A stretch of 64,000 bases of DNA from Fistulifera solaris (lineage: Eukaryota). Position numbers and translations under genes: made by a program. The notes under the pieces are model-generated. The model had not been told where the DNA came from and did no database searches. It worked only from the letters and a program-made list of their open reading frames with translations. Each line of letters starts with the position of its first letter. The stretch's first letter is position 1. Below are positions 1 through 64,000 of the stretch, piece by piece. The stretch lies in contig AP026172.1 in assembly GCA_030295235.1 (NCBI GenBank), positions 434,001 to 498,000 on the forward strand. The letters run 5' to 3'.

Positions 1-2233
1 CTACTCCACCTAGCTTAGAACAAAGGACACGATCTATCCTAGCATCATCATCTTCGTCCTCTTGACGATGCTTGAATGAAGAAATCGGGGGTACCATTGG
101 GAATTCTATTTGTCCTCTTGATTGACAACGTTGACCTTCCTCATTCGAAATTTCAATACATTCTCGCCATAACTTTATGTTTACTGGGATTGTTGGTTGG
201 ACTTCCGACCTACCGGCCGTTGTGAGGATATCGAACCTCCGACAATAGTGACCGGCACTTTTCGCATTATTTGGAAACGAAACAAACGCTATCGCATCGT
301 CGAACCTAAGCGATAAATCTTCATCTGTAGCTACTTGCTTGCAATTTACAGCGATCAAAACATTTTTTGCGTCAATACCGACATACGTGTTGTTCGCGTT
401 ACATGAAACCACCTCATACACACTTCGCTCAAACGAATTTTCCCAGTTTCCTGCTTTCAAAATTGGTAGCTTAAAATGAACGCTTGGACATGAAATTGAA
501 ATTCGTAATGAAGCACCTTCTGTCTCCTGCTTCAAAGATTCTTCCTCGCCTTCGCTTTCGATTGCTTCGATGTTTTGTATAGCAGCAGCAAATTTCGACA
601 TTCTTGGCAGGGTGTGGAGATCACATTCGTACACCAGAGGTAGCATTTCGAGATCGATATCGAGTTCCCCTTGGCATCTTTTCCGTACGTTCAGCGAAAT
701 ACAGGGCGATTGTACTAGTATCTCTTCGTTTCTCTCCCTCAGACCATCAGAGCCACATAAAAAGGTAAATATAGGACGAATCTCTACCTTTCGAGAGACC
801 TGAGAGTGTACCTTGCTGATCAGCGAGTCGTCAACCCCAAAATTGCCTATCACCAGTACGTGCTCCTGTGAGTTTGCAAAGATGCTCGATGTACAATCGA
901 TATCTTTGACCGAAGCCAGTGCATAAGCTTCATCTCTTCGACCGGAATGCTCCCCGTCATTCGAGAATACGATTTTCAAACCTATCTCCGCAATGTGAAA
1001 TCGGATCGTCGCGATTAGGGCGCCAGAATGTTGGGGTGATTCATTTCGACTCAATGCTATAGAATCATGAAGCATAGCTGAATACTGATAGAAGCTCGTC
1101 TCATTGGCATCAAAAAACATATCAAACGATACTTCGTCCTTCGACCCATTCTGTGAAAAATCAGGGACCAAGACACCATTTCTCAATTCATTTCTTTCCA
1201 CTTGCTCACGCGCTGCTCGATACTGCTCCATCATCGTATTAAGAAAGTCTAAGTCTTCCGCTTCGTAGTTCGACTCCACCTCAGACTGTGACAAAGTCTC
1301 GACTTCGCGTCTGTCGTTCTGTCGAAAGTGCACCGAGTAAGTGTGAACAAATTTCCGCAAAAGGAGCAAGGAAGTTGTATCGATTGATATATTCAGTTTT
1401 TGACTCAAATTGACTTCACAGTCCGTCTCTGTCCTGTTTCCGGTGCTGGCTGACACCGAGTCGCAAGCATTCGAGCTATATTCAATAACCCGCAAGGTGA
1501 TGCGGTTGACACCTTCCAACAATACCATTGAAGCACGATACGCATCCCGTTTCGAGTTCCCCTCTCGTAAAACTTCTCCAATACAGAGAGAAGTCTTTTG
1601 AAACAGAACCGTCTTGTGAAATTTCGTTTCGTACAGCGGGGTGCCTTCGGTTGACTTCCCGACGGCGGCCGTTTGATACGAGAAACTCTGACAGCGCATT
1701 TCAACCCAAGCCTGTTTGACTCCTTCCTCATCGTTCTCCCAACACCGTATTGAAATATCTCTGATTTCGACCGATAATTCCAGTGACTTCAAAGCCGCAT
1801 CGAGGTACAGAGACAGCAAACTTTGCGTCGCAGCACTTGGAGCGACCGGAATTGTTGTTGCGGACGCAGGGACTTGTGGTTCTAGCTCCAAGAAAACACC
1901 ATCCAACTCAATTTTTGCCGCCAAAGCAATACGAGGCAAGGCTGTTCCCCAAGCCGTTCGTACTGTTTCCCACGCGGCATGATCATTGGACGCATCTTCT
2001 TGGAAACGCAAATGCACCGTCAGTTCACGCACAGTAGCTTTTCTCACTCGCAGGGGAAGTGTTGCGAGTGTTTCATGATCGGTACGGAAGCTGACATTTC
2101 TCAATGTGCATCGTCCATCGGTAAAGGAAACATCCAGGAGGGAGTGCAGCTGTTGCAATGAATCCGTGTCCAAAATGGGACCCAAAACACGACGCAACAA
2201 GAATGCGTAGAGGCGATGTTTCCAAGGAATCAT
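1..2233 (-). CDS. ATG2: Autophagy-related protein 2 (ATG2), N-terminal part; ORF runs off the left edge of the window
   Basis: Manual translation from ATG at 2233 gives MIPWKHRLYAFLLRRVLGPILDTDSLQQLHSLLDVSFTDGRCTLRNVSF...RVRKATVRELTVHL, which resembles the Chorein-N start of ATG2/VPS13. The frame stays open to base 1 (...KHRQEDEDDDARIDRVLCSKLGGV). It is absent from the ORF track because there is no stop codon in the window. Confidence 0.75.
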   Translation of the reverse strand, partial: MIPWKHRLYAFLLRRVLGPILDTDSLQQLHSLLDVSFTDGRCTLRNVSFRTDHETLATLPLRVRKATVRELTVHLRFQEDASNDHAAWETVRTAWGTALPRIALAAKIELDGVFLELEPQVPASATTIPVAPSAATQSLLSLYLDAALKSLELSVEIRDISIRCWENDEEGVKQAWVEMRCQSFSYQTAAVGKSTEGTPLYETKFHKTVLFQKTSLCIGEVLREGNSKRDAYRASMVLLEGVNRITLRVIEYSSNACDSVSASTGNRTETDCEVNLSQKLNISIDTTSLLLLRKFVHTYSVHFRQNDRREVETLSQSEVESNYEAEDLDFLNTMMEQYRAAREQVERNELRNGVLVPDFSQNGSKDEVSFDMFFDANETSFYQYSAMLHDSIALSRNESPQHSGALIATIRFHIAEIGLKIVFSNDGEHSGRRDEAYALASVKDIDCTSSIFANSQEHVLVIGNFGVDDSLISKVHSQVSRKVEIRPIFTFLCGSDGLRERNEEILVQSPCISLNVRKRCQGELDIDLEMLPLVYECDLHTLPRMSKFAAAIQNIEAIESEGEEESLKQETEGASLRISISCPSVHFKLPILKAGNWENSFERSVYEVVSCNANNTYVGIDAKNVLIAVNCKQVATDEDLSLRFDDAIAFVSFPNNAKSAGHYCRRFDILTTAGRSEVQPTIPVNIKLWRECIEISNEEGQRCQSRGQIEFPMVPPISSFKHRQEDEDDDARIDRVLCSKLGGV

Positions 2234-2796
2234 TGTATTCAATCGGTTTGTATATGCATAATCTTATCAACAGCTTGAAGTGAAATGAAGGAAATCAATC
2301 GTAGCAATAGAGTGGCGAAGAACTGATTGCGATCAAAATTTTGATTGACAGCGTCACAATCAACGCCTGTTCCTTCTGAATAGCGCAAACAACATTACGA
2401 AAAGTCCGACAAGTATAGCCGCAGCAGAAAGCGAACTTTCAAGAAGGCTTTCTCTGTTGATGTGGTGACGATGATACTATTGATTATCTTGGATTTACTT
2501 TTTTATTGAAGCGCATTCGCCTTCACCGTCGTCACTTTTCGCAACCGAACATAATAAAGAAGAAAAGAATTTTGCATCGAGTCACGCGTCAAGTAAGTCA
2601 CGAAATGAAGTCGTATGTAGCCAAGCTACAACGAGAGCAATACTGAAAGTGACTGATTCTTGAAGTAGACGTCACCGCCGATCAACCTTTCGCAGATCTT
2701 CAACCATGGTATCTTCATGCCACTTTTTTTAACCATGGAGATACCTGGTATTATGATCCTTATGACAAGCACCCGAGCCGCTGTCCTTTACTTGTC

Positions 2797-4461
2797 ATGC
2801 CTTTATCACGATTGAGTCTCTTCTTGTCACTGCTATTTACCGTTGTCGCACTTTTCACGCCGAAGAATCATCGAAGAAGAAGATGTCGCCCCGAATTGTG
2901 CCTTTCCCATCCCGAAGATGGAATCACACTCGAGTTGACGAAATTGTTGCGCAACAAGGATTTGCGGAAACTCAAAGAAGAGACGAAGACCGAGTCTACG
3001 AAACTGGCACTCAATTTTGAAAGACTGCTGGGCACGGCAGAGTTTGTGAATCAAACGATTTCTCCGTCATCCAGAAAGAACTATCGCAAAAGTAATTCCC
3101 TTCTATTATCCACCGCTTTCGACAATTTACTGACGACAAACGATATACAAATACCTCAAAATGACACGATATCCTGCGTTCGAATACACCAGAACCACAC
3201 AGTGACAGAGCTGTCACCGTACTATCGTCGAGATCGACGCGATTACGAAAAAATGGATTGCAGGAACAATGACGACATTGCGGATCCCGAAGGGCTTCGA
3301 GCATTGTTGCAGGTGCGCTTTGTCGCCCGAAAAGCCAAAGATTTTGCTCAAATATCCAGTCTGGACCATCAACTCAAGCTAGAACACGGAGTACGGGTGT
3401 CCGATTATCCTCGTTTATGGACACGACGCACGGATGCCTCCAAAGCGTCGATTCGTCAAATGATGAGGAAACGACATGCTCGCATGATGAAATTGTTTGG
3501 ATTACTGGGACACCCGTATGTTCAAATCAACAGTTCGGTCACGCGCAATGCATCACAGATCCCCGGGAGCCATGTTCATGCATCCTTGTCGGCCTTGACG
3601 CGTTATCAATTGGAAGGAAGATACGATCGAGCGGAAGCCATTAAGTTAGAATTGTCGTTATGTGGAATTCGCATTCACGATCAACTGCTGTTGTGGACGA
3701 ACGATGCACACGTAGATTTTGAAATGCTGGAAACGATTCCTAATAGAGTGAATGATGTACCTCTTTACACGGAACTCAAGGACGACGTTTACCCCAATGA
3801 AACAGCATCCATCAAGGATGGTGCGGGCAAACTTCGATTCGGTGGTCGCACTATGGAAGAGGATAGCCTACGCAGAAACCAACGGATACAGCAGCTGATT
3901 CGTCAGCGCGCCGAGGCTGACGCTAGAGGAGAAACGACTTTGTTTGCTTTGATTGCGAATGAGTTAACGAGTACTTACCAAGTAGCGATTGATGATGAAC
4001 AAAGAACATGGCGAATTCTTAATGCCACTCCCAAAGAAGAAGAATCAATATCATTGCGCACGGATGACTACACAACATCTTCTTTTGCAGCCCTCCTGTT
4101 TGGAGAAGAATCAAGGGACTACACCAGCGACACCACATATCGACCAAGTCAAAAGTCACTTTCAATCGACAATTCAATCTACCAACAAAGAATAGAAGAG
4201 CTTGTTCAAGAGCGCATTCACTTGCGCGAAGAGGGCAGATACCTAGAGGCGGATGCGGTTCGACGAGAGTTATGGCACACCTATGTAAGTCATCGTAGAT
4301 CTATTTTCGTTTGCTAATAATTTGGTGTGTTCAACTCTCGTGTTCTCTATTCTTCGTCCAAGAACGTCGGCGTGAATGACAAGCTCCGTCAGTACAGTGT
4401 TGGAGGAGTCTATGATACTAGCACTGCCAACCAAGTGCAAACGAACAGGAAAAAGCAATAA
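2797..4461 (+). CDS. Signal-peptide protein with four repeats resembling the CysRS C-terminal anticodon-binding domain; one intron (4285..4362)
   Basis: 506-aa ORF with a hydrophobic N-terminus. Repeats follow I..L...R...R....Y..AD.IR.EL....GV.V.D....W. A GTAAGT...AAG intron restores the last repeat (WHTY|NVGVNDKLRQY), and the stop TAA is at 4459-4461. Confidence 0.7.
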
Positions 4462-4726
4462 CGTTAGGGATGACGAACTGCATTACCGTCGACGTAAATC
4501 AAAGTGGGACGAATTGCACATAGCTAAAGCTATTACAGGCAATGGAGGTTGTTGCTTCCGGATTCGATTGACTGTGGACACCATTTAAAGCTGTTGAATA
4601 GTAGCAGCGATGCTTTTTTAAAAAAATATTACTCCCATTTACTGCTTCTCCGGTCCTACTTGGTACAAAAAATAATAAATCATTTACCTAGACTTTGGGC
4701 AAAGTTATAAGAATAAAATAGTTTCA

Positions 4727-4805
4727 TGATGTCGGCAGGATTCGAACCTGCGAGATTGCTCATTACGGCCTAAACGTAACGCCTTAACCACTCGGCCACG
4801 ACATC
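4727..4805 (-). tRNA. trnL-UAG: tRNA-Leu(UAG)
   Basis: Reverse complement reads GATGTCGTGGCCGAGTGGTTAAGGCGTTACGTTTAGGCCGTAATGAGCAATCTCGCAGGTTCGAATCCTGCCGACATCA. It has an acceptor stem GATGTCG/CGACATC, D-loop TGG, anticodon stem TTACG/CGTAA around TAG, a long variable arm and a GTTCGAATC T-loop. Confidence 0.95.
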
Positions 4806-4940
4806 CAACGAAAATATGAAGCAGAAATTGAGTACATAATTTTAGATTTAATTTAGCAGAGTTTTCGTAAAGTTCACCATGGCCACCAGCCATCAACCCT
4901 TTCACAATCTCACCCTCTTCCACTTTCATCATTAACAATA

Positions 4941-6800
4941 ATGCAAAAAGCCAAGCTCATTTTGGCGCTGGTTCTGCTTTCAGCTACAAGAAACGACGCA
5001 TTCCGATCGGAATATCGACGGTCCAGACCCAAAACTCTACTATTACATGCACAAACCGGCGAAGGCATCGGAATCGGCATCGATTTGGGAACAACACGAT
5101 CCGCGGTCGCTATTTTATCCGAAAACAATGTCCCAACGATCATACCGATCCCCCACAATGGTCGGACGATGCCTTCGGCCGTAGCGTTTGATCCAGAAAG
5201 TGGACAAGTCTGGGTCGGTCAAGAAGCGTGCGATCGTCAGAATCAGGATGGTGTCTTTCGGAATGTCAAGAGAATATTGGGTACGGGAGGAAAGTTAACC
5301 CAGTCCGTGGCCAAGGCAGTGCCGTTCTTGGTACCGAATCGAGACGGGAAAACGTACAAAAGGACACATTACTGAATCAGATTCAGGATGCTCAGGAACA
5401 TCCGACTCTGCTCCAATTTCCGCATAACAATACACGCTTCTCACCCGAAATCATTTCGGCGCACGTACTGAAACGTTTGGTACAAGCTGCCGAAGATGCA
5501 TCTGGACAAAAAAGTCACGAGGGCGGTAATTGGAGTGCCCGCCTACTTTCACGATGAACAGCGCGCCGCCACTTTGCGAGCGGCGGAAATGGCGGGGCTA
5601 GCACGGGTCAAACTGTTGCGTGAGCCTGAAGCCGCGGCTTTAGCGTACGGAATCGGTAAAGAACAATTATCTTCTTCGATCGAAGATGAACTTGTTTTGG
5701 TGTTTGATTTGGGCGGCGGTACCTTTGATGTTTCAATGTTACTCGTGGGTGGTGGAGTCACCGAAGTACTTTGTACATCGGGTAATTCTCAATTGGGTGG
5801 TGCCGACTTGGACAATCGAGTCGCTGATCATTGCTGGAAGGTTTTGTCTCACCACGTACCCGCTATCAAACCATCGGCGTGGTCCGAGGATGCGAAAAAT
5901 GGAATCGTAAGGGCCGCGGAGCAGATACGCATCGCTCTGAGTAATGCGAAAAAGGTGGACTTGGCTTTACCGGTTACTCAAGAGGGGTGGTGCAATGTTT
6001 TGACGGGAAGAGAAGCTCTTTTGCCTGTTGAAGCCGATGAGAGTTACAGCGAGACGGGTATACTGGATGACTCTCATGTTCGCTGTTGCTTGACGAGGAG
6101 GACTCTGGAAAAATTGTGTGACAATGAGCTACAAGCACTGTTAAGACCCATACGAGAGGTTGCTATAGTTGCTGGAGCTTTGCTGCCTGGTGATGCGAAT
6201 CCAACTGCCGTAGAGGCTGCTCGCGATATGGAAGAACAATATATCGAGTCCCGGGACATGGAATTTGCGGACTTTTATCAAGACGTTGAACAGGAAGACG
6301 AACAATCGACAGAAGAAAACGCAGAGCTGTTGCTTGCAATTCAGGACATGGATATGAAGGCCGCGAAAAAGGCACAGCAAAAAGGACGAAAAAGGGCTAG
6401 ACAAGTAGCAAAGGACGAGCGAAAATACCGGGAGGAAAAGAAGAAAATACAAAATAGTAATACAGGTATGGATATGGATCGCGTAAAAGTTCGTGACGGT
6501 ATATCAGGGCGACCTATTTCTCGGGTTGTTCTAGTTGGAGGAACCACGCGGATGCCTGCTATTGGACGATTGATTGCTACTTTGACAGGAGTAGTCCCAC
6601 AAAGAACCGTGAATCCCGATGAAGCGGTTGCGCTTGGATGTGCAGCGAAAGTCGGAGTCTTGGACGGAATCGAAGAAATGGGAACTGTTTTGAATCCAAT
6701 GCAGGCGGCAATTTTGAAAGCCGTGGCCCGACAACAAGGAAAGGAACAGCTGCAAGAGGATGAAGACTTTGATGCAGACTTTGATTTCGATGAAGACTGA
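4941..6800 (+). CDS. Atypical Hsp70-family protein (nucleotide-binding domain only), probably plastid-targeted; two frameshifts in A-runs (~5360, ~5510)
   Basis: GIDLGTT, AVIGVPAYF, LREPEAAALAYG, VFDLGGGTFDVS, LVGGTTRMP and NPDEAVALGCA are spread over three overlapping ORFs. The N-terminal signal peptide ends ...NDAF. Confidence 0.85.
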
Positions 6801-7296
6801 TATCATGGAGTGACCGGAATATGAACTCGCAACCTTATTTTTGTGGCTACTTTCCCCGCACGAGCGTTGACAATGTGCATGGCATCGAGTCTTCCGTGTT
6901 GATTTTCCTTTTTGACGAAATATCTAAAGTGCGAAGAAAATACAGCATCCTGGTCGAACGACACGTTAAATGTCATTAGACGCTAGTCAGTCAGCGATTT
7001 TACCTTCATTACTTGTATTTGTGATTTGTGAACCTAGAGAGACTAGAGAGACCTTCCGTGTTCATGACTGAAATTCAGTCGTGGCGTGGTAGAACCTACA
7101 CTCAACACCATAGTAAATTAGTGTCCCATCGACACTCTAGTCAACGGATACGTAGTACTCCGTACAACGGAAACATTTTTTTGACACCGCCACGAAAGAA
7201 CAAAACACTGGAAATAAAAGAATCTTTATCGGATTCACTTCAAAGAACAACAAAGCATGCCTACAATTTCTTCTCAAGGCACATTATTCGACCAAG

Positions 7297-8391
7297 ATGA
7301 CAGATGAGAGAGAAAAGTACGTGCAAAATGGCCAAAGGACTCGTTACGCACGGATTTTTCAAATTTTCTTAATGTTCTTGACGGCTGTGCAAGGCATTCC
7401 TTTCCAGATCGAAACAAAAAGAACTAAAACGCCATTATCCTTCTATTCAAAAGATCTATTGACTCTTCGCTGTGGAAGTACCGCTTCAGAGCAGGGCGTG
7501 GAACGTCTTCCCGCCGGAAGATTACGACCCCGTGTGAATTTTCTACTGTGGAAAATTCCCTTCCTTGCGGGCTTGCTGTCGTTTGGGTGTTTTCGGTCGG
7601 TCACCCAAATTACGTATCAGGCCATCAATTGGGCCAGTCAGCGAACGTGGTTGCCAACGACCGAAGAACAAATGAATTTACAGACTAATGTTGTCACGCA
7701 AGTCGTCAACGGGCCGGTCATTACTTCCATTTCGGTGCTCTTTGCCAGTCTCTTGTCGACAACGATTGCGAATTTACATTCACGACAGGTGGCAATCCAA
7801 CGATCATTAGTGTGGGAAATTCATCATTTACGGGAGTTGCAACTGTTGATGGACTCGCCTTTGCCACAGTGTTGTCTTTCCCGCCAGCAACATGAAGAAG
7901 CCAAGACATTGATTCAGGGGTATCGCGAACGGCTGTTGTCACAATCGACTAACTTTACCGACCCGCATTTGTACATTGAAAGCAACTTACGATCTGTGTC
8001 ATATTGGTGCGATTCCGTTTTGAGTCATTATCATCAAATAGCAGCACGACGTCCCACTGCACCACCGGTGTCCCCGGAAGCTTTGGTCGATCAAATACGA
8101 CGGATTAGTACCGGACTTTTAGAAGGACGAGTGAATCAATGGACCGCGTTACTTTCACTCAATTTTCCATTCGTGCATTACTTGACCTTGTCAGTGTTGG
8201 CGATTTCAATACTTGTCAGTTTTATTGTGGCCACGGCACAAGGTGAAGTTCTGTTTCGTAGCGACGGTTTACAGTCGGTCCGAATTCTGTGGTCTCTTCT
8301 TATCATGACATTTGCGGCGCTGGGAGTCTTGTGCTATGATTTGTCACGTCCCTTTGGCGGTTCTTATAAAGTGGAAGATGTATCTCAGTAA
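7297..8391 (+). CDS. Multi-pass membrane protein, DUF4239/bestrophin-like family
   Basis: Intact 364-aa ORF with four hydrophobic segments. It has SVLFASLLSTTIANLHSRQ..I...L..E and a C-terminal YDLSRPFGGSY, matching the D-L-x-x-P-F-x-G signature as recalled. Confidence 0.6.
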   Translation: MTDEREKYVQNGQRTRYARIFQIFLMFLTAVQGIPFQIETKRTKTPLSFYSKDLLTLRCGSTASEQGVERLPAGRLRPRVNFLLWKIPFLAGLLSFGCFRSVTQITYQAINWASQRTWLPTTEEQMNLQTNVVTQVVNGPVITSISVLFASLLSTTIANLHSRQVAIQRSLVWEIHHLRELQLLMDSPLPQCCLSRQQHEEAKTLIQGYRERLLSQSTNFTDPHLYIESNLRSVSYWCDSVLSHYHQIAARRPTAPPVSPEALVDQIRRISTGLLEGRVNQWTALLSLNFPFVHYLTLSVLAISILVSFIVATAQGEVLFRSDGLQSVRILWSLLIMTFAALGVLCYDLSRPFGGSYKVEDVSQ

Positions 8392-8897
8392 ACATGCCTG
8401 ATCGATGACCGAAGCATCAAAAGTTACTTTTACGCTCAGCGCCGCAGTAACCTTCATCAATTGAATAGACCACAACCCATGAGGAGGATGGTCTGACTGC
8501 CAGGATGAGTAGCTGATGTGACTCGGCCGACGTTGGAGTCGACACAGTCTTACAGCATAGGAAATAGCACCCTTTGTCGCCTCGATAGGATGGATCTTTT
8601 TAGCAAAATGCGGGAATAAATACAATCCTGTAAAGCAAAAGAAGAAGATAGTAAATCAGAACAAACGAATGCATTATTACAAAATGCAGCGGCTTGCTGA
8701 ACAATTGCAATTATGAACAAAACGGGGTACGTCTGAAAAGAACAGTTTGATGGATCGCAAAATAAATGATATAGAGAATTCATAAAATCTAGCGGTCTCG
8801 CCATAAAATCGTTATCGTCTTCGACGACATGATTGCTTATGTCGCAATCATTTCTTCTCACCTGCCGACTCAAACCTGCTAGCCAGCTAGCTTCGCT

Positions 8898-10252
8898 TTA
8901 GTCGTATTGATCGGAGTCATCCATGTCGTCATCGTCATCCTCGTCCCAATCGTCTTCGTCATCATATTCTTCTTCCGGTACATCTTCTCCTTCCATGCTA
9001 CGACAAATATGCGCAATGCGATCTTGGAGTTGCTCTTTCCGTGCTGGTAAAATATCGGAGACTCGAAGATAAGCCCAGGAGCAAAAAACTACCGCAACAG
9101 AAACGAATAGATGCGCGTTTGAAGCAGAACTGCTCGACCCACTCGACCGGTTTTGTGAGAAGGCTGCGGCTTTTCGCATATCTCGTGACATTTTCTTCAG
9201 TCGCAGCATCTCTTTTCAATAGCCATTTCGTTGAGAACGTGTGGAAAGACTTGCTGGATGAATGGGACCCTGGAAAGGTCGGGGTCCCACCGGTAAGATT
9301 GAATCGAAATACAAGCAGGGTACGCTTTCAGTAGAAGAATCACCATTTCCTGCACCAACGGCCGGTTGCAACTATTTGCCAGATGGTGAATTGGCAATGA
9401 CCCTTCGCCGTGGACTTGCTTGCGAATGAGACGAGGATGATGGGCAATGAGGTAACGGCATATCTTTGCCATATTTGGCGTAGCCTTGATGTTTACCAGT
9501 TCAAAGTCATTCTCTTTTTGACCCATTGCAAAACAGACATCATGCAGTACCGTTCTTCCTGGAACAGATTCGTGGTACACTGCCTCTGTGTACTGTTCCA
9601 CCATCCAGATGAACAAATCCGCGTCTGGTTCTTCCCAGCCTCCCACGATTACCTGCAGGGGGAACTTGGGAACCATAAGGTCGGATCTATCTATCTCCCG
9701 AAGTCCTTGTGGGTATAGCTCGTAAAATTTTCGAACTGTTTGTAAATCACACCGATTGTCACCGTACGCTTTCAATAATTGCACATGAGGTCGTTGTTCT
9801 TGACAGAGTTCATGCTGGAACACCCAAGGATAGTTTTCTACAATCCACGGATATAATTCGCCGTACCCATCCCCGGGCAGCAAGTGAATAGTTGCCGATT
9901 CGATAAAGCCATCGAAATTGGGACGGGCCCACAGCAGCGCGTGCGGGTTCGTCTCGATGAGTAACTGGATTGTTTCCGCACACGTACCGTAGGTTTTTTT
10001 GCAGACAACTTCTAAAAGAGACCACTGGAGACAGTCGTTCGAAACAGCACTGGCAAGAAGAGGCTGTGCTGTCACTTCTTCCTTGAAGTGTTCCTGCAAC
10101 AGCGCAGCAACATCTTTCACGGATGCTTCGTCGCGGTGTCGACGAAAGAGATCGTAGGCCTCTTGAAAGAGTCTGTAAAATTTTCTTCCCAATTCCGGTG
10201 GCAATTTATCATTGGGGATTGGCTTGGATAAGGCAGGACTTTCGCTCGACAT
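8898..10252 (-). CDS. Ankyrin-repeat-like diatom hypothetical protein, tandem copy 1 (one frameshift near 9205)
   Basis: ORFs 9197..10318 and 8898..9209. Ankyrin-like motifs GRTVLHDVC and GSLPIHHLAN, an acidic tail, and clear paralogy with copies 2-4. Confidence 0.7.
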
Positions 10253-10727
10253 GTTGATTGTATCTATTGAGAGGGTTGAAGACTTTGAAGAGAAGCGTAA
10301 TGTAGTTGCGACCAGCAAGTGAAATAAATGAAAGAAAACGCACCCCTCTCACTCCAAGGAGTATATGTTACACGTTAGGGTTAAGGTTATATACTCCTTT
10401 GCCAATTCTGCTGCGCGGACGAAAAAAAGACGCGCGCCCAAACGCCGTCGTCGTTGCGACGTGTAGCTATTCAGTCAAAGTGTAGACGACCTTTTTTCGT
10501 GATTGATTTTCCAATCATGATTTGAAAAATGTTGTTTGTTTCTCGATCCACTTTAGACACCAATTCTACCCGCAGCAACACCCGTTCGAAGCTACTGAAT
10601 CAACTGAAGTTTTTACTAATAGTGAGAATACATCAAGCAACTATCGTTTTATTACTTTCGATTAACTTGTTTGACAACGCGCTAGTTACGGGATTGTTGT
10701 AATCACCTAGAATGTGTGAATTTTCAC

Positions 10728-12307
10728 TTACTCGATGCGACCAAAGCCAAGTCTGTCCGCAATGGTGAAATAATCGATTGCAGAGCGGTCTTCTACCTGT
10801 TCGGTACTATTGTTGTTGTTTGCATTACCAGGTTGAGGCTCACTTGCTTCACTATCCTCTTCTCCTTCATATGAGTTGTCGCTCGCTTCGTTATCTGAAT
10901 CAGAAAAATCATCTTTACTACAATCGTCTTTGTCGCCGGTTGTACCAGGCATAATTCCTTCTCGAATATTGTACTCAAAGATACTCCCTTCCGAAGTTGC
11001 GCATGTTGGTATCATCGCCACCATGGACTGCAACTTCCCACTCTTCGCTTGGATCGTCCTCTCCTTCTATCAGACGACAAAGGCCTGCGATGCGGTCTGT
11101 AACTTGTCGCTTTCGAGTGGGCAAAATAACAGAAACTTGTAGGATAGCCCACGAGCAAAATGTTTCGGCAGCGGCATTAAAGAGAGAAGAGTTTGGCCTG
11201 CTCGTAAAACAGGATTGGTCTTTCATTAACAGCACCGCCTTCTCCATACTTTGCAATATCTGGGTTAACATTAAAATCTCTTGGTCAATCTCTAATTCGT
11301 CAATAATGAGAGGATGAACTTGCTCGATAAACGGGATGCTACGAAGATCGGAAGCGTTTACACAGTCAGGGAAAGCCTTCATCAGAAGAATAGCCATTTC
11401 TTGCACGAGAGGTCGATTGCAAGACTTCGCTAGCATATGGATTGGCAGGGTTCCGCGACCCTCGCACTTGTTTGCGAATCAGACAAGGATGTTCGGCAAT
11501 TAAGAAACGACATATGTTCGCCATGTTAGCCGTGCACATACAAGGCAAACGCGCGTGATTCTGTTTGTTCGCCATTAAGTAGCAAACCTCATGTAGCACC
11601 GTATACCCCGTATTCCATTCGTGATAGATTGCCTTTGGGTACTGCTCTGCCATCCAGATCACGAGATCCGCAGGGGGCTCCGCGTTTCCTTCCAGAATTG
11701 CCGCTAGGGGATACTTGGGCTCCGAATCCAGTTTGCTTTTCTCCCGAAGCCCTTGGGGATATAATTCGTAAAATTTCCGTATTGTTCCCGCATCACAAAT
11801 ACCACTGTCGGTGTAGGAGCGTACCATGGCCAAATGCGGCGGCATGGTTCGACACTGTCTATGCTGAAGCACCCACGGATAGCGCTCCGCTACCCAAAGA
11901 AGTAGTTTCGAGCGACCGTTTTCGGCCAGCATGTTGATCGGTGCAGTTCTACCAAAGCCATCATCCGCACGATGGGCCCACAACAGCGCGTCTGGGTTTG
12001 TTTCAATCAGGAATCGAATTGTATCTTGACAGAAAAAATGTGTTTTTTCGATAAATACCTCCAGTAAGGACCATTTGAAAAAGTCTTTGAAAATAGTGCT
12101 TGCCAGTACGGGATGCGCCGTAACGGCTTCTGTCACGCGTTGATGCAAAACTGGGACAACAGCTAGCACGGAATCAATTGTGCGATTTTGATTGAAAAGT
12201 TCATAGGCTTCAACGAAGACGGCATAGAACGTTCGTCGCAAGTCTAGTGGCAATCGAGAATCGAGAAGAGGTTTCGACAACTCGGGCCTTTCGTTAGACA
12301 TGCTCAT
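10728..12307 (-). CDS. Ankyrin-repeat-like diatom hypothetical protein, tandem copy 2 (frameshifts near 11450 and 10985)
   Basis: ORFs 11366..12454, 10975..11436 and 10728..11033. It shares SKP.., FLIETNPDALLWA, YPWVLQH, RKFYELYPQGLRE, SCNRPLVQEM and FCSWA.LQVS with copy 1. Confidence 0.7.
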
Positions 12308-13399
12308 CACTTGCGAGCAACCATACCTGTTACCAGAATAATTTGTGATCAAAGAATGATGGATGATGGGATGATGGGCGGGTTTGCGGAAGATAATTAC
12401 GATGAAAGTATTAAGCAAAGGTGCAAGGCGAGGTGCGAGACATGCACTTAGCACACGTTTTTGACTTAAGCATGCAACTTACTTTCTCACCTAAGCAATC
12501 ATTCTGCTATACGCCTCGGTGTAGTCGAGATTTTCACCGAGTGGATTTTAGTCACGAGTCACCCGGGCTTCGCGCAGAGGCTTTTTTCGACGAAGAGCGA
12601 CGCGACGTTTTGTTCATTTTGCCATGATTTTGATGCGAGTAGCAAGCAAAGCTCACTTTCTCATGAGCAAATGACTATTTTGACACGAACCTAATTATTG
12701 GGGCCCTTCTCGCGCTATAAATGCGACGACTTCTTTGACAGGCTGCTATTCACTCGTATGCTGTGGTCCTTTCTCGTAATACACGGGGTCGCTGTGTCTT
12801 GGTGCAATAATGACACTTTTGTACGGATGAAATTCTCAATAATTCTTGCGATCAAAACATTGGAAAGAAGGTTTCACAATACCACGGCCAAACTTCAACA
12901 GAATCATCGCTCATGTTGTTGTCGGCTTGTCGTTTAAATTAGACGCCCAGCGTCTCTCTTGGTTGACGCGCAAACGGAACGATGAACGAGGCAGTAATAA
13001 GTGCCCAAGCAGAGCTTATAAAGGTAATGCGATGAGGAGAAACGAGGTGCGAAACGTCGACTCAAGATTCGTGGACGACTTAGAGCACGCTAGAATGAGA
13101 AGTCCATTCTGGAAGCAAGTGGCGGAAAGATGGGGCTTGGGTATAAAGGATAAAGCGACTGAAGCAGCGAGAGAACAAAAAGTCAACAATTGCATTTGGT
13201 ACTCGGGAAAACGAAGAAAGACTTGAAAAGAGCAACAAACACAACAACCTACCGCTTTATAGAAGAATTTTGTGTATTCACTGAATGGATCAAACTGCAA
13301 AAGTGTATCGACATAGACTAATGTTTTGTCGGTTACAAATAATTTACGGCCACTGTCGACGAACAGAGAAGAGTATAGCATATCCGCCCGGAGTCACAG

Positions 13400-14137
13400 T
13401 CATGTTTTGTTTGCTAGGCTTCATAAGAATTTTGTTCTCTTTCCAAAGTTGGACACAATATCTGCACGGTACACTGCTTCAGGGTACTGCTCTTCCATCC
13501 AGAGAAGAGATCGGCATGAGGTTCCGCGGACCCCGTAAAGAGTGCCGCCAGGGAATATGGAGCGAAGGTTTAAATTTACGTTTTCTCCCGAAGTTTTTGT
13601 GGATAAATTTCAGAAAACCCGCGAACCGTTTCCTGATCGCAATCACCATCGTTGGAGAAGCAGTAAATCATTTCCAGATGAGGCGGATTCTTTTGACAGA
13701 GTTTGTGCTCCAACACCCAAGGATAGCGCTCCGTGATCCATGGTAGCAAGTGACAGCGACCGCTTTCGGTGCAGTCCTTATGAAGCCGTCGGAATCGCTG
13801 ATGTGCCCACAAAAGCGAATGTGGATTCATCTCGATCAGAAACTGGATCGTGTCGGGACATGAATGATGAGTTTTGGCGCAGAAAACTACTTCTAACAAA
13901 GACCATTTGCGAGCACTCGTAAACACAAAGCTCGCAAGGATGGGATTCGCCGCAACTTGTTCTTTGATGTATCAATGCAATAGAGCAGCGGCAGCTTTCA
14001 AATCGCCATCTTGACGCATTGCGAAAAGGTTGAAGGCTGCGACAAACAATGCGTGAAACTTTTGTCGCAAAACGTGTGACTTTAGTATCGAGCACAGGTT
14101 TGGACAAGTCGCCCATTTCGGAGGACATGCTGAACAT
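13400..14137 (-). pseudogene. Truncated and frameshifted copy 3 of the ankyrin-like family
   Basis: Fragments MSSEMGDLSKPVLD, KWSLLEVVF, FLIEMNPHSLLWA and YPWVLEHKLCQKNPPHL lie in different frames. Similarity degrades after the GSAEP.ADLF/EQYPEAVY region and the C-terminal half is absent. Confidence 0.65.
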
Positions 14138-14623
14138 TTAATAGCAACGGCGATAACGAGTTCTCGCACGAAAGGAAGATGAATGAGAATTTGCTGAAGT
14201 TCTCACGAAAATCAGATATATTTTGCACAAAGAACGAAAGTTCATGAATCCTCATCGTACGCATTGTTCATGGCTTAGATGCCGTCGTGTTGAAAAGCTG
14301 CCTGCAGACCTATACAATTTGCCACTGATTTGGCCACTGCTTTAATGGGAATCATCATCATTGGAAAAGTTTTCTTGTAAGCTTTACTTTTGTCGCTTGC
14401 TTTATCGCCAAAAACGTAACCAGCTTTGAACGAAGATAAAGTCCTCCACCAAGTTACAAGTGGACTGCTCCGAAAGGAATTGGGTGTAAATGTAATCACT
14501 ACAGGAGAACCCACTTTTGAAATGGACTAGATTAAGAAGAAGTGGTCGATTAGGAATTACGGAGTAGTAGCATTACCGAGATGTCATTGTAGTCGGCGTG
14601 CTGCTGCTGCTCGCGTTGTCAGC

Positions 14624-16186
14624 TTAAAGGAAGGATCGTCCAAGTTGAATCACTACAAAGCCGCGATCTTGGCTTCGGAGCCCGAATGAGCGACTCTCAT
14701 TGTTGTCTTCTTCCTCATCATCGATGTCATCGGATACGTCGACTTCTTCTTCACTCTCCCGATTCAAACGCACTATCTTCATCCCAGTCATCTTCGTCTT
14801 CGGACGCTGTCTGACGATGGGCCCTCTTCATTTGCACCTTCAGGTGAAAATGCTTCACCTCCGTCTTCGTCATCCGCATCTTCCTCCCACTCCCTCGTCG
14901 GGAACGTCCTCACCTTCTAAGAGTCGACAAACGTCCGCAATGCTCTCCTGAATTCTTTTTTGGCGAGCTTGTAAAACATCGGAAACTTGGACATTTGCCC
15001 AAGAACAGAAGACACCCGCAACCGACTCAAAGAGGCAATTGTTTGATTTCGGACGCGTCGGTCCTTGGGTCCCATTGGAAGTTTTCTTCAACAATGTCAC
15101 CGCTTTCTCCATATCTTGCGATAACTGGGTAAGATGGTCGATTTGTTGATCAATGTCCATTTCCTTGACAATGAGTGGGTGGATCTTCTCGATGAAAGGC
15201 ACTGTAGGAAGATCGGGGTCCCATTTGTACGACTTCGCTGATGGACTCGGGATACGCTTTCAACAGAACAATCACCATTTCCTGTACAAGGCGCCGGTTA
15301 CACGAATTCGCTAATTCGTGAATTGGCAAAGGCCCCCCTCCGCTGTACTTTTTTGGCGAATGAGACGAGGGATGTTCGAAATGAGAAAGCGGCAGATTTT
15401 CGCCATGTTTGGCTGCATTCACTTGAGAGGCACGGATTCCCAATCATTTTCTTTTGGCGGCAAGATTATAACAAGCTATGCAACACTGTATACCCCCGAA
15501 TCGGCTTGTGGTACACTGCTTTTGGGAACTGCTCTGCCATCCAGATAAAAAGATCTACGTCAGGTTCCTCCATGCCACTCAGGCTAGCCGCCAAAGGGTA
15601 TTTTGACGTTTGGTCTGCTTTGTCTTTTTCTCGGAGCCCTTGTGGGTAAAGTTCGTGAAAACGCCCGAACCGTCTCTGCATCGCATCTTCCATCAGTATA
15701 ATATTGCACCATTTTCAGATGAGGTGGTTTCTTTTGACACAACTTGTGTTGAAAGACCCATGGATAGCCTCCGCGATCCAGTGAAGCAACTTGCAGCGAC
15801 CGTTTTCGGGGGATCAAGTAAATGGGCTTAACTTTGCCGTAGCCATCGATATCCTTGCGAGCATAAAGCAAGCAATACGGATTGATCTCGATGAGAAATT
15901 TGATGGTTTCCTGACAAGCCCAGTAGGTCATTTCGCGAGATAACTTCCAATAGCGACCATTAAAGAAACTCTTTGTAAAAGACGGTGGTAAGGATCGGAT
16001 TGGCTGTAACTTCTTCTTTGATATGCTGATGGAAGACTGTAGCAGCGGCCTGTACAGAATCGACATCTGGGTTTACATTGAATAGATCGTAGGCTTCGGA
16101 AAAAGGGCATCGAACTTTTCCTTCAAATCAGGAGACAGTTTTGTGTCGAAGATTGGCTTGAAGAAATCGAGTGCTTGGTCGGACAT
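14624..16186 (-). pseudogene. Copy 4 of the ankyrin-like family; full length but with many frameshifts (pseudogene or poorly polished CDS)
   Basis: Fragments MSDQALDFFKPIFD, FLIEINPYCLLYA, YPQGLREK, LPIHELANSCNRRLVQEM, FCSWANVQVS and an acidic tail are spread over six or more ORFs. The final stop is at 14624-14626. Confidence 0.55.
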
Positions 16187-16644
16187 GTTTGATTCTCCGT
16201 AACAAATGATGATGAAGGTCACGTGTATGAAACAAAAATGACGGCAGACCCTCGTAAGGATTATCCAGGATGTAAGGAAAAGCGATCTCAATGATAAAGA
16301 ATTGAAACGCGGCCATCGTTTTTGCCTCAAAGCTGCAGCAAAGAAAACAGTCGTTTTCTATTTAAAAATAAACGTGACGCGCCGGGCGCCGGGCGGTACC
16401 AGGTAGTGCCTAAAAAACACTCTCTAAAAAGCGCTGTCTTACCGGCATTATTGATGGTTTCTTCATTGTCGCAACGGGCTAAAATCCGCCCAACAGCAAA
16501 CAGCGACGTTTTGCTATTCGATAACCACCATGGTGACCCATTGTCACTTTCACAGGAAAATAACAACAAATACTCTGTAATAAATACTACATCTATTAAG
16601 CACGTACTAAATTATATCTCCTCCAAGCACAGAACAGAATAGAA

Positions 16645-17343
16645 ATGATATCGTTTATTCTGATGGTGTAAGTACACAAGGAGCTTGGTACCGCAGCCCG
16701 CAGGACGACTCCTCGGCAGTCGTTGCCGCGCCTTCTCGTCTCCGCATCGCTGATTTATTTTGAATGCAAGTGACTAACTATCCTTACTTCTTTCTCAGAA
16801 ACAAGCAAGGCCAAACGCGCTTTTCGTCCTATTATGAATGGATCTCGATTGATGAACGATCGGCACTCGAATCCGAAATCATTCGGAAATGTTTGAGTCG
16901 TTCGGAACTGCAGTGCTCCTTTTGGAATACCGTGGATACAAGGTCATTTACCGTCGGTACGCGAGTCTTTTCTTTATTGTGGGGACGAAACCGGATCCTT
17001 TCAGCGGGAGAAGGAGCGGAAAATAATGAAAATGAATTGGGTATGCTGGAATTCATTCATGCCGTGGTCGAGGTGCGTTGAGAATTCGCGTACGGAAGAG
17101 GAGGACTACTCGAAACGATGCGTCTCACTTTATCTCTTCTTTCTCACCGACTCTTAGTGCTTGGACAAGTGGGCGGGTTCCATCTGTGAACTCGATATCA
17201 TGTATCAACTCGAAGAAGTGCATTTTGTCGTCGATGAAATGGTGCAGAATGGATACATTGTGGAGACCAACAAGGTCAATATTTTGCGACCCATTGCTCT
17301 CATGGAACGGGAAAGTCAGAAATCGGATGCTATGTTCCGATAA
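16645..17343 (+). CDS. AP4S1: AP-4 adaptor complex small subunit sigma; introns 16668..16798 and 17073..17157, plus homopolymer indels
   Basis: Spliced translation: MISFILMV|NKQGQTRFSSYY...EIIRKCLSRSELQCSF.EYRGYKVIYRRYASLFFIVG...NELGMLEFIHAVVE|CLDKWAGSICELDIMYQLEEVHFVVDEMVQNGYIVETNK. The NKQGQTR and CLSR..QCSF motifs match sigma-4. Confidence 0.85.
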
Positions 17344-17482
17344 GATGAGTATTAGGAATGATTGTCGATAGCTATAAGACGATAATTCGAGGTACTGAAA
17401 GTCCGACTGCGTACAAGTAATTAGAACCGGATAGTCGATCGGCTTACTACGAAATAAATCATGTGCGGCTCGCCATTCCTTA

Positions 17483-18547
17483 TTAGCGTGATGATTTGTG
17501 AAGGGTTTCCAGCACGGCACGTTCGGCGGCTGTCGCCGTCTGCAACCTATGTTTGATGCATTCTCGTACGGACGCTGGCAAAGTGCGAGTCGAACACAAC
17601 ACAACTTGACAATCTTGTCGTTCCAGTTTGGCGTGATCGACACGAAATGGTTTCAAATCATTGCGTTGCAATGACTTTGTCAGTACAGACCCACGTTTCA
17701 TGGGATCGAAAGCGAGCAAATGATGAAAAAGCGTTCCATTCGCCTGCGTTTCGACTTCATACCCCACAACGCACACCGAATGTCCCTTCCATTGCAAATA
17801 GAGAGGTGGAATATCACACTTACAGCTGCTTTCTGGTTGCGATGATTTCTTACTCATCTCCGTTTCCTGCAGTAAATGTCGGACCAACTCCAGACTAGAA
17901 CACGGATTGGTTGAATCATCATGACAATGGCAATAGTGGCGCTGAAAGTAGGTAACACAAAATGGCATCAGTTGTCGTCGTGACGCCGCACACCGAATGA
18001 ATTGCACGACCGTCGCATCTATACCCCCAAAAGCTAAGACACTGGCCACTTCGACCGCTCCAATCCACACAGCTTTCCCGACAATTTTCAATCGATAATG
18101 CTGGCCACCATCGGCATCAAATCCTTCGTTCCAAGCGGCTTCCATGGACTGCTGCCATTGTAAAACGGAAGGTATTTCGTAACTACTCGATAGTGGGGTA
18201 GTATACTGCAGAAAGGAATGGTCCTTTGGCAAATAAGGTATCATGAACGTCATTATCATTTGCAGATTGCGGAAACCACAACTCCATTTGTCATTCTGTT
18301 GGATATGAAAAGGATAAAATGATGGTTGCGTCACACAGCATCGAACTTGCGGCATTCGCATCAGTAGTTCCATCAAACCTTCGGTCACGACACAATCATC
18401 ATTGAGATACAGAAGGACTTCCCGACGTCGTCGTCGTTTGGATGGCGGTGATGTTGGTGGAGATGATAAAGTAGTTCGAGGACGTTTAGATCGGCGCATT
18501 TCACTCTCGTCGTCACTGGAAAGGACGATGACTTCGGGTGTGCTCAT
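17483..18547 (-). CDS. Peptidase C78 family cysteine protease (ZUFSP/ZUP1/Mug105-like deubiquitinase)
   Basis: Catalytic motifs DKWSCGFRNLQM (Cys), LYLQWKGHSVCVVG (His) and LLAFDP (Asp), plus AWNEGFD..G and WIGAVE. Confidence 0.8.
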   Translation of the reverse strand: MSTPEVIVLSSDDESEMRRSKRPRTTLSSPPTSPPSKRRRRREVLLYLNDDCVVTEGLMELLMRMPQVRCCVTQPSFYPFHIQQNDKWSCGFRNLQMIMTFMIPYLPKDHSFLQYTTPLSSSYEIPSVLQWQQSMEAAWNEGFDADGGQHYRLKIVGKAVWIGAVEVASVLAFGGIDATVVQFIRCAASRRQLMPFCVTYFQRHYCHCHDDSTNPCSSLELVRHLLQETEMSKKSSQPESSCKCDIPPLYLQWKGHSVCVVGYEVETQANGTLFHHLLAFDPMKRGSVLTKSLQRNDLKPFRVDHAKLERQDCQVVLCSTRTLPASVRECIKHRLQTATAAERAVLETLHKSSR

Positions 18548-19052
18548 TTCTCGTTCTTCCTTTCAATCAGCCTACTTTTAAATTAAGGATTGAAAGCTTT
18601 TTTATCAATGTTGAGGAAGATGATGATCGAAATCAAATCATTCCCCGTTCATCGTCGTTGCTTGTCCATGGTCTGTATTTTTCAATAGATAAGCTTGGCA
18701 ACATTTAAATCTATAGTGTCAATTTTTCATTATTTTTTAATGGATAAACTCCTTTATTGAATACCGGACTCTTACTACGGAGTAACAAATGTAATACTAG
18801 AGAGTACAAATATGTATTCCAAAAGAAGCCTCCATTGCATTGCAGTACAGTTTGCAGTCTGTACGTGATGCGCTAGTGGCAAGTGGCAACACCATCCTTT
18901 TTTCGGTGAAAGACTTTTTATTTCTCCGTAAAAAAATTGTATTTACCCGTAGTTTTTTTTTAGAATAACCGGCGAATAAAGAATCATCGATCATCGGATA
19001 AGAAGATCTTTCCAGTCTCTCTTTTCTCCTTCTATTATTCAAAGATACCAGA

Positions 19053-20529
19053 ATGGAAGAACTCCTCGACGCCGTCGATGCTTTGGCCCGTGTCAATCGT
19101 CCCGAACTCTTCGATGCCTTAACGGTTCCGGAAGAAGTCAGTCCTTTACTGGATCCTTTTACGTACATGGACTTAAAGGATGATTCTATCAAAGGGGAAA
19201 GGATGGTTTGCTACGCAAAATCTTCCGGCGGGGACACGTTTGTTGGTCGCTAAACCCATTGCGGCCGTCTTGCACTGGGAAGATGAGCCGCCCGAGTCGA
19301 ATAATCCAGATGAAATGGAAGCTGGAGATGATGACGACGACGACGACGACGACGAGAATGATGAAGACGATGACGACGAAGCACTCTTTTCGGGACCGGA
19401 ACCCGAACCGCGCATTAATGAACTGCTCTTGGTCGATTTATTGGAAGAATTACTCGACAACAAAGAATTGTGGTTCAACACCTTGACACAACTATTTCCA
19501 CGTACAAATGAAGAGCTGGCGGCCTTGCCGGCCTGGGTGTGTCCGGACGATGCCATGTTTATGGAAGTCGAATCCTTGCTCGAACAACTTAAATTAGTAC
19601 TACCGGCCGAAACAGTCACGGAAATTTCCAAGCGATTGCCACATATTGTGCGTTACAATATCTTGTCGATGGAAACGTGTTCCGAATTGTTGAGTTATCC
19701 CGGTCCCGACGGACATTCGTCCCTGGCCGGGGTGGCACTCTATCATTATCCTTCCTTTTTCAATCATTCCTCACGACCCAATGTCAATCGATGGGCGCTC
19801 GGAGATCTCATGTTCTTTGTCACCAATCAAGACGTCACGGCGGGGCAAGAGCTGTGTATCAGTTATTTGGAACATGATGTATTGTGCGAATCGCCGTATC
19901 GACGCAATTCTATGTTGCGAATGGATTTTCAAGATGGTGGTGAAGAAGAGAACACACATGGACGTCAAGTTGATGTGGAAGAAGGGCCCGACATGCCGGT
20001 AGTTGATACCGATGTACAGAATGAGCTCATGGGCATGAATCCGTTAGAACGCATCGATGCTATTGATGAACTGTTACAACAGGCACTGGGAGAAAAAGGA
20101 CCAGCATCGGAAACCATGGAATTGTCCGACCGCCCTGGATGGTTCCGATGTGATGTACACAATTTACAAATTTTGAAAGCTATTACTCTCGATGCGGTGG
20201 GACAAAGTGGAAAAGCACTCGAACTGTGGGATCAGGCAGTATTGTTTACCGAAACGTGTTTACCGCCGGCCGATGAATCCGGTGTCATGATACGTACCCA
20301 GGCGGCACTATCGGCCTTACAGACAGGAGATTGGCAACGTGCGAAACAGCATGCGGAAATAGCTCTGCGTACCCACGATCTAGTGTTTGGGGGCGGTGTC
20401 CGTTTCTTCCGACGTCGCTACCGACACGATTTTGCTCTGAAGCTCCGTCCGGCACCCAGTGGTGCGGCGGCCGATTTGTTGCAAGGGAAACCTCCCTTTG
20501 AATTGCTTTGGCCCCTGGAATCGTCATGA
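19053..20529 (+). CDS. SET-domain (SMYD-like) lysine methyltransferase; frameshift near 19200
   Basis: KGKGWFATQNLPAGT, ALYHYPSFFNHSSRPNV and GQELCISYL motifs, with a helical TPR-like C-terminus. Confidence 0.8.
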
Positions 20530-20651
20530 ACTTTTGTGTAAAGGGATGGCACGGAGTGTGTGCGTGTCACTCTACGGATTCTTTCTCTGTTACCAGGATA
20601 AAAATGATACATTTCGTTATTGTATAGACATCAGTACAAGTTGCTCGTTCT

Positions 20652-21943
20652 CTATTCATCTTCTTCTTTTAACATCGTCTCTGCAATATATTTAGCGGTC
20701 TCGTGGGATTGAGGAACACCTTCGCCATTCACATAACAAGCCACCACGTTTCTCCAGCCCTCTTTGCTACCTAGCTCACCGGCTTGTTGATACAACAAAA
20801 ACGCCCGTCGTTGGTCTTGTTCCACACCCGGATGAGGTTGATGAAGGATTGCCCCCGCGGATATAGCCGCATCGGCATGACCCAATTCTGCGGCAGTTAA
20901 AAAAGTCCTGGAGGGCGCGTGTATAGTCCACTGGGTACGGTGGAGTGTCACCACAATAGAACGAATGACCTCGCAAGAATAAGGCTTCGGCATCTCCCGC
21001 ATCCACGGCCGCATCGAGCCGTTTAGCAAACTCCTGGGGATTACAGGGCGGAATGCCAAGTTCTTCGTTACCGTTCAAGTAGAAAATAGACAGGTAGTAA
21101 AGTGCTCCAGGATGATGGAGAGAAGCAGCTCGCTCGATGAACTCGAGACCCATCTTCTTGCGTTCGCTGCGTGTCACTGTCTGTACTACTTCATTGTTGT
21201 CGTCTTCCTCTGACAAAAGCACCACCCCTAAAAAAGTACATGGAATCAGTATCCCCTAAATCGATGGCTTTTTGAAACGAGCCCAGTGCTAATTTCGGAT
21301 TGGGGACGAGAATGGGTGTTTGGTTGGATGTAAAACCCGTCCACACTAAATTTCCGTGATTGAAACATCCTTCCTTGGATCCCAAGCGACAGGCCTTATC
21401 ATAATAACCCAAAATGCGGTTTATTTCATCACGAATCACTTCCGTGTCGATGATTGTTGTTTCCGATATGGTATCGAGAGACAGATTCGCCAACCGCACC
21501 AGGGCTTCGGGATGTTCATGAGTTTCTGCGGCTTCTTGGAGCAACGCGGTAGCTCTCTGTTCCCACCATTGAATATCCTTCGATTCATTATCGTCATTCG
21601 ATTTGTTGGCTTGTTTGACGATCGTCTTGATGACAGCGACACCTGTGGATTTGCTATTCTTGGCACGTTGTGAAGATTTTTGCCAGGCCCGGTACAATTC
21701 TTCCGATCGTTTCTTTTCATTTTCTTCCTTAAGCGTTCGTATCCTTTCCTCCGCTTGCAGATATTCATGAAACACAATGTCACCTGAATTGCTAGAATAA
21801 GCAACCGACGACGGGCTGCCGCTGGCGAGCGATTGGGTGTTGAGCCGATGGATGCCGTGATGAAACAATGAGCCTCGGGCAGGAAGAAGATACGATTGAG
21901 ACACAGCAGGCCGCAAGTAGCGGGAAAGACATCGCCTTGACAT
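20652..21943 (-). CDS. Sel1-like repeat protein, probably mitochondrial; frameshifts near 21230 and 20900
   Basis: Repeats include KACRLGSKEGCFNHG, KAIDLGDTDSMY, AAELGHADAAISAG and AGELGSKEGWRNVVACYVNGEGVPQS. The N-terminus is Arg/Ser-rich like a presequence. Confidence 0.75.
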
Positions 21944-22611
21944 GACTATGAAACACTATTCTGAGGATTCTTTTTTTTTTAATGATTCGTTCATTATTCA
22001 TCATGCATCGCATTCATTTTGACGAATGGAATGAGGTGAAAAACAGTGGAAAATGGAATCGACATCAAATAAGGCTAGGGCTATCCTGGCTAGCTCTCTT
22101 ACTAAGGTTATAAAGGAGGTTGGACAAAGGCGGAGGTATTCAATTGGTTCTAGAAACTAGTCTATAGCAATCGAGAAATGTTTTTGGCTGCGTACAACCA
22201 GTTACAACAATCAAGGGGTACATTACAACACGCTGATACAATTTTGAGAAGGAAGCTATAAGTAGTGACAAACTTAGGTCGAGGTTCTCATTTCGAAGAT
22301 GACCATTCCATCGTATACCTTCTGACAAAACTACGAAATATGTTTTCTCGATGTTAACGAATACTAGTGAAATAATCAAAGTACCCAAGATTTTTAGTTT
22401 CAACTTCATTTACAACTGAATATCTTACTTCCTAATCTTTAACAGACTCTCACACAATCGGGTGACAACCGAAGTACTTCACCAACACCAACAGTGATTT
22501 CCGTTTTCTTTTGAAACAGATTCCCTTTTCGTTGCCGACAAACTGATCCAAACGTAGTTTCTTCGGTCATACCTTCCCTTTCGCGGCAAACCTTACACAA
22601 TAACTTTCTTA

Positions 22612-23013
22612 CTAAAAGAAATTATAATGCTTTTGCACCGCCTCGGTGACATCCCACGTACAGGACATACCGGCCGGAAAGGTGACAAAGTCGCCTTTCC
22701 CAAAGGTTACCGATTTACGTCCGTCGGTGGGTGTTACCGTCACGCGACCCTTCAACACGTAACAACTTTCACTTTCCTCATACGTCCAAGGGAATTTCGA
22801 AACGCCGCAACCCCACGTGGGCCAGGTAAATACGCCTTTCTTTTCCAAAAAGTCCGAATCGGGTTGATACACCACTTCAATTTCTTGTTGTGTCGTGGAC
22901 ATGAGGGAAGAAGGAATGACCGACGGTTGGAGGATCACAAAGGAGGATGCCGATTGGAGGAAGGCGAAAAGGAATGAAAACAGTGTCTTGTAGAGGAAGA
23001 GAAGCCGGGGCAT
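22612..23013 (-). CDS. Small cupin (DUF861/Cupin_3), plastid-targeted
   Basis: GVFTWPTWGC..SKFPWTY...ESCYVLKGRVTV...GDFVTFPAGMSCTWDV...KHY. The signal peptide is followed by ASS-FV, an ASAF-like motif. Confidence 0.85.
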   Translation of the reverse strand: MPRLLFLYKTLFSFLFAFLQSASSFVILQPSVIPSSLMSTTQQEIEVVYQPDSDFLEKKGVFTWPTWGCGVSKFPWTYEESESCYVLKGRVTVTPTDGRKSVTFGKGDFVTFPAGMSCTWDVTEAVQKHYNFF

Positions 23014-23609
23014 GGTCCAGAGAGTGGCTTGACACCGTTAAGTGTGCAATGCAACTACAATGAATGTTATTGTTGAGCGAAACTGGCGCAAAAGACAAGG
23101 AAACAGCGTTAAAATTCTGCCTCGTCGTAGACGCTACGTAGAATCTTGTACTGGGAGGCAGAATTTTAACGACCTTCCAAGATCTCGATCATCGTTGCGT
23201 CTCGTCGCGGAAAGGCGTTTCGGACGGGAAAGGCGCGGGGTCCGTTTCGGCTGACGTACACTTCAAAAACCGCTTAAGGTTCGAGCTATATTGCGGGACT
23301 CATCGATGTTGTTGGGTCAGGTATTGTGTCGTTGTGCACACAACAGACCTATATCTCGAGTGCCGGTTACAGTGATCAAGATTTATCGGAAGAAAATTGC
23401 ACAATAAAGGAACAGTGACGGAGTTCCTACACTTCACGCTATTGTACCTCCGTCGATCGGACAGCCATTGGAGGAGACGCAAATTTTTTTTCGATGTTCG
23501 CTTTATTTGCATGTTGACAAAAGAGTCTCTTTTATCCAATTCACACCATCCTTAGGGAATCCGGCGCATTGCAAACTCTTCTTTTCATTGAGTTTTAAAA
23601 TAGAATACC

Positions 23610-24359
23610 ATGAACCGATTAATGTATGTTGTCAGTCTCATATGGCTGTCACAAGCGACCGCATTCTCGACGGTGCCTATGACCATGATGGCCTCGTCGT
23701 CCGTGACGAAAAAGAATTGGTTGTCGGTCTTCTCATCATCCAAAGATAGCGAATTATCCCGCGATGGAATTATGCGTCAACTAGAAAAACAAGAAGCCGA
23801 TTTAAAGAAAAGAAGACTCGCGGCCATGGAAGAGTTGTCGAAGTACGAAGCGAATCTCGAGGCCTTGCAATCGAAAAAGGCGGAATACATGGCCTCGAGT
23901 CAAATTGCCGAGCCCCCTGCTGGAGGCAGTTTCTCGGAAACAGCTCTCCGCAGTGTTGTGAAATCATTCTGCTGGCGCATTGTGGCGGGTTCGGTGACGT
24001 TTATTACCACATTACAGTTTTCGGGCAGTCTCCAGACCGCCTTGAAAGTCGTGGCGAGTGATTTCTTTTCCAAATCGGTTACCATGTTCATTGGAGAGCG
24101 TTTAATGAACAAAAGTCAAGTGGGAAGGAAAAAAGGTAGTGACGATGCCGGTCGTTCCTTGGCCAAAGCTCTCATTTGGCGGCTCTTCGCCATTGTCAAT
24201 ACATTGGCGGTGGCAATCTTTGTTTCACATGATCTCTCGATCGCGGGCAAGATTGCCAGTACCGATGCTGTCTTCAAGACGGCGCTCATGTACTTTTATG
24301 AACGCGTCTGGGCGCGGGTTGAGTGGGGTAAAGAATACATTGTGGAGTTTACCATCTAG
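23610..24359 (+). CDS. Membrane protein with two DUF2061-like repeats and a coiled coil, plastid-targeted
   Basis: RSVVKSFCWRIVA...ERL and RSLAKALIWRLFA...KTALMYFYERVW.RVEWG. The signal peptide ends ATA-FS. Confidence 0.7.
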   Translation: MNRLMYVVSLIWLSQATAFSTVPMTMMASSSVTKKNWLSVFSSSKDSELSRDGIMRQLEKQEADLKKRRLAAMEELSKYEANLEALQSKKAEYMASSQIAEPPAGGSFSETALRSVVKSFCWRIVAGSVTFITTLQFSGSLQTALKVVASDFFSKSVTMFIGERLMNKSQVGRKKGSDDAGRSLAKALIWRLFAIVNTLAVAIFVSHDLSIAGKIASTDAVFKTALMYFYERVWARVEWGKEYIVEFTI

Positions 24360-24744
24360 GTGTCGCAAAAAAGCTTGTCCTTGGTCTGTATAGAATCTTG
24401 CACAGGCAAATCACCGTATAATACGGATGTAATAATCCTGCTTTTATAGTTTCACAGCGTATTTGCTCAAATGGCGGTCTTCTTCTATACGTTATCTAGG
24501 ATAGACTAGGATGAGCCACCGTCCACCCCAAAACAAGCCGAGATCTCAGTCGTGTGGCTACCCCATCGTACCGGCAACGGATGGTGATTGACGATGGGAC
24601 ATTCCCATTTGTACCGCAATAACACATGCAACACGCGAATTTCGATAACAACAAAATGAAGATGAAACCCCTAATACTTGTATCCATACTTTAGATAATC
24701 CTTTCCTCTCAATTTGAAGCGCCCTATTTCCTTTCCTTATTTCG

Positions 24745-25839
24745 ATGGATCTCAAAATGACGAGCGAAGAGGACCAAGAAAACGCACGCGTCCTCCCGGA
24801 AAACTCAAAAGTCGTTGCATTTCGGGAAGAATACGAAGATCGATTGCGCACCTTTACCGTGGCCAATTATTTCGGCATACCACACCTTTTGTCTCCGATC
24901 GTTTGTGCGAGATTAGGGTACGTGTCCTAAAAATGCTTTGTGAGACTATTATTTTTATTATGTGCACAATCTCATTTGACTTGTAGCTTTCGAAACAAGG
25001 GTCAGAATCAATTGCAATGTGTCGGTTGTCACGAGCAACTGTTGGTGCAGTTCCCCGCCTGTCTTTCCGCAACGGCGCGGTCGAAATTAACGTCTCTCTA
25101 TGAACAGCAACTGTGCGAATTGCACCGTGACAGTTGCCCGTTTCGTCGGGATGCCCAGAATTACAGGCTACTTGGTAACCTATCCGATCGGATCCCCGCC
25201 CTGTGGACCCAAGTATGGAGACCAAAGGAAGTATTGGAACTCTTAGATCCGTTACGACCCAGTGCCGTCGTGCGGGAACGGTGGGAAAAGGTGATACCAT
25301 GGCTGGAGTCGGCAGCGATGGACTGCACATCATGGAAATTACCACCAATCGATGCAAGTGTTTTTCAACAATTTGCCAAGACCGAGGATGAAATATTGGA
25401 GAAATGCTGGAAACTTATTTGCGGAGAGACCCAAGATGGTGATGAAATTCCAACGAGGTCTCACGAACTGGAGTTGGGTGCGTTATTGGTGGTCCTTATG
25501 GGTTGGACTCCGGATACCGCGCGCGGCATGCACTGCAGCATATGCCTTGCCAAATGGACGAATCTGGGCTCTGTGTCAAGAGACGATGAACCGCAGCCGA
25601 AGCGTGTTTGTTTGCGCGTGAACGCGCCCGTCGATACTCACCGATATTATTGTCCGTTTGTGCGCGGACTTCCTCACGCTGGGATGCGATTTTGTGATAG
25701 AATTCTACTGCGCTTGTTGAATGAAACAAACAACCAAGACAAAGAATTACCGCTGGCCGCCACGGAGTTTCGATTGGAGATACGAAAATTGTTGAAAGAC
25801 GCTATATCCCCATCGAAGTTTTCCGCTGTGAGCAAATAA
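24745..25839 (+). CDS. C3HC zinc-finger protein (NIPA/ZC3HC1/Rsm1-like); intron 24918..24986
   Basis: Spliced: RLRTF...YF......LSPIVCARLG|F....LQCVGC...H...CPF. A second module reads LMGW...CSIC...H..YCPF. Confidence 0.75.
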
Positions 25840-25965
25840 TTGAGTTGGTTCTATATTCCCTACTTCATTGCTGCTACAATCGTGTTTTGGAACATTAATT
25901 CCTAATAGATAGTGCATAAACAATGGAATTGTGCCTCATTTGCGCGGTAAAAAATACTGATATGA

Positions 25966-27396
25966 TTAACCTCCACTGGATCGCAGCATCTTGAACAAAG
26001 CCGCAGCTTCGCGGATGCGGGAAAATTCAATGCAAAAGGACTCCATCACCACGTAGATATCTTCCACTTGAACAATTTGATTGCGTAGCAGCGATTGCAC
26101 AAAGACGCAGACCAATCGTACCAGACGATTTTGCGCGTGCTGGTCGGGTATGTTTTCACAACTCGCAATGCATGATCCAATAAAGAGGTGAATGTACTCG
26201 GGATGCAGTAAGTTGGGTGAACCCGGATGGTTGTTGGCGTACGTCGCCAAACGATTCACTACTTCCATGGTATGGAGACTCATGTCCATGCTCACCAAGC
26301 TACTCAAATATTCGTTCTTGTCGTCTTCGGAATAATCACTCGAGGGTCGTAGGATCCGCAACAAGCACTCGTGGGCGACCATGGGATTGTTTTCGACCAG
26401 CCGGTGCAAATTTTGTGGATTGAGTCCGCATTCTCGCACCAAACGTTCCGAATCTACGAAAGGATCCTTCTTGGTGGTACCGTCTTCATGCAACACTTCC
26501 ATAATCAAGCGCTGCTCATTGGGTGCGAGTGGCTTCAAGAATGCTTTGTTTAGCATTAAATCCAAAACTTGCTGGAACCGACTCTCTCTTCCGGCATCGT
26601 GTGTGTCATCCAAAGGCAACAACATGAGGCGTAAATTCGACGGTGTGATCCATATCAGTTCGGCATGTAATTTTTCCTCGTCGTGATAAATAGCCTCGTA
26701 GCCACAAACAGGCGGCAATGGTGGGGGTAGTGGCCGAGCAAACGGAATTTCCAGAGACTTGAATGGCTGTAGAAGGTCAGTTGCGCGAACGGAAGGAGTT
26801 TCGTGTGACTCTTCTTTGGATTCTTCGGTTGAAAGAAGCTTGGCGAGTTCGGCTGCTTTGTTTTGTTCCGGGGGGAACAGTAAGAGCGGACTCACATAAC
26901 TATCGGTATCGCGAGAAATAATATAAGCCTGTAATGCCTCGTCCAGTAACCTTCTTATTTCCTCTGTCACAGCTTTCTGTTGCACCGCTGTTTGCAGAGC
27001 TGCGAATTGTTCGGGTCCGAGAATCTCCGGCAAGAAGGATTCAATGAGCTCGTACAAAGACGATATTACCCATTCATCTTCTACTACAACAATTTTTGAG
27101 TCGTTCACCAATTGTTGTAGCAATTCGAGAGCATCGATGAGTAACATTCGAAAGAAGGGCGATTCACGGCGTTTTGGTTGACAACACGCCTCCAGAACCG
27201 CCAAACATCCCAGCTTCTGTTTCGTAGAAATCGTAGTATTCGTCGACAGTAACACATGCGCGGCCCATGTTATGAGAAAGAGCGAATCGTGTGGTCGGAT
27301 GGCTTCCATGGCACAGTGGCGCAGAGCCGAAAACGTTTGCGGAGAATGATCGACCGCATCCCAGTATTGCCGCCAAAATGGTTCGATTTCTGTCAT
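25966..27396 (-). CDS. CNOT11: CCR4-NOT complex subunit 11
   Basis: C-terminal domain LVENNPMVAHECL...YLSSLVSMDMSLHTMEVVNRL...QNRLVRLVCVFVQSLLRN...FCIEFSRIREAAALFK, with upstream FARPLPP and AFLKPL motifs. Confidence 0.9.
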   Translation of the reverse strand: MTEIEPFWRQYWDAVDHSPQTFSALRHCAMEAIRPHDSLFLITWAAHVLLSTNTTISTKQKLGCLAVLEACCQPKRRESPFFRMLLIDALELLQQLVNDSKIVVVEDEWVISSLYELIESFLPEILGPEQFAALQTAVQQKAVTEEIRRLLDEALQAYIISRDTDSYVSPLLLFPPEQNKAAELAKLLSTEESKEESHETPSVRATDLLQPFKSLEIPFARPLPPPLPPVCGYEAIYHDEEKLHAELIWITPSNLRLMLLPLDDTHDAGRESRFQQVLDLMLNKAFLKPLAPNEQRLIMEVLHEDGTTKKDPFVDSERLVRECGLNPQNLHRLVENNPMVAHECLLRILRPSSDYSEDDKNEYLSSLVSMDMSLHTMEVVNRLATYANNHPGSPNLLHPEYIHLFIGSCIASCENIPDQHAQNRLVRLVCVFVQSLLRNQIVQVEDIYVVMESFCIEFSRIREAAALFKMLRSSGG

Positions 27397-27894
27397 TGTC
27401 GACTTTTTCGGTTCTACGACGCGTGATCACTGGCTAGTGAAAAACAGATGAATGATAGAAACTGACATTAAGAAGCTAATGCAAATAGCAATGAGCAGTG
27501 GCGTTATATCTCACGCTACTAGTACAAGTACCATCGTTGGTTTAGGTTGTCATGTAAATAGTAAAAACTGCCACCTGCCACAATGCGAGGGACGAAGGAC
27601 AGAACACAAGCTGAAACAAGACTCGTACTATGTATGGACTGACGAATCACGAGAATTAACCCTGTTCTTAATGTGTATAAGAGGGACTGACTCGTTTTCC
27701 GTTGTCCGTAGCGTTTTTGCCAAAGAGCACGTTCCACTCTTTCGTGCAGTATAAAACAAAGAACACGCACTCACGATTTTACCATGACTCATTTTCTGCC
27801 TCATCGATCGCCCCTTGCCCCCATCACTTCTTGTTCACCATTCATCACCATGTCATTATTATTTTTTTGTGAAACAACATAACTTTCGTCTATC

Positions 27895-28945
27895 ATGGAA
27901 CCCATTCAACCCAAGCCTCTCCCGGAGATCCCTCCCTACGGAGAAAACGCTATTGATATTCAAAATCTCACATTCGCTTACAGTGCCGGATCCAATGGCA
28001 GCAGTCTCGACAAAATCGATCCTAACAAATGCATTTTGCGTGATTTAAACCTCTCACTGCGCAAAGGATCACGTTGTTTGCTCATTGGTGGGAATGGATC
28101 GGGGAAGAGTACTCTGCTCCGGATCCTCGCCGGACGGCATTTGACCAAAAATCCCAATCCTCAGTCGCACGTCAAAGTCCTGGGCTTGCACGCCTTTCAC
28201 GATACGCGCTTAAATTTTCATCGCGCGTATCTTGATTGCGATTGGGGAATGCGTAACGTGGCCTTTGTCGGAGCCGCCGTCCCACTCATGGCCGATATTC
28301 CCGTCCATAAAATGATGGAACGCTTGCAAGCGTCGTATCCCGAACGACGTCAAGAGTTGTTGGAAATGTTGAACATTGATATCAACTGGCGGATGCACCA
28401 GCTATCGGATGGACAACGCCGTCGTGTACAAATATTCTTGGGACTCATTCGTCCTTTTCAGATTTTGTTGTTGGATGAAATCACGACCAGTCTCGATGTA
28501 TGTGTCCGACAGGACCTGTTGCGTTGGTTGGTCCGCGAATCCGAGGAGCGGGGTGCCACCATCATTTATGCGACGCATATCTTCGATGGTCTCGATGATT
28601 GGGCGTCGCATCTTTTCTACTTGACCAACAAAGGGCAGTGCGGTTGGCAGGGCAAGATGGAGGAACTAGAAGTCTATCACAAACTCAAGGCGGAGAATCA
28701 TCCCTGCAAAATGTTGGCGATCGCGGATCACTGGTTGCGGGCCGAGTTGAACGAAAATCGTCGCTTGCAGCAGATTCGAGCCCGCGCAAGGCGCGGCTGT
28801 GCGCTTGCCGGATCCCACCGATATTAGTCAAGGTGGTTACGCCAGTGGACGCTTGCAAACAGATGAAGAGATTGCGGCGAGAAAGCAACGCCACGAACGT
28901 GCCGCCGCGTTGCATGCTATTAAAATGCAATCCATGGAGCAGTAA
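27895..28945 (+). CDS. Soluble ABC ATPase, CAF16/ABCI20-like; frameshift near 28765
   Basis: Walker A GGNGSGKST, signature WRMHQLSDGQRRRVQI, Walker B LLLDEIT and YATHIFDGL. No transmembrane domain. The corrected frame ends GGYASGR...MEQ*. Confidence 0.85.
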
Positions 28946-29789
28946 TTCAATAAGGATATAGACATTTACTCATTCCGATGGTTTTATTCGTCGGAGTAGT
29001 CATCGGTGGTGACAAAAGAGTTGCTGTGCTAAAATATCAGCTGAGCCTTGCAACTACGTTCAGTAGAAGAGACTCATCGAAGCTGTTGTTGGTGACGATG
29101 ATATATGAAATATGAAATGATTAAACAGGTTGCAAACCTCTTTTATAACGGTAAACTATTCACAAAGTACTAAGCACCGCCCAAAGTTCATGACTCCATA
29201 CGATTTCAGTCACGGATTTTGTCTACTACTACGGAGTATTTTATTGTAACATCAGTGATCCAGTTGTTGATGTAAAAGCGAGTAAAATCAAGACCTCTAA
29301 TTGTTATCGCTTTTGGTTTTGTTTCGTGCCATTAATCTTCATGATTGAATTGAATAATGAATGACGAGCGTCCCTTAGCATCGGGACGAAATGACTATAT
29401 TATGGCAAAGAGGAAACGACCTTGTTCTCGAACGACTCACTCCGGACTTGACCAAAATTCAGTCGCGGACGACAACTCATTTCTCAAGGAGAAAAACATT
29501 TGCCGGACAGAAATGTCCTGCAAAAGAGGCTGCATATGTAGAAAATGTACTGTCTATATTTAGTCACGAACTTCTTGTCCTGCAAAAGTAGAACACTTTA
29601 CATTATTTTTCCCATGGGGTTTTATTGCCATCTGATGTTGACGAACGAATGGAAATTGTGTTGTCCGTGATCTCTTCTTGTGACTTTCTCACAACCAAGA
29701 CTTTCCACTACACTTTATATCGATGATTCAAAGTCCTATTCTTCTCCAAGACTACCATCTCATTCAGCATAGTCAGAGATAGACGGAGA

Positions 29790-30685
29790 ATGCTCAACAT
29801 CAATCGCCTCAACCTTCTTACAGCCTTCCGATTATTTCTGCTCAATTCGTTGGTCTGGGTTTGGGTAGAAGGGTATTTATCCGCTTCGACGACTCGACGA
29901 ATACGCAATCAATCCACAACGATACAGTTGCACAGTACAAATAGTCCCACGCATCTCGTGTTTCCAGGAGGCGGAATCTATTTTTACTGGCAAGCCGGGT
30001 TCGTCTCGTATTTGAGAGAAGCCGGTTACGATCCATCGGCTTGCAGTGCTACCGGTGCCTCCGCGGGCGCCTTGGCCGCCACCTTAACCACAACGGGTGT
30101 GGACTTCTATGAGGCGACGGATTTGGCGTTGCGTCTTGCGAAAGATGCAGGTGTTTGGGATCGAAAGAACGGATTGCAGGGAATTTGGGGTCCTATGATC
30201 CACCATTGGCTCGATGAGCTCCTTCCGGATGATGCCATCGAAACTTTGTGTCGAAGCAATGATCCGGAGAGACAGGAATCGAGTCTCACACTCTGCTGAC
30301 TCCAGCTCGCAATCTTTTCGGTCCGAAACGACGTGTTTCGTGCTTTACCAGCAAGGAGGATTTAATTCAGTGCAACATGGCCAGTGTACATTTACCATGG
30401 TTTCTCAATGGCAAGCTTACCCGAAAATTCCGTAACCGGCGCCACATTGATGGAAGTTTTCTTTCCAAGTCGTCCGACTATCGATCACATCAAGAAGATG
30501 TTCGAGAAATCATCGTTCATCATTCTCTGGATCCAAAATATCAGAAGAGGCGAATGTTCGATTTTGTGGATGCACTTTCACCCAGTGGGATTTATGATAT
30601 GCTAGAAGATGGCAAGTCCTATGCAAAATCGTTACTCGAAGCTGGTCTTTTAGACGGCATCCCGAAACGCTGTGACACCAGGTAG
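29790..30685 (+). CDS. Patatin-like phospholipase with signal peptide; frameshift near 30295
   Basis: FPGGGIYFYWQAG, GASAG nucleophile elbow, ASVHLPWFLNG and IDGSF. Confidence 0.8.
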
Positions 30686-30795
30686 TTGCAATGATTTTTC
30701 ACGAAACGGTTATGTGTTATGTGTTATGTGTAATAGTCTAACATACAGAGTATAAAACGAATAACAATAGAATGCAAAAGGACACCATTAGCGTT

Positions 30796-32337
30796 TTAAA
30801 AAACTTGAGCGTCGTCCGACTCAGAATCATCATCGCCGAAATCTCCTTCGCCGTCGTCTCCATCTTCATTGGCAGCGGCATTCTCGGCTGTCGGACTTTC
30901 TTCATCGATATCCATTTTGTCGGCACTCGACGTTGGCAGAGTATCTGTGTACCGTTTCCGTCCAACTTCGTGTTTCTTGGCCATTTCTTGATCGACTTCC
31001 GCCATTCGTACTTCCATTTCATTGATTTCGGCGTCGGTCGCCTCCCTACGCGCAACACCAAGTGCTAGGGGATTCACAACAGGGCGTCCCATCGACAATT
31101 GAATTCTTGACGAAAGAGGAAGATATGTCGCCACTCCTTGTTCTTTATCAACCCACAAACAAAAGTTGACATGAGGAGAATCTTCGTCCTTGAGTGGCAC
31201 AATGTCCAGATCGTATGTTTGAATGGGAACCAAGTAGTTCTTGTCACCCTTGTCTTCACTGCTCTTCCTCTCCGTGGCAAGTACTTGACAAGCCATCCGA
31301 TTGCTGTTGCCTTGCTTTTCAACATTGCCAATAAATGCACCATTTCCAAAATGATTGACAGTAAATCCCTGGGGTAGATTGGTTGGAACTTTGTCAATGA
31401 CAACTTGCGTAAAAGCGCGTCCCCAATTGGAGACGTTCGGCAAAACATCCAATACGGCCACGGCTTTCACTTTCTTATTGGTCGGGTGCTGAATTGTTTG
31501 CAGTGTTGTTTTGGTCGCGACGGGATCAAATGACGTTTCAATCGCTTTGGTAGATCTGCTATGTGCCATAGCCTGTTGTTTGGCTTCTAATTCCGCAGCT
31601 AATTCCTGTTTTGTCTGGGCCAACGACTTGAAGTCGTGTACCTTCCGAGAGTAATCATTCGACAAATAGGTCGTCTTCTTCATCCAAGTTTGCATTTCCT
31701 CATGCAGCACACGCGAAAACACTTTCTTGCTTTGTTTTTTGGCACTCAACTTGCTCTGATTGCCCGGTACGGAATCTCCACTGCGCAACCATTGCTGTGC
31801 CGCCGCCCGCACTTGTTCCTGACGCTTGCTTCGTAAATCCGCCGCGGTATCTCCCATCGAACCCTGCCAATCCAAGAGAGCCTGATCATCGGGATGCAAC
31901 GAAGTGAGCGGTGGTAACGTATTTTTATCGGCCGAATTCTCCAATGTGTAAGCTTTCAGGTCCATGGCCGACGATGCCATGGGCACTCCGAGATCTGGTT
32001 CACTGTGCAATTTCCAAGTATGATTCGCTTCTACCGTATTCAAAGGTTTGTACTGACGACTCTGATTCAGCAAAACCGCCTGGAGCGTGTCCCCCACAAA
32101 GCACGGCCCCACGGGCGGTCGAGGCGGAGCGTTGCGAAAGCGAAAGTCCACTTGAAATCCTTGAGCTCGTTGCGCGAAGAGTGACTGAAATGTAGATGGT
32201 TTCGGGGGACCGGAAGATTGGCCTTTGTGACGTTTGCTCGAATCCGGAGCTCCTCCTTTCTGTTGTTGCTGCAAAATCATTTGACGATATTCCTTTCCTT
32301 TTCGTTCTTTATCTATTTGTGCGCTCGATTTAGACAT
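30796..32337 (-). CDS. PAF1: RNA polymerase II-associated factor 1 (Paf1)
   Basis: F.FRNAPPRPP, LHSEPDLGVP, LHPDDQALL, WMKKTTYLSN, IETSF and HPTNKKVKAV...VLP, with an acidic C-terminus. Confidence 0.75.
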   Translation of the reverse strand: MSKSSAQIDKERKGKEYRQMILQQQQKGGAPDSSKRHKGQSSGPPKPSTFQSLFAQRAQGFQVDFRFRNAPPRPPVGPCFVGDTLQAVLLNQSRQYKPLNTVEANHTWKLHSEPDLGVPMASSAMDLKAYTLENSADKNTLPPLTSLHPDDQALLDWQGSMGDTAADLRSKRQEQVRAAAQQWLRSGDSVPGNQSKLSAKKQSKKVFSRVLHEEMQTWMKKTTYLSNDYSRKVHDFKSLAQTKQELAAELEAKQQAMAHSRSTKAIETSFDPVATKTTLQTIQHPTNKKVKAVAVLDVLPNVSNWGRAFTQVVIDKVPTNLPQGFTVNHFGNGAFIGNVEKQGNSNRMACQVLATERKSSEDKGDKNYLVPIQTYDLDIVPLKDEDSPHVNFCLWVDKEQGVATYLPLSSRIQLSMGRPVVNPLALGVARREATDAEINEMEVRMAEVDQEMAKKHEVGRKRYTDTLPTSSADKMDIDEESPTAENAAANEDGDDGEGDFGDDDSESDDAQVF

Positions 32338-33027
32338 TTTGCTCGCCTGACGTTTGGGTGTGAGATATTATCTTGCGTTGATGCTCCCGTTATCAGAAAA
32401 CATTCCTTACCTTTCGCTTCGCGCGCCGTTCTTGCTCTTCAAGACGATGGAGCTCATCGTTGGCTGGTTGTGCTGTTGATGCTTCTGACATGTTTGTATG
32501 CCAATCGAGAAAGGACTGATGATTCCAAGACAAAGAATACCGGTGGCTTGTAAAACAATGCGACGAGCGGCTGAGCTTCAACGAACGAGAAAGCTGTGAA
32601 TTATAAGATGGCGTACAGGACTTTTTATAATAATATACTCAAGGTCATAACTATTTAACCGCATGAAGGCTTTGCAATCATCGCATTTGACCGCATCATT
32701 TCGACGTATAAACGATCAACGATGCCGCAGCGCGATACTCTAGCGACTGCCAGACTGTCAGTGACAACATATCCCAAGACAAGTAAAACCCCAAACATGA
32801 CGATGACCTCCTCGACTCCTCTCTCGCTATGCATGTGCTGGAATCTGGAATACTTTTAGATAGAAAAGCAAAATCTACGCAAATAAACTACAAATTCTAA
32901 AATAAGTAGTAAGTAGTAAGAACAAGGAGTTCATTCTAATTGCATGTTATTTCAGCTCTTTAATTCCAGACTCCAATAAACTCGCTTGCGTCAAACTTGT
33001 TTCAACAACAACTCATCTTTTGCACCG

Positions 33028-33718
33028 ATGGTGAAGTCATGTCGGACCCACTGGCTCTTTTTTCTTGGCGGCTGCGATCCGCCAGCTTGGTGATAATCGA
33101 ATTATTTCCGCGTTCTCACTAAAAGTCGGAGGCTTGAGGGTCGACAAAGCATCTCTTCGTACCAAAGACCCCGCTAGTGCCTACTCTTTCGTGCTTTCTT
33201 CGGCCATGGATCTGATGGGTAATGATAATTATTATTCTCGTGTCAACTTTTTGGCGACGCAAGTGTGGCCCTCGGCAAGAGTAGCCGCTTCTCAAATCGA
33301 AAAGCATGCTCCTATGATAAATGCACAATCATTTTGTGAATTGGGCTGTGGACCCGGTCTACCATCCATCACGGCAGCCAAGATAGGCATATCCTACGTA
33401 TGGGCGACCGATATTGATGAATTTGCTTTGTCGCTTGCACGGGCTGCTGCTGAAGAACAAGGCTTAGTGGTGAAAACTCGAACAGTGGATCTCCTATCGG
33501 CAACCAATTTACCCGACTGCGACTTGTATGTTCTTTCCGACGTATTCGAGTCGGCTGCCGTGGCTCGGGGAGCAGCACGAATATGCAAGGAACTTTTGCG
33601 GAAGGAAAAGGCCGTGTGGGTTTTTGCTCAATCCGATCGAGTCCAACGTGAGGTGTTCCTTCGTGATATGAAACAAAGGCTTGGAGAAGATGCAATGGAA
33701 TGGTCACTCAAGTCATGA
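33028..33718 (+). CDS. Class I SAM-dependent protein methyltransferase (Methyltransf_16/METTL21-like); probable T-run frameshift near 33060
   Basis: VWPSARVAA, ELGCGPGLPSI, ATDID and VLSDVF motifs. An upstream ATG at 33028 joins after removing one T. Confidence 0.75.
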
Positions 33719-34569
33719 ATACCCAAAAGCTGGACACCTGTGACGCATTGTAGTAAAAATAGTAGATATGAGATACATTCACAGACTGTAAGCCTCACTA
33801 AAGTATTCTCCCAACTCCCAACGGAAGAGGACTTCAATGACACGGGGGAATGACGCATGACGCATGGTGCAAGATGCAAGAGCCACCAGCCACCAGCCAC
33901 CATCCACCGCACCATCAACCATCATGATGAACGTTGAAGTAAAAAGACAAGCTTTACTACAAAGTAGTAAGTAAATACTTTGTACTGATAAGAATCCTCT
34001 TGCGTGTGTTTTCATTTTTCATGACTGATAAATACTTCTGGATCGTTCTACGCGGCATCCCACACTTTAAGTATCTTATGTGTTCTGTACGTGGGAACGT
34101 AAAAGAGTGATGACCTTAGGAGCCGGAAAGAACAAAAATGCTTCCCAGCGGTCACTGAAGCTTACCTATTCTCCACAATAAGGCTTATAGAAAATACTTG
34201 AAATAGTCTACTTTGGTTTATCAATGTTCGACACCACATTATTTCGGATACAGATGAAAGTGTCGGATTGGAAAATGACAGCAGCGCTATTGATTTGTCG
34301 AGGTCTACAAGATAGACTATGGGCTATTATGTGATTGAGGATGTTCTTTCCTGTGCTACACTGTCCGCCTTACAGTCAAATGTTATAGTGGTCGAATAGA
34401 AAACTGAGGAACTTGTTTGTTCTTTTGAATTAGGCTGTTGGCTGTTGGATGTTGATATTTGTTGGAACGTGATAAGTAATACGGGGTAGCTATCCTTCGC
34501 TTTCACGTTGATCGTTGCGCTGGTCGAATAAATCTCTGGCACACTTGTTGCCCTTACAAACAATCGAAG

Positions 34570-35358
34570 ATGAACTGCGTAACAGCGGCGGAGCTTAACA
34601 ATTTAGGGGCCTTGCATTTGCAAAGCGGCCATCTACGGATGAGCCTTGATCTCTTTCGAGATGCTCTGAGCTTGACTTTGCTCGACCTTGAAGCAGAGCA
34701 ACGCTCTTCTTGTTGCAGTGATATGGCTTACGAGAACGAATTACGAACCGCATTGCCTTTTCCGCAAGCGAGTGATAATGTACCAGTGTGTAGCGCATCA
34801 CCGAACCCAGCAGCACGAGCAAGTTCATGTACGGAAGAGGTTGAAAGCGATTGCTTGCAACCGTCGCCTTCCGCCACAGCATTCATTCAGTCGCAAGCCA
34901 TCAATGTCATTCCACTACCAAATGCTTACTCGCATGATCCTCTCGTGAACATGACGATAGTGAGTAGTATTGTGCTCTTTAATTTAGGCATTGTGTACCA
35001 CCTCAAGGGCCTGGAAGGAATAAACGAAAGCTCTTCGTATCTCGTCAAGTCCTGCTCTCTTTACCAAAAGAGTCAAGTCCTTCTCGCGGACAGTGGCGTC
35101 CCGCTGAACTGCACCGGCAATCCCGTGATTGATATTCTATCTATGGCGATCAACAATAACTTGGCACAAGTCTTTTATGAATTGTCTATGTACGATGATT
35201 CGCGACAGCATTTTGAGCAGCTGATTGCCTTTGCAGTGACCGTTGTACCAGCTCGATATGGCGACCTGGCCATCGGCAATCTCATAGACGAACAAAAGTC
35301 CAAGTTCCTTCTCAATGCTATGATCTTGCATGCACCCAAGCTGGCTCCAGCGGCTTGA
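34570..35358 (+). CDS. TPR-like diatom hypothetical protein
   Basis: TPR-like helices LNNLGALHLQSG...LFRDAL, IVLFNLGIVYH and NNNLAQVFYEL; ends APAA. Intact 262-aa ORF. Confidence 0.65.
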   Translation: MNCVTAAELNNLGALHLQSGHLRMSLDLFRDALSLTLLDLEAEQRSSCCSDMAYENELRTALPFPQASDNVPVCSASPNPAARASSCTEEVESDCLQPSPSATAFIQSQAINVIPLPNAYSHDPLVNMTIVSSIVLFNLGIVYHLKGLEGINESSSYLVKSCSLYQKSQVLLADSGVPLNCTGNPVIDILSMAINNNLAQVFYELSMYDDSRQHFEQLIAFAVTVVPARYGDLAIGNLIDEQKSKFLLNAMILHAPKLAPAA

Positions 35359-35657
35359 TACTAATATGTTCTATCTGCCTGACATAAGCTGTGCTACCGC
35401 TGATAAACATCCTCTTTCCATTTCCTCCTATTAACACTATACCTTTTGACTAATTGCATAATGACTAATCGCGCAACCTTCTTGCACCTTTAGCTACTAC
35501 TTTACCTTCAAAAGGATACGAACTAGTGACCTAATATTAGGCAAATTGCACATGCAGTTTACGAGAACTTTTATTAATACGGTTTGGCTAGTACCAAAAG
35601 CAACAATTAAGCTTGATGACCTTTAAGCGGCTCTGTCCTAGGGGCGCTGGGGTGAGT

Positions 35658-37310
35658 CTAACTGGATGGTGGTGGAGATTCGTTCGCTACAGGAGACGTG
35701 CTTCCCCCGGATGCACTTGAAGGGGATGTCGTGACCGTTGGTGCCACCGTCCCAGCTGGCGCCGGAACGATACTTCCCGATGCACTTGAAGGTGATGACG
35801 TAACTGTCGGTGCTCCCGTCCCTGTGGGAGCCGGTACCGCACTTGCCGTCGCACTCGTAGGAACTGCCGTGACTGTCGGTGCAGTAGTTCCAGCTGGGGC
35901 TGGAGCAACACTTCCTCCAGACGCACTAGATGGAGAATTTGTGACAGTTGGTGCTACTGTTCCTGTTGGAGCTGGGGCAATACTTCCCGTTGCACTGGAA
36001 GGCGATGTCGTGATAGTTGGAGCTAATGTTCCTGTTGGAGCTGGAACTGTGCTTCCTGTGGCACCTGAAGGAGATGTCGTGACAGTCGGAGCCACCGTTC
36101 CTGTTGGAGCTGGAACCGTGCTCACCGTTGCTCCCGAAGGAGATGTTGTGACGGTTGGCGCCACCGTGGCAGTCGGTGCCACCGTCCTTGTTGGAGCCGG
36201 CACGGTGCTTACCGTCTCACTTGTAGGAATCGCCGTGACGGTTGGTACCACTGTTCCAGTTGGGGCCGGCACAGTGCTTCCTCCCGCCACACTTGGTGCT
36301 GGGCTGACGCTTGGTGACGCGGTCACCGTTGGAGACACAGACACTGTGGGTGCGACCGTTGTACCAGTTCCAGTAGGGCTCGGCGCAAGCGTGCTCGAAA
36401 TCGGTGAAGTAGTCACGGTGGGAGCTATTGTTCCTGCTCCGGTCGGAACCAGCGATTCCGTTGGCGTAATGATGGCAGGCTCCGTAGTGGGAGTAGCGGT
36501 ACCACTTCCCGTGGGGCGAGCGCTTGTACTTGGGGCGGGACTCACACTGGGAGAGGGACTACCCGACGTGGTGTCACCAGCGGAAGGACCAATGGTAGGC
36601 GAGTTCGTAGGGCTACCAGGTAAAACAGATGGCCCGGGAGAACTCACGTCAGTTGTCAGAGCGGTTGGCGAAGGGGTCACGGAAGGCACAGTTGTGACGG
36701 GCGCATCTGATCTTCCTTCTGACGATGCTATCGTAGGTGCCCCAGTTTGACCAACGAATGTGGGGGCGTCAGAAATGGTCGGTGCAAGAGAAGGGGAGGA
36801 TGCCGGTGGTCCGCGAGGTGCGAAAACACTCAAAAATATTGATGAGTAACTTCCTTCTGGTTTCGGCGTCCAATTCTCGGGGAACACCGAGAGGAAATCC
36901 TTCACTGTGTCCGTGACCAATTTGGCGCTGACAGGCGAACGTGTGGGCGTAGTTTGCTGAGCTTGCGACTCGGTCTCCGGTTCAGGCTCGGGGTCGCGGT
37001 TGCCGCTAAAAATATTCGTAAAGATATTCAAATACGTTCGAGTACTCGTTTCTGGAGTATCGGTGTTTTCTTTGGTCGATACGGATGACTCTTCACCAAA
37101 AACGGACCGAATATTGAGCACATTGAAGAGCCTACGCTCATTAGACTCTAGTTGTTGGGTTTGCGACGACATAAGTGTCTTCCGACTTGATCGTACGCGG
37201 CCTTTCACGGCATTATCCCGTTCGAGCCCTGTTTCTTGGCCTATTGCAATTTGCGCCGCGACTCCAAACGTCGCATGTAACGCGAAGAACAGAATCGGCA
37301 AATTTCGCAT
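35658..37310 (-). CDS. Secreted Pro/Thr/Ser-rich (mucin-like) repeat protein
   Basis: 550-aa ORF with signal peptide MRNLPILFFALHATFGVAA, an ERRL motif, and a C-terminal half of tandem (V/A)PAPTGTVAPTVTTSPS repeats. Confidence 0.75.
   Translation of the reverse strand: MRNLPILFFALHATFGVAAQIAIGQETGLERDNAVKGRVRSSRKTLMSSQTQQLESNERRLFNVLNIRSVFGEESSVSTKENTDTPETSTRTYLNIFTNIFSGNRDPEPEPETESQAQQTTPTRSPVSAKLVTDTVKDFLSVFPENWTPKPEGSYSSIFLSVFAPRGPPASSPSLAPTISDAPTFVGQTGAPTIASSEGRSDAPVTTVPSVTPSPTALTTDVSSPGPSVLPGSPTNSPTIGPSAGDTTSGSPSPSVSPAPSTSARPTGSGTATPTTEPAIITPTESLVPTGAGTIAPTVTTSPISSTLAPSPTGTGTTVAPTVSVSPTVTASPSVSPAPSVAGGSTVPAPTGTVVPTVTAIPTSETVSTVPAPTRTVAPTATVAPTVTTSPSGATVSTVPAPTGTVAPTVTTSPSGATGSTVPAPTGTLAPTITTSPSSATGSIAPAPTGTVAPTVTNSPSSASGGSVAPAPAGTTAPTVTAVPTSATASAVPAPTGTGAPTVTSSPSSASGSIVPAPAGTVAPTVTTSPSSASGGSTSPVANESPPPSS
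35690..36420 (-). repeat. Degenerate coding tandem repeat, about 23-24 aa (~70 bp) per unit, roughly 8-10 copies
   Basis: Recurring units such as STVPAPTGTVAPTVTTSPSGAT, with synonymous divergence at the DNA level. Confidence 0.75.
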
Positions 37311-38703
37311 GGATAACCCAGTGTGATTGAAAAAGCGGATTAGAGGTCTTTTTCAGCGAATGAAAGTAATAGTTTTGCCCATCACAAAGGGACGAATGAA
37401 CAACCGCTTCTTTCGGTGAAGAGATAAAAGAAAATCTTGAGAAGGCAAGGCATCGGTTTCAAGTATTTAGGAGATTTTTATGGTGGCTTTGGGATCTTTC
37501 TAGATGAACGGAAAGTTTATCACCTAAATACTTCTAATTTTTGCTGATGATGATACTCCGATGTACTAAATGCAATTACCCTTTAAAAAATTTGATAGAC
37601 CAGTGTACGTGTCACATCTACTTTCAAATAATTTCAAAAACAATAAGTCCATAACCTGATGTGGAAACGAATCACGAATTTATTCGAGTCCTGTGTGTAC
37701 TTGTACTTTTGGTCGTCTGGCTCGTAGCTCGCAGGACCCTCACGATTTTCATTCAAAGATGCAAAAGTCATTCGAGGTGAGTCACGAGTCAAACATCATA
37801 GAGTTTACCAAGCCGGCACCCAGCATGCTGGCGAAATGTTCTGTCATTTGGCCTGACTCATGACTCCTGACTCCAGACGCAGAACTCTGCAAACTGATGC
37901 ACTCAATAAAAAATACCACTTTGCGGACGTTCCAGTTTTGGCAAAGAAAGAATGCTCTGACCAAAAGTTCCCAATTCCCAACAAGCAAAAGTAAAATTTA
38001 CTACGGAGTATATCTGTAACCTTACCAGGTAGGGCAGTCACTACCGTTTTATAGTGCTCATAACCTTTATTTTTGCAGGGAAAGTGAGTCATGCGTCCAT
38101 CTTCTATTTGCCAAAGCGGGCAGCAAGACCTTGTTTGGGAAATAGGACCGAGTCTTGTTGCCAAATCTTCGGAAAAGAAAAAATTGAGGAAATTAGAATA
38201 AATATTAGTTTAATCGTTATTTTATGAAAAAACTTTTTGCCTCTCTATTTGCCACAACTAATTAATATTATTCCTAATTTTTTTTTAATCGTCAGAATCT
38301 AACCTTGACATTCCACAACTGGTTTTTGAGTACCAGTTGGGCAATAACTCTGATTCAGGAGTAGTATTTTCCTGCGGTAGTGACTGCTCTTATTAGGCCT
38401 TTTTATCTTTTAAAAAATCACGTAGAAGTGACTCTGTAGACCGTAGACGGTGGACGCTGGACGCGAATAATTTTAGGCCTCAACAAAAAGAACGATGAAC
38501 GACGACACGACATTGATGGCTTTGAGGCTTTGAGGCTTCAGAGCTCCAGAGTTAGAGTGCTTATTATCCGGTCTCTTAGTCGTCTTGGCCTTCCTTCTCC
38601 CTGTATTCCTGCAAGGTGAAGAAAATTACTCCGGGCTTCTTACTGGTATCAACTTCTCTGAGATTCCCCTGGTGAGCTTCTATTACTTTGCAATCAACCG
38701 ACG

Positions 38704-40332
38704 ATGTCTGTATTAATAGCTTTACCGGATGATCCACTGCAGCTAATTACGGCATTCTTGCCACCCAAGGATATTGCACATTTTCTTTGCTGCAGCCGAA
38801 GCTTTCACAGCAAATTCAACAATTCCCATATGTTCTGGACTCGTCTTCTACGTGAGCAGTTTCCCCAAACAAGCCTTGAAAAAGTATGTTCTGTGACGAA
38901 AGATCCGAAAGAAGCTTTTTTGGTGGAAGCTGGTGCTCGCGATCTGAACTCGGTCAAATGGATTCGCCTGGAGCAAGGAAACACTTGGCCGTCCAATCGT
39001 GAAGGCCACCTCTGTGCGAGATTGGGAAACTTCATTGTTATAACAGGTGGTTTTACCGACGATGATGATGTGTATGTCTATGACTTATCGGCAAGTAATA
39101 CGAGCAAGACTTTCGCTCGAATCAGACCTACCGTGGAAGCGCATCAAGTTCAAGAATCACCCGATCCTACCAGTAGCCCTCAAGCAGCCGTTTCTCATTT
39201 AGCAAGTCCCCAACCTTTATTCGTCTATGGAGCGTCTTTCACGGCTCTCGACTCAAATAGAGCAGTACGTTTCGGGGGCTTTTGTTCCGGTGGTTATTCC
39301 TCAGAAATTGGTCAGGTTGTGTTGTTCACGTTGAATGGTACGTCAGCGTCGTGGCGAGTCATTTCCTGCAAGTTGCAATCGGGTGGTGACCCGATGAGCC
39401 AGGACGGGTCGCTTCGGTTAAGTCGAGCGTATCATACTGCGACTTTGCTGTTTGATCGGTATTTGCTGATTCTTGGAGGTATGCAGAGAAGCGAATCGAC
39501 TTGGGAACCGGTCATTCTCGACACGCTGACGTGGACTTGGCTAGATCAAGATATTCCCCCGTCTGCAGCAACAGCTATGCATCCATCGAATCGACATGGA
39601 CATTCGGTAATTGTCGACCCGGTCCGTAATAGGTTAATGCTCTTCGGAGGTGGCGATGGGTCGGATTTGTTACGATCCGGTAGAGATAACACCGAAGTTT
39701 GGGAGTGCTCACTGCCTTCGCAGCATAATGATCTCGGTGTTTTTGTCAGCACAATGTGGAATTGCCTTCAAGAAGATCAGATAGCGACCATCCTTGGTTA
39801 TGCAAATGGGGGAAATGGTGAGATGATGACTGGACATGACGATAACAACTCCCACCTTCTTACCGCTGTAGAAGCACTCTGTCTTGGTAGATGTCATTCC
39901 GCTTTTCGCGTGAGTCGCGACAAGGTGGTAATAGCATTTGGATCAGGTCGACCATCTACCAATGGGATTCTGGGGTATGATTTGGCTAAGAATGTCTTTT
40001 GGAGGCCCAAGATATTGGGAAAACTTCCACTACCTCGTTTTACTTTCGCTTCGGTGTTTTTGGAAGAATACGGGTACATCTTCTTTCATGGTGGCTTCTC
40101 TAGTCAGCACGGATCTAGTATCGCGGATGGTTGCTTTCTTGACCTTGCTGGAAGTTTCAATCGTGCTTGTTTAATAATGAGAAAAAACTCTAGTGCGATG
40201 CCAAATCCGACTCCAACGAATGCCACGGCGTTGCAGGAACTCGAATTTCTCTATTCAGATTCTAGAATCGGTGCAAGGTCAAGATCACTGCTCCAATACC
40301 TTCAGGCACTGGCCCAGGGCGGGCAGCAATAA
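38704..40332 (+). CDS. F-box/kelch-repeat protein
   Basis: N-terminal F-box LPDDPLQLITAFLPPKDI. Kelch repeats PSNREGH..GG, RAYHTATL..LGG, RHGHS..FGG and PLPRFTFAS..HGG. Confidence 0.85.
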   Translation: MSVLIALPDDPLQLITAFLPPKDIAHFLCCSRSFHSKFNNSHMFWTRLLREQFPQTSLEKVCSVTKDPKEAFLVEAGARDLNSVKWIRLEQGNTWPSNREGHLCARLGNFIVITGGFTDDDDVYVYDLSASNTSKTFARIRPTVEAHQVQESPDPTSSPQAAVSHLASPQPLFVYGASFTALDSNRAVRFGGFCSGGYSSEIGQVVLFTLNGTSASWRVISCKLQSGGDPMSQDGSLRLSRAYHTATLLFDRYLLILGGMQRSESTWEPVILDTLTWTWLDQDIPPSAATAMHPSNRHGHSVIVDPVRNRLMLFGGGDGSDLLRSGRDNTEVWECSLPSQHNDLGVFVSTMWNCLQEDQIATILGYANGGNGEMMTGHDDNNSHLLTAVEALCLGRCHSAFRVSRDKVVIAFGSGRPSTNGILGYDLAKNVFWRPKILGKLPLPRFTFASVFLEEYGYIFFHGGFSSQHGSSIADGCFLDLAGSFNRACLIMRKNSSAMPNPTPTNATALQELEFLYSDSRIGARSRSLLQYLQALAQGGQQ

Positions 40333-40455
40333 CTAAAGGCAGTGGTGACACCCCCAACGTGAGTGACTAGTGATTGAGTAGCCAAATTAAAAATATTAAT
40401 CTTGGATACTTGTTTACTTTAGATTCTGATAGCCTCCTGGTACTGTAGCCACATT

Positions 40456-43400
40456 TTAAGAGTTCGTGTTACTGTAGTCTTTCAGAAAGAATCTGCGGCT
40501 TTTAAGATCGTAAGGCCGTCTTGCTGGTGGGTCTGAACCACTTACAAAACCGACGAGATTGAGGGAATTAAACTTCCAAATGCTACCTTGTCGTCCAGAG
40601 GAACCACTGTCATCCCAAAGCTTCTGCATATTCGTGCTTTCCTTGCACCAGTCGCGTGGAACGCACCGCATCATGTCAACTTTCGGCTGTTGATCGGTCT
40701 TCGATCCGATAAAACCTAAAGCAACAAACTCTTCTCCTGGTGGAACTGGTTCCCACGCATAGAAATGGTTGTTACCGTGTGTCAGACTCCAGGCTAGGCG
40801 GAACCTGGCAGGATGGGGTAAATATTTGTTCAAAACATGAGGTAACCAGCTACTACCACCAACCCAGCCGCTAGAAGTATCCGTAATCTCAAGGCAAAGG
40901 CGTTCGTTGCCGTCACGAAGTGGATTATCATACCCGTATCCAGCAAAGTGTCCTAAGCAAATTGCGGCTTTGTTCTGCTTGAAGCCGCCAGCTTGAATGG
41001 AAGGATTCCAAATGGAAATCTTGTCCCTGCTCATGCTTCCCTGGCTATTCCAAATCAAGTTAAATTTCGTAATCTTCTTCACTTTAATTTTGATAGAGGC
41101 CAAAACTGGTTCTGGGATCACAACTTTCAGTGTACCGGAATCCTCAGAAGGCATCGGTGGAAGAGGAACCCCTGCGTTGAATGACATGGATGGTGCCATA
41201 TCACTCTCATCCTCGAAACCAACGGCGGCCTTGAACTCTTCGAGATTAATGAATCCATCGTTGTCTTTGTCAAGTTCTTTCATAAATCCAGCGACAAGAG
41301 CAGGGTCAAGTTTAAGACCCAGCCAGTCCATACCTTTTCTCAAGTCTTCTTGGTTCAACAGACCATCCCGGTCTCGATCAATTGCTGCAAACGCATCCCG
41401 CGGATACATTCCCCTCGATTTCAGCAAAGCAGTGATTCGCCCTGCTGCAATCTTATAGTTAAGAAGATGGTGCTCATCTGCTGTAATGAAGACCTTCGAA
41501 AGCGATGTTGTTTCTGGGGCGATTTCTTTGCGCCTTCTATTACTTCGTACTTCGCAGAAAAAGTTGTACCGTCTTTCTAAATCGTTGTTCTGCAATGACC
41601 TGAGCAGAAGCGTTAACTCTCTTGGGCGGTAGTTTACTTGGCTATCAATGAAGCGGTAACAAGCCTGTGCCGTAGAATCCTGGAAGCTCTGTGCTGCTTC
41701 GTAACCATGTGTGGAATCTAGCGTCGTGCGTTCAGTTCGGAGAGATAATGCAGTGTCTCTTCCTGGAATAAGGGGAAGCATAGACTGCTGGTGAATAGCA
41801 GCTCTCATACACTCAGCTTCAAAGAGAGATAAAGCAACATAGAAGCGGCCTGCTTGCACTCTGTAGAACATCCGCTGTGTTAGGTAATGCTTGAGCTCGT
41901 CAAAAGTGATCGTGCGTGATTGCAGATCAGGTAGATTTCCAAAGAATTTGTCCCCGTCTTCACCGTCAACATCGACATCAACAGCTCGAAGCACCTCCCG
42001 CAGCTCAGCTACAGAGATTGTCGCAGACGTTTCCAATTTGTCACCAGCTGACCCTAAAAGGCTGTTTTCAACATCTTCTCCTGTTCGCGAGTGAGCGGTT
42101 TACCGACTGATGCGATTTCTTGAAGTGCACTTTTGGATGGGTAAAAATCCATTGTAACAATGACATTCTTGAGCCTTCGGTGAGTTTTCGTACTCCACTG
42201 TTTGTTGTAGTAGTTGCGTGAAATCAGCATGTAGTCGGGGAACTCGAGGGAGACGCCTTTGGAAAACATATAGTTTTTGACGGAAAACTCGGACGCGGGG
42301 TAGAAGTACTTTTGAAATGGCTTGACCTCATTACCGTCTGTCTTGGAGTTCACGTCTGCATTGTGAGCTAGCGACTCGATTTGCCAAGGAGTAGGCATCT
42401 CGTCATCCCTGGAGTATTTCTTCTTTTCGCCGATTCATTTACTACTTCTTCTTCCTCTTCTTCCTCCTCCTCTTCTTCTTCCTCCTCCTCCTCTTCTTCC
42501 TGTTCACACAAAGAATACAACAATGAGTTACATCAAGAGAAATTGATTCTTGGCACATATTGATACAAACCTGTTCTTTCAAGACTTCTTCCTCCGCGAC
42601 TTGTTCTTTCTGAAGCTCGGCGTCCTGATCTTCCTCTGCTGCTTCTGCCACAGATGGCTCACCGAATTTTTGCTTCGCGAGCCCTTCCGAATTGACAAGA
42701 ACCATCAAAATCTTATCAATTACAGCTTTGTCATAGTCGGACTTGATGAACTCCTTTCGTCGTAGAACAGTGTTACGCAGTTTTTCCGACAGGGGGGTTG
42801 GTATAGGAATACTGTTGGGAACAAGGAAGTCAAGTCTTTCGGTGAGAACATCCAAACACTTCTGGATACTATCGATTCCAATCAGTTTGGTTGCTGTCGA
42901 TGATCCAACTGTTCCAGCTTGAACTACCGCTAAGATTGCGTCGAAATCTTCAGAAGAAAAGTTCGTAGTTTGAAGGTCAAGTTCGAGATCTCCGTCTATG
43001 TCGTTTCCGGATTTGTTCGAGCCCCTATTCGCCAGAACGGCAAACTCTTTGACGCGATGTGCGAATGCAAGCTGTGTCAATTCGCGGTAGCTAGTTGTCA
43101 ACAAGCTATAACAACGCTTTCTAGAGACGTTGTCGATACTCTGGTGGCATAACATGCGAAACTGCATGTTTTCGCTTTTCATTCCATTAACAGTTAACCA
43201 CGCGGCGACATTCACGAGAAGCTGTTTGTTGCTCGTCTGAGAGACTAGCGCGTTGCTAGTTGGCCCAGTCGATAATGGAGAAGCAATACCAAAGGGGTCG
43301 GAGGTTGAATTTGGGTAAGAGTGGACTCCATTGTTTCCGTGGACAATGTTACTGCTGAGACGCCGATACTGGTCGTCCACTAATCTCATTACCTCAGGAA

Positions 43401-46400
43401 TGATGAAAAGTTCAATGGTCTGACCTTTGCCGATACCGCGCATACGGAAAGCACCTTGGGCATAATCGCGAAAAGTCATATCTTTTCCAAGGGTAAGAGC
43501 GGCTCGCGCATCGATTGCTTGGTGAATATCCATTCCGGTTGTGTGAATCTGGTCGTAAAAGGAAAATCGGCGGTGGGGAGGGATTCCAGACTGGTTTAGT
43601 CTAACCACATTCATGCCGTTTCTCATTAAAATCATTTTGCGATCTTTGTGGTCGAGGAAAACAACACCATCGAATTCTGGTGGAAGCCCATAATTAAGCA
43701 AAAACTTCGCGACGTCGAAGTTGCTCATGCCCGTTACGAGTGCTCCGCAGTCGAGCAGAACATGGAATGGAGGCCGTGCGGTTGCGATGTCAGTTAACAG
43801 CTTTGTAACGGACCAGTCAGCGTCGAGCAAACGGCTGCTCACGATTGATTCAGATGTGAGATAATCGATTATCTGACCATCAACACCTTCATCATACTCG
43901 CATTGACCAAGTTCCTCTGGAAGTAGATCACTCGGCGTCCCGCTAAACCCAACTCGTTTACCAAACAACATGTCGCCGCCGAGATCCTGTCCAGATGCAC
44001 TTATTTTGTCGTGATGATGCTCCATTGTTAGCGGGAACACAAAGGTATGCAAATAATACTGGAGAACGCTTGGGATATTTTGAAGAAGTTTGTAAGTGAC
44101 GCTCATGTGCTGGTCGTCTTTTACGTCAAGAAGATGTAAAGGCCATATATCATCGGCGCCTCGGGCGCCAATCCGTCCAGCTGGCGCCTTGAAGAAATCC
44201 GCCTCTGGATCATCTTTGTTGCCCCTTTCGCCTTCACCTTCCCTAGGGCCCCTTACTTTCCCACCAGCCTCCTCGACCCAAGCCTTGTACTTAAGGGCTG
44301 CCGGTCGCTTGTGAAAAGGACCGAATTCAGAATCCAGCTGTTCTCGAAGGACTCCGATTACATTTTCAAAATCAGAAAAACGCAAGCCTTCATAGCGGTA
44401 TGCCAAAATCGTCAATCCAATGACGATATCAGGGTGGGAAAATTGGCTTGCTCTGCTGGGAATGTCCTTTCCAACAAAGGGAACAGCAGCGAGACGTCGC
44501 GATAAGGAAACGCTGGATTCCGTCTCTAGGGTCAATTTTAGATCGAGCTTTGACAGCAGCCCATAGCTTACGCGGTTGATCTTGCTTAAAACATGAGGCA
44601 GGAAATTCCTCAGCAAGTCGTGGCTTAGATTCAGCATTTTCATGTAGTCATCGTCGAGAGCAACGTGAACAGCAGATGCGGCTTGGCGATCCTTTAGCGG
44701 TCCGTTCACCATGTATGATATCAGATGTCTATCCTCGACTGTCGGAAGACGTTTGTGTCTGAGATAGAGAAGCTGCCACCTCGCCATGAGAGGTTTCAGT
44801 TCTCTATGATAAAAGGTCTTGTTTAACAGAACAAGGTGCGGAGTGTGCTGAAGATGCTTTTCAACAATGCCTTTCCGAATAACAGCGGCAATTTCTTGCA
44901 AGACAGTTATGGCCTCTCTGCTGTCCTTGAAATCGACTGACATTTTTCCAACCGATGCGTAAAATACCCCATCAATGAGATGCCAGAACAGGTCCCAGCG
45001 AATTCCGATGCCCAGTTTCCCGCGCGAGTAATCGATAGGATCTTTGTGACCGATTGGCCAATTTAGCTCCGATTTCAAGGGGTGCAAGATCAAGTCCACT
45101 TCGTCCAAAAGTAAACAGCCACTCTTGAAGAGCTTCAGAATCTCAGTGCAGTAATAAACATCCTGGGGCTCAACGTCGAATTCCACAGTCTCGACTTGAT
45201 CACGGAAACGTTTGGCAATCGCAGAAAGAGAAAACGCTCCGAAGATTCCATTGTTTCGGGCTGCTCTTCTAGCAGCCCCAAACTTCTTCTCCTCCAAAAT
45301 CTTCATCATTTCGACAAATTTCAGCATAAAAGATTTAATACTCGTCGGTGTAGCACAGATGACAGCTTTGCTGTCCCGTGCTTTGCATAGCTTGAGGTAA
45401 AGGTCCCTTGTGATTTTCGTCCCGCGGCTGAAGCTGAATGTGAATATGGGCTTCCTCACAACCGCTGCAGAATTTTTCTCGCATCACACCTCGTGAAAAG
45501 TCAAGGAGTGCATGCGGAACAACCTGGGTGACCAAGGATTTACCATCGGCTAGAATGAGAGCCAGAAGCGGAGTAACAACGGTTGTCTTTCCAGCTCCCA
45601 TGATCATTTGGTTGCACATCGATCGGCCGCTTTTCATTGCACCGATGAGTTTGTTTACCAGCAGCACTTGACTTTTTCGTAGCATCAACGAGTAAGTGAA
45701 TTCAAATACAAGATATCTTGGATCAAACTCGATAAAATTGCCATCGGGAGTAGGAGTCATGAAATGCCTCTCATTCGAAATATCAGCGGCTACTTTAGAG
45801 GATTGCAACTTGATTTCCTGGCTCATTCGTGACCTCGCGTGAGCATTTTTAGTGCCGTTTATGCTGGAGAGAAGCTTATAGAGCTTCGACAAACTGAGGC
45901 AAAGCAGATGGTGAGATAAAACAATTGATAGGTTGAGAATCAGATTATAATTCATACCTTGAAAGTGCACGGTGAGTTTGGGAGATTCTGATCGAGGTAA
46001 GCATCGCGACAACTGTCAAACTGGTGACTGTTTTGTATGCGACAGGCGACAGGTGCGGATTGAGTGATCGGATGTCATATTCAGAATTTGTCGATAAAAT
46101 TGAAGCAACCAGCAGTTCAAACCAAGGCACTGGTTCACGTTCGCCAACTTGACCAAGACGAAATCTCAAGAAGTTTATTTCATTGTGCACGTTGTCTGGC
46201 GAGGGCGTGTCGCTTCTTTCATCACTGGCGGCGATGGCGAGAGCCCGCTTCATCAGATTCCATAACGATTTCCTATCAAATTGCATCGCTTGATTCAGAG
46301 ATTTGATAAGCTTGTTCAGCTGCTCCAAGGCCTTGGCCAGCCCAGCTGGGTTGGTGTGAAATGCGTCCACTTCAGCGGGCGTGAAGCCAATGAGCATAGG

Positions 46401-49400
46401 TGTCATTTCCGAGTTTGCTTTTTGTGCATACTTGAAAACGTCTGTCTGGACACGTTGCATTGTAGCCTGAGAACAGTGCGTTTGCGATGCCCTCTCAGAG
46501 GATACGTCAAACGAGAGAGTGGACGACACAGGAGGCATACCGACTTGCATTCTTGACAGATAACAAACAAATTTTTCGAGTTGAATTGGTGCCAGCGGCT
46601 TCGATGCAAATGCCTGGAGTTGTTTAAACGGAATATTAACCGCAGCGCAGTTCTGTACATCCAAATAAAATTTTTCTTGCGAATAGTCAGATATGCGCGG
46701 TACCACCCACAACCGGTGTGAAGAAAAGGATTCAGGTCGACTTAATATCATGGCGGAACGAGGTAGTGATTCCGGGTAGATACTTGTGTTCTTTATCATA
46801 GCCCGAACACCTTCCTGGTTTAGAAAGGTGTGCAATTCCCCAATCAGCCTAGTGACTGAGTCCTTGCCGGCAAACATCCCTTTCAGTTTACTCATTCCAC
46901 TATCAGGCTGAAACTTTGGAATCGATGGATGCGATGCTACCGGCGGATTTTCGGCAAGTATTCTTAGAATTGACATCTCAGCGGAAAGCGTTTTGTAATC
47001 CGACGGCGGGATGAGCCTAAAAGAATTCGACCCCAATTGTGTGGTCTATCAGCGGGATGAAGCTTAAACTTCACAGTGTTTGTAAGCAAGTCATATAGGA
47101 GAGGGAAGCCATATCTAGATGATGCCATTTCCACCCCAGACGATACTGCATTATTTATAAACTCGAGCGCCTTAAGCCCCCCGTATGCTACATCGTCCTG
47201 AAGTCAACAAAGAAGGTGAACAATGGCAAAGCATATCAGCAAAAAACTGTTCCAACAGACTTACCTCCTCTGGTCTACTATACGCTGCCCCAAATAGTTT
47301 CGCCGATACCATTGTCTTCTTCGGATTTTCGATGATTGTGAAGTCTGCACCAAAGTCAAAATTTTCTACCAGTGGGGGCTTTTCTTTGCCCAACTGTACG
47401 GTGAGCGTTTTGTCCTTAGGCAATGACGAGAGGCTGGAAACCGCTCCCACAAAGGCCTTACGATTAAGAAGTCTGAGCGAAAGTCGATCCTTACTTTCGG
47501 GTGTACAAAGCTGAAGAAGAAGCAATTCCTCTTCGGTTGTCAATCTACACGCCGAAGATACATATCCGTGTTTCTTCACATAAGCCTCCATTTCCTCTGA
47601 GATGCTCCATGGACACTTCATTGTTGATTCCGAACCCAGTCCTACCGTCACAACCGACAACTTCAACCTACAAGCATGAGCATCTGGGTGAAAGTCATTG
47701 CCAAGAAATTCAAGCTGATTGAAGATTTGTTGCTAGAACCAAAAAGCGTGAGCTACCTATAGCCACAGAGATACAATTTCTAGTTTCAAGCAAGCAATTG
47801 ATTAGGGACTCACCTCTTCTGCGTTAAGCTCTTCACTAACACACGACTCGACCATTTTGAACACCTCCGCATACAATCCGGTGATAAAGTACATAAGCAT
47901 CAAATAGAGGGAGGACGCCAGAGAGGGGGTAACAAGAAAAGACTGCGAATTGTGAATTGGATAAAGGTAAGATCGTACCTCCCCAATGTTGTTGTTCCAG
48001 TCTTTGTTGCGCCTGTCAAGAATGACTTGCACAGAAAGATGAGAGCCATCTACATGGAGGCGCCGCGGTAGAGCACAGCTTGGCATCAAAACGAAAAGAT
48101 CATTGTCCGAATTTTGAAGAACGATGTAATGAGCAATCGTACCAAGCAAACGCTCCGAAATTTCACGCGCTTCGGTCGACGTGGCTATGAACAGCCCGTC
48201 ATAATCATTACTGTAAAGACGCTGCTCTATTTGCCCGTCAACCACTTCCTCAGTCTTGGCTTTGAATGACAGATTTACTCGAGGTAGTTCAATCAAATCG
48301 ATTGAACCGGGATCGTGTGGGGTTTTTAGCTCTTCTTTACTCCAAACAAGAACATGAGCAAGGTTATCGAGTCGCGAGAGAAGCATGCCGACTCGTTTCA
48401 ATAACGAAGAAGGAGGCGCGGTAAGAATATTCAGTAACGTGTGAGAAACTCGACTTTTATCAAGCTGCTGAAGTGAATGATCAAATCCAAGCACAGGAAT
48501 ACGCTGGATGAGAGCTTCTGCGGCTGAATTACAGTAGCCTGTCTCGTCGAATTCGGAGCCCTTGGAAAGGATGATGCGCAATCTAGTCGACGGCGTGTTT
48601 TCGTCTATTGGTGGCTTTTCTACGTCATCCTCGCTTCTTGTAGGCTCTTTTTCATACCCGATTATGTTGTCGTCTTCGCTTTGCCAAAGTGATACTTCGC
48701 GACAAGCGCCGAAGGAAGTAAACCCGCTAGAAACCTGGGAGGAACGTAAGTCTGCAATCCCAACTCAGAATTCAATGCTCGAGTCACAAGTAGAGATGGT
48801 CCGGGTTCGACTGTCGTCATCGGAACACCCGCGGATAGGGATAATATCCCGCCCACTCGATCAGGATATGGTTCGCCCTTCACTTCATGCAGACACATGG
48901 AGATATTAGATGAGTATTCAAGAACACGCATGTGCCTTCTTCCATGCTCAACAACATTGAATACAGCCAAGACAGGAGGATGCTGCCAAACAACAACTTC
49001 CTTCAAAGTGTGACTACCTGGCGCTCCGTCGGCTGCTTTGTTGTTCTTCATCCAACCACTCAATACGACGAACGCTTCATCGGCTTGATTTTTCGAACTC
49101 ATGTACAAAGTCGTTTCCGGTAGAATTAGCGGCAGCTTGTCCTTGAGTATATCAGCTATCCACATTTCATCTTTGTGAAGATTATTTGGGAATTTCCGGG
49201 AGAGACGTGGGTCTACAAACCCCTTTATGTCGTAATAATTTCGACTGTCAGGGCCCCATGATAAGACGTCGTATCTTCGTCCCACAAGTCGCCACCAGTA
49301 CCGATTGGTCGTGTGAACAACCTCTGCACATGCAACGTCCGACGCATCTTTCAGAGCTGTGCTCCTTGTCGCTCTAAAGTCACGGTCTTCAATGATATGG

Positions 49401-52400
49401 GGATCAAGAAGTGACATTTTATGATTTTGCAAAGTGAAGTCACTGAGTTGGACATTCACTTCAATACCTACAGCCTTCGTCGTGACGTATAGCATCCATT
49501 CTTCGTACGTTTGACCTTCTTTCGGGATACGGTAGCTACCATCTCGTAAATTCTTATCTTCAGTGTCTGGTACAAAGCGGCCATAACAAGTTTGGTGCTG
49601 GATACTCTGCCAGTGGCGATTCTCCTCAGTGCTTTCTTCTCTTGTACCGGTACCCGTTGCTATGCGCACAACCGCTTCCATAGCCCGATCACCTTCTTTA
49701 GGATGCTCTCGAACAAATCGTAGAATGTTGTATCGATGAGATTGAATACAATCGAAAATTTCTGATTGGGCGATCTGAATCGAAGGAGGTGGCTGTGTTG
49801 GGTTCGCTGTATCTTGCAAATCATCATAGACTTTACTGCTAAAACGATGATTGATAGTAAGATAAACCTGCGACGACATGATGATAGACACGGCTCTGTA
49901 GTCGAGGTCATCATAATCATAATTCTTGAATAGGTACAATAGATGAGCGTGAGTGAGGCATCCGGTGGTCACGTCTTTGGACCGTGATGGATCAATCCAA
50001 TATTCGAGAGTTGGAATCGCCTGCGCATCAAGAACCCCACGCAACTTTACTAGAGCATTATCCACCTTGATGTTGTCCAAGGACTCTAACCCACGAGGAC
50101 GCGGCTGGCCGGGGATGCACTTTCTCAGAGCATATTTCAGGTACCCCTCAAGTCGAACAGCCAGTCGAATCGCATACAAAATCAATGGTCCACTTGCACT
50201 CTTCTTAGTATAACGTCCAACATCCATATCCAGCGCTCGTTCTAATATTTTGATGACACAAGCAATCAGAACGTCAGGCGACTTGGCAATTTCATTGAAC
50301 AGAGTACCATGAGGTGTCGCAAGAAGAGCCTCAAGACGATCGATATCAATAATAGGAACCTCATTGATAAAGTCAGCAAAGTCTGCTGGTTTCCATCGTC
50401 CAGGTTCAAACAGTGCTGCATCCACGATGAGCTGGAGTGACTTAGTTTTCAAAGCAGACAATCTTGACGGATCTCCGTTCGCAAAAAAGTCTAAAATCAA
50501 AGGAATGCGAATGTACGGCACCGTCAAGAATTGCACGAATCGTTCAGAGTCAGATGGTGTCAAAACGTTGCCAAAAGTGGGAAGCTCTTTCGTTTCCAGA
50601 TGTAACACATCATCCTCCGTGACCACTGAAACGGGCTTTGACCTGAAAAAGTATGATAACATGGTGAGAATCATTTAATAATAAACCAAAAGGACACCGA
50701 ACACTCTACACGTGCTTACCGCTTGGTCAAAAACTTCTCTCCACAAGAATTAACAACCGTCGTGGCATCGGCGGATGATAATCGCGATCGTTCGATCTTC
50801 GACTTTGCTGAAAAAGGGCGAGAAATCCTTTGAAGGCCGACGATTTTTTCGTAGGCTCTTGCTGTGCAATTCGTTCAACGAACTGCTGGTCGTGACCTCG
50901 AAAAGCAGTGACATGGTAGGAGAACAAGGGGTTGTCTTTCTCTTTTTCGTTTCTCTTTACTTGCCAGTGAAGCGTAGCATCAGATGGTAGCCATGTGTGT
51001 GTTTCTGGAACGTCCGGAGTTTGATCTTTACCTGATACAGCGTGCTTGAAATGGAAAACTATATCCCGGAAATACTCGAACTCAGGCAGGACCTCGATCA
51101 GTGACCCATTTGAACCTCCAATCAATCGAGCAGCATGGTTTGTCATTTCTTCGTCAGTGCGTGAATGAGGGCGTTGCATCGCTAGCTGAATAGAGAGCTG
51201 ATCAATCAAAGCAACATCACCCTTCATTGGAGAAAGGCTTTTGTCGAAATTAAAAATTGTATTACGGAAGGTACCATCGCGTCTCAAACTCGAATTCCTC
51301 AAATAATCTAGACACTGGTATCGAAGCGAACAAACATTCGGATCGTAAATGGGAAGATTTGACCCCAGTGTGTCGTACGCTCCAGCTTCAATTGCGAAGG
51401 GCTCGGTAGGGCCTTCACATAGACCCGAATAATGCAAAGCAAAAGTACTGGGATCGTCCACAGCCACTGCGCGACAGATGGCGTCGGCGACACAAGCTGC
51501 TGCAGCAAAAGCGGTGGAACGGATGGCGATCAAACCTCTGGATTGCTGGACGCACGCTGTGGCCGCCGAATATATTCTGCAAAGTCTTCGGATAAGAAAA
51601 AGCAGGTTTAACTGAGTTTCTCGGCGCATTTCATTTCTTCGCCAAAAACAAAACTTCGGATCCAAATTGGGCATGGGCAACACCGTGGTCAAAGTATGCT
51701 GAGCAGCCGACGCTGCGAAGGCAGGAGCATTTTTATCAAGCTGCGTTGTTGAAGGAGCAAGCTACATGCATCTGCAACACGTTGCAAGTAGGAACCAGCA
51801 GTTGTGTAATCTTTGGCCACAGGAGGAAGGTGCTCATCCGTCAAAACTGCTGGAATCAAGATAGGATCAGGTCGAGGGTCTCCCATCAGACGCTTGACAA
51901 CTTCCTCATAATTGTCCCTTCGTAAACGACCAAAGAGCGGAAACGCAGCGGACCCGGCTCCAGTGCGCATCGAGACAATTTTACCTTTGGAGAAGTCGTC
52001 GGTCATGGCGGCCGGAGTCAGCCCGTGACTGTACTGATCCATTGGTTTTGCGGATGAAAAGTTAATCTTTTCAACAATTTGTCCAAAAGATCCCACGTAT
52101 CAGACAGTGACGCACCAAGACTTCCGTCCCCAACAGTATTGGGATGAATTGTCGATGCAAAGTTTGCGATGTTTCTTCCTGCCAGTTTCAAGATTCGAGT
52201 ATCTTCTGGATCCATGGAAGAGGGAGGAGCATGCTCAATTTCGTCATAGGCAAGTTGAACGGCAGCGTTCATCAAAAGCAGGGTAGCATACTTGGAGCTT
52301 CTGGTGCCGGTTGCGGGAGAACTCGTCAACGCTAATCTAGCCAAGGGATGGTACGACTGCGCCGATATTTCGTCGGGAACTTCCAAGTATTCCGAGGGAC

Positions 52401-54227
52401 CCTGATCCAAGTTGGAGAGTAGAGGACGCGAGTTTAAGGCCGGTAAAAGCTTGGTGTACAAGAAAGCCGCATTGTTTTTATGACTTGGATAAACTTGCAT
52501 ACGAAACAATAAGGTCCAGAAAGTAGAATCCATAATACGAACACTTGGGATGTCCCAGATGGTCATGGCAAGCTGTTTCAATTCACGACCAGTCTCTGGA
52601 TCAAAGCTAGCTGGATGGTACTGGAGGCCATCACGACCAGTGTTGCAAACGGTAAAGCTCCAGCGATTGTTCCCGCAGTTTCGGATGATATAGAGACATA
52701 AGTACGTGTAATCGGGCTGCTGCCAACCACCCGGTAACACGAGCTGTTGGTTGTCTTGGACCTGCTCCAAAAACGGCACAAAGACGTTGATGAAATTCAT
52801 AAAGAGCCCGTCCAAAGCAGCCCCGGAAGCACCAGCCGAGTGCGGAAGAAGACTAATAAGCTTAATACAAGCTTCACAAGCCATGTGGTTGTTGTGTAAG
52901 AACGCGATCGGATTCTTCCCCGCCCGCTTCTGAGCGGTCATAGCACACACATGACTGACAAAGCTCAAGGCCTTGGAAAGTTGCTGGTAATTCGCGGATC
53001 GGTCCGCCAATTTCTCTTTCGGTACCGGCTTTTGCTGGATATACGTGTTCAGATTCATCAAGGCCCAAAAGGTGGAACACGAAAGATCGGAGAGAAGGTG
53101 CGTTCCGGCAACTTGTTGCTTCCCACCAAGTATTCGTACGGATTGAACGAAGCCATCGATAACGAAGTATCGAGTTCCCCGCTCGTCGTTGAATGCAAAT
53201 GAAAACCACTCGTCCCCAAGCCCGTCGTCGTGTCCGACACACGAGCCTTGCGCGATTCTTCTCGTTCTTTTCGCATTTGCTCCTTTTGACGAGCTTCTTC
53301 TTGTTCGCGCAAGCGTCGTGCCTTGGCTTCTGCTTCCGGTGCGATCGCCGGAGCTTGGGACTGTCCGGTGCCTGCAAAGCTACTGACACTCGACACGGCC
53401 GTAGCCGCGGGACTTCGGGGCAGCGGATACTTGGTAGTATCTTCCGTTTTCGTCATGCTCGGTGCTTTCGCTACAACAGGGGTACCAGTCGACTTCACCG
53501 ACGACGTCAAAGGCGAACTGGATCGGCTACCCGCCGGCGTCGTCGTTTTGCTACTACTCGGCGATGCAATACCCAGGCGTGCCAAAGCCGCCTCCGCCGA
53601 AGACGGCGATGGAGCCGCCGGTAAGTTCGACTTGGGGGTATGGCTCACGGGGGTGGCCACCGAGTTCTGCGATCCACTGAACGTACTGGAAGGAGTCGTT
53701 GCGTTCATCGCGGAAGGGGTAGATACTTGTGGACCGGTAAAGGACATTCCGGATGTGGTGAGTGCCGGCATACTCGGCAAACCGGCCGAGCCAGACAAGT
53801 TGTTAGACGGAGCATTCAGTCCTTCCAAACCAGCAAAAGGGTCTTCGGGTTCGTAGCGAGGTTGCGGCATGGTAAATGATCCTGTAACGTTCGCCGGAGG
53901 AGCAAAGGATACTGGCGGGGGCTGAGCTCGTTGCGGATGTACCTGCGGAACCGCCGATGGGAACGAAGCTTGCTGCATACGTTGCTGCATGTTAGGAGGC
54001 ACAAAGGCCGGTGCCACCGGAGTCACGTAAGTAGGAGGGAACCATCCCTCCTTGTTGTTGTAGGATCCCCACCACCAGGCACCCTCCTGATTGGGCTTGG
54101 CGAGAATCGTAGCACCTGGTGGGAAAGAGAGTTGCGACTGGCGCGGATCACCTTGAAACAGGTGTTTCGATACGTACTGCGCGGGCTGCATTTTGGATCT
54201 TCGGCGGACCCGATCTTTGTTGCTCAA
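40456..54227 (-). CDS. Giant multidomain protein (~4,400-4,500 aa): SH3, unknown helical region, DUF3638/DUF3645 P-loop ATPase (SF2-like), EF-hand pair, Vps62-like C-terminus; at least 5 introns and several homopolymer frameshifts
   Basis: Contiguous same-strand ORFs join through introns 50643..50719, 47733..47813, 47198..47264, 45894..45957 and 42500..42570 plus single-base indels. Motifs: SH3 (QLSFPPG..WWWG...EGWFPPTYV), QMIMGAGKTTV, LLLDEVD, AVPFVGKDIPSRASQFSHPD, GFSGT, YDQIHTTGMD, QGAFRMRG, DRDRDGLL/DKDNDGFI, and W.PVPPGEEFVALG..LWDDSGS. Confidence 0.75.
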
Positions 54228-54884
54228 GTTTTAAAAGCAAATATGCAATCAACAATGCTTCAATGAAAGGAGAAAGTTATTCAATAACCGTTTACTTTCT
54301 TTGGATAAGAGGAGAAGGCAGAAACCTTTGACCCACGAAGCAAGAATGAAGACCAACGTTACCTGGTACTGGTAACGGACCTCGAAAAAGGGCATCATCG
54401 GTGGGAGGAACGTTCATCCTCCTAAAATCTTCATTCCGCACGCACTGTGAGCCGTGAGCCAGTGCCAGTCGACCTCCACTATACACATCAAAAGTGTAAG
54501 ACGTACGTCCTTCGTCCCTCCATGCAGCAAAGATCAACGGCATGAAGGCGATCGATCGGCGACGAAACTCTAAGCAGGAAACTTGCTTGCATATCAAACC
54601 ACTATCACTAGTGCCGCTCCAACGGTACTGCCATTTTTTGTAGGCAACCTTTCATTCATGTTTATTAGGGACTGGTCTTTTCTAAATTCATGTTTTCAAT
54701 AATTTATTCATCTCTAGCTTAAGCACTTTTCCACCTCTCACAAAAAAGCTGCCACAATTCATTCATTCCAAGCAAAGATTTGGCAATAGAAGGAACATGC
54801 ATGCTCATCACAAGACACTCTTGACTAGAGAAAATAGAATCAATAAACAAACAGAAACATAATTTACTGAGCTTCAAGCGTAGA

Positions 54885-55883
54885 TTACATCAAAGGTTCG
54901 CCATCATCATTGCTGTGGCGAGCCTCCTCGGGAGGATTCTCTGAATCATCTCCCCTATCTTGCTTTGAAACCTTGACAGCAACTCGCCTCATCCGCCTGC
55001 AAAGTTCCGGACGATCCTTGACAAAAAGTTCATGGAAATAACCACCGCGGGCCGGACCGGCATTGATCAACTCGAATCCGTATAAATTGAGCTGCCTCTT
55101 GAAGGAGCTTAATCGACTCTGACGAAAATACAACGGCACAATATCCTTAAAGAAGCTATCGGAATTGTGAATGGCAAACGCGCGACCGCCGGCAATGAAC
55201 GAAATCACATCGGATCGACCGGCTGCTTCGACTTCCCGCAACAAACGGTGTAATTTCTCTGGAAACGGCTCAATGACACCGCCTCGCAATCGTCGATTGG
55301 TATCGCGATGAAAGAGTGCGTGCGAAGAGCCGAGGTCGGACTGCTGCAAAAAGTTCGGATTCATACTGCTCGAATTGCTCATTGGATTCATGAAAAGACG
55401 AGAATCTTGGATGAAACCTGGCTGCAACATCTGATTGACACCCCCAGTCACCATACCTTGCGATAGGGACGTGTCGAAGCGAGGGTTCGGCGACTTCTGT
55501 TCGAACATGGATTGCAATAAGGAAGCATCGTTGGTATTGCGTTGACTTCCTTGCATCAGCAAAGCATTTCCAACAACACCTGTAGAATTCATCTGATGTA
55601 GTTGCTGCAAACGTTTAATTTCGTTCGAAATGTTTAAACTCGTTTGTTGCTCACTCGAATTCATGTTCCCCTGTGTCGGCATCATTTGTGACTGGGAATT
55701 GTTCATTTGCATTTGAAATTGTTGTTGCTGGAGCATGGAAGCGATCGCATTGGTGTCCAGCGGCTGTCCGGCCTGACTTGATGATGGAGGCCGAAATGAA
55801 TTCTGATTGTTCATACGATCAAAACTAGCGAAACCGTTGCCGTTGTTGCCATCCATCGAGAAAAAAGACTCTTGCATCGTCAT
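54885..55883 (-). CDS. Heat shock factor (HSF-type DNA-binding domain) transcription factor
   Basis: FPEKLHRLL...VISF...GRAFAIH...F...VPLYFRQSRLSSFKRQLNLYGF...YFHELFVKDRPELC, with a Q/N/S-rich N-terminus. Confidence 0.9.
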   Translation of the reverse strand: MTMQESFFSMDGNNGNGFASFDRMNNQNSFRPPSSSQAGQPLDTNAIASMLQQQQFQMQMNNSQSQMMPTQGNMNSSEQQTSLNISNEIKRLQQLHQMNSTGVVGNALLMQGSQRNTNDASLLQSMFEQKSPNPRFDTSLSQGMVTGGVNQMLQPGFIQDSRLFMNPMSNSSSMNPNFLQQSDLGSSHALFHRDTNRRLRGGVIEPFPEKLHRLLREVEAAGRSDVISFIAGGRAFAIHNSDSFFKDIVPLYFRQSRLSSFKRQLNLYGFELINAGPARGGYFHELFVKDRPELCRRMRRVAVKVSKQDRGDDSENPPEEARHSNDDGEPLM

Positions 55884-56731
55884 TCAGAACGATAGTATCG
55901 TATTGAGGAACACGGGAATGCAATGGATGCACTGAAAAGATGGTAATAAGTGAGTTTGAAAGTTGAGGGATTAGGAGATTGTAGAACAAGGGAATGCAAA
56001 CGTTGCCAAGATAAGATTGATTTTATTAGACAGCCATTCGAAGTTCCTTCGCAATGCTGCGTTTTCAACTTTCGAAGGCGCTAATGCGAACACGAGAGAA
56101 CAGTGATAAAGAATATTCTATGGCCTGCATTACTTTTGTACTAAGAGCCACGTAAACAATACGAACGGCATACGATTGGATTCTATTCTGGCCAATAATT
56201 TCTTGTTCTCTGTTCGCTGCTCGACCTTCTTCGCAATTCCATGTGCTTTTCATTTGGCGGTACTGTCATTCGTCCTTGACTACATAACAATTGACTGTGT
56301 TCATGCATCGTGAAGAATTATTTAGCCGTAAGTAGAACTAGACAATTACTAAACAATCATAAGGGCACTGATAATAGCTGTTCTTCACGCTTCTCCAACT
56401 TGAAGTCGGGGATTCATTACAGTTGATTGACAGAGGAGTGAAGTTGTGAAAATTCTACCGTGGAATACGTGAGCTCGACATTTTCGATTTTTGTGCATTC
56501 GTCTGATCGGCAGCCGCAAAACTAGGGTGGAAAATCATCATTGATCCATTTTCCTACCAATTAGTCTACCTATTGTTACCTAATCCAGCAATATGCCAAA
56601 GCAAAGCTAGCTCAATATCTGCTTGAAGAGAGAGACTGAATCCGCTCTCTCGGAAACTCAGCTGTCTTTTCAATATAAAAATCAAATTAAGGGGCGAACG
56701 AAGTGGAGCCACATCCGGGATATCAGTACGC

Positions 56732-57582
56732 TTATTTCGATTCAAGGGACATGCAATTATAAACCAAAACAGGACCATTGGCATATTGTTTGGCAAACTC
56801 CAGGCCCGATTGGGTCGGACTGGAAAATGCCGTTTTTTGAACGGGTACGACCATACCAAAGACCCTGTGCTTGCGCGCCGCCGTCACCAAACACGACGCG
56901 AATCCCTTTCGTCGAAACTTGGAATGCACCCATAATAAAAAAACTCCCATGACCGCTTCACGACGCTCGGATGGATGGACGGTAAACGCTTCCTCAATGG
57001 TTTCGGCCACGACGAGTCCCACGACACGGTTCCTGACGATATAGAGGTAGGCCGTTTGTTGTGGCGTGAGGAGAGAATCATCCTGACTCGTAACAAAACT
57101 CAATTCTCGTTTTACCACATCGAGAACTGCAGCTAATTTGTTACGAAGATTCCGACTATCGGTCTGCCGTATCTTAAGAGCAATGACAAAAATGATGGTG
57201 AGTTCCATTATTACAAAGTATGTACACGAATCCAGAGCCTTAAGAAGATACGTACTTCCAGAATACATTCGTCCGGCGATATCTTGTTCACCAGGCGCAT
57301 CGCGGGCGTCGGCGTCAGTCTCACGCCGTGTTGAAACGCGTGACACATTTGAGCGTGCGCCATCCCATCTTCTTCTACACCGGGCACGTACATCATCCCG
57401 CACGTAGGACAAAGGACCGGTTTCCCAAAATCCCGTTGCCCCAAATCCAAGTACAGTTGTTCAAGTTTTCGTTTCTTCGGAACTGTTGTTTGCAATGGTT
57501 TGGAAGGGCGTTGGCGAACGCCAAAATAGTGGCAGATGGACAATTGCGTGTCTTTCTTTTCCTTTAAAATACACGATGTCAT
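56732..57582 (-). CDS. ECO1: Cohesin acetyltransferase Eco1/ESCO; intron 57173..57255
   Basis: Zinc finger QLYLDLGQ..F....CPTCGMMY.PG..ED...H...C, and GNAT domain GVFLLWVHSKFRRKGFAS.L...AFSSPTQSGLEFA. Confidence 0.88.
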
Positions 57583-58132
57583 TTTATATTATCAAAATAA
57601 TGATGATGCTTCACCTTCGAGAAAACTACAGATTGACTACAAAGTAGTTCGCGAATAATCAAGTTGAATGTCGTCTCTTGCCTCATCACTCATCACTCAT
57701 TTCTCATTTTTTATCGTTGTGCCTGAAAAAGCGGAGAAATCGAGAGAGGAGCGACGGGCGTGGAAGACGGTTCATAACTATTAAAATGACTGGTACTGAT
57801 CCTACGTAGAGTTGGTCACTTAGAAAACATCTCGATACAAAATAGTGCCGAGCCTTTTCCATCCAAAATGGGCGCGATGATTGTCGTCCGTTTCTTTCTT
57901 TGGTTTCGTTTCCCATTTACATATTGTTTGGATAAAAAGGACACGATACACTCACATCTCTCTTTACTCACTCGTTCAACACCAGTCCTTCTCATACATA
58001 ACACAATTCATTAGAGAACAAGAGCCCATGCTGTGTTTCCTTCGTCGGACCCCCCTACTAGCAAATCGAGTAAAGGAGGAGTAGCACTTCGAAACGCATT
58101 CCCACACACAACTACACTCTCTCTTCTAAATC

Positions 58133-58612
58133 ATGACCTCACACTTACGAGAACGCGAATGGCCCGTCCGTGTTTTTCGTCAAACTCCCGAAGGTAGTTG
58201 GGAACGATTGCGCGTTCCACGAGTGCGTGCGATCCCCCGTACAGGTTGTTTGGTCATGCCGCGCTTGCAAATTCGCATCAAAATTGATCCCCATACAACG
58301 GTCCTCCGTCGTCGACGGTGTCTCTTAATTTATTCCCAACAACAACGGGTGCGTGTGTTGGTGTTGCAATTCAAAGACTTGCAACAGTGTTTGCACTTCA
58401 CCGATGAATGGTGGAGTCTCAATCCGTCTACCTCCGTCTCGTTGGTTGAACAATCCTTGGAAGAACCGGAAGTTCAGCAGTACTTGTTTCGACTGTTGCA
58501 CGATCCGGCGTTTGTGCAATTTTGTCGGAAATTGTCCACCCATCTGCGATCGCAGCCGGATTATGTAGCGGCGTTAGAAGCGTTTGACGATGACGCAGAT
58601 GCAGAAGAATGA
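58133..58612 (+). CDS. Putative REC114/PHS1-like meiotic recombination protein
   Basis: 159-aa ORF with EWPV...SW...VLRRRRCLLIY...RVLVLQF..C..F and a C-terminal YLFRLLHDPAFVQFCRKL. These resemble REC114 N-terminal PH-fold and C-terminal helical motifs as recalled; not searched. Confidence 0.55.
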   Translation: MTSHLREREWPVRVFRQTPEGSWERLRVPRVRAIPRTGCLVMPRLQIRIKIDPHTTVLRRRRCLLIYSQQQRVRVLVLQFKDLQQCLHFTDEWWSLNPSTSVSLVEQSLEEPEVQQYLFRLLHDPAFVQFCRKLSTHLRSQPDYVAALEAFDDDADAEE

Positions 58613-58706
58613 ATAGATCACAATAGAAAAATGGATAAAATACAAAAAGTAAATATCACATTCATAAATTATCATTTACTTTGTAGTAATAATAATAGTA
58701 GTAGAT

Positions 58707-61131
58707 TCAAATACTACTCGTCTCCAACAGATGCAGAACAATCAGTTGCATCCCCGTGCGCTTTTGCAACGAGGACGCGGTATTGTCCAAATCCCGGCCG
58801 GGCGCCAAACTGTTCACGCACACGCGCGCCACCTTGGCGGCCGTCAACAAGTTGCGATCCCGAAAGGCCAACACGTGACGGAAAAACGAAATCACATACA
58901 CAAAGATATTGTAATGAATCGGAGGAAGATCTTCGATCAGTCGTCGGGCACTTGATTGAATCGTTTGCGAGTCAATTTCGACCGTAGGAAATAACTTGGT
59001 CGGTACTACCGGAGAAGAAAGACTGGAAAGGAGGGACACCAAAGTGTCGGCATAGGAATGGATGGAATAACGCCCAAAGGCCGTTCCAGTGTCGAGACAT
59101 TCGCGAATGTCGGCTGTTTCTTCGGGGATGCCCGCTTCCACAAACAAATGAGGTTCGGCCAGGCCTTTTTGGTAAATGGCATCAATGCAGCGCCAGAGCT
59201 CTTTGGGAATACACAGCGCTGTACTCGTGTTGGTCGGGTCAATCTTCTTGGCCCGTTCCAGTGGATCAATGGGAATACTACGGATCGGTTCGGAATACAT
59301 GACGAGCTCATCGGCTGCCATACCAAAACAAGACCGCGCAAACGATGCTTTGACCGTGATGTAATAGTCACGACCATCTTCCAGACGGAGAATCACAATG
59401 TCATCCAAAACCTCTCGTCCCGAATTGAGTAATTGGGCCGTGTAGCTGTCAATTGTAATGGTGAAAGTCACCGTCAAAGGTGGATCACCGGGCACCAACA
59501 TGCCAAAGGCCGGCTTGACCGAGAGCCAACGTTTGCAGATACCGACCTGTCACCGAGGAGTTCAGAAATGCGGCATCCACCGGCTACAAAGCCAGAATCA
59601 TTCACGTACCTCATCGGTTTTGGGAACGAACCGAAAAATAGCCACGACACTCCCAATGTTCGTGATACGAATCGATAAAGTTTTGCGTTCCTGGTAACGT
59701 ACGGGTCCCAATTCCAACGCCACTTGATCCAATTCAATGACCGGAAGCGTTTGAGGATTCTCATAGCGACTCAATAAGGCATTCAACTCGGCATAAATGG
59801 CTTCCCGTTTCTCTTGAATAACATCCTTGACGGTCAATTGGAGGGAACTGTACACGGGTTTGTGATCGGAACAATTGGGTCGTTCACTTCTTTGATAGGT
59901 CAATTGCTGCACGTGTTCGGCTTGTTGAGACATCCACAAAATGCGATCACACCATGCCGGCGCTCGTAACTTCTTTTCGGGACGCTGTTCGTACATATCG
60001 GTGCCGGGTTGGTACTTGTAGGTTGGCGCAAAGTGCAAGACCCCTTCCTGAAATCCGGTAAAGACCCGACCGGCGGCGCGTTCCATATTCAATTGATCCA
60101 ATTGACGCAACTCGGGTGGGACACTGCGCGAACTTTGACATGTTTCCGACAATTTCAATATGTGTTCTGTGGGCATGGATTCATCAATTCGATAATTGAG
60201 ATCACCCAACCAAAAAGTATGATCATGATCGGCCAAGCCGACCGTCGTGGATTGACTGGCAAAGTGCGACAACGACCCGGACCGAATGACTTCTCGAATG
60301 GCGGCCTCCCCGACATCGAACGTGGTCTTGGAAAAGACATTGGCAAAATCGGCATTCCGACCGGTGACATTCTCGCGATGTGCGGCCAAATGACTGCACA
60401 CAAAGCACAAGGACGAATCGTAAAATTGCAACCGGACACTGACACCTCCCTTGTTGCCCATCATGCCCATGACACCGACTCCCACTTGACTCGTTTGAAC
60501 GTACTGGACTTTGGGATAATGGGGAAATCGTACAAAGACACAAATCAACAATCCGACCATACTTTTTTGCGCCACCAGTACATAGCGACGCTGCGGATCC
60601 TGATTCGCGTGTTGATTGAGAGTGAAGTTCAATCGTTCCGTCCAAAACTGCGAACGTTGTTGGGTTTTGTTATCGACAGCGACATTGACGGCATTGAGAT
60701 CGACAATTTCTTGAAAACCGACGGCGACCAAATCGGGCAATCCCTGGGAGGTCCAATCAGCGCACAACCATTCGTCGAGGGGTTCTACTTCTTTGCCTTT
60801 GGCATTGACATTCCAGGTGCCTGTAAATACGAGTGCCTGCGTCAAAGTGGAAAAGAGATTGAGTATAATAATAGGAAATACGACACGACAAAAAGTACCC
60901 GGTTCGTCGTTTCTTCCATTTCGGCTTTCCTTTGCTACTACGATCCATCCATACCTTACGATATTGCGTAAATTCCTCTTGTCGTGCCCGCACTTTACTG
61001 TAAATCCAAATATCCCGTATTTTCGCAATCGCTTCCTTGTTGCGGACCCTTCCATCTTCGGTTTCTTCATCCGGTTGAAGTGGCACCAATACTTCATCTT
61101 CGATGGGTTGGAGTGTAGTTGCTGCTGCCAT
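58707..61131 (-). CDS. OCRL: Inositol polyphosphate 5-phosphatase, OCRL/INPP5B type (5-phosphatase, ASH, RhoGAP-like); introns 60837..60954 and 59547..59609
   Basis: FTGTWNVN, VGFQEIV, GNKGGVSVR, FWLGDLNYRI, PAWCDRILW and SDHKPV; then DDIVILRLEDGRDYYITV and CIPKELWRCID...IRECLDTG. Confidence 0.9.
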
Positions 61132-61668
61132 GCTTGAATTCTTTTCTTCCTTTCTTTCGTTTTCGAGCCGCGGAGAAGTTTATTATTGTCGGTAATGTGT
61201 GATAGAATGGAGTACGGTACGGTACCACGTAGTCAAAGCTCTGTATCTCACTCAGTACGGGTAACTCCTGTTCATCTCTTCATCTAAAAAATACAAGGAT
61301 CCTCCTTTTTCACATATTATCGTCGCGTTGTTTTTTTAGTATTTGGCGTTGAAAATAAAAAGCTGAAAGCTCTCTCATCGCCGGATATTCGTTGGAGTTT
61401 GATCACGTTTTTGACTAAATAATTTGGTTACGGTGGTGTACTTTTGGAGTACCGTTCTATTGGATCGTGACTCGAAACTCGTGATACGATAAAAGCAATC
61501 ACGACAAATGAAACAACATAGGAAACGAACGAACAATACCAACAGTACCTGGTATAGCTATTATTATTTATTTTTTGTGATGAGTGTCAACGATAACATT
61601 CACTTCTTACTTCCTACACATCCCATACATGAACAAATAGAGTAATTAATTAATTAATTAACAACAAC

Positions 61669-62805
61669 ATGCCGACCTTCCAATCCATCCGTATGCATCC
61701 GCAATTACGTCTCGTATCGGGCGATCACGTCATTATTGAAACACCACAAGCCCTGTTGTCGCGTCATCCCGCGCAGTTGCAATTGTTGCGCGATGATGAG
61801 GAAGATGGCACTGGGCAAATACTCGCGTTACCCGTGATTGAAAAACTACGGCACGAAGTTGCACAAGCGCTCATTGAACAATCGTTCACCGGACAGCGGG
61901 TTCGTGAAATTGAGCAACGCATCCTCCAATGGACCGATAATGACAATGACGACACAACAACAACAACAACAACATCCATCCGCTTTCCCGGCACGGTATC
62001 TCTGCACCAATTACTCCAATACGAAACGACAATCCGACCACCAAACCCTCTTACGACCGGATGTCCTACTTTAGATACATGGCTGGATTGGGGTCTCGTT
62101 GTACAAATCGCGGGTCCATCAGGTACGGGGAAAACACAACTCGTCTTGCAACTCCTGGCCCAGAATGGGGGTCACTACTGGTCCAGTGATCCAGCTTTGC
62201 GATCCATTGCCAAACGCTGGCAAGAATTGGGTTCCAGTAACGAAAAAGAAGTTTCCTTTGCTTACGTACAAAATGAATACGATTTGTTGCGGCAATTACA
62301 GAAAATCATCACGTCCGATCACGCCCCGCCCATCCTCGTAATCATCGATTCCTTTTCGACGTGTTTGACCAACGTGGAATATTCAGATACCTATATGCGT
62401 CAACAAATCACCGGTGTATTGCGATCGGTCGCTCAACATTACCAGATAACCATAGTTCTCGTCAATGGGACCGTCGGGGCGGCCAAACACGACACTTCGT
62501 CAGTGGTCGAGAATGACAAAAACGAAAACGACGACAACGACAACGACAACGACAGCATCGACAACGACGACGATGACGAAAAAGATCCTCCAAACGTCTT
62601 TCGTTCTTCTGCTAGCAAACCGGCCCTTTCATGGTGGAACGTAGACGATATTCGGATATGGATGGAGACTGCGGCAGATCAACGTACTGTACAAATTCGA
62701 TTGGATCGACATCTCACGCGAAGACAGAATGAAAGGTTGACGGTGCGGATCGATCGTGCCGGAGTAACGGAATTCGTGACGACAACACGATTGTGCGATG
62801 CGTGA
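61669..62805 (+). CDS. RAD51 paralog (RecA-fold; RAD51D/XRCC-like)
   Basis: LTTGCPTLD, Walker A GPSGTGKTQL, Walker B LVIIDS, KPAL..W and a C-terminal IDRAGV, with a D/N-rich insertion. Confidence 0.7.
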   Translation: MPTFQSIRMHPQLRLVSGDHVIIETPQALLSRHPAQLQLLRDDEEDGTGQILALPVIEKLRHEVAQALIEQSFTGQRVREIEQRILQWTDNDNDDTTTTTTTSIRFPGTVSLHQLLQYETTIRPPNPLTTGCPTLDTWLDWGLVVQIAGPSGTGKTQLVLQLLAQNGGHYWSSDPALRSIAKRWQELGSSNEKEVSFAYVQNEYDLLRQLQKIITSDHAPPILVIIDSFSTCLTNVEYSDTYMRQQITGVLRSVAQHYQITIVLVNGTVGAAKHDTSSVVENDKNENDDNDNDNDSIDNDDDDEKDPPNVFRSSASKPALSWWNVDDIRIWMETAADQRTVQIRLDRHLTRRQNERLTVRIDRAGVTEFVTTTRLCDA

Positions 62806-63119
62806 GGCGGCGGTGTAGGACAACGAAGAAGAAGGGCTGCCATCTTGGTCTCTCCCAGTCCTAATCTTTTGATCATGTTGTAAAGAACTGGTAACGCTAT
62901 CACGATGCACACGAATAATAATTTACGAAGCTTTATTCCGTAATTTCTTTTCACCATCAAAAAGCATTACTCCAGTATTTGTCTGTTTTTAATTGTAAAG
63001 GAATAGAGAGGATCAACATGATCCACTCCTCTGAGAGCTGTACTCGACGAAGACTTCCCTTCGCATTTCACAATCTTGAAAGTATCAATCATGCCATTAT
63101 CTCCTTTTTCCTTCGTCGT

Positions 63120-63449
63120 TTACTTCTTATTACGCACAAACGGATTCTTCAAATTCAGTTTCTTTGGATGATGATTCTCTTCTTTTAAACGCGTCATGAC
63201 ACCCTGCATCCGCACATTCGTCGTGTCACTACTACCACTCGACACAGCCGACTGCCGCGCCATTTGCAGTTCGGCCATGCGTTCTTGACGATCGTTTGAT
63301 TTCTCGACCAACTCTTTTTCCCGGGCACGAGTGCGTTGGTTCAGTTGAAAGTTGCGTTTTGTTTTCTGCCCTTCTCGTACGGCTTCTTCTCCCGCTCGAT
63401 ACGTTCCGTATCCTACGGCACCGAGTGCTGCGGCGGCTAATAGAACCAT
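63120..63449 (-). CDS. Small hypothetical protein (N-terminal hydrophobic segment plus coiled coil)
   Basis: MVLLAAAALGAVGYGTYRAGEEAVREG..., 109 aa, with coding-like composition. The upstream ORF extension lies in microsatellite/UTR sequence. Confidence 0.55.
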   Translation of the reverse strand: MVLLAAAALGAVGYGTYRAGEEAVREGQKTKRNFQLNQRTRAREKELVEKSNDRQERMAELQMARQSAVSSGSSDTTNVRMQGVMTRLKEENHHPKKLNLKNPFVRNKK

Positions 63450-64000
63450 GGTGTGAAATAGTAATGCAAAGAAAGGATAAGACAGAAAAATAGAGAGAAC
63501 GTTCTGTATGAAATGTAAACAAAACCCCCGTCCCAGAGAAGTGAGTGAGTGAGTGACTCTTGTTTGCGTGTGTGTGTGTGTTTTTTCCCCGCAAACTGTC
63601 CAGTTTTTTGTTTTCCCCCAAAACGAGCCGCACCGTGACACGCGAGCCGCGCCGACACGAATTACTTCTCACGTAATTATAAAACAAGTTCATAAGTACC
63701 CGTACGATGGCGGCTGTTTTCTCGTCCGTCGTGAGTTGTTCGTGACTTGTTATACTTTGTACGTAGTAAAAGGGAATGGCGACATCCAATTCTCGCATAC
63801 GGAAATGAACATAGAAGCATACAGGTGCCCACACTTTATCGTCAACTATAGACAAGAAAAATGATGCGTTTGACAGATTTCGAACAAGGCTCTCAAACAT
63901 TATGTCGTGTTCTACAAGATGAAAGAGGAGGCCGTGCCTTACTGCAATGGTCTTCGCTGTTGATAAAGAATGATAGCATCTATTTGCAACATCCGCCGGT

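Follow-up and report, generated by a model that had tools for sequence, protein, structure and literature searches.

A dozen reading-frame fragments in Fistulifera solaris form one gene for a giant DUF3638/DUF3645 protein with a predicted SecA-like ATPase motor

Within the window, a stretch of 64,000 nucleotides from Fistulifera solaris contig AP026172.1, twelve stop-to-stop fragments of at least 80 residues tile positions 40456-54230 of the minus strand, which raises the question of whether they belong to one gene and, if so, what its product might do. The preliminary description had read them as a single gene split by five canonical introns and homopolymer indels and coding for about 4,400-4,500 residues. 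This reading was borne out by contigs from four runs, of which X1, X2 and X3, all from one study, behave as RNA, while X4 was compared as a fourth: the dozen fragments constitute a single gene of 13.8 kb, and only assembly errors of one base each break it up (Table 1). The spliced X1-X3 contigs overlap and span 40387 to at least 53935, with their depth dropping to about 1 in the bin 54242-54808, where X4 holds 21.9. A poly-T loose end of X3 at 40387 represents the poly(A) tail of a minus-strand transcript, and a check for separate transcripts found this to be the sole poly(A)-like end of the locus. Four introns of 64-81 nt, each with GT..AG ends when read along the minus strand, are spliced out in X1-X3 contigs. 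The fifth lies at a repeat masked in the contig comparison and was inferred from contig letter counts (72 letters between 42427 and 42570 in X1 record 1 and X3 record 12, versus 142 in the window); the alignment to Ditylum brightwellii P0013 runs across it. Of two joins singled out in the preliminary description, KEQ|EEEE (42571/42499) corresponds to this fifth intron and VPPF|W, near 53066, to a frameshift site.

Eight one-base differences separate the contigs from the window, all of them in homopolymer runs, and one of these, the surplus base at 45470, separates the P-loop from Walker B in the window. After removal of intron 5 the contig is still one letter longer than the window, pointing to a ninth error, which must lie at or below 42434 because the frame downstream is closed by a stop codon at 42437-42435. 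When 14 edits (five introns removed, nine one-base errors corrected) were applied by script, the minus strand became one 4,473-codon open frame, in which the first ATG (54191-54189) leads to a TAA at 40458-40456. The product computed from this frame has 4,460 residues and a mass of about 499 kDa. An in-frame TAA (54233-54231) lies upstream of the ATG, and the start methionine is shared with the relatives P0008 and P0009 in alignment. The corrected protein aligns in a single HSP with each of P0009 (residues 1-3779, 72%), Ditylum P0013 (2140-4460, 61%) and Vitrella brassicaformis P0026 (440-4431, 31%), and because these alignments are collinear the joining of the fragments is not due to chance. 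Decay to a pseudogene, or a set of distinct genes, with genuine frameshifts in either case, might be read from the nine frame breaks of the window as given, from the X2 contigs (depth 298) that are without the 42055 difference, and from the part of the X4 depth that is without those at 48685, 50810 and 53066. Against this, all nine breaks fall in homopolymer runs and every correction brings the frame back, all four runs carry seven of the eight corrections listed, conservation among relatives is uniform across every break, and the contigs are spliced and polyadenylated. We accordingly give such decay or separation practically no credence, and take the gene to be intact and expressed.

Table 1. 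Features of the locus; residue numbers count from Met1 of the corrected protein
Feature	Position	Strand	Basis
Approximate transcript span	40387..54241	-	overlapping spliced contigs X1-X3, poly(A)-like end
Coding sequence	40456..54191	-	4,460 codons after 5 introns out, 9 errors mended
SH3, aa 5-58	54018..54179	-	SH3_2 22.3 bits vs cut-off 21.8, E 1.1e-4
Low-complexity linker, Ser/Pro/Ala/Thr-rich, aa 60-380	53053..54014	-	composition
Conserved head, aa 440-715	52049..52875	-	beta lobe between helical clusters; P0009 model
Conserved region, ~1,975 aa, aa 716-2690	45839..52048	-	conservation in relatives
Motor lobe 1 (RecA-like; DUF3638)	45037..45772	-	DUF3638 57.9 bits
Insertion between motifs II and III, ~335 aa, mostly helical	44032..45036	-	DUF3645 50.9 bits
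Motor lobe 2 (RecA-like): GFSGT, HTTGMD, QGAFRMRG	43393..44031	-	motifs, conservation, model
C-terminal helical part of core	42571..43392	-	includes ~46-residue helix, model 869-914
18-Glu run	42446..42499	-	directly after intron 5
EF-hand pair, aa 4147-4205	41224..41400	-	EF-hand_7 E 7.6e-17
C-terminal 'Vps62'-type domain, aa 4249-4422	40573..41094	-	Vps62 40.9 bits vs cut-off 22.1
Intron 1, 77 nt, GT..AG	50643..50719	-	joint in one contig each of X1, X2, X3
Intron 2, 81 nt, GT..AG	47733..47813	-	joint in X1, X2, X3
Intron 3, 67 nt, GT..AG	47198..47264	-	joint in X1, X2, X3
Intron 4, 64 nt, GT..AG	45894..45957	-	joint in X1, X2, X3
Intron 5, 71 nt, GT..AG, inferred	42500..42570	-	contig letter counts; sequence read
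Assembly error, one extra A in runs (A-run)	after 53066		X1-X3 full depth; X4 17 of 26.8
Assembly error, T missing (T-run)	after 52067		all four runs, full depth
Assembly error, T missing (T-run)	after 51729		all four runs, full depth
Assembly error, A missing (A-run)	after 50810		X1-X3 full depth; X4 18.6 of 62.7
Assembly error, A missing (A-run)	after 48685		X1-X3 full depth; X4 32.7 of 70.6
Assembly error, A missing (A-run)	after 47018		all four runs, full depth
Assembly error, surplus base (T-run)	45470		omitted in all four runs, full depth
Assembly error, A missing (A-run)	after 42055		X1, X3, X4 full depth; absent from X2
Ninth error, inferred, +1	42427..42434		one base missing, most likely T-run 42424-42427

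The product is a soluble protein of the DUF3638/DUF3645 family, with no transmembrane-like segment (top 19-residue hydropathy 1.71). A Pfam scan recovered the domain order of the preliminary description, namely SH3 (a marginal match), DUF3638, DUF3645, two EF-hands and, over part of its profile, Vps62. The linker after the SH3 domain is disordered and varies among relatives without conservation, and the long conserved region preceding the motor matches no Pfam family even at E 10 and is mostly helical in its modelled part (716 to about 1140). As to the earlier suggestion of a Ca2+-regulated protein, two canonical 12-residue EF loops, starting at 4154 and 4190, are indeed present, and it is from these loops only that regulation by Ca2+ may be surmised.

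The five motifs on which an SF2-type core had been proposed (I, II, III, V and VI) were all located in the edited protein in the expected order: MGAGKTT at 2770, LLLDEVD at 2932, GFSGT at 3320, HTTGMD at 3455 and QGAFRMRG at 3484. Each of Gln2747, GxGKTT, DEVD, SGT, TTGxD and QGxxRMRG is conserved in 29-31 of the 31 sequences compared, the lobe 1 residues (Gln2747, Walker A with Lys2774 at 45589, and the Walker B DEVD, 2935-2938, at 45105) being invariant in all 31. Structures of the core and of the head were modelled from P0009, the 72%-identical relative. The core model (pLDDT 77, pTM 0.76) has the tandem RecA-like fold of SF2 enzymes with its two lobes, in agreement with the earlier proposal, and nine of its ten best Foldseek matches are SecA or SecA2. 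In structure comparison (VIA) SecA gave Z 17.5-17.6 over 429-442 residues (2fsf: Z 17.5, rmsd 5.5, 442 aligned) and SecA2 (4uaq) Z 16.6 over 466, versus Z of at most 15.4 and about 330 residues for other SF2 enzymes; this lead of SecA amounts to no more than about 2 Z units and comes mostly from C-terminal helices, the SecA alignments reaching model residue 1026 where the others mostly stop near 880-910. Three features of SecA (compare also 5eul) recur in the core of the window protein: a Walker B that reads DEVD, a sizeable insertion that parts motif II from motif III, and long helices that follow lobe 2. The insertion, which occupies the place of SecA's PPXD, differs in that it is helical in the model (residues 280-604) and holds the DUF3645 motif, whereas the PPXD is not helical. 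Further differences are that the window protein is eukaryotic and cytosolic, has 4,460 residues with about 2,700 before the motor, and has no detectable sequence similarity to SecA, phmmer and a PDB search with a profile returning low-complexity matches only; we know of no link of such a protein to a SecY-type channel. Judged by the model, the motor is an SF2 ATPase whose nearest solved relative is SecA, and its conserved motifs predict it to be active. The specifically SecA-like nature of the motor and the conserved N-terminal protease-like head had both been missed in the preliminary description.

That description had also regarded the architecture as undescribed, a view that does not hold given 359 long relatives across many protist groups. 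The tail of EF-hand plus Vps62 occurs in 13 of the 120 relatives listed, and SH3 families in three of the 120 (P0022, P0037 and P0050). Giant proteins with PF12340 and PF12359, such as Ditylum P0013, Vitrella P0026 and Bigelowiella natans P0089, have head, scaffold, motor and EF-hand in the same order and are collinear over nearly their full length. They differ in the N-terminal adaptor, which is an SH3 domain in the window protein and a PH, WW, thioredoxin-like, zinc-ribbon or PDZ domain in relatives. Further domains added in relatives include UBA_7, AZUL, WWE, MIB_HERC2, RING, the RanBP-type zinc ribbon, DnaJ and FYVE, and as a whole the accessory domains lean to ubiquitin, redox and protein-binding functions. 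The window protein is thus an ordinary member of a large, catalogued, uncharacterised family of giant proteins, on no member of which we found an experiment in the literature.

What the motor acts upon can be read in several ways. Most eukaryotic SF2 enzymes are nucleic-acid-dependent, and the protein might be a helicase, translocase or sensor of this kind, for instance in RLR-like surveillance, with the terminal domains serving localisation. MDA5, RIG-I, LGP2, DinG, Hel308 and Snf2-type remodellers reach Z 13.5-15.4 against the two RecA-like lobes; RIG-I/MDA5, DinG and Snf2 enzymes, all of which act on nucleic acids, fit these lobes nearly as well as SecA. The complete set of motifs I-VI, shared with these and with DEAD-box enzymes, and the Q-motif-like Gln point the same way. 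However, the scores of SecA and SecA2 are better and their alignments longer by 100-130 residues, and the accessory domains of those SF2 enzymes are all absent from the window protein, in which no nucleic-acid-binding module was recognised. Nor was such a family recognised among those that Pfam lists for 120 relatives or in 11 proteins scanned, although RanBP-type zinc ribbons can bind RNA too, and the lean of the accessory domains described above also speaks against it. The occurrence of the DUF3638 family in giant viruses and its expansion in parasites, as reported in PMC5423893, would fit host-pathogen conflict, but on balance we consider action on nucleic acids unlikely.

The head, in contrast, invites comparison with proteases. 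Its model (P0009 467-1164, pLDDT 78.5) matches Legionella LegA15 at Z 11.3 (217 aligned), AnkD at 10.4 and AnkH at 9.6, values near Z 10 being in the middling range of the comparison tool; these are the only solved chains with more than 200 head residues aligned. The modelled fold resembles that of their C-terminal protease-like domain (PDB 7kj6, 7xql, 7ew8, 6mca), a beta lobe between helical clusters being common to both, and it is also found in giant-virus DUF3638 proteins. A His is followed 21-22 residues on by Asp or Asn, H268/N290 in LegA15 (PMC9757750) and, in the window protein, His526 (52617) and Asp547, through which the head retains the family pair; the His occurs in 203 of the 204 rows of the relatives' alignment. 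Identity is 8-9%, and the window protein has neither ankyrin repeats nor a Cys that corresponds to C361 or C324. The domain of AnkH is described as clan-CE-like and protease-like (PMC6712400). From this fold, from the UBA, AZUL and zinc-ribbon domains of relatives, and from the intact PQR[SA]G[TVN]C and His...Gln...Cys set in the heads of 16 of 164 relatives, P0089 among them, one could envisage that the protein works as a deubiquitinase or cysteine protease whose head receives substrates from the motor. The name 'ubiquitinyl hydrolase 1' is carried by five listed UniRef relatives (P0013, P0026, P0067, P0078, P0107) and two giant-virus members in BFVD; for the window protein it is unsupported, because its head is entirely without the Gln/Cys segment, reading PDEIS|AQSYHPLA there, with no Cys in residues 600-650. 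The conserved Cys810 and Cys849 lie outside this segment. Gln plus Cys is found in none of 27 diatom-like heads, and no Pfam peptidase family matched even at E 10. Among the relatives' rows as a whole, Cys is replaced by Ala in 13 and by Gly in eight. Even for the closest solved relatives the activity is disputed, since protease activity was not detected for AnkH in the account of PMC6712400 and LegA15 is reported as a GTPase in PMC9757750, and we regard an active protease as very improbable. The remaining proposal, recruitment to vacuolar or endosomal membranes as a trafficking factor like yeast Vps62, takes up a membrane-trafficking role named as possible in the preliminary description, and could appeal to the above-cut-off Pfam match and to relatives with N-terminal PH or FYVE lipid-binding domains. 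PH and FYVE are absent from the window protein, which has no transmembrane segment, and the match is confined to positions 28-185 of a 541-position profile, with two loose motif copies (4264 and 4409) and, in a pattern search of the domain, no strict one. Such partial matches are described as beta-tripod recognition domains whose link to Vps62 is a spurious alignment artefact (PMC7613979, PMC8624791); the match is therefore no evidence for vacuolar sorting, the domain is probably a beta-tripod-like recognition domain, and a trafficking role seems quite doubtful.

We tentatively favour, at somewhat less than even confidence, an ATP-driven machine whose substrate is a protein, which it would grip and either move or remodel, and not nucleic acid. 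Docking on targets would fall to the SH3 domain together with the recognition domain at the C-terminus, and Ca2+ bound to the EF pair adjoining the motor would gate ATPase activity. An extended chain would be clamped by the SecA-type motor, in which a large insertion parts motif II from motif III, and the head, which may have lost its Gln/Cys catalytic segment in this lineage, would thus act as a substrate-binding module and not as a thiol protease.

The preliminary description had taken this locus for a single giant gene lying in about ten ORF fragments. On the minus strand, 12 stop-to-stop fragments of at least 80 aa tile positions 40456-54230, and four public sequencing runs from one study (X1-X4) cover 79-92% of the words sampled from this locus. 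Over the region for which contigs of these runs were compared with the window (39500-56500), those of X1, X2 and X3 each omit four stretches that are bounded by CT..AC on the plus strand and correspond, after ambiguity shifts, to four minus-strand GT..AG introns of 64-81 nt. None of the four joints was seen in the X4 contigs, X3 has a poly-T loose end of 21 letters at 40387, and in the intergenic bin 54242-54808 the depth of X4 is 21.9 as against about 1 for X1-X3. The splicing, the poly-T end and the intergenic drop in depth lead us to infer that X1-X3 are RNA-derived and X4 genomic. Thus, of the five canonical introns claimed earlier, four are seen directly as contig joints, while the fifth follows from contig spacing together with sequence: record 1 of X1 and record 12 of X3 have 72 letters for 42427-42570 against 142 in the window, the repeat there being masked, and the intron immediately follows KEQ codons, with a Glu run coming next.

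Introns of the giant gene, in window coordinates
Feature	Position	Strand	Basis
Intron	50643-50719	-	joint in X1-X3 contigs, GT..AG
Intron	47733-47813	-	joint in X1-X3 contigs, GT..AG
Intron	47198-47264	-	joint in X1-X3 contigs, GT..AG
Intron	45894-45957	-	joint in X1-X3 contigs, GT..AG
Fifth intron (inferred)	42500-42570	-	71 nt, GT..AG; contig spacing and sequence

Inside the gene the window differs from the contigs by eight single bases, all of them in homopolymer runs. Seven of these differences are present in all four runs, and an extra A after 42055 is found in X1, X3 and X4 and is absent from the X2 contigs (depth 298); those at 48685, 50810 and 53066 are carried by part of the X4 depth only. 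A ninth one-base gap must fall within 42427-42434, because the contigs are one letter longer than the window without intron 5, and the frame downstream runs into a stop at 42437-42435. This gives nine homopolymer errors in 13.8 kb, namely eight missing bases and one extra. When all 14 edits were applied by script, the minus strand yielded a single open frame of 4,473 codons, with an in-frame TAA upstream (54233-54231), the first ATG at 54191 and a TAA stop at 40458-40456; the product has 4,460 aa, a mass of 499 kDa and a pI of 6.8. The corrected protein aligns as a single HSP with each of three relatives: P0009 over residues 1-3779 (72% identity), the Ditylum brightwellii protein P0013 over residues 2140-4460 (61%), a stretch that spans intron 5 and two error sites, and the Vitrella protein P0026 over residues 440-4431 (31%). 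The single frame and these alignments confirm that the fragments belong to one giant gene. Gene decay was rejected as the cause of the frame breaks, which are assembly errors, and the probability that the locus is a pseudogene or several separate genes is close to negligible.

The corrected model has consequences for annotation. Three public orthologue models of 3,756-3,819 aa (P0002, P0008 and P0009) stop at what are residues 3771-3779 of the corrected Fistulifera protein, exactly the position of intron 5. They probably read into this intron and probably lack the true C-terminus, a tail of about 680 aa with the EF-hands and a recognition domain. The assembly of the window looks unpolished, so that its other long genes are probably fragmented likewise; as long as the homopolymer errors are uncorrected, gene calls on this assembly will break up long genes. 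Other differences between runs and window were seen across the compared region: 36 of the 174 X4 contigs match the window at only 90-95%, and these, along with the partial corrections at three sites, may represent a second haplotype or a paralogue. At 40454, 40459 and 40485 one X2 contig of depth 394.8 disagrees with the window; together with the X2 difference at 42055 this may reflect a variant 3' end or an allele. On one side of the gene, a 556-aa plus-strand frame at 38662-40332 encodes an F-box and Kelch-repeat protein (Kelch_KLHDC2, E 4e-23; F-box, E 7e-6), and the X3 and X4 contigs carry many single-base differences from the window in 39531-39835. Upstream, the minus-strand neighbor at 54885-55883 is a gene for a DNA-binding protein of HSF type (E 5e-17), covered very deeply by X1-X3 contigs (as much as 1,598); three extra bases (GAT) follow position 54919 in X1-X4.

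Two Pfam matches, in the ninth and tenth fragments, identify the family. DUF3638 (PF12340) scores 57.9 bits (cut-off 31) in fragment 45335-46015, the match resuming in the next fragment beyond the error at 45470, and DUF3645 (PF12359) scores 50.9 bits against 25 downstream of it. As both exceed the gathering score, and the protein is collinear over full length with P0009, P0013 and P0026, its sequence places it in the DUF3638/DUF3645 family. A sequence search with the 966-aa core recovered 359 longer relatives at E <=0.001, and the 120 of them that were listed have 1,715-4,828 aa and all bear DUF3638/DUF3645; named sources among those listed include Ditylum, Vitrella, Prymnesium, Eutreptiella, Diplonema, Pelomyxa, Bigelowiella and an ochromonad. 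By hand count EF-hand families occur in 63 of these 120, Vps62 in 13 and SH3 in three, and five carry the UniRef name 'ubiquitinyl hydrolase 1'. In a MAFFT alignment of the protein with 30 full-length relatives, residues ~480-4200 are conserved, the first 440 and last 260 residues being unconserved. Pfam scans of eleven relatives revealed additional UBA_7, AZUL, WWE, MIB_HERC2, RING, RanBP-type zinc ribbon and DnaJ domains, as well as thioredoxin-like, FYVE, PH and Jacalin domains; WW and PDZ occur in head-bearing fragments of relatives. The family is catalogued and widespread, and in the literature searched DUF3638/DUF3645 received passing mentions only: one article states that the DUF3638 mechanism 'remain[s] undefined' (PMC12615304), and a figure legend in another names DUF3638 as the domain of a large gene family from a microsporidian (PMC5423893). 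Literature searches for DUF6606, PF12340, PF12359, IPR022099 and IPR022105 returned nothing, and one for a SecA-like giant protein linked to ubiquitin gave nothing relevant among the papers listed.

The motor region contains motifs I (GxGKT) at 2770, II (DExx) at 2932, III at 3320, V at 3455 and VI (arginines) at 3484, in this order; each of them, along with a Gln 27 residues ahead of the P-loop, is kept in 29-31 of 31 sequences. Since the window translation breaks in the P-loop lobe at 45470, the equivalent part of P0009, 72% identical overall, was modelled instead (residues 2724-3805, with an alignment of 30 relatives), giving a pLDDT of 77.1 and a pTM of 0.76. Compared with solved chains using VIA, this model scored Z >=8 against 727 of 983, nearly all of which are SF2 enzymes. 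In this model the core is thus a tandem RecA-like SF2 motor, and the SF2-like ATPase of the preliminary description is borne out by the model and the order of the motifs.

Foldseek against PDB gave 18 matches at E <=0.001, the top ten being nine SecA/SecA2 chains and MDA5. When Foldseek's list was realigned with VIA-align, SecA/SecA2 occupied ranks 1-13 (Z 17.6-15.4, 336-572 aligned, reaching model residue 1026); the best of these (Z 17.5-17.6) align 429-572 residues, including regions beyond both lobes, and the first non-SecA enzyme was ALC1 (Z 15.4, 331 aligned). A Foldseek-independent search likewise recovered SecA (Z 17.5, 442 aligned, rmsd 5.5) and SecA2 (Z 16.6, 466 aligned), with SF2 helicases and remodellers at Z 15.4-13.5 and ~330 aligned. 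By this model, the nearest solved relative of the core is SecA, by a modest margin owed largely to the helices that follow lobe 2, among them one of ~46 residues. Walker B (DEVD) and motif III are separated by ~335 inserted, mostly helical residues that contain the DUF3645 motif. SecA has its preprotein-binding domain (PPXD) at this place; the insertion here is helical in the model, which PPXD is not. At the level of sequence, phmmer and profile searches linked the core neither to SecA nor to any other solved protein: SecA Pfam families did not match the protein, phmmer of the core against PDB gave zero matches at E 1, and the core profile matched only poly-Q or low-complexity segments in PDB. 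Membership in the SecA family was rejected because this homology was looked for and is absent; the protein may nevertheless work like SecA.

The conserved N-terminal domain, or head, was likewise modelled on P0009 (residues 467-1164, with 19 relatives; pLDDT 78.5, pTM 0.53). Foldseek found no PDB match for it at E <=0.001, and it ranked LegA15, AnkD and AnkH with probabilities of 0.92-1.00. In VIA no chains but these three aligned over more than 200 residues (LegA15 Z 11.3, 217 aligned, rmsd 4.8, model residues 1-278; AnkD 10.4; AnkH 9.6); most other rows represent a trivial three-helix bundle at model residues 176-283, and none of the matches listed was a Ulp1, SENP or XopD chain. According to PMC6712400 the AnkH domain resembles XopD (clan CE), contains H243-D258-C324, and gave no protease activity in vitro; LegA15 is reported in PMC9757750 as an atypical GTPase for which C361 is important and H268 of little weight. 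The matches of the head in BFVD are the initial portions of DUF3638 proteins from Klosneuvirinae (Harvfovirus, E 7e-10), and those in the ESM Atlas are two unnamed clusters at 0.94 and, as a lead only, a YopJ-type acetyltransferase cluster at 0.78. Profile searches of the head against PDB retrieved only designed helical bundles (E >=0.02). Pfam, searched to E 10 with seven N-terminal and middle fragments, gave nothing credible; searched to E 1 with ten fragments of relatives that contain the head, it returned neither a head family nor DUF6606. A middle fragment had no usable match in the ESM Atlas.

We then surveyed the head (query residues 377-708) against 1.84 billion representatives, which gave 421 matches at E <=0.001 and 113 at <=1e-10; an alignment of 39 short relatives was converted to a local HMM, with which 219 head domains from 293 sequences were aligned. 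His526 is almost invariant (203 of the 204 rows having a residue there), and the column of Asp547, 21 residues further on, has D in 97, N in 36 and E in 11 of 206 rows. Divergent members show a segment PQR[SA]G[TVN]C[FY][FY][RK] ~85 residues past the His; among the 164 rows reaching it, Gln is found in 33, Cys in 16, and His, Gln and Cys together in 16, including the 4,073-aa Bigelowiella protein P0089. The Cys is replaced by Ala in 13 rows and by Gly in eight, the PQR[SA]G[TVN]C frame being retained within giant relatives; judged by the alignment, this reads as the classic signature of pseudo-enzymes arising repeatedly. Ser occupies the Cys column in 62 of the 164 rows, in a stretch aligned too poorly for a swap of nucleophile to be read from it. 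The Fistulifera protein keeps His526 and Asp547 and lacks the Gln/Cys segment, reading PDEIS|AQSYHPLA there, and no Cys was seen in its residues 600-650, although Cys810 and Cys849 farther on are conserved; the 27 diatom-like rows (>=50% identity) have Gln and Cys in none, His in 26 and Asp/Asn in all. The family head thus resembles a thiol-hydrolase fold, which a minority of members keep intact and many, including the diatom branch, have in degenerate form. The label of cysteine peptidase was rejected for the protein under study, because the nucleophile Cys was looked for and is absent.

At the extreme N-terminus, as in relatives, the first fragment contains a marginal SH3_2 match (22.3 bits against a Pfam cut-off of 21.8), SH3_1 and SH3_9 staying below their cut-offs; residues 60-380 are rich in Ser, Pro, Ala and Thr. 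The last fragment bears an EF-hand pair (EF-hand_7, E 7.6e-17), whose 12-residue loops at 4154 and 4190 match the canonical pattern D-x-[DNS]-x-[DNSG]-x6-[ED] and are predicted to bind Ca2+. No transmembrane-like segment was found in the protein. The C-terminal 230 aa had a single, irrelevant phmmer match in PDB (E 0.069). Within the scaffold, residues 2041-2124 (window ~47600-47900) include strongly conserved blocks with the consensus YLYPVHxS and DxHPDAHACRLKL, in which His2056, Ser2058, Asp2115 and Arg2124 are kept in 30-31 of 31 sequences; these blocks could form a second active or metal-binding site.

As a tentative reading, possible though short of probable, we propose a soluble ATP motor that would act on proteins and be gated by Ca2+, docked through its SH3 and C-terminal domains, with a head that would bind the substrate without cleaving it. 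That proteins would be the substrates is suggested by SecA as the best match, by the protein-, ubiquitin- and redox-type domains of relatives and by the lack of a recognizable nucleic-acid-binding module. Against this reading, the margin of SecA is small, nucleic-acid enzymes fit the lobes almost as well, both models come from a relative, P0009, and ~2,300 residues lie outside them. A nucleic-acid helicase or sensor is rather unlikely. A trafficking factor of Vps62 type is improbable. The Vps62 match (PF06101) in the last fragment reaches 40.9 bits against 22.1 and covers profile positions 28-185 of 541 only, and PMC7613979 and PMC8624791 treat partial Vps62 matches as beta-tripod recognition domains, calling the link to Vps62 spurious. 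In its strict form the beta-tripod motif (D-x-G-S/T-G-x3-D in PMC8624791) has no match in the protein, and two loose copies occur at 4264 and 4409. Still less likely is an active deubiquitinase, as the protein is devoid of the required nucleophile; the automatic name 'ubiquitinyl hydrolase 1' is unsuited for transfer to the diatom branch.

The analysis adds the corrected full-length model, the truncation of public orthologues at intron 5 and the split between intact and degenerate heads. The DUF3638/DUF3645 family is among the largest conserved protist protein types without known function, and the SecA-like motor and the split of the His/Gln/Cys head open it to concrete experiments. A wider scenario, extending the protein-acting motor to the whole family, is speculative and in our estimate doubtful: its eukaryotic, giant-virus and chlamydial members would be SecA-type polypeptide motors, each connected to a papain/CE-like head by a scaffold of 2,000 residues, some cleaving ubiquitin-like or other proteins and others, including the diatom protein, serving as a Ca2+-gated remodeller or substrate trap with an inactive head. 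If true, the family would represent an ATP-dependent protein-processing machine with an SF2 motor instead of an AAA+ motor.

What the first reader, a model, noticed from the sequence alone, without database searches (positions are those of the whole stretch)
58133..58612. Candidate diatom REC114/PHS1 (meiotic double-strand-break accessory factor)
Seen: 159-aa intronless ORF with EWPV, SW, VLRRRRCLLIY..RVLVLQF and LFRLLHDPAFVQFCRKL. Recalled knowledge: animal REC114 has EWPL...W...IVRR.DCLLF...RLFRVQF in its PH domain and a C-terminal L.D..F..FV..VE helix; plant PHS1 is its homolog. The family diverges fast and BLAST-based meiosis inventories often miss it. Inference: this is a minimal REC114 with almost no linker, implying Spo11 accessory machinery and a sexual cycle in this organism.
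Basis: partly seen in the sequence, partly recalled or inferred. Interest (0 to 1): 0.7.

Follow-up and report, generated by a model that had tools for sequence, protein, structure and literature searches.

The report
Compact diatom REC114-like meiotic break factor
A small, well-conserved diatom protein whose predicted shape and key residues match REC114, a helper of the enzyme that cuts DNA to start meiotic recombination, and which diatom meiosis gene lists had not included.

Summary
The 159-aa intronless ORF at 58133-58612 (+) is real and all quoted motifs are present. It belongs to a diatom-wide family: 112 other cluster representatives at E<=1e-3, from raphid pennates to a Coscinodiscus transcript. 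AlphaFold2 (pLDDT 89.5) gives an N-terminal PH-like domain, a 19-aa linker and three C-terminal helices. A divergent 299-aa member has the same modules joined by a low-confidence linker of about 80 aa. Mouse REC114 PH is the first Foldseek hit of 350,542 PDB chains, and rank 2 and rank 1 of 48,161 chains for the two models in an independent aligner. Each time it has the highest sequence identity (18-20%), but it is tied in Z with EVH1, CARM1-N and RanBD folds. The ESM Atlas nearest clusters are REC114, PHS1 and Rec7. The C-terminal module reproduces the published Rec114 SSM7 register. Against this, no Pfam or PDB sequence-profile hit was obtained, no MEI4 partner could be sought, and there are no expression data. 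Verdict: very probably a REC114 family member (about 0.78), a compact one; a working meiotic break role about 0.68. This is a new member of a known kind.

The parts
58133..58612 (+). Complete intronless coding sequence, 159 codons plus TGA stop (P0001)
   Evidence: In-frame TAA at 58127-58129. Colinear with homologues.
58160..58423 (+). PH-like domain (residues 10-97): strands 10-17, 23-25, 32-36, 39-42, 47-50, 55-60, 63-68 and 75-80, capped by helix 83-96. Net charge +11.
   Evidence: AF2 model, pLDDT 91-97 over these blocks. Fold matches. Charge.
58301..58327 (+). Beta-hairpin V57-L58-R59-R60-R61-R62-C63-L64-L65. R59 and R60 are the most conserved residues of the family. Same register as mouse REC114 V97-R98-R99-M100-x-C102-x-L104, the TOPOVIBL-binding strands.
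   Evidence: Column counts R59 101/111 and R60 111/111. Strand 55-60, turn 61-62, strand 63-68. Mouse residue numbers from passages of PMC9671922 and PMC6288613. The short motif alone is weakly specific: 5 hits in the six-frame window, and 26 of 111 family rows keep the Cys form.
58424..58480 (+). Short polar linker (residues 98-116). It is the counterpart of the variable, probably disordered linker of longer family members.
   Evidence: pLDDT falls to 61 in block 101-110. Family linker 18-94 aa, median 44. Low pLDDT (43-68) over residues 155-233 of P0072.
58481..58585 (+). C-terminal helical module (residues 117-151), SSM7-like. It contains Y117, L118, L122, F127 (just after the turn between helices 111-123 and 125-140), V128, F130, C131, L134, S135 (Glu in 93 of 109 family rows) and L138.
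   Evidence: Offsets match yeast I402/L406/F411/I412/V415/V418/E419/L422 and mouse F230/F240/F243. Pattern control.
58586..58609 (+). Acidic tail DDDADAEE (residues 152-159, net charge -6)
   Evidence: Tail length varies from 0 to 63 aa in the family.
57583..58132 (.). 550-bp intergenic region shared with the divergently oriented ESCO-type acetyltransferase gene. Presumed to hold both promoters (inference).
   Evidence: ORF map and Pfam hits of the neighbour. No promoter was tested.

Best explanation
The ORF encodes a compact diatom orthologue of REC114 (yeast Rec114, fission-yeast Rec7, plant PHS1), an accessory subunit of the Spo11 meiotic double-strand-break machinery. Shown here: a PH-like N-terminal domain, a short linker and a C-terminal helix-turn-helix module, all conserved across diatoms. 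Inferred by analogy with mouse and yeast: the basic beta-sheet carrying the invariant R59-R60 hairpin docks a partner of the Spo11 core complex (a TOPOVIBL-like subunit). Two copies of the C-terminal helices interlock around F127 and embrace an N-terminal helix of a still unidentified diatom MEI4, giving a 2:1 complex. That complex then helps SPO11-2 make breaks on meiotic chromosomes. I put family membership at about 0.78 and the full functional statement at about 0.68.
For: (1) Fold. The AF2 model has pLDDT 89.5, with strands followed by helix 83-96 and then three C-terminal helices. (2) Foldseek against 350,542 PDB chains ranks mouse REC114 PH first (7qwv_A, E 1.2e-3, TMt 0.61, rmsd 3.2), second (6nxf_A) and seventh (6hfg). 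(3) A Foldseek-independent VIA-align search of 48,161 chains puts REC114 6nxf_A at rank 2 (Z 10.8, rmsd 2.8, 99 aligned, 18% identity, the highest in the list). For the divergent member P0072 it is rank 1 (Z 9.9, rmsd 3.1, 98 aligned, 20% identity, again the highest). CARM1-N, which Kumar 2018 names as REC114-PH's nearest structural neighbour, is also among the top hits, at rank 6 and rank 3. (4) ESM Atlas features: the first hit scores 0.92 with 187 shared features, to a cluster with 15% PF15165 REC114-like members. It is followed by REC114, PHS1 and Rec7 clusters, and the best structural row is chordate REC114 at TM 0.55. (5) Architecture. 99 of 111 rows have both modules; the linker is 18-94 aa and polar, and the C-module is a constant 29-44 aa. 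P0072 models as PH, then a low-pLDDT linker, then confident helices. [quoted passage not shown] (6) SSM7 register. The near-invariant F127 (106/108) lies just after a helix-helix turn, as described for yeast F411. Eight of nine yeast positions named in Liu 2023 fall on matching family columns, at offsets -9, -5, 0, +1, +4, +7, +8 and +11, including Glu at +8 (93/109) for the 'nearly invariant' E419. Mouse F230/F240/F243 correspond to Y117/F127/F130. A pattern built from these offsets hits 62 of 111 members but only 1 of 22,200 whole-sequence shuffles and 1 of 55,500 shuffles of the last 60 residues. (7) The R59-R60 hairpin has the register of mouse V97-R98-R99-x-x-C102-x-L104.
Against: No sequence-profile link was found. 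P0001 has 0 Pfam families at E<=10, and 0 of 129 further members hit PF15165, PF03525 or PF25349 at E<=0.5. The few weak hits are to other PH-superfold families: PH_35 in 7 of 129 (best E 1.3e-4, below threshold), and WH1, DCP1, Pru and CARM1 once each. Family profiles and single sequences found no REC114 chain in the PDB at E<=10. No Foldseek match reaches E<=1e-3. Z-scores are tied within 1 unit with Homer EVH1, which ranks first. For P0072, Foldseek ranks two EVH1 domains above REC114. The SSM7 pattern was composed after seeing both sides, and amphipathic helices share hydrophobic spacing, so shuffles overstate its specificity. One yeast position (M425, offset +14) does not match (Ser/Thr in the family). 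The window protein and its five closest relatives have Ser, not Glu, at the E419-equivalent position. The C-module is net acidic (median -3), unlike the basic DNA-binding yeast module, and [ST]Q sites are not enriched in linkers (51 observed against 69.1 expected). No MEI4, TOPOVIBL or Mer2 partner was identified, because no genome is held.
Confidence: 0.68

Rival explanations
1. A diatom-specific adaptor of the EVH1/PH-like superfold, unrelated to REC114. An EVH1-type peptide-binding domain is joined by a flexible linker to C-terminal oligomerisation helices, as in Homer, Ena/VASP or Dcp1, and it has a non-meiotic scaffolding role.
For: Homer EVH1 domains give the highest Z for the window model (11.6, 11.4). 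Two EVH1 domains rank above REC114 in Foldseek for P0072. Single weak Pfam hits to WH1 (E 0.16) and DCP1 (E 0.17) appear. The general layout of a PH-like domain, a linker and C-terminal helices is shared with these scaffolds (from my own knowledge of those families, not tested).
Against: EVH1 rows show lower sequence identity (10-14%) than REC114 (18-20%) in the same lists. Only 1 of 129 members touches the WH1 model, below its threshold. The ten best Atlas feature hits that carry a family all share a family or clan with the best one (REC114-like), while an EVH1_PP4R3 cluster appears only at 0.77. The C-terminal module is a short helix-turn-helix with the Rec114 SSM7 register, not a long coiled coil.
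Confidence: 0.15
2. A true REC114 homologue whose role has drifted. It still sits in a Spo11-associated network but is dispensable for break formation, as reported for Arabidopsis PHS1, or it is used outside meiosis, for example in mitotic recombination or repair.
For: Arabidopsis PHS1/AtREC114 is reported as unnecessary for breaks, although it keeps its interactions (passages of PMC8464057; PMC10393190). In this clade the Glu that bridges to Mei4 in yeast is Ser. The linker is almost gone, the C-module is acidic and [ST]Q sites are not enriched. Homologues occur in culture transcriptomes labelled MMETSP1442 and MMETSP1066, so some transcription occurs in cultures whose sexual state is unknown to me.
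Against: Strong purifying conservation of both modules across diatoms argues for a retained specific interaction. C. elegans DSB-1 also lacks the Glu yet is a functional paralogue (passage). Nothing here points to a mitotic role.
Confidence: 0.12
3. Not a gene: a chance open frame in intergenic DNA between two minus-strand genes.
For: No Pfam hit. No RNA evidence was obtained.
Against: 112 other cluster representatives at E<=1e-3. 63-82% identity in five close relatives, with invariant columns. A confident AF2 fold. Members present in transcriptome-derived sets.
Confidence: 0.01

Closest known systems
Mouse REC114 (PH domain structures 6HFG, 6NXF, 7QWV; C-terminal region 203-254 binds MEI4)
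   Same: PH-like N-terminal domain, with the best or near-best structural match and 18-20% structure-based identity. Adjacent conserved arginines on a beta-hairpin followed by Cys at +3 and Leu at +5. Three aromatic positions spaced 10 and 3 apart in the C-terminal helices, F230/F240/F243 against Y117/F127/F130.
   Different: The mouse protein is longer, with a long disordered centre, whereas this one has 19 linker residues. Its vertebrate partner ANKRD31 is lineage-specific. No sequence-profile match was obtained. A counterpart of mouse R117 could not be assigned.
S. cerevisiae Rec114 C-terminal SSM7 / Rec114-Mei4 trimer interface (Liu 2023; Daccache 2023)
   Same: A helix-turn-helix with a near-invariant Phe right after the turn. 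The hydrophobic register is at -9, -5, +1, +4, +7 and +11, with Glu at +8 in 93 of 109 family rows.
   Different: The yeast module is strongly basic and binds DNA, whereas the diatom module is net acidic (median -3). The window's clade has Ser at the Glu position. Position +14 differs. The 2:1 complex with Mei4 is untested here.
Plant PHS1 (POOR HOMOLOGOUS SYNAPSIS 1)
   Same: PHS1 clusters are among the nearest Atlas neighbours at 0.85-0.86. Same PH plus C-terminal helix plan according to Daccache 2023.
   Different: The PHS1 clusters listed are 325-353 aa. No hit to the PH_PHS1 Pfam model. The Arabidopsis protein is reported to be dispensable for breaks.
EVH1/WH1 domains (Homer, Ena/VASP, Spred, Dcp1, PP4R3)
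   Same: Same superfold, with the highest or tied Z-scores of 9.5-11.6.
   Different: Lower sequence identity in the same lists. No Pfam WH1 or DCP1 match above threshold. The C-terminal module does not resemble a long coiled coil.
CARM1 N-terminal PH-like domain (2OQB)
   Same: Rank 6 (Z 10.1) and rank 3 (Z 9.5) in the wide searches. Reported as REC114-PH's closest solved neighbour.
   Different: It is part of a methyltransferase, and no catalytic domain is present here. Only one weak Pfam hit in 129 members (E 0.055).

Membership tests
REC114 / Rec114 / Rec7 / PHS1 | N-terminal PH-like domain: two antiparallel sheets closed by a C-terminal helix | tested here: met
   AF2 pLDDT 89.5, strands 10-80 and helix 83-96. 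PH-superfold matches with Z up to 11.6. The same holds in P0072.
REC114 / Rec114 / Rec7 / PHS1 | The PH domain is specifically of the REC114 type, i.e. closest to REC114 among solved structures | tested here: inconclusive
   Foldseek rank 1 of 350,542 (E 1.2e-3) and rank 3 for P0072. VIA-align rank 2 and rank 1 of 48,161, each time with the highest identity of 18-20%. However, Z is tied within 1 unit with EVH1 and CARM1-N.
REC114 / Rec114 / Rec7 / PHS1 | Sequence-profile similarity to the family's N-terminal signature motifs SSM1-6 (Pfam PF15165, PF03525, PF25349) | tested here: inconclusive
   hmmscan found no hit for P0001 at E<=10 or for 129 other members at E<=0.5. None appears among the 25 of 31 families listed. 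The family is described as below 10% identity between distant orthologues and as found by PSI-BLAST/HHsenser. Profile-profile comparison could not be run. Only the RR-x-x-C-x-L hairpin register could be compared with published mouse residue numbers.
REC114 / Rec114 / Rec7 / PHS1 | Variable, disordered region between the PH domain and the C-terminal helices | tested here: met
   Met at family level: linker 18-94 aa (median 44), polar composition, and pLDDT 43-68 in P0072. In the window protein it is reduced to 19 aa.
REC114 / Rec114 / Rec7 / PHS1 | C-terminal SSM7: helix-turn-helix with a near-invariant Phe after the turn and a conserved hydrophobic register, plus Glu at +8 | tested here: met
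   F127 in 106/108 rows, after the turn between helices 111-123 and 125-140. 8 of 9 yeast offsets and 2 of 2 further mouse offsets agree. Pattern control. The window protein itself has Ser at +8.
REC114 / Rec114 / Rec7 / PHS1 | C-terminal helices form a dimer that embraces an N-terminal helix of MEI4 (2:1) | not testable with these tools
   No genome is held for the window and no MEI4 sequence was available, so no partner could be supplied.
REC114 / Rec114 / Rec7 / PHS1 | Meiotic expression and a requirement for Spo11-dependent breaks | not testable with these tools
   No run on record as RNA holds the locus.
EVH1 / WH1 domain scaffolds | Match to the WH1, DCP1 or EVH1_PP4R3 sequence models | tested here: inconclusive
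   WH1 E 0.16 in 1 of 129 members and DCP1 E 0.17 in 1 of 129, both far below the curated cut-offs.
EVH1 / WH1 domain scaffolds | Aromatic proline-peptide binding groove | not tested
   The conserved aromatics F/Y15, W23 and F80 exist, but their geometry relative to an EVH1 groove was not examined. The EVH1 triad is recalled and comes from no call.

The most novel reading that the evidence does not exclude
Diatoms run a stripped-down break-promoting module. This REC114 has almost no disordered linker, an acidic rather than DNA-binding C-terminal module, a strongly basic PH domain (+11), and, in this clade, loss of the Glu that bridges to MEI4. If so, it would act without the linker-driven, DNA-dependent condensation proposed for yeast and mouse. 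DNA or axis contact might shift to the PH domain, or MEI4 might be replaced by another partner. If the host is one of the diatoms for which sex has never been seen, the gene's strict conservation would also argue for cryptic meiosis or for a mitotic recombination role.
Probability: 0.12. Interest if true: 0.8.

Novelty: new member of a known kind. Interest (0 to 1): 0.58.

Why it matters
REC114 is one of the fast-evolving accessory factors that sequence-based meiosis inventories miss. The diatom toolkit paper does not mention REC114, MEI4 or MER2. A chrysophyte survey found REC114 in 0 of 18 transcriptomes, and it was not recovered in Symbiodiniaceae. A 2022 survey of REC114 and MEI4 covered metazoans only. 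A diatom-wide REC114 candidate would have several uses:
- It would extend the Rec114-Mei4 module to stramenopiles.
- It would give a handle for finding the diatom MEI4 and TOPOVIBL partners.
- It would add a candidate meiosis marker beside SPO11-2 for detecting sex in cultures and in ocean metatranscriptomes.
- Its very short linker offers a natural test of how much of the disordered region the mechanism needs.

Tried and rejected
- **Homodimer of the C-terminal module** (residues 101-159, two copies, collected). Verdict 'no answer': scores 0.00 and 0.01 against a mark of 0.32, the partner's own fold was uncertain, and my alignment was not used. This is no evidence either way.
- **Atlas search with residues 101-159 alone**. 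No usable feature hit, and the structural rows were generic helical proteins.
- **RNA evidence**. No RNA holder was listed. Four coded runs of one study were laid as contigs. X1 covers the whole 4.7 kb including intergenic DNA, so it looks like DNA. X2 carries a spliced joint in the neighbouring gene. No contig of X2, X3 or X4 lies over the ORF, but a part without cover is not evidence.
- **Profile searches.** The profile search of the 5.8-billion protein set found only 30 proteins, all without a family name; the four that carry an organism label are diatoms. Nothing scored between E 1e-15 and 10. PDB sequence searches with P0001, A2, A3 and P0072 found no REC114 chain.
- **Metagenome locus scans** with A1 and P0007 found nothing. 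A2 was too diverse for that tool.
- **Whole-genome search** for REC114, MEI4 and SPO11 was impossible, because no genome is held.
- **Earlier findings of this scan**: nothing.
- **[ST]Q enrichment in linkers**: not found.
- **The bacterial promoter/terminator scan** is irrelevant to a eukaryotic locus and was ignored.
- **Paper search** was too loose to be informative.
- **Rejected identities.** RanBD and Dcp1 were rejected because those families have sensitive Pfam models, and the members do not match them above threshold.

Full report
**Observation.** The window holds an ATG-to-TGA frame at 58133-58612 on the + strand, encoding 159 residues. A TAA lies in frame at 58127-58129, so the frame cannot start earlier. 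The frame sits between two minus-strand genes:
- Upstream and divergent is an ESCO1/2-type acetyltransferase (zf-C2H2_3 E 7.9e-15; Acetyltransf_13 E 5e-20).
- Downstream and convergent is an OCRL-like inositol 5-phosphatase with ASH and RhoGAP domains.

**It is a real, conserved gene.** A word-indexed search found five relatives at 63-82% identity. One is named 'hypothetical protein FisN_6Hh236 [Fistulifera solaris]', and all are colinear from start to stop. An exhaustive phmmer pass over 1.84 billion cluster representatives gave 113 proteins at E<=1e-3 (one of them the query itself) and 35 at E<=1e-10. Source labels place members in Nitzschia, Craspedostauros, Cylindrotheca fusiformis and, for the cluster of P0072, Coscinodiscus wailesii. 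The family therefore spans raphid pennate to radial centric diatoms. No source gives it a functional name.

I aligned 111 sequences as A2: the six close ones plus 105 of the 112 representatives. I left out seven long ones of 351-592 aa (P0061, P0070, P0090, P0094, P0101, P0116, P0117). R60 and F80 are invariant in 111 of 111 rows. R16, W23, R59, C86, F89, D91, N97, L121 and F127 are present in at least 90% of rows.

**Fold.** AlphaFold2 with A2, without templates, gives mean pLDDT 89.5. The model has eight strands between residues 10 and 80, a capping helix at 83-96, a dip in confidence at 101-110, and then helices 111-123, 125-140 and 142-157. Structure searches gave the following:

| Search | Model | Best REC114 result | Competing hits |
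|---|---|---|---|
| Foldseek, 350,542 PDB chains | window protein | 7qwv_A rank 1 (E 1.2e-3, TMt 0.61, rmsd 3.2); 6nxf_A rank 2; 6hfg rank 7 | No hit reaches E<=1e-3; RanBD and EVH1 domains interleave |
| VIA-align second look, 999 chains | window protein | Rank 8: Z 10.9, rmsd 2.3, 96 aligned, 19% identity | Homer EVH1 first at Z 11.6 |
| VIA-align wide, 48,161 chains | window protein | 6nxf_A rank 2: Z 10.8, rmsd 2.8, 99 aligned, 18% identity (highest in the list) | Homer3 EVH1 first at Z 11.4 |
| Foldseek | P0072 | Rank 3, E 3.8e-2 | Two EVH1 domains rank above it, with rmsd near 10 |
| VIA-align wide | P0072 | Rank 1: Z 9.9, rmsd 3.1, 98 aligned, 20% identity (highest) | Homer3 EVH1 and CARM1-N at Z 9.5 |

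P0072 is a replicate: a 299-aa member only 34% identical to the window protein, modelled with alignment A3 of 113 rows (pLDDT 71.8). CARM1-N, which Kumar 2018 names as REC114-PH's closest solved neighbour (passage), is also near the top both times. In sum, a PH-superfold domain is shown. REC114 is consistently the best or nearly the best match and always the most similar in sequence, but the Z-scores are ties, so fold alone does not settle the family.

**Language-model neighbours.** The ESM Atlas feature search returned, as first hit, a cluster with REC114-like Pfam on 15% of members (score 0.92, 187 of 256 features). It was followed by REC114, PHS1 and Rec7 clusters. The ten best hits that carry a family all share a family or clan with the best one. 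The Atlas's own structural search put chordate REC114 first at TM 0.55.

**Architecture.** In 99 of 111 rows both modules are present. The stretch between N97 and Y117 varies from 18 to 94 residues (median 44) and is polar, while the C-terminal module stays at 29-44 residues. In the P0072 model, residues 155-233 have pLDDT 43-68 and the C-terminal helices about 90. [quoted passage not shown] The window protein, with 19 linker residues, sits at the short extreme.

**C-terminal module.** Liu 2023 (passages) states the following for yeast Rec114:
- F411 is nearly invariant and sits just after the turn.
- I412 is moderately conserved and V415 highly conserved.
- E419 is nearly invariant and bridges to Mei4 R29.
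- I402 and L406 pack on V418, L422 and M425.

Counting from the near-invariant F127 (106 of 108 rows), which lies just after the turn between helices 111-123 and 125-140, the family columns are:

| Offset | Yeast Rec114 | Diatom family column |
|---|---|---|
| -9 | I402 | I/V/L |
| -5 | L406 | L (84 rows) |
| +1 | I412 | L/V |
| +4 | V415 | V (77) or C (17) |
| +7 | V418 | L/I/V |
| +8 | E419 | E (93 of 109) |
| +11 | L422 | L/I |
| +14 | M425 | S/T (a mismatch) |

Daccache 2023 reports mouse F240 as the conserved Phe, with F230 and F243 also inside the ring. The diatom columns at -10 and +3 are Y117 (Y 76, H 14, F 5) and F130 (F 61, Y 20, L 19).

A regular expression built from the yeast offsets matches 62 of 111 members, or 71 without the Glu. 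It matches 1 of 22,200 whole-sequence shuffles, 1 of 55,500 shuffles of the last 60 residues, and nothing in the six-frame translation of the window. Without the Glu its only window hit is this ORF. Two caveats apply. I set the residue classes after seeing both sides, and shuffles do not keep helical periodicity.

The window protein and its five closest relatives carry Ser at the Glu position. They form one branch of a quick tree (SH-aLRT 94; 100 of 111 rows used; the careful search did not finish).

**PH-domain surface.** Nore 2022 (passages) lists mouse V97, R99, M100, C102 and L104 on the strands that bind the TOPOVIBL helix, with R99 and R117 'well-conserved'. Kumar 2018 calls R98 well conserved. 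The diatom hairpin reads L58-R59-R60-R61-R62-C63-L64-L65, with V or I commonest at 58, a two-residue turn in the model, and R59 and R60 as the family's most conserved residues. The register is identical. The motif is short, however: it occurs 5 times in the six-frame window, and only 26 of 111 members keep the Cys form. I could not place a counterpart of mouse R117.

**What did not work.**
- No Pfam family matched P0001 at E<=10.
- None of 129 further members hit a REC114, PHS1 or Rec7 model at E<=0.5.
- The scattered sub-threshold hits go to other PH-superfold models, with PH_35 in 7 of 129 members.
- Profiles and single sequences found no REC114 chain in the PDB.
- The profile search of the large protein set reached no outgroup.
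- The C-module is net acidic (median -3) while the PH domain is strongly basic (median +11).
- [ST]Q sites are not enriched in the linkers.
- No genome is held, so MEI4, TOPOVIBL, Mer2 and SPO11 could not be sought.

**Literature.** The open-access library holds 8 papers with both 'REC114' and 'diatom' (listing only). I read passages of two of them. One reports REC114 absent from 18 chrysophyte transcriptomes and the other reports it not recovered in Symbiodiniaceae. The diatom meiotic toolkit paper and the 2025 diatom sex-marker paper do not mention REC114, PHS1 or MEI4 in their main text. 'Poor homologous synapsis' together with 'diatom' gives 0 papers. A 2022 survey reports REC114 and MEI4 for metazoans. 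Within these searches, no diatom REC114 is in print. Subscription journals and supplements were not searched.

**Verdict.** The PH fold, the family-level layout of PH domain, variable linker and short helical module, the SSM7 register with its Phe and Glu, the RR hairpin, and three different similarity methods that each return REC114 together make membership of the REC114/PHS1 family the best reading, at about 0.78. That it acts in diatom meiosis as elsewhere, with the PH sheet docking the Spo11 core complex and the C-terminal dimer holding MEI4, is inferred and not shown (about 0.68). The main rival is an unrelated EVH1-like scaffold (about 0.15). The inference that this particular organism is sexual goes beyond the data.

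Noticed in passing
window 56732-57582 (-): Divergent neighbour encodes an ESCO1/2 (Eco1)-type cohesin acetyltransferase, with zf-C2H2_3 (E 7.9e-15) and Acetyltransf_13 (E 5e-20) in two overlapping ORFs in different frames. That implies an intron or frame change near 57211-57268. It lies 550 bp from the REC114-like start codon. A chromosome-biology gene next door is probably coincidence.
   Followed up: partly
window 58707-61232 (-): Convergent neighbour is an OCRL-like inositol polyphosphate 5-phosphatase with ASH and RhoGAP domains, split over at least two ORFs. Its stop codon lies 94 bp from the REC114-like stop. A contig of run X2 skips 60836-60953 (118 nt; CT..AC on the + strand, i.e. GT..AG on the - strand), which confirms one intron.
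   Followed up: partly
window 60079-60569: Two contigs of run X1 differ from the window at 7 positions each over 197 and 242 bases, while other X1 contigs are identical. This looks like a second allele or homeologous copy of the 5-phosphatase gene.
   Followed up: no
window 54888-55883 (-): ORF with an HSF-type DNA-binding domain (E 5.2e-17).
   Followed up: no
window 61654-62802 (+): ORF with weak AAA/KaiC-like P-loop ATPase matches (AAA_25 E 2.5e-8).
   Followed up: no
window 45948-53379 (-): Six consecutive minus-strand stop-to-stop ORFs of 186-670 aa with no Pfam family at E<=1e-3. They may be one large multi-exon gene of unknown family.
   Followed up: no
P0001 residues 10-97 versus 111-159 (window 58160-58609): Strong charge asymmetry. 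The PH domain has net charge +11 (family median +11), while the C-terminal module and tail are acidic (-1 and -6; family C-module median -3). This is the opposite of the basic yeast Rec114 C-terminus described.
   Followed up: partly
P0070 (592 aa, a hit): This low-complexity protein matched in 8 stretches and hits many unrelated Pfam models with zero clean domains. It is probably a compositional false positive in the family list. It was excluded from the alignments.
   Followed up: partly
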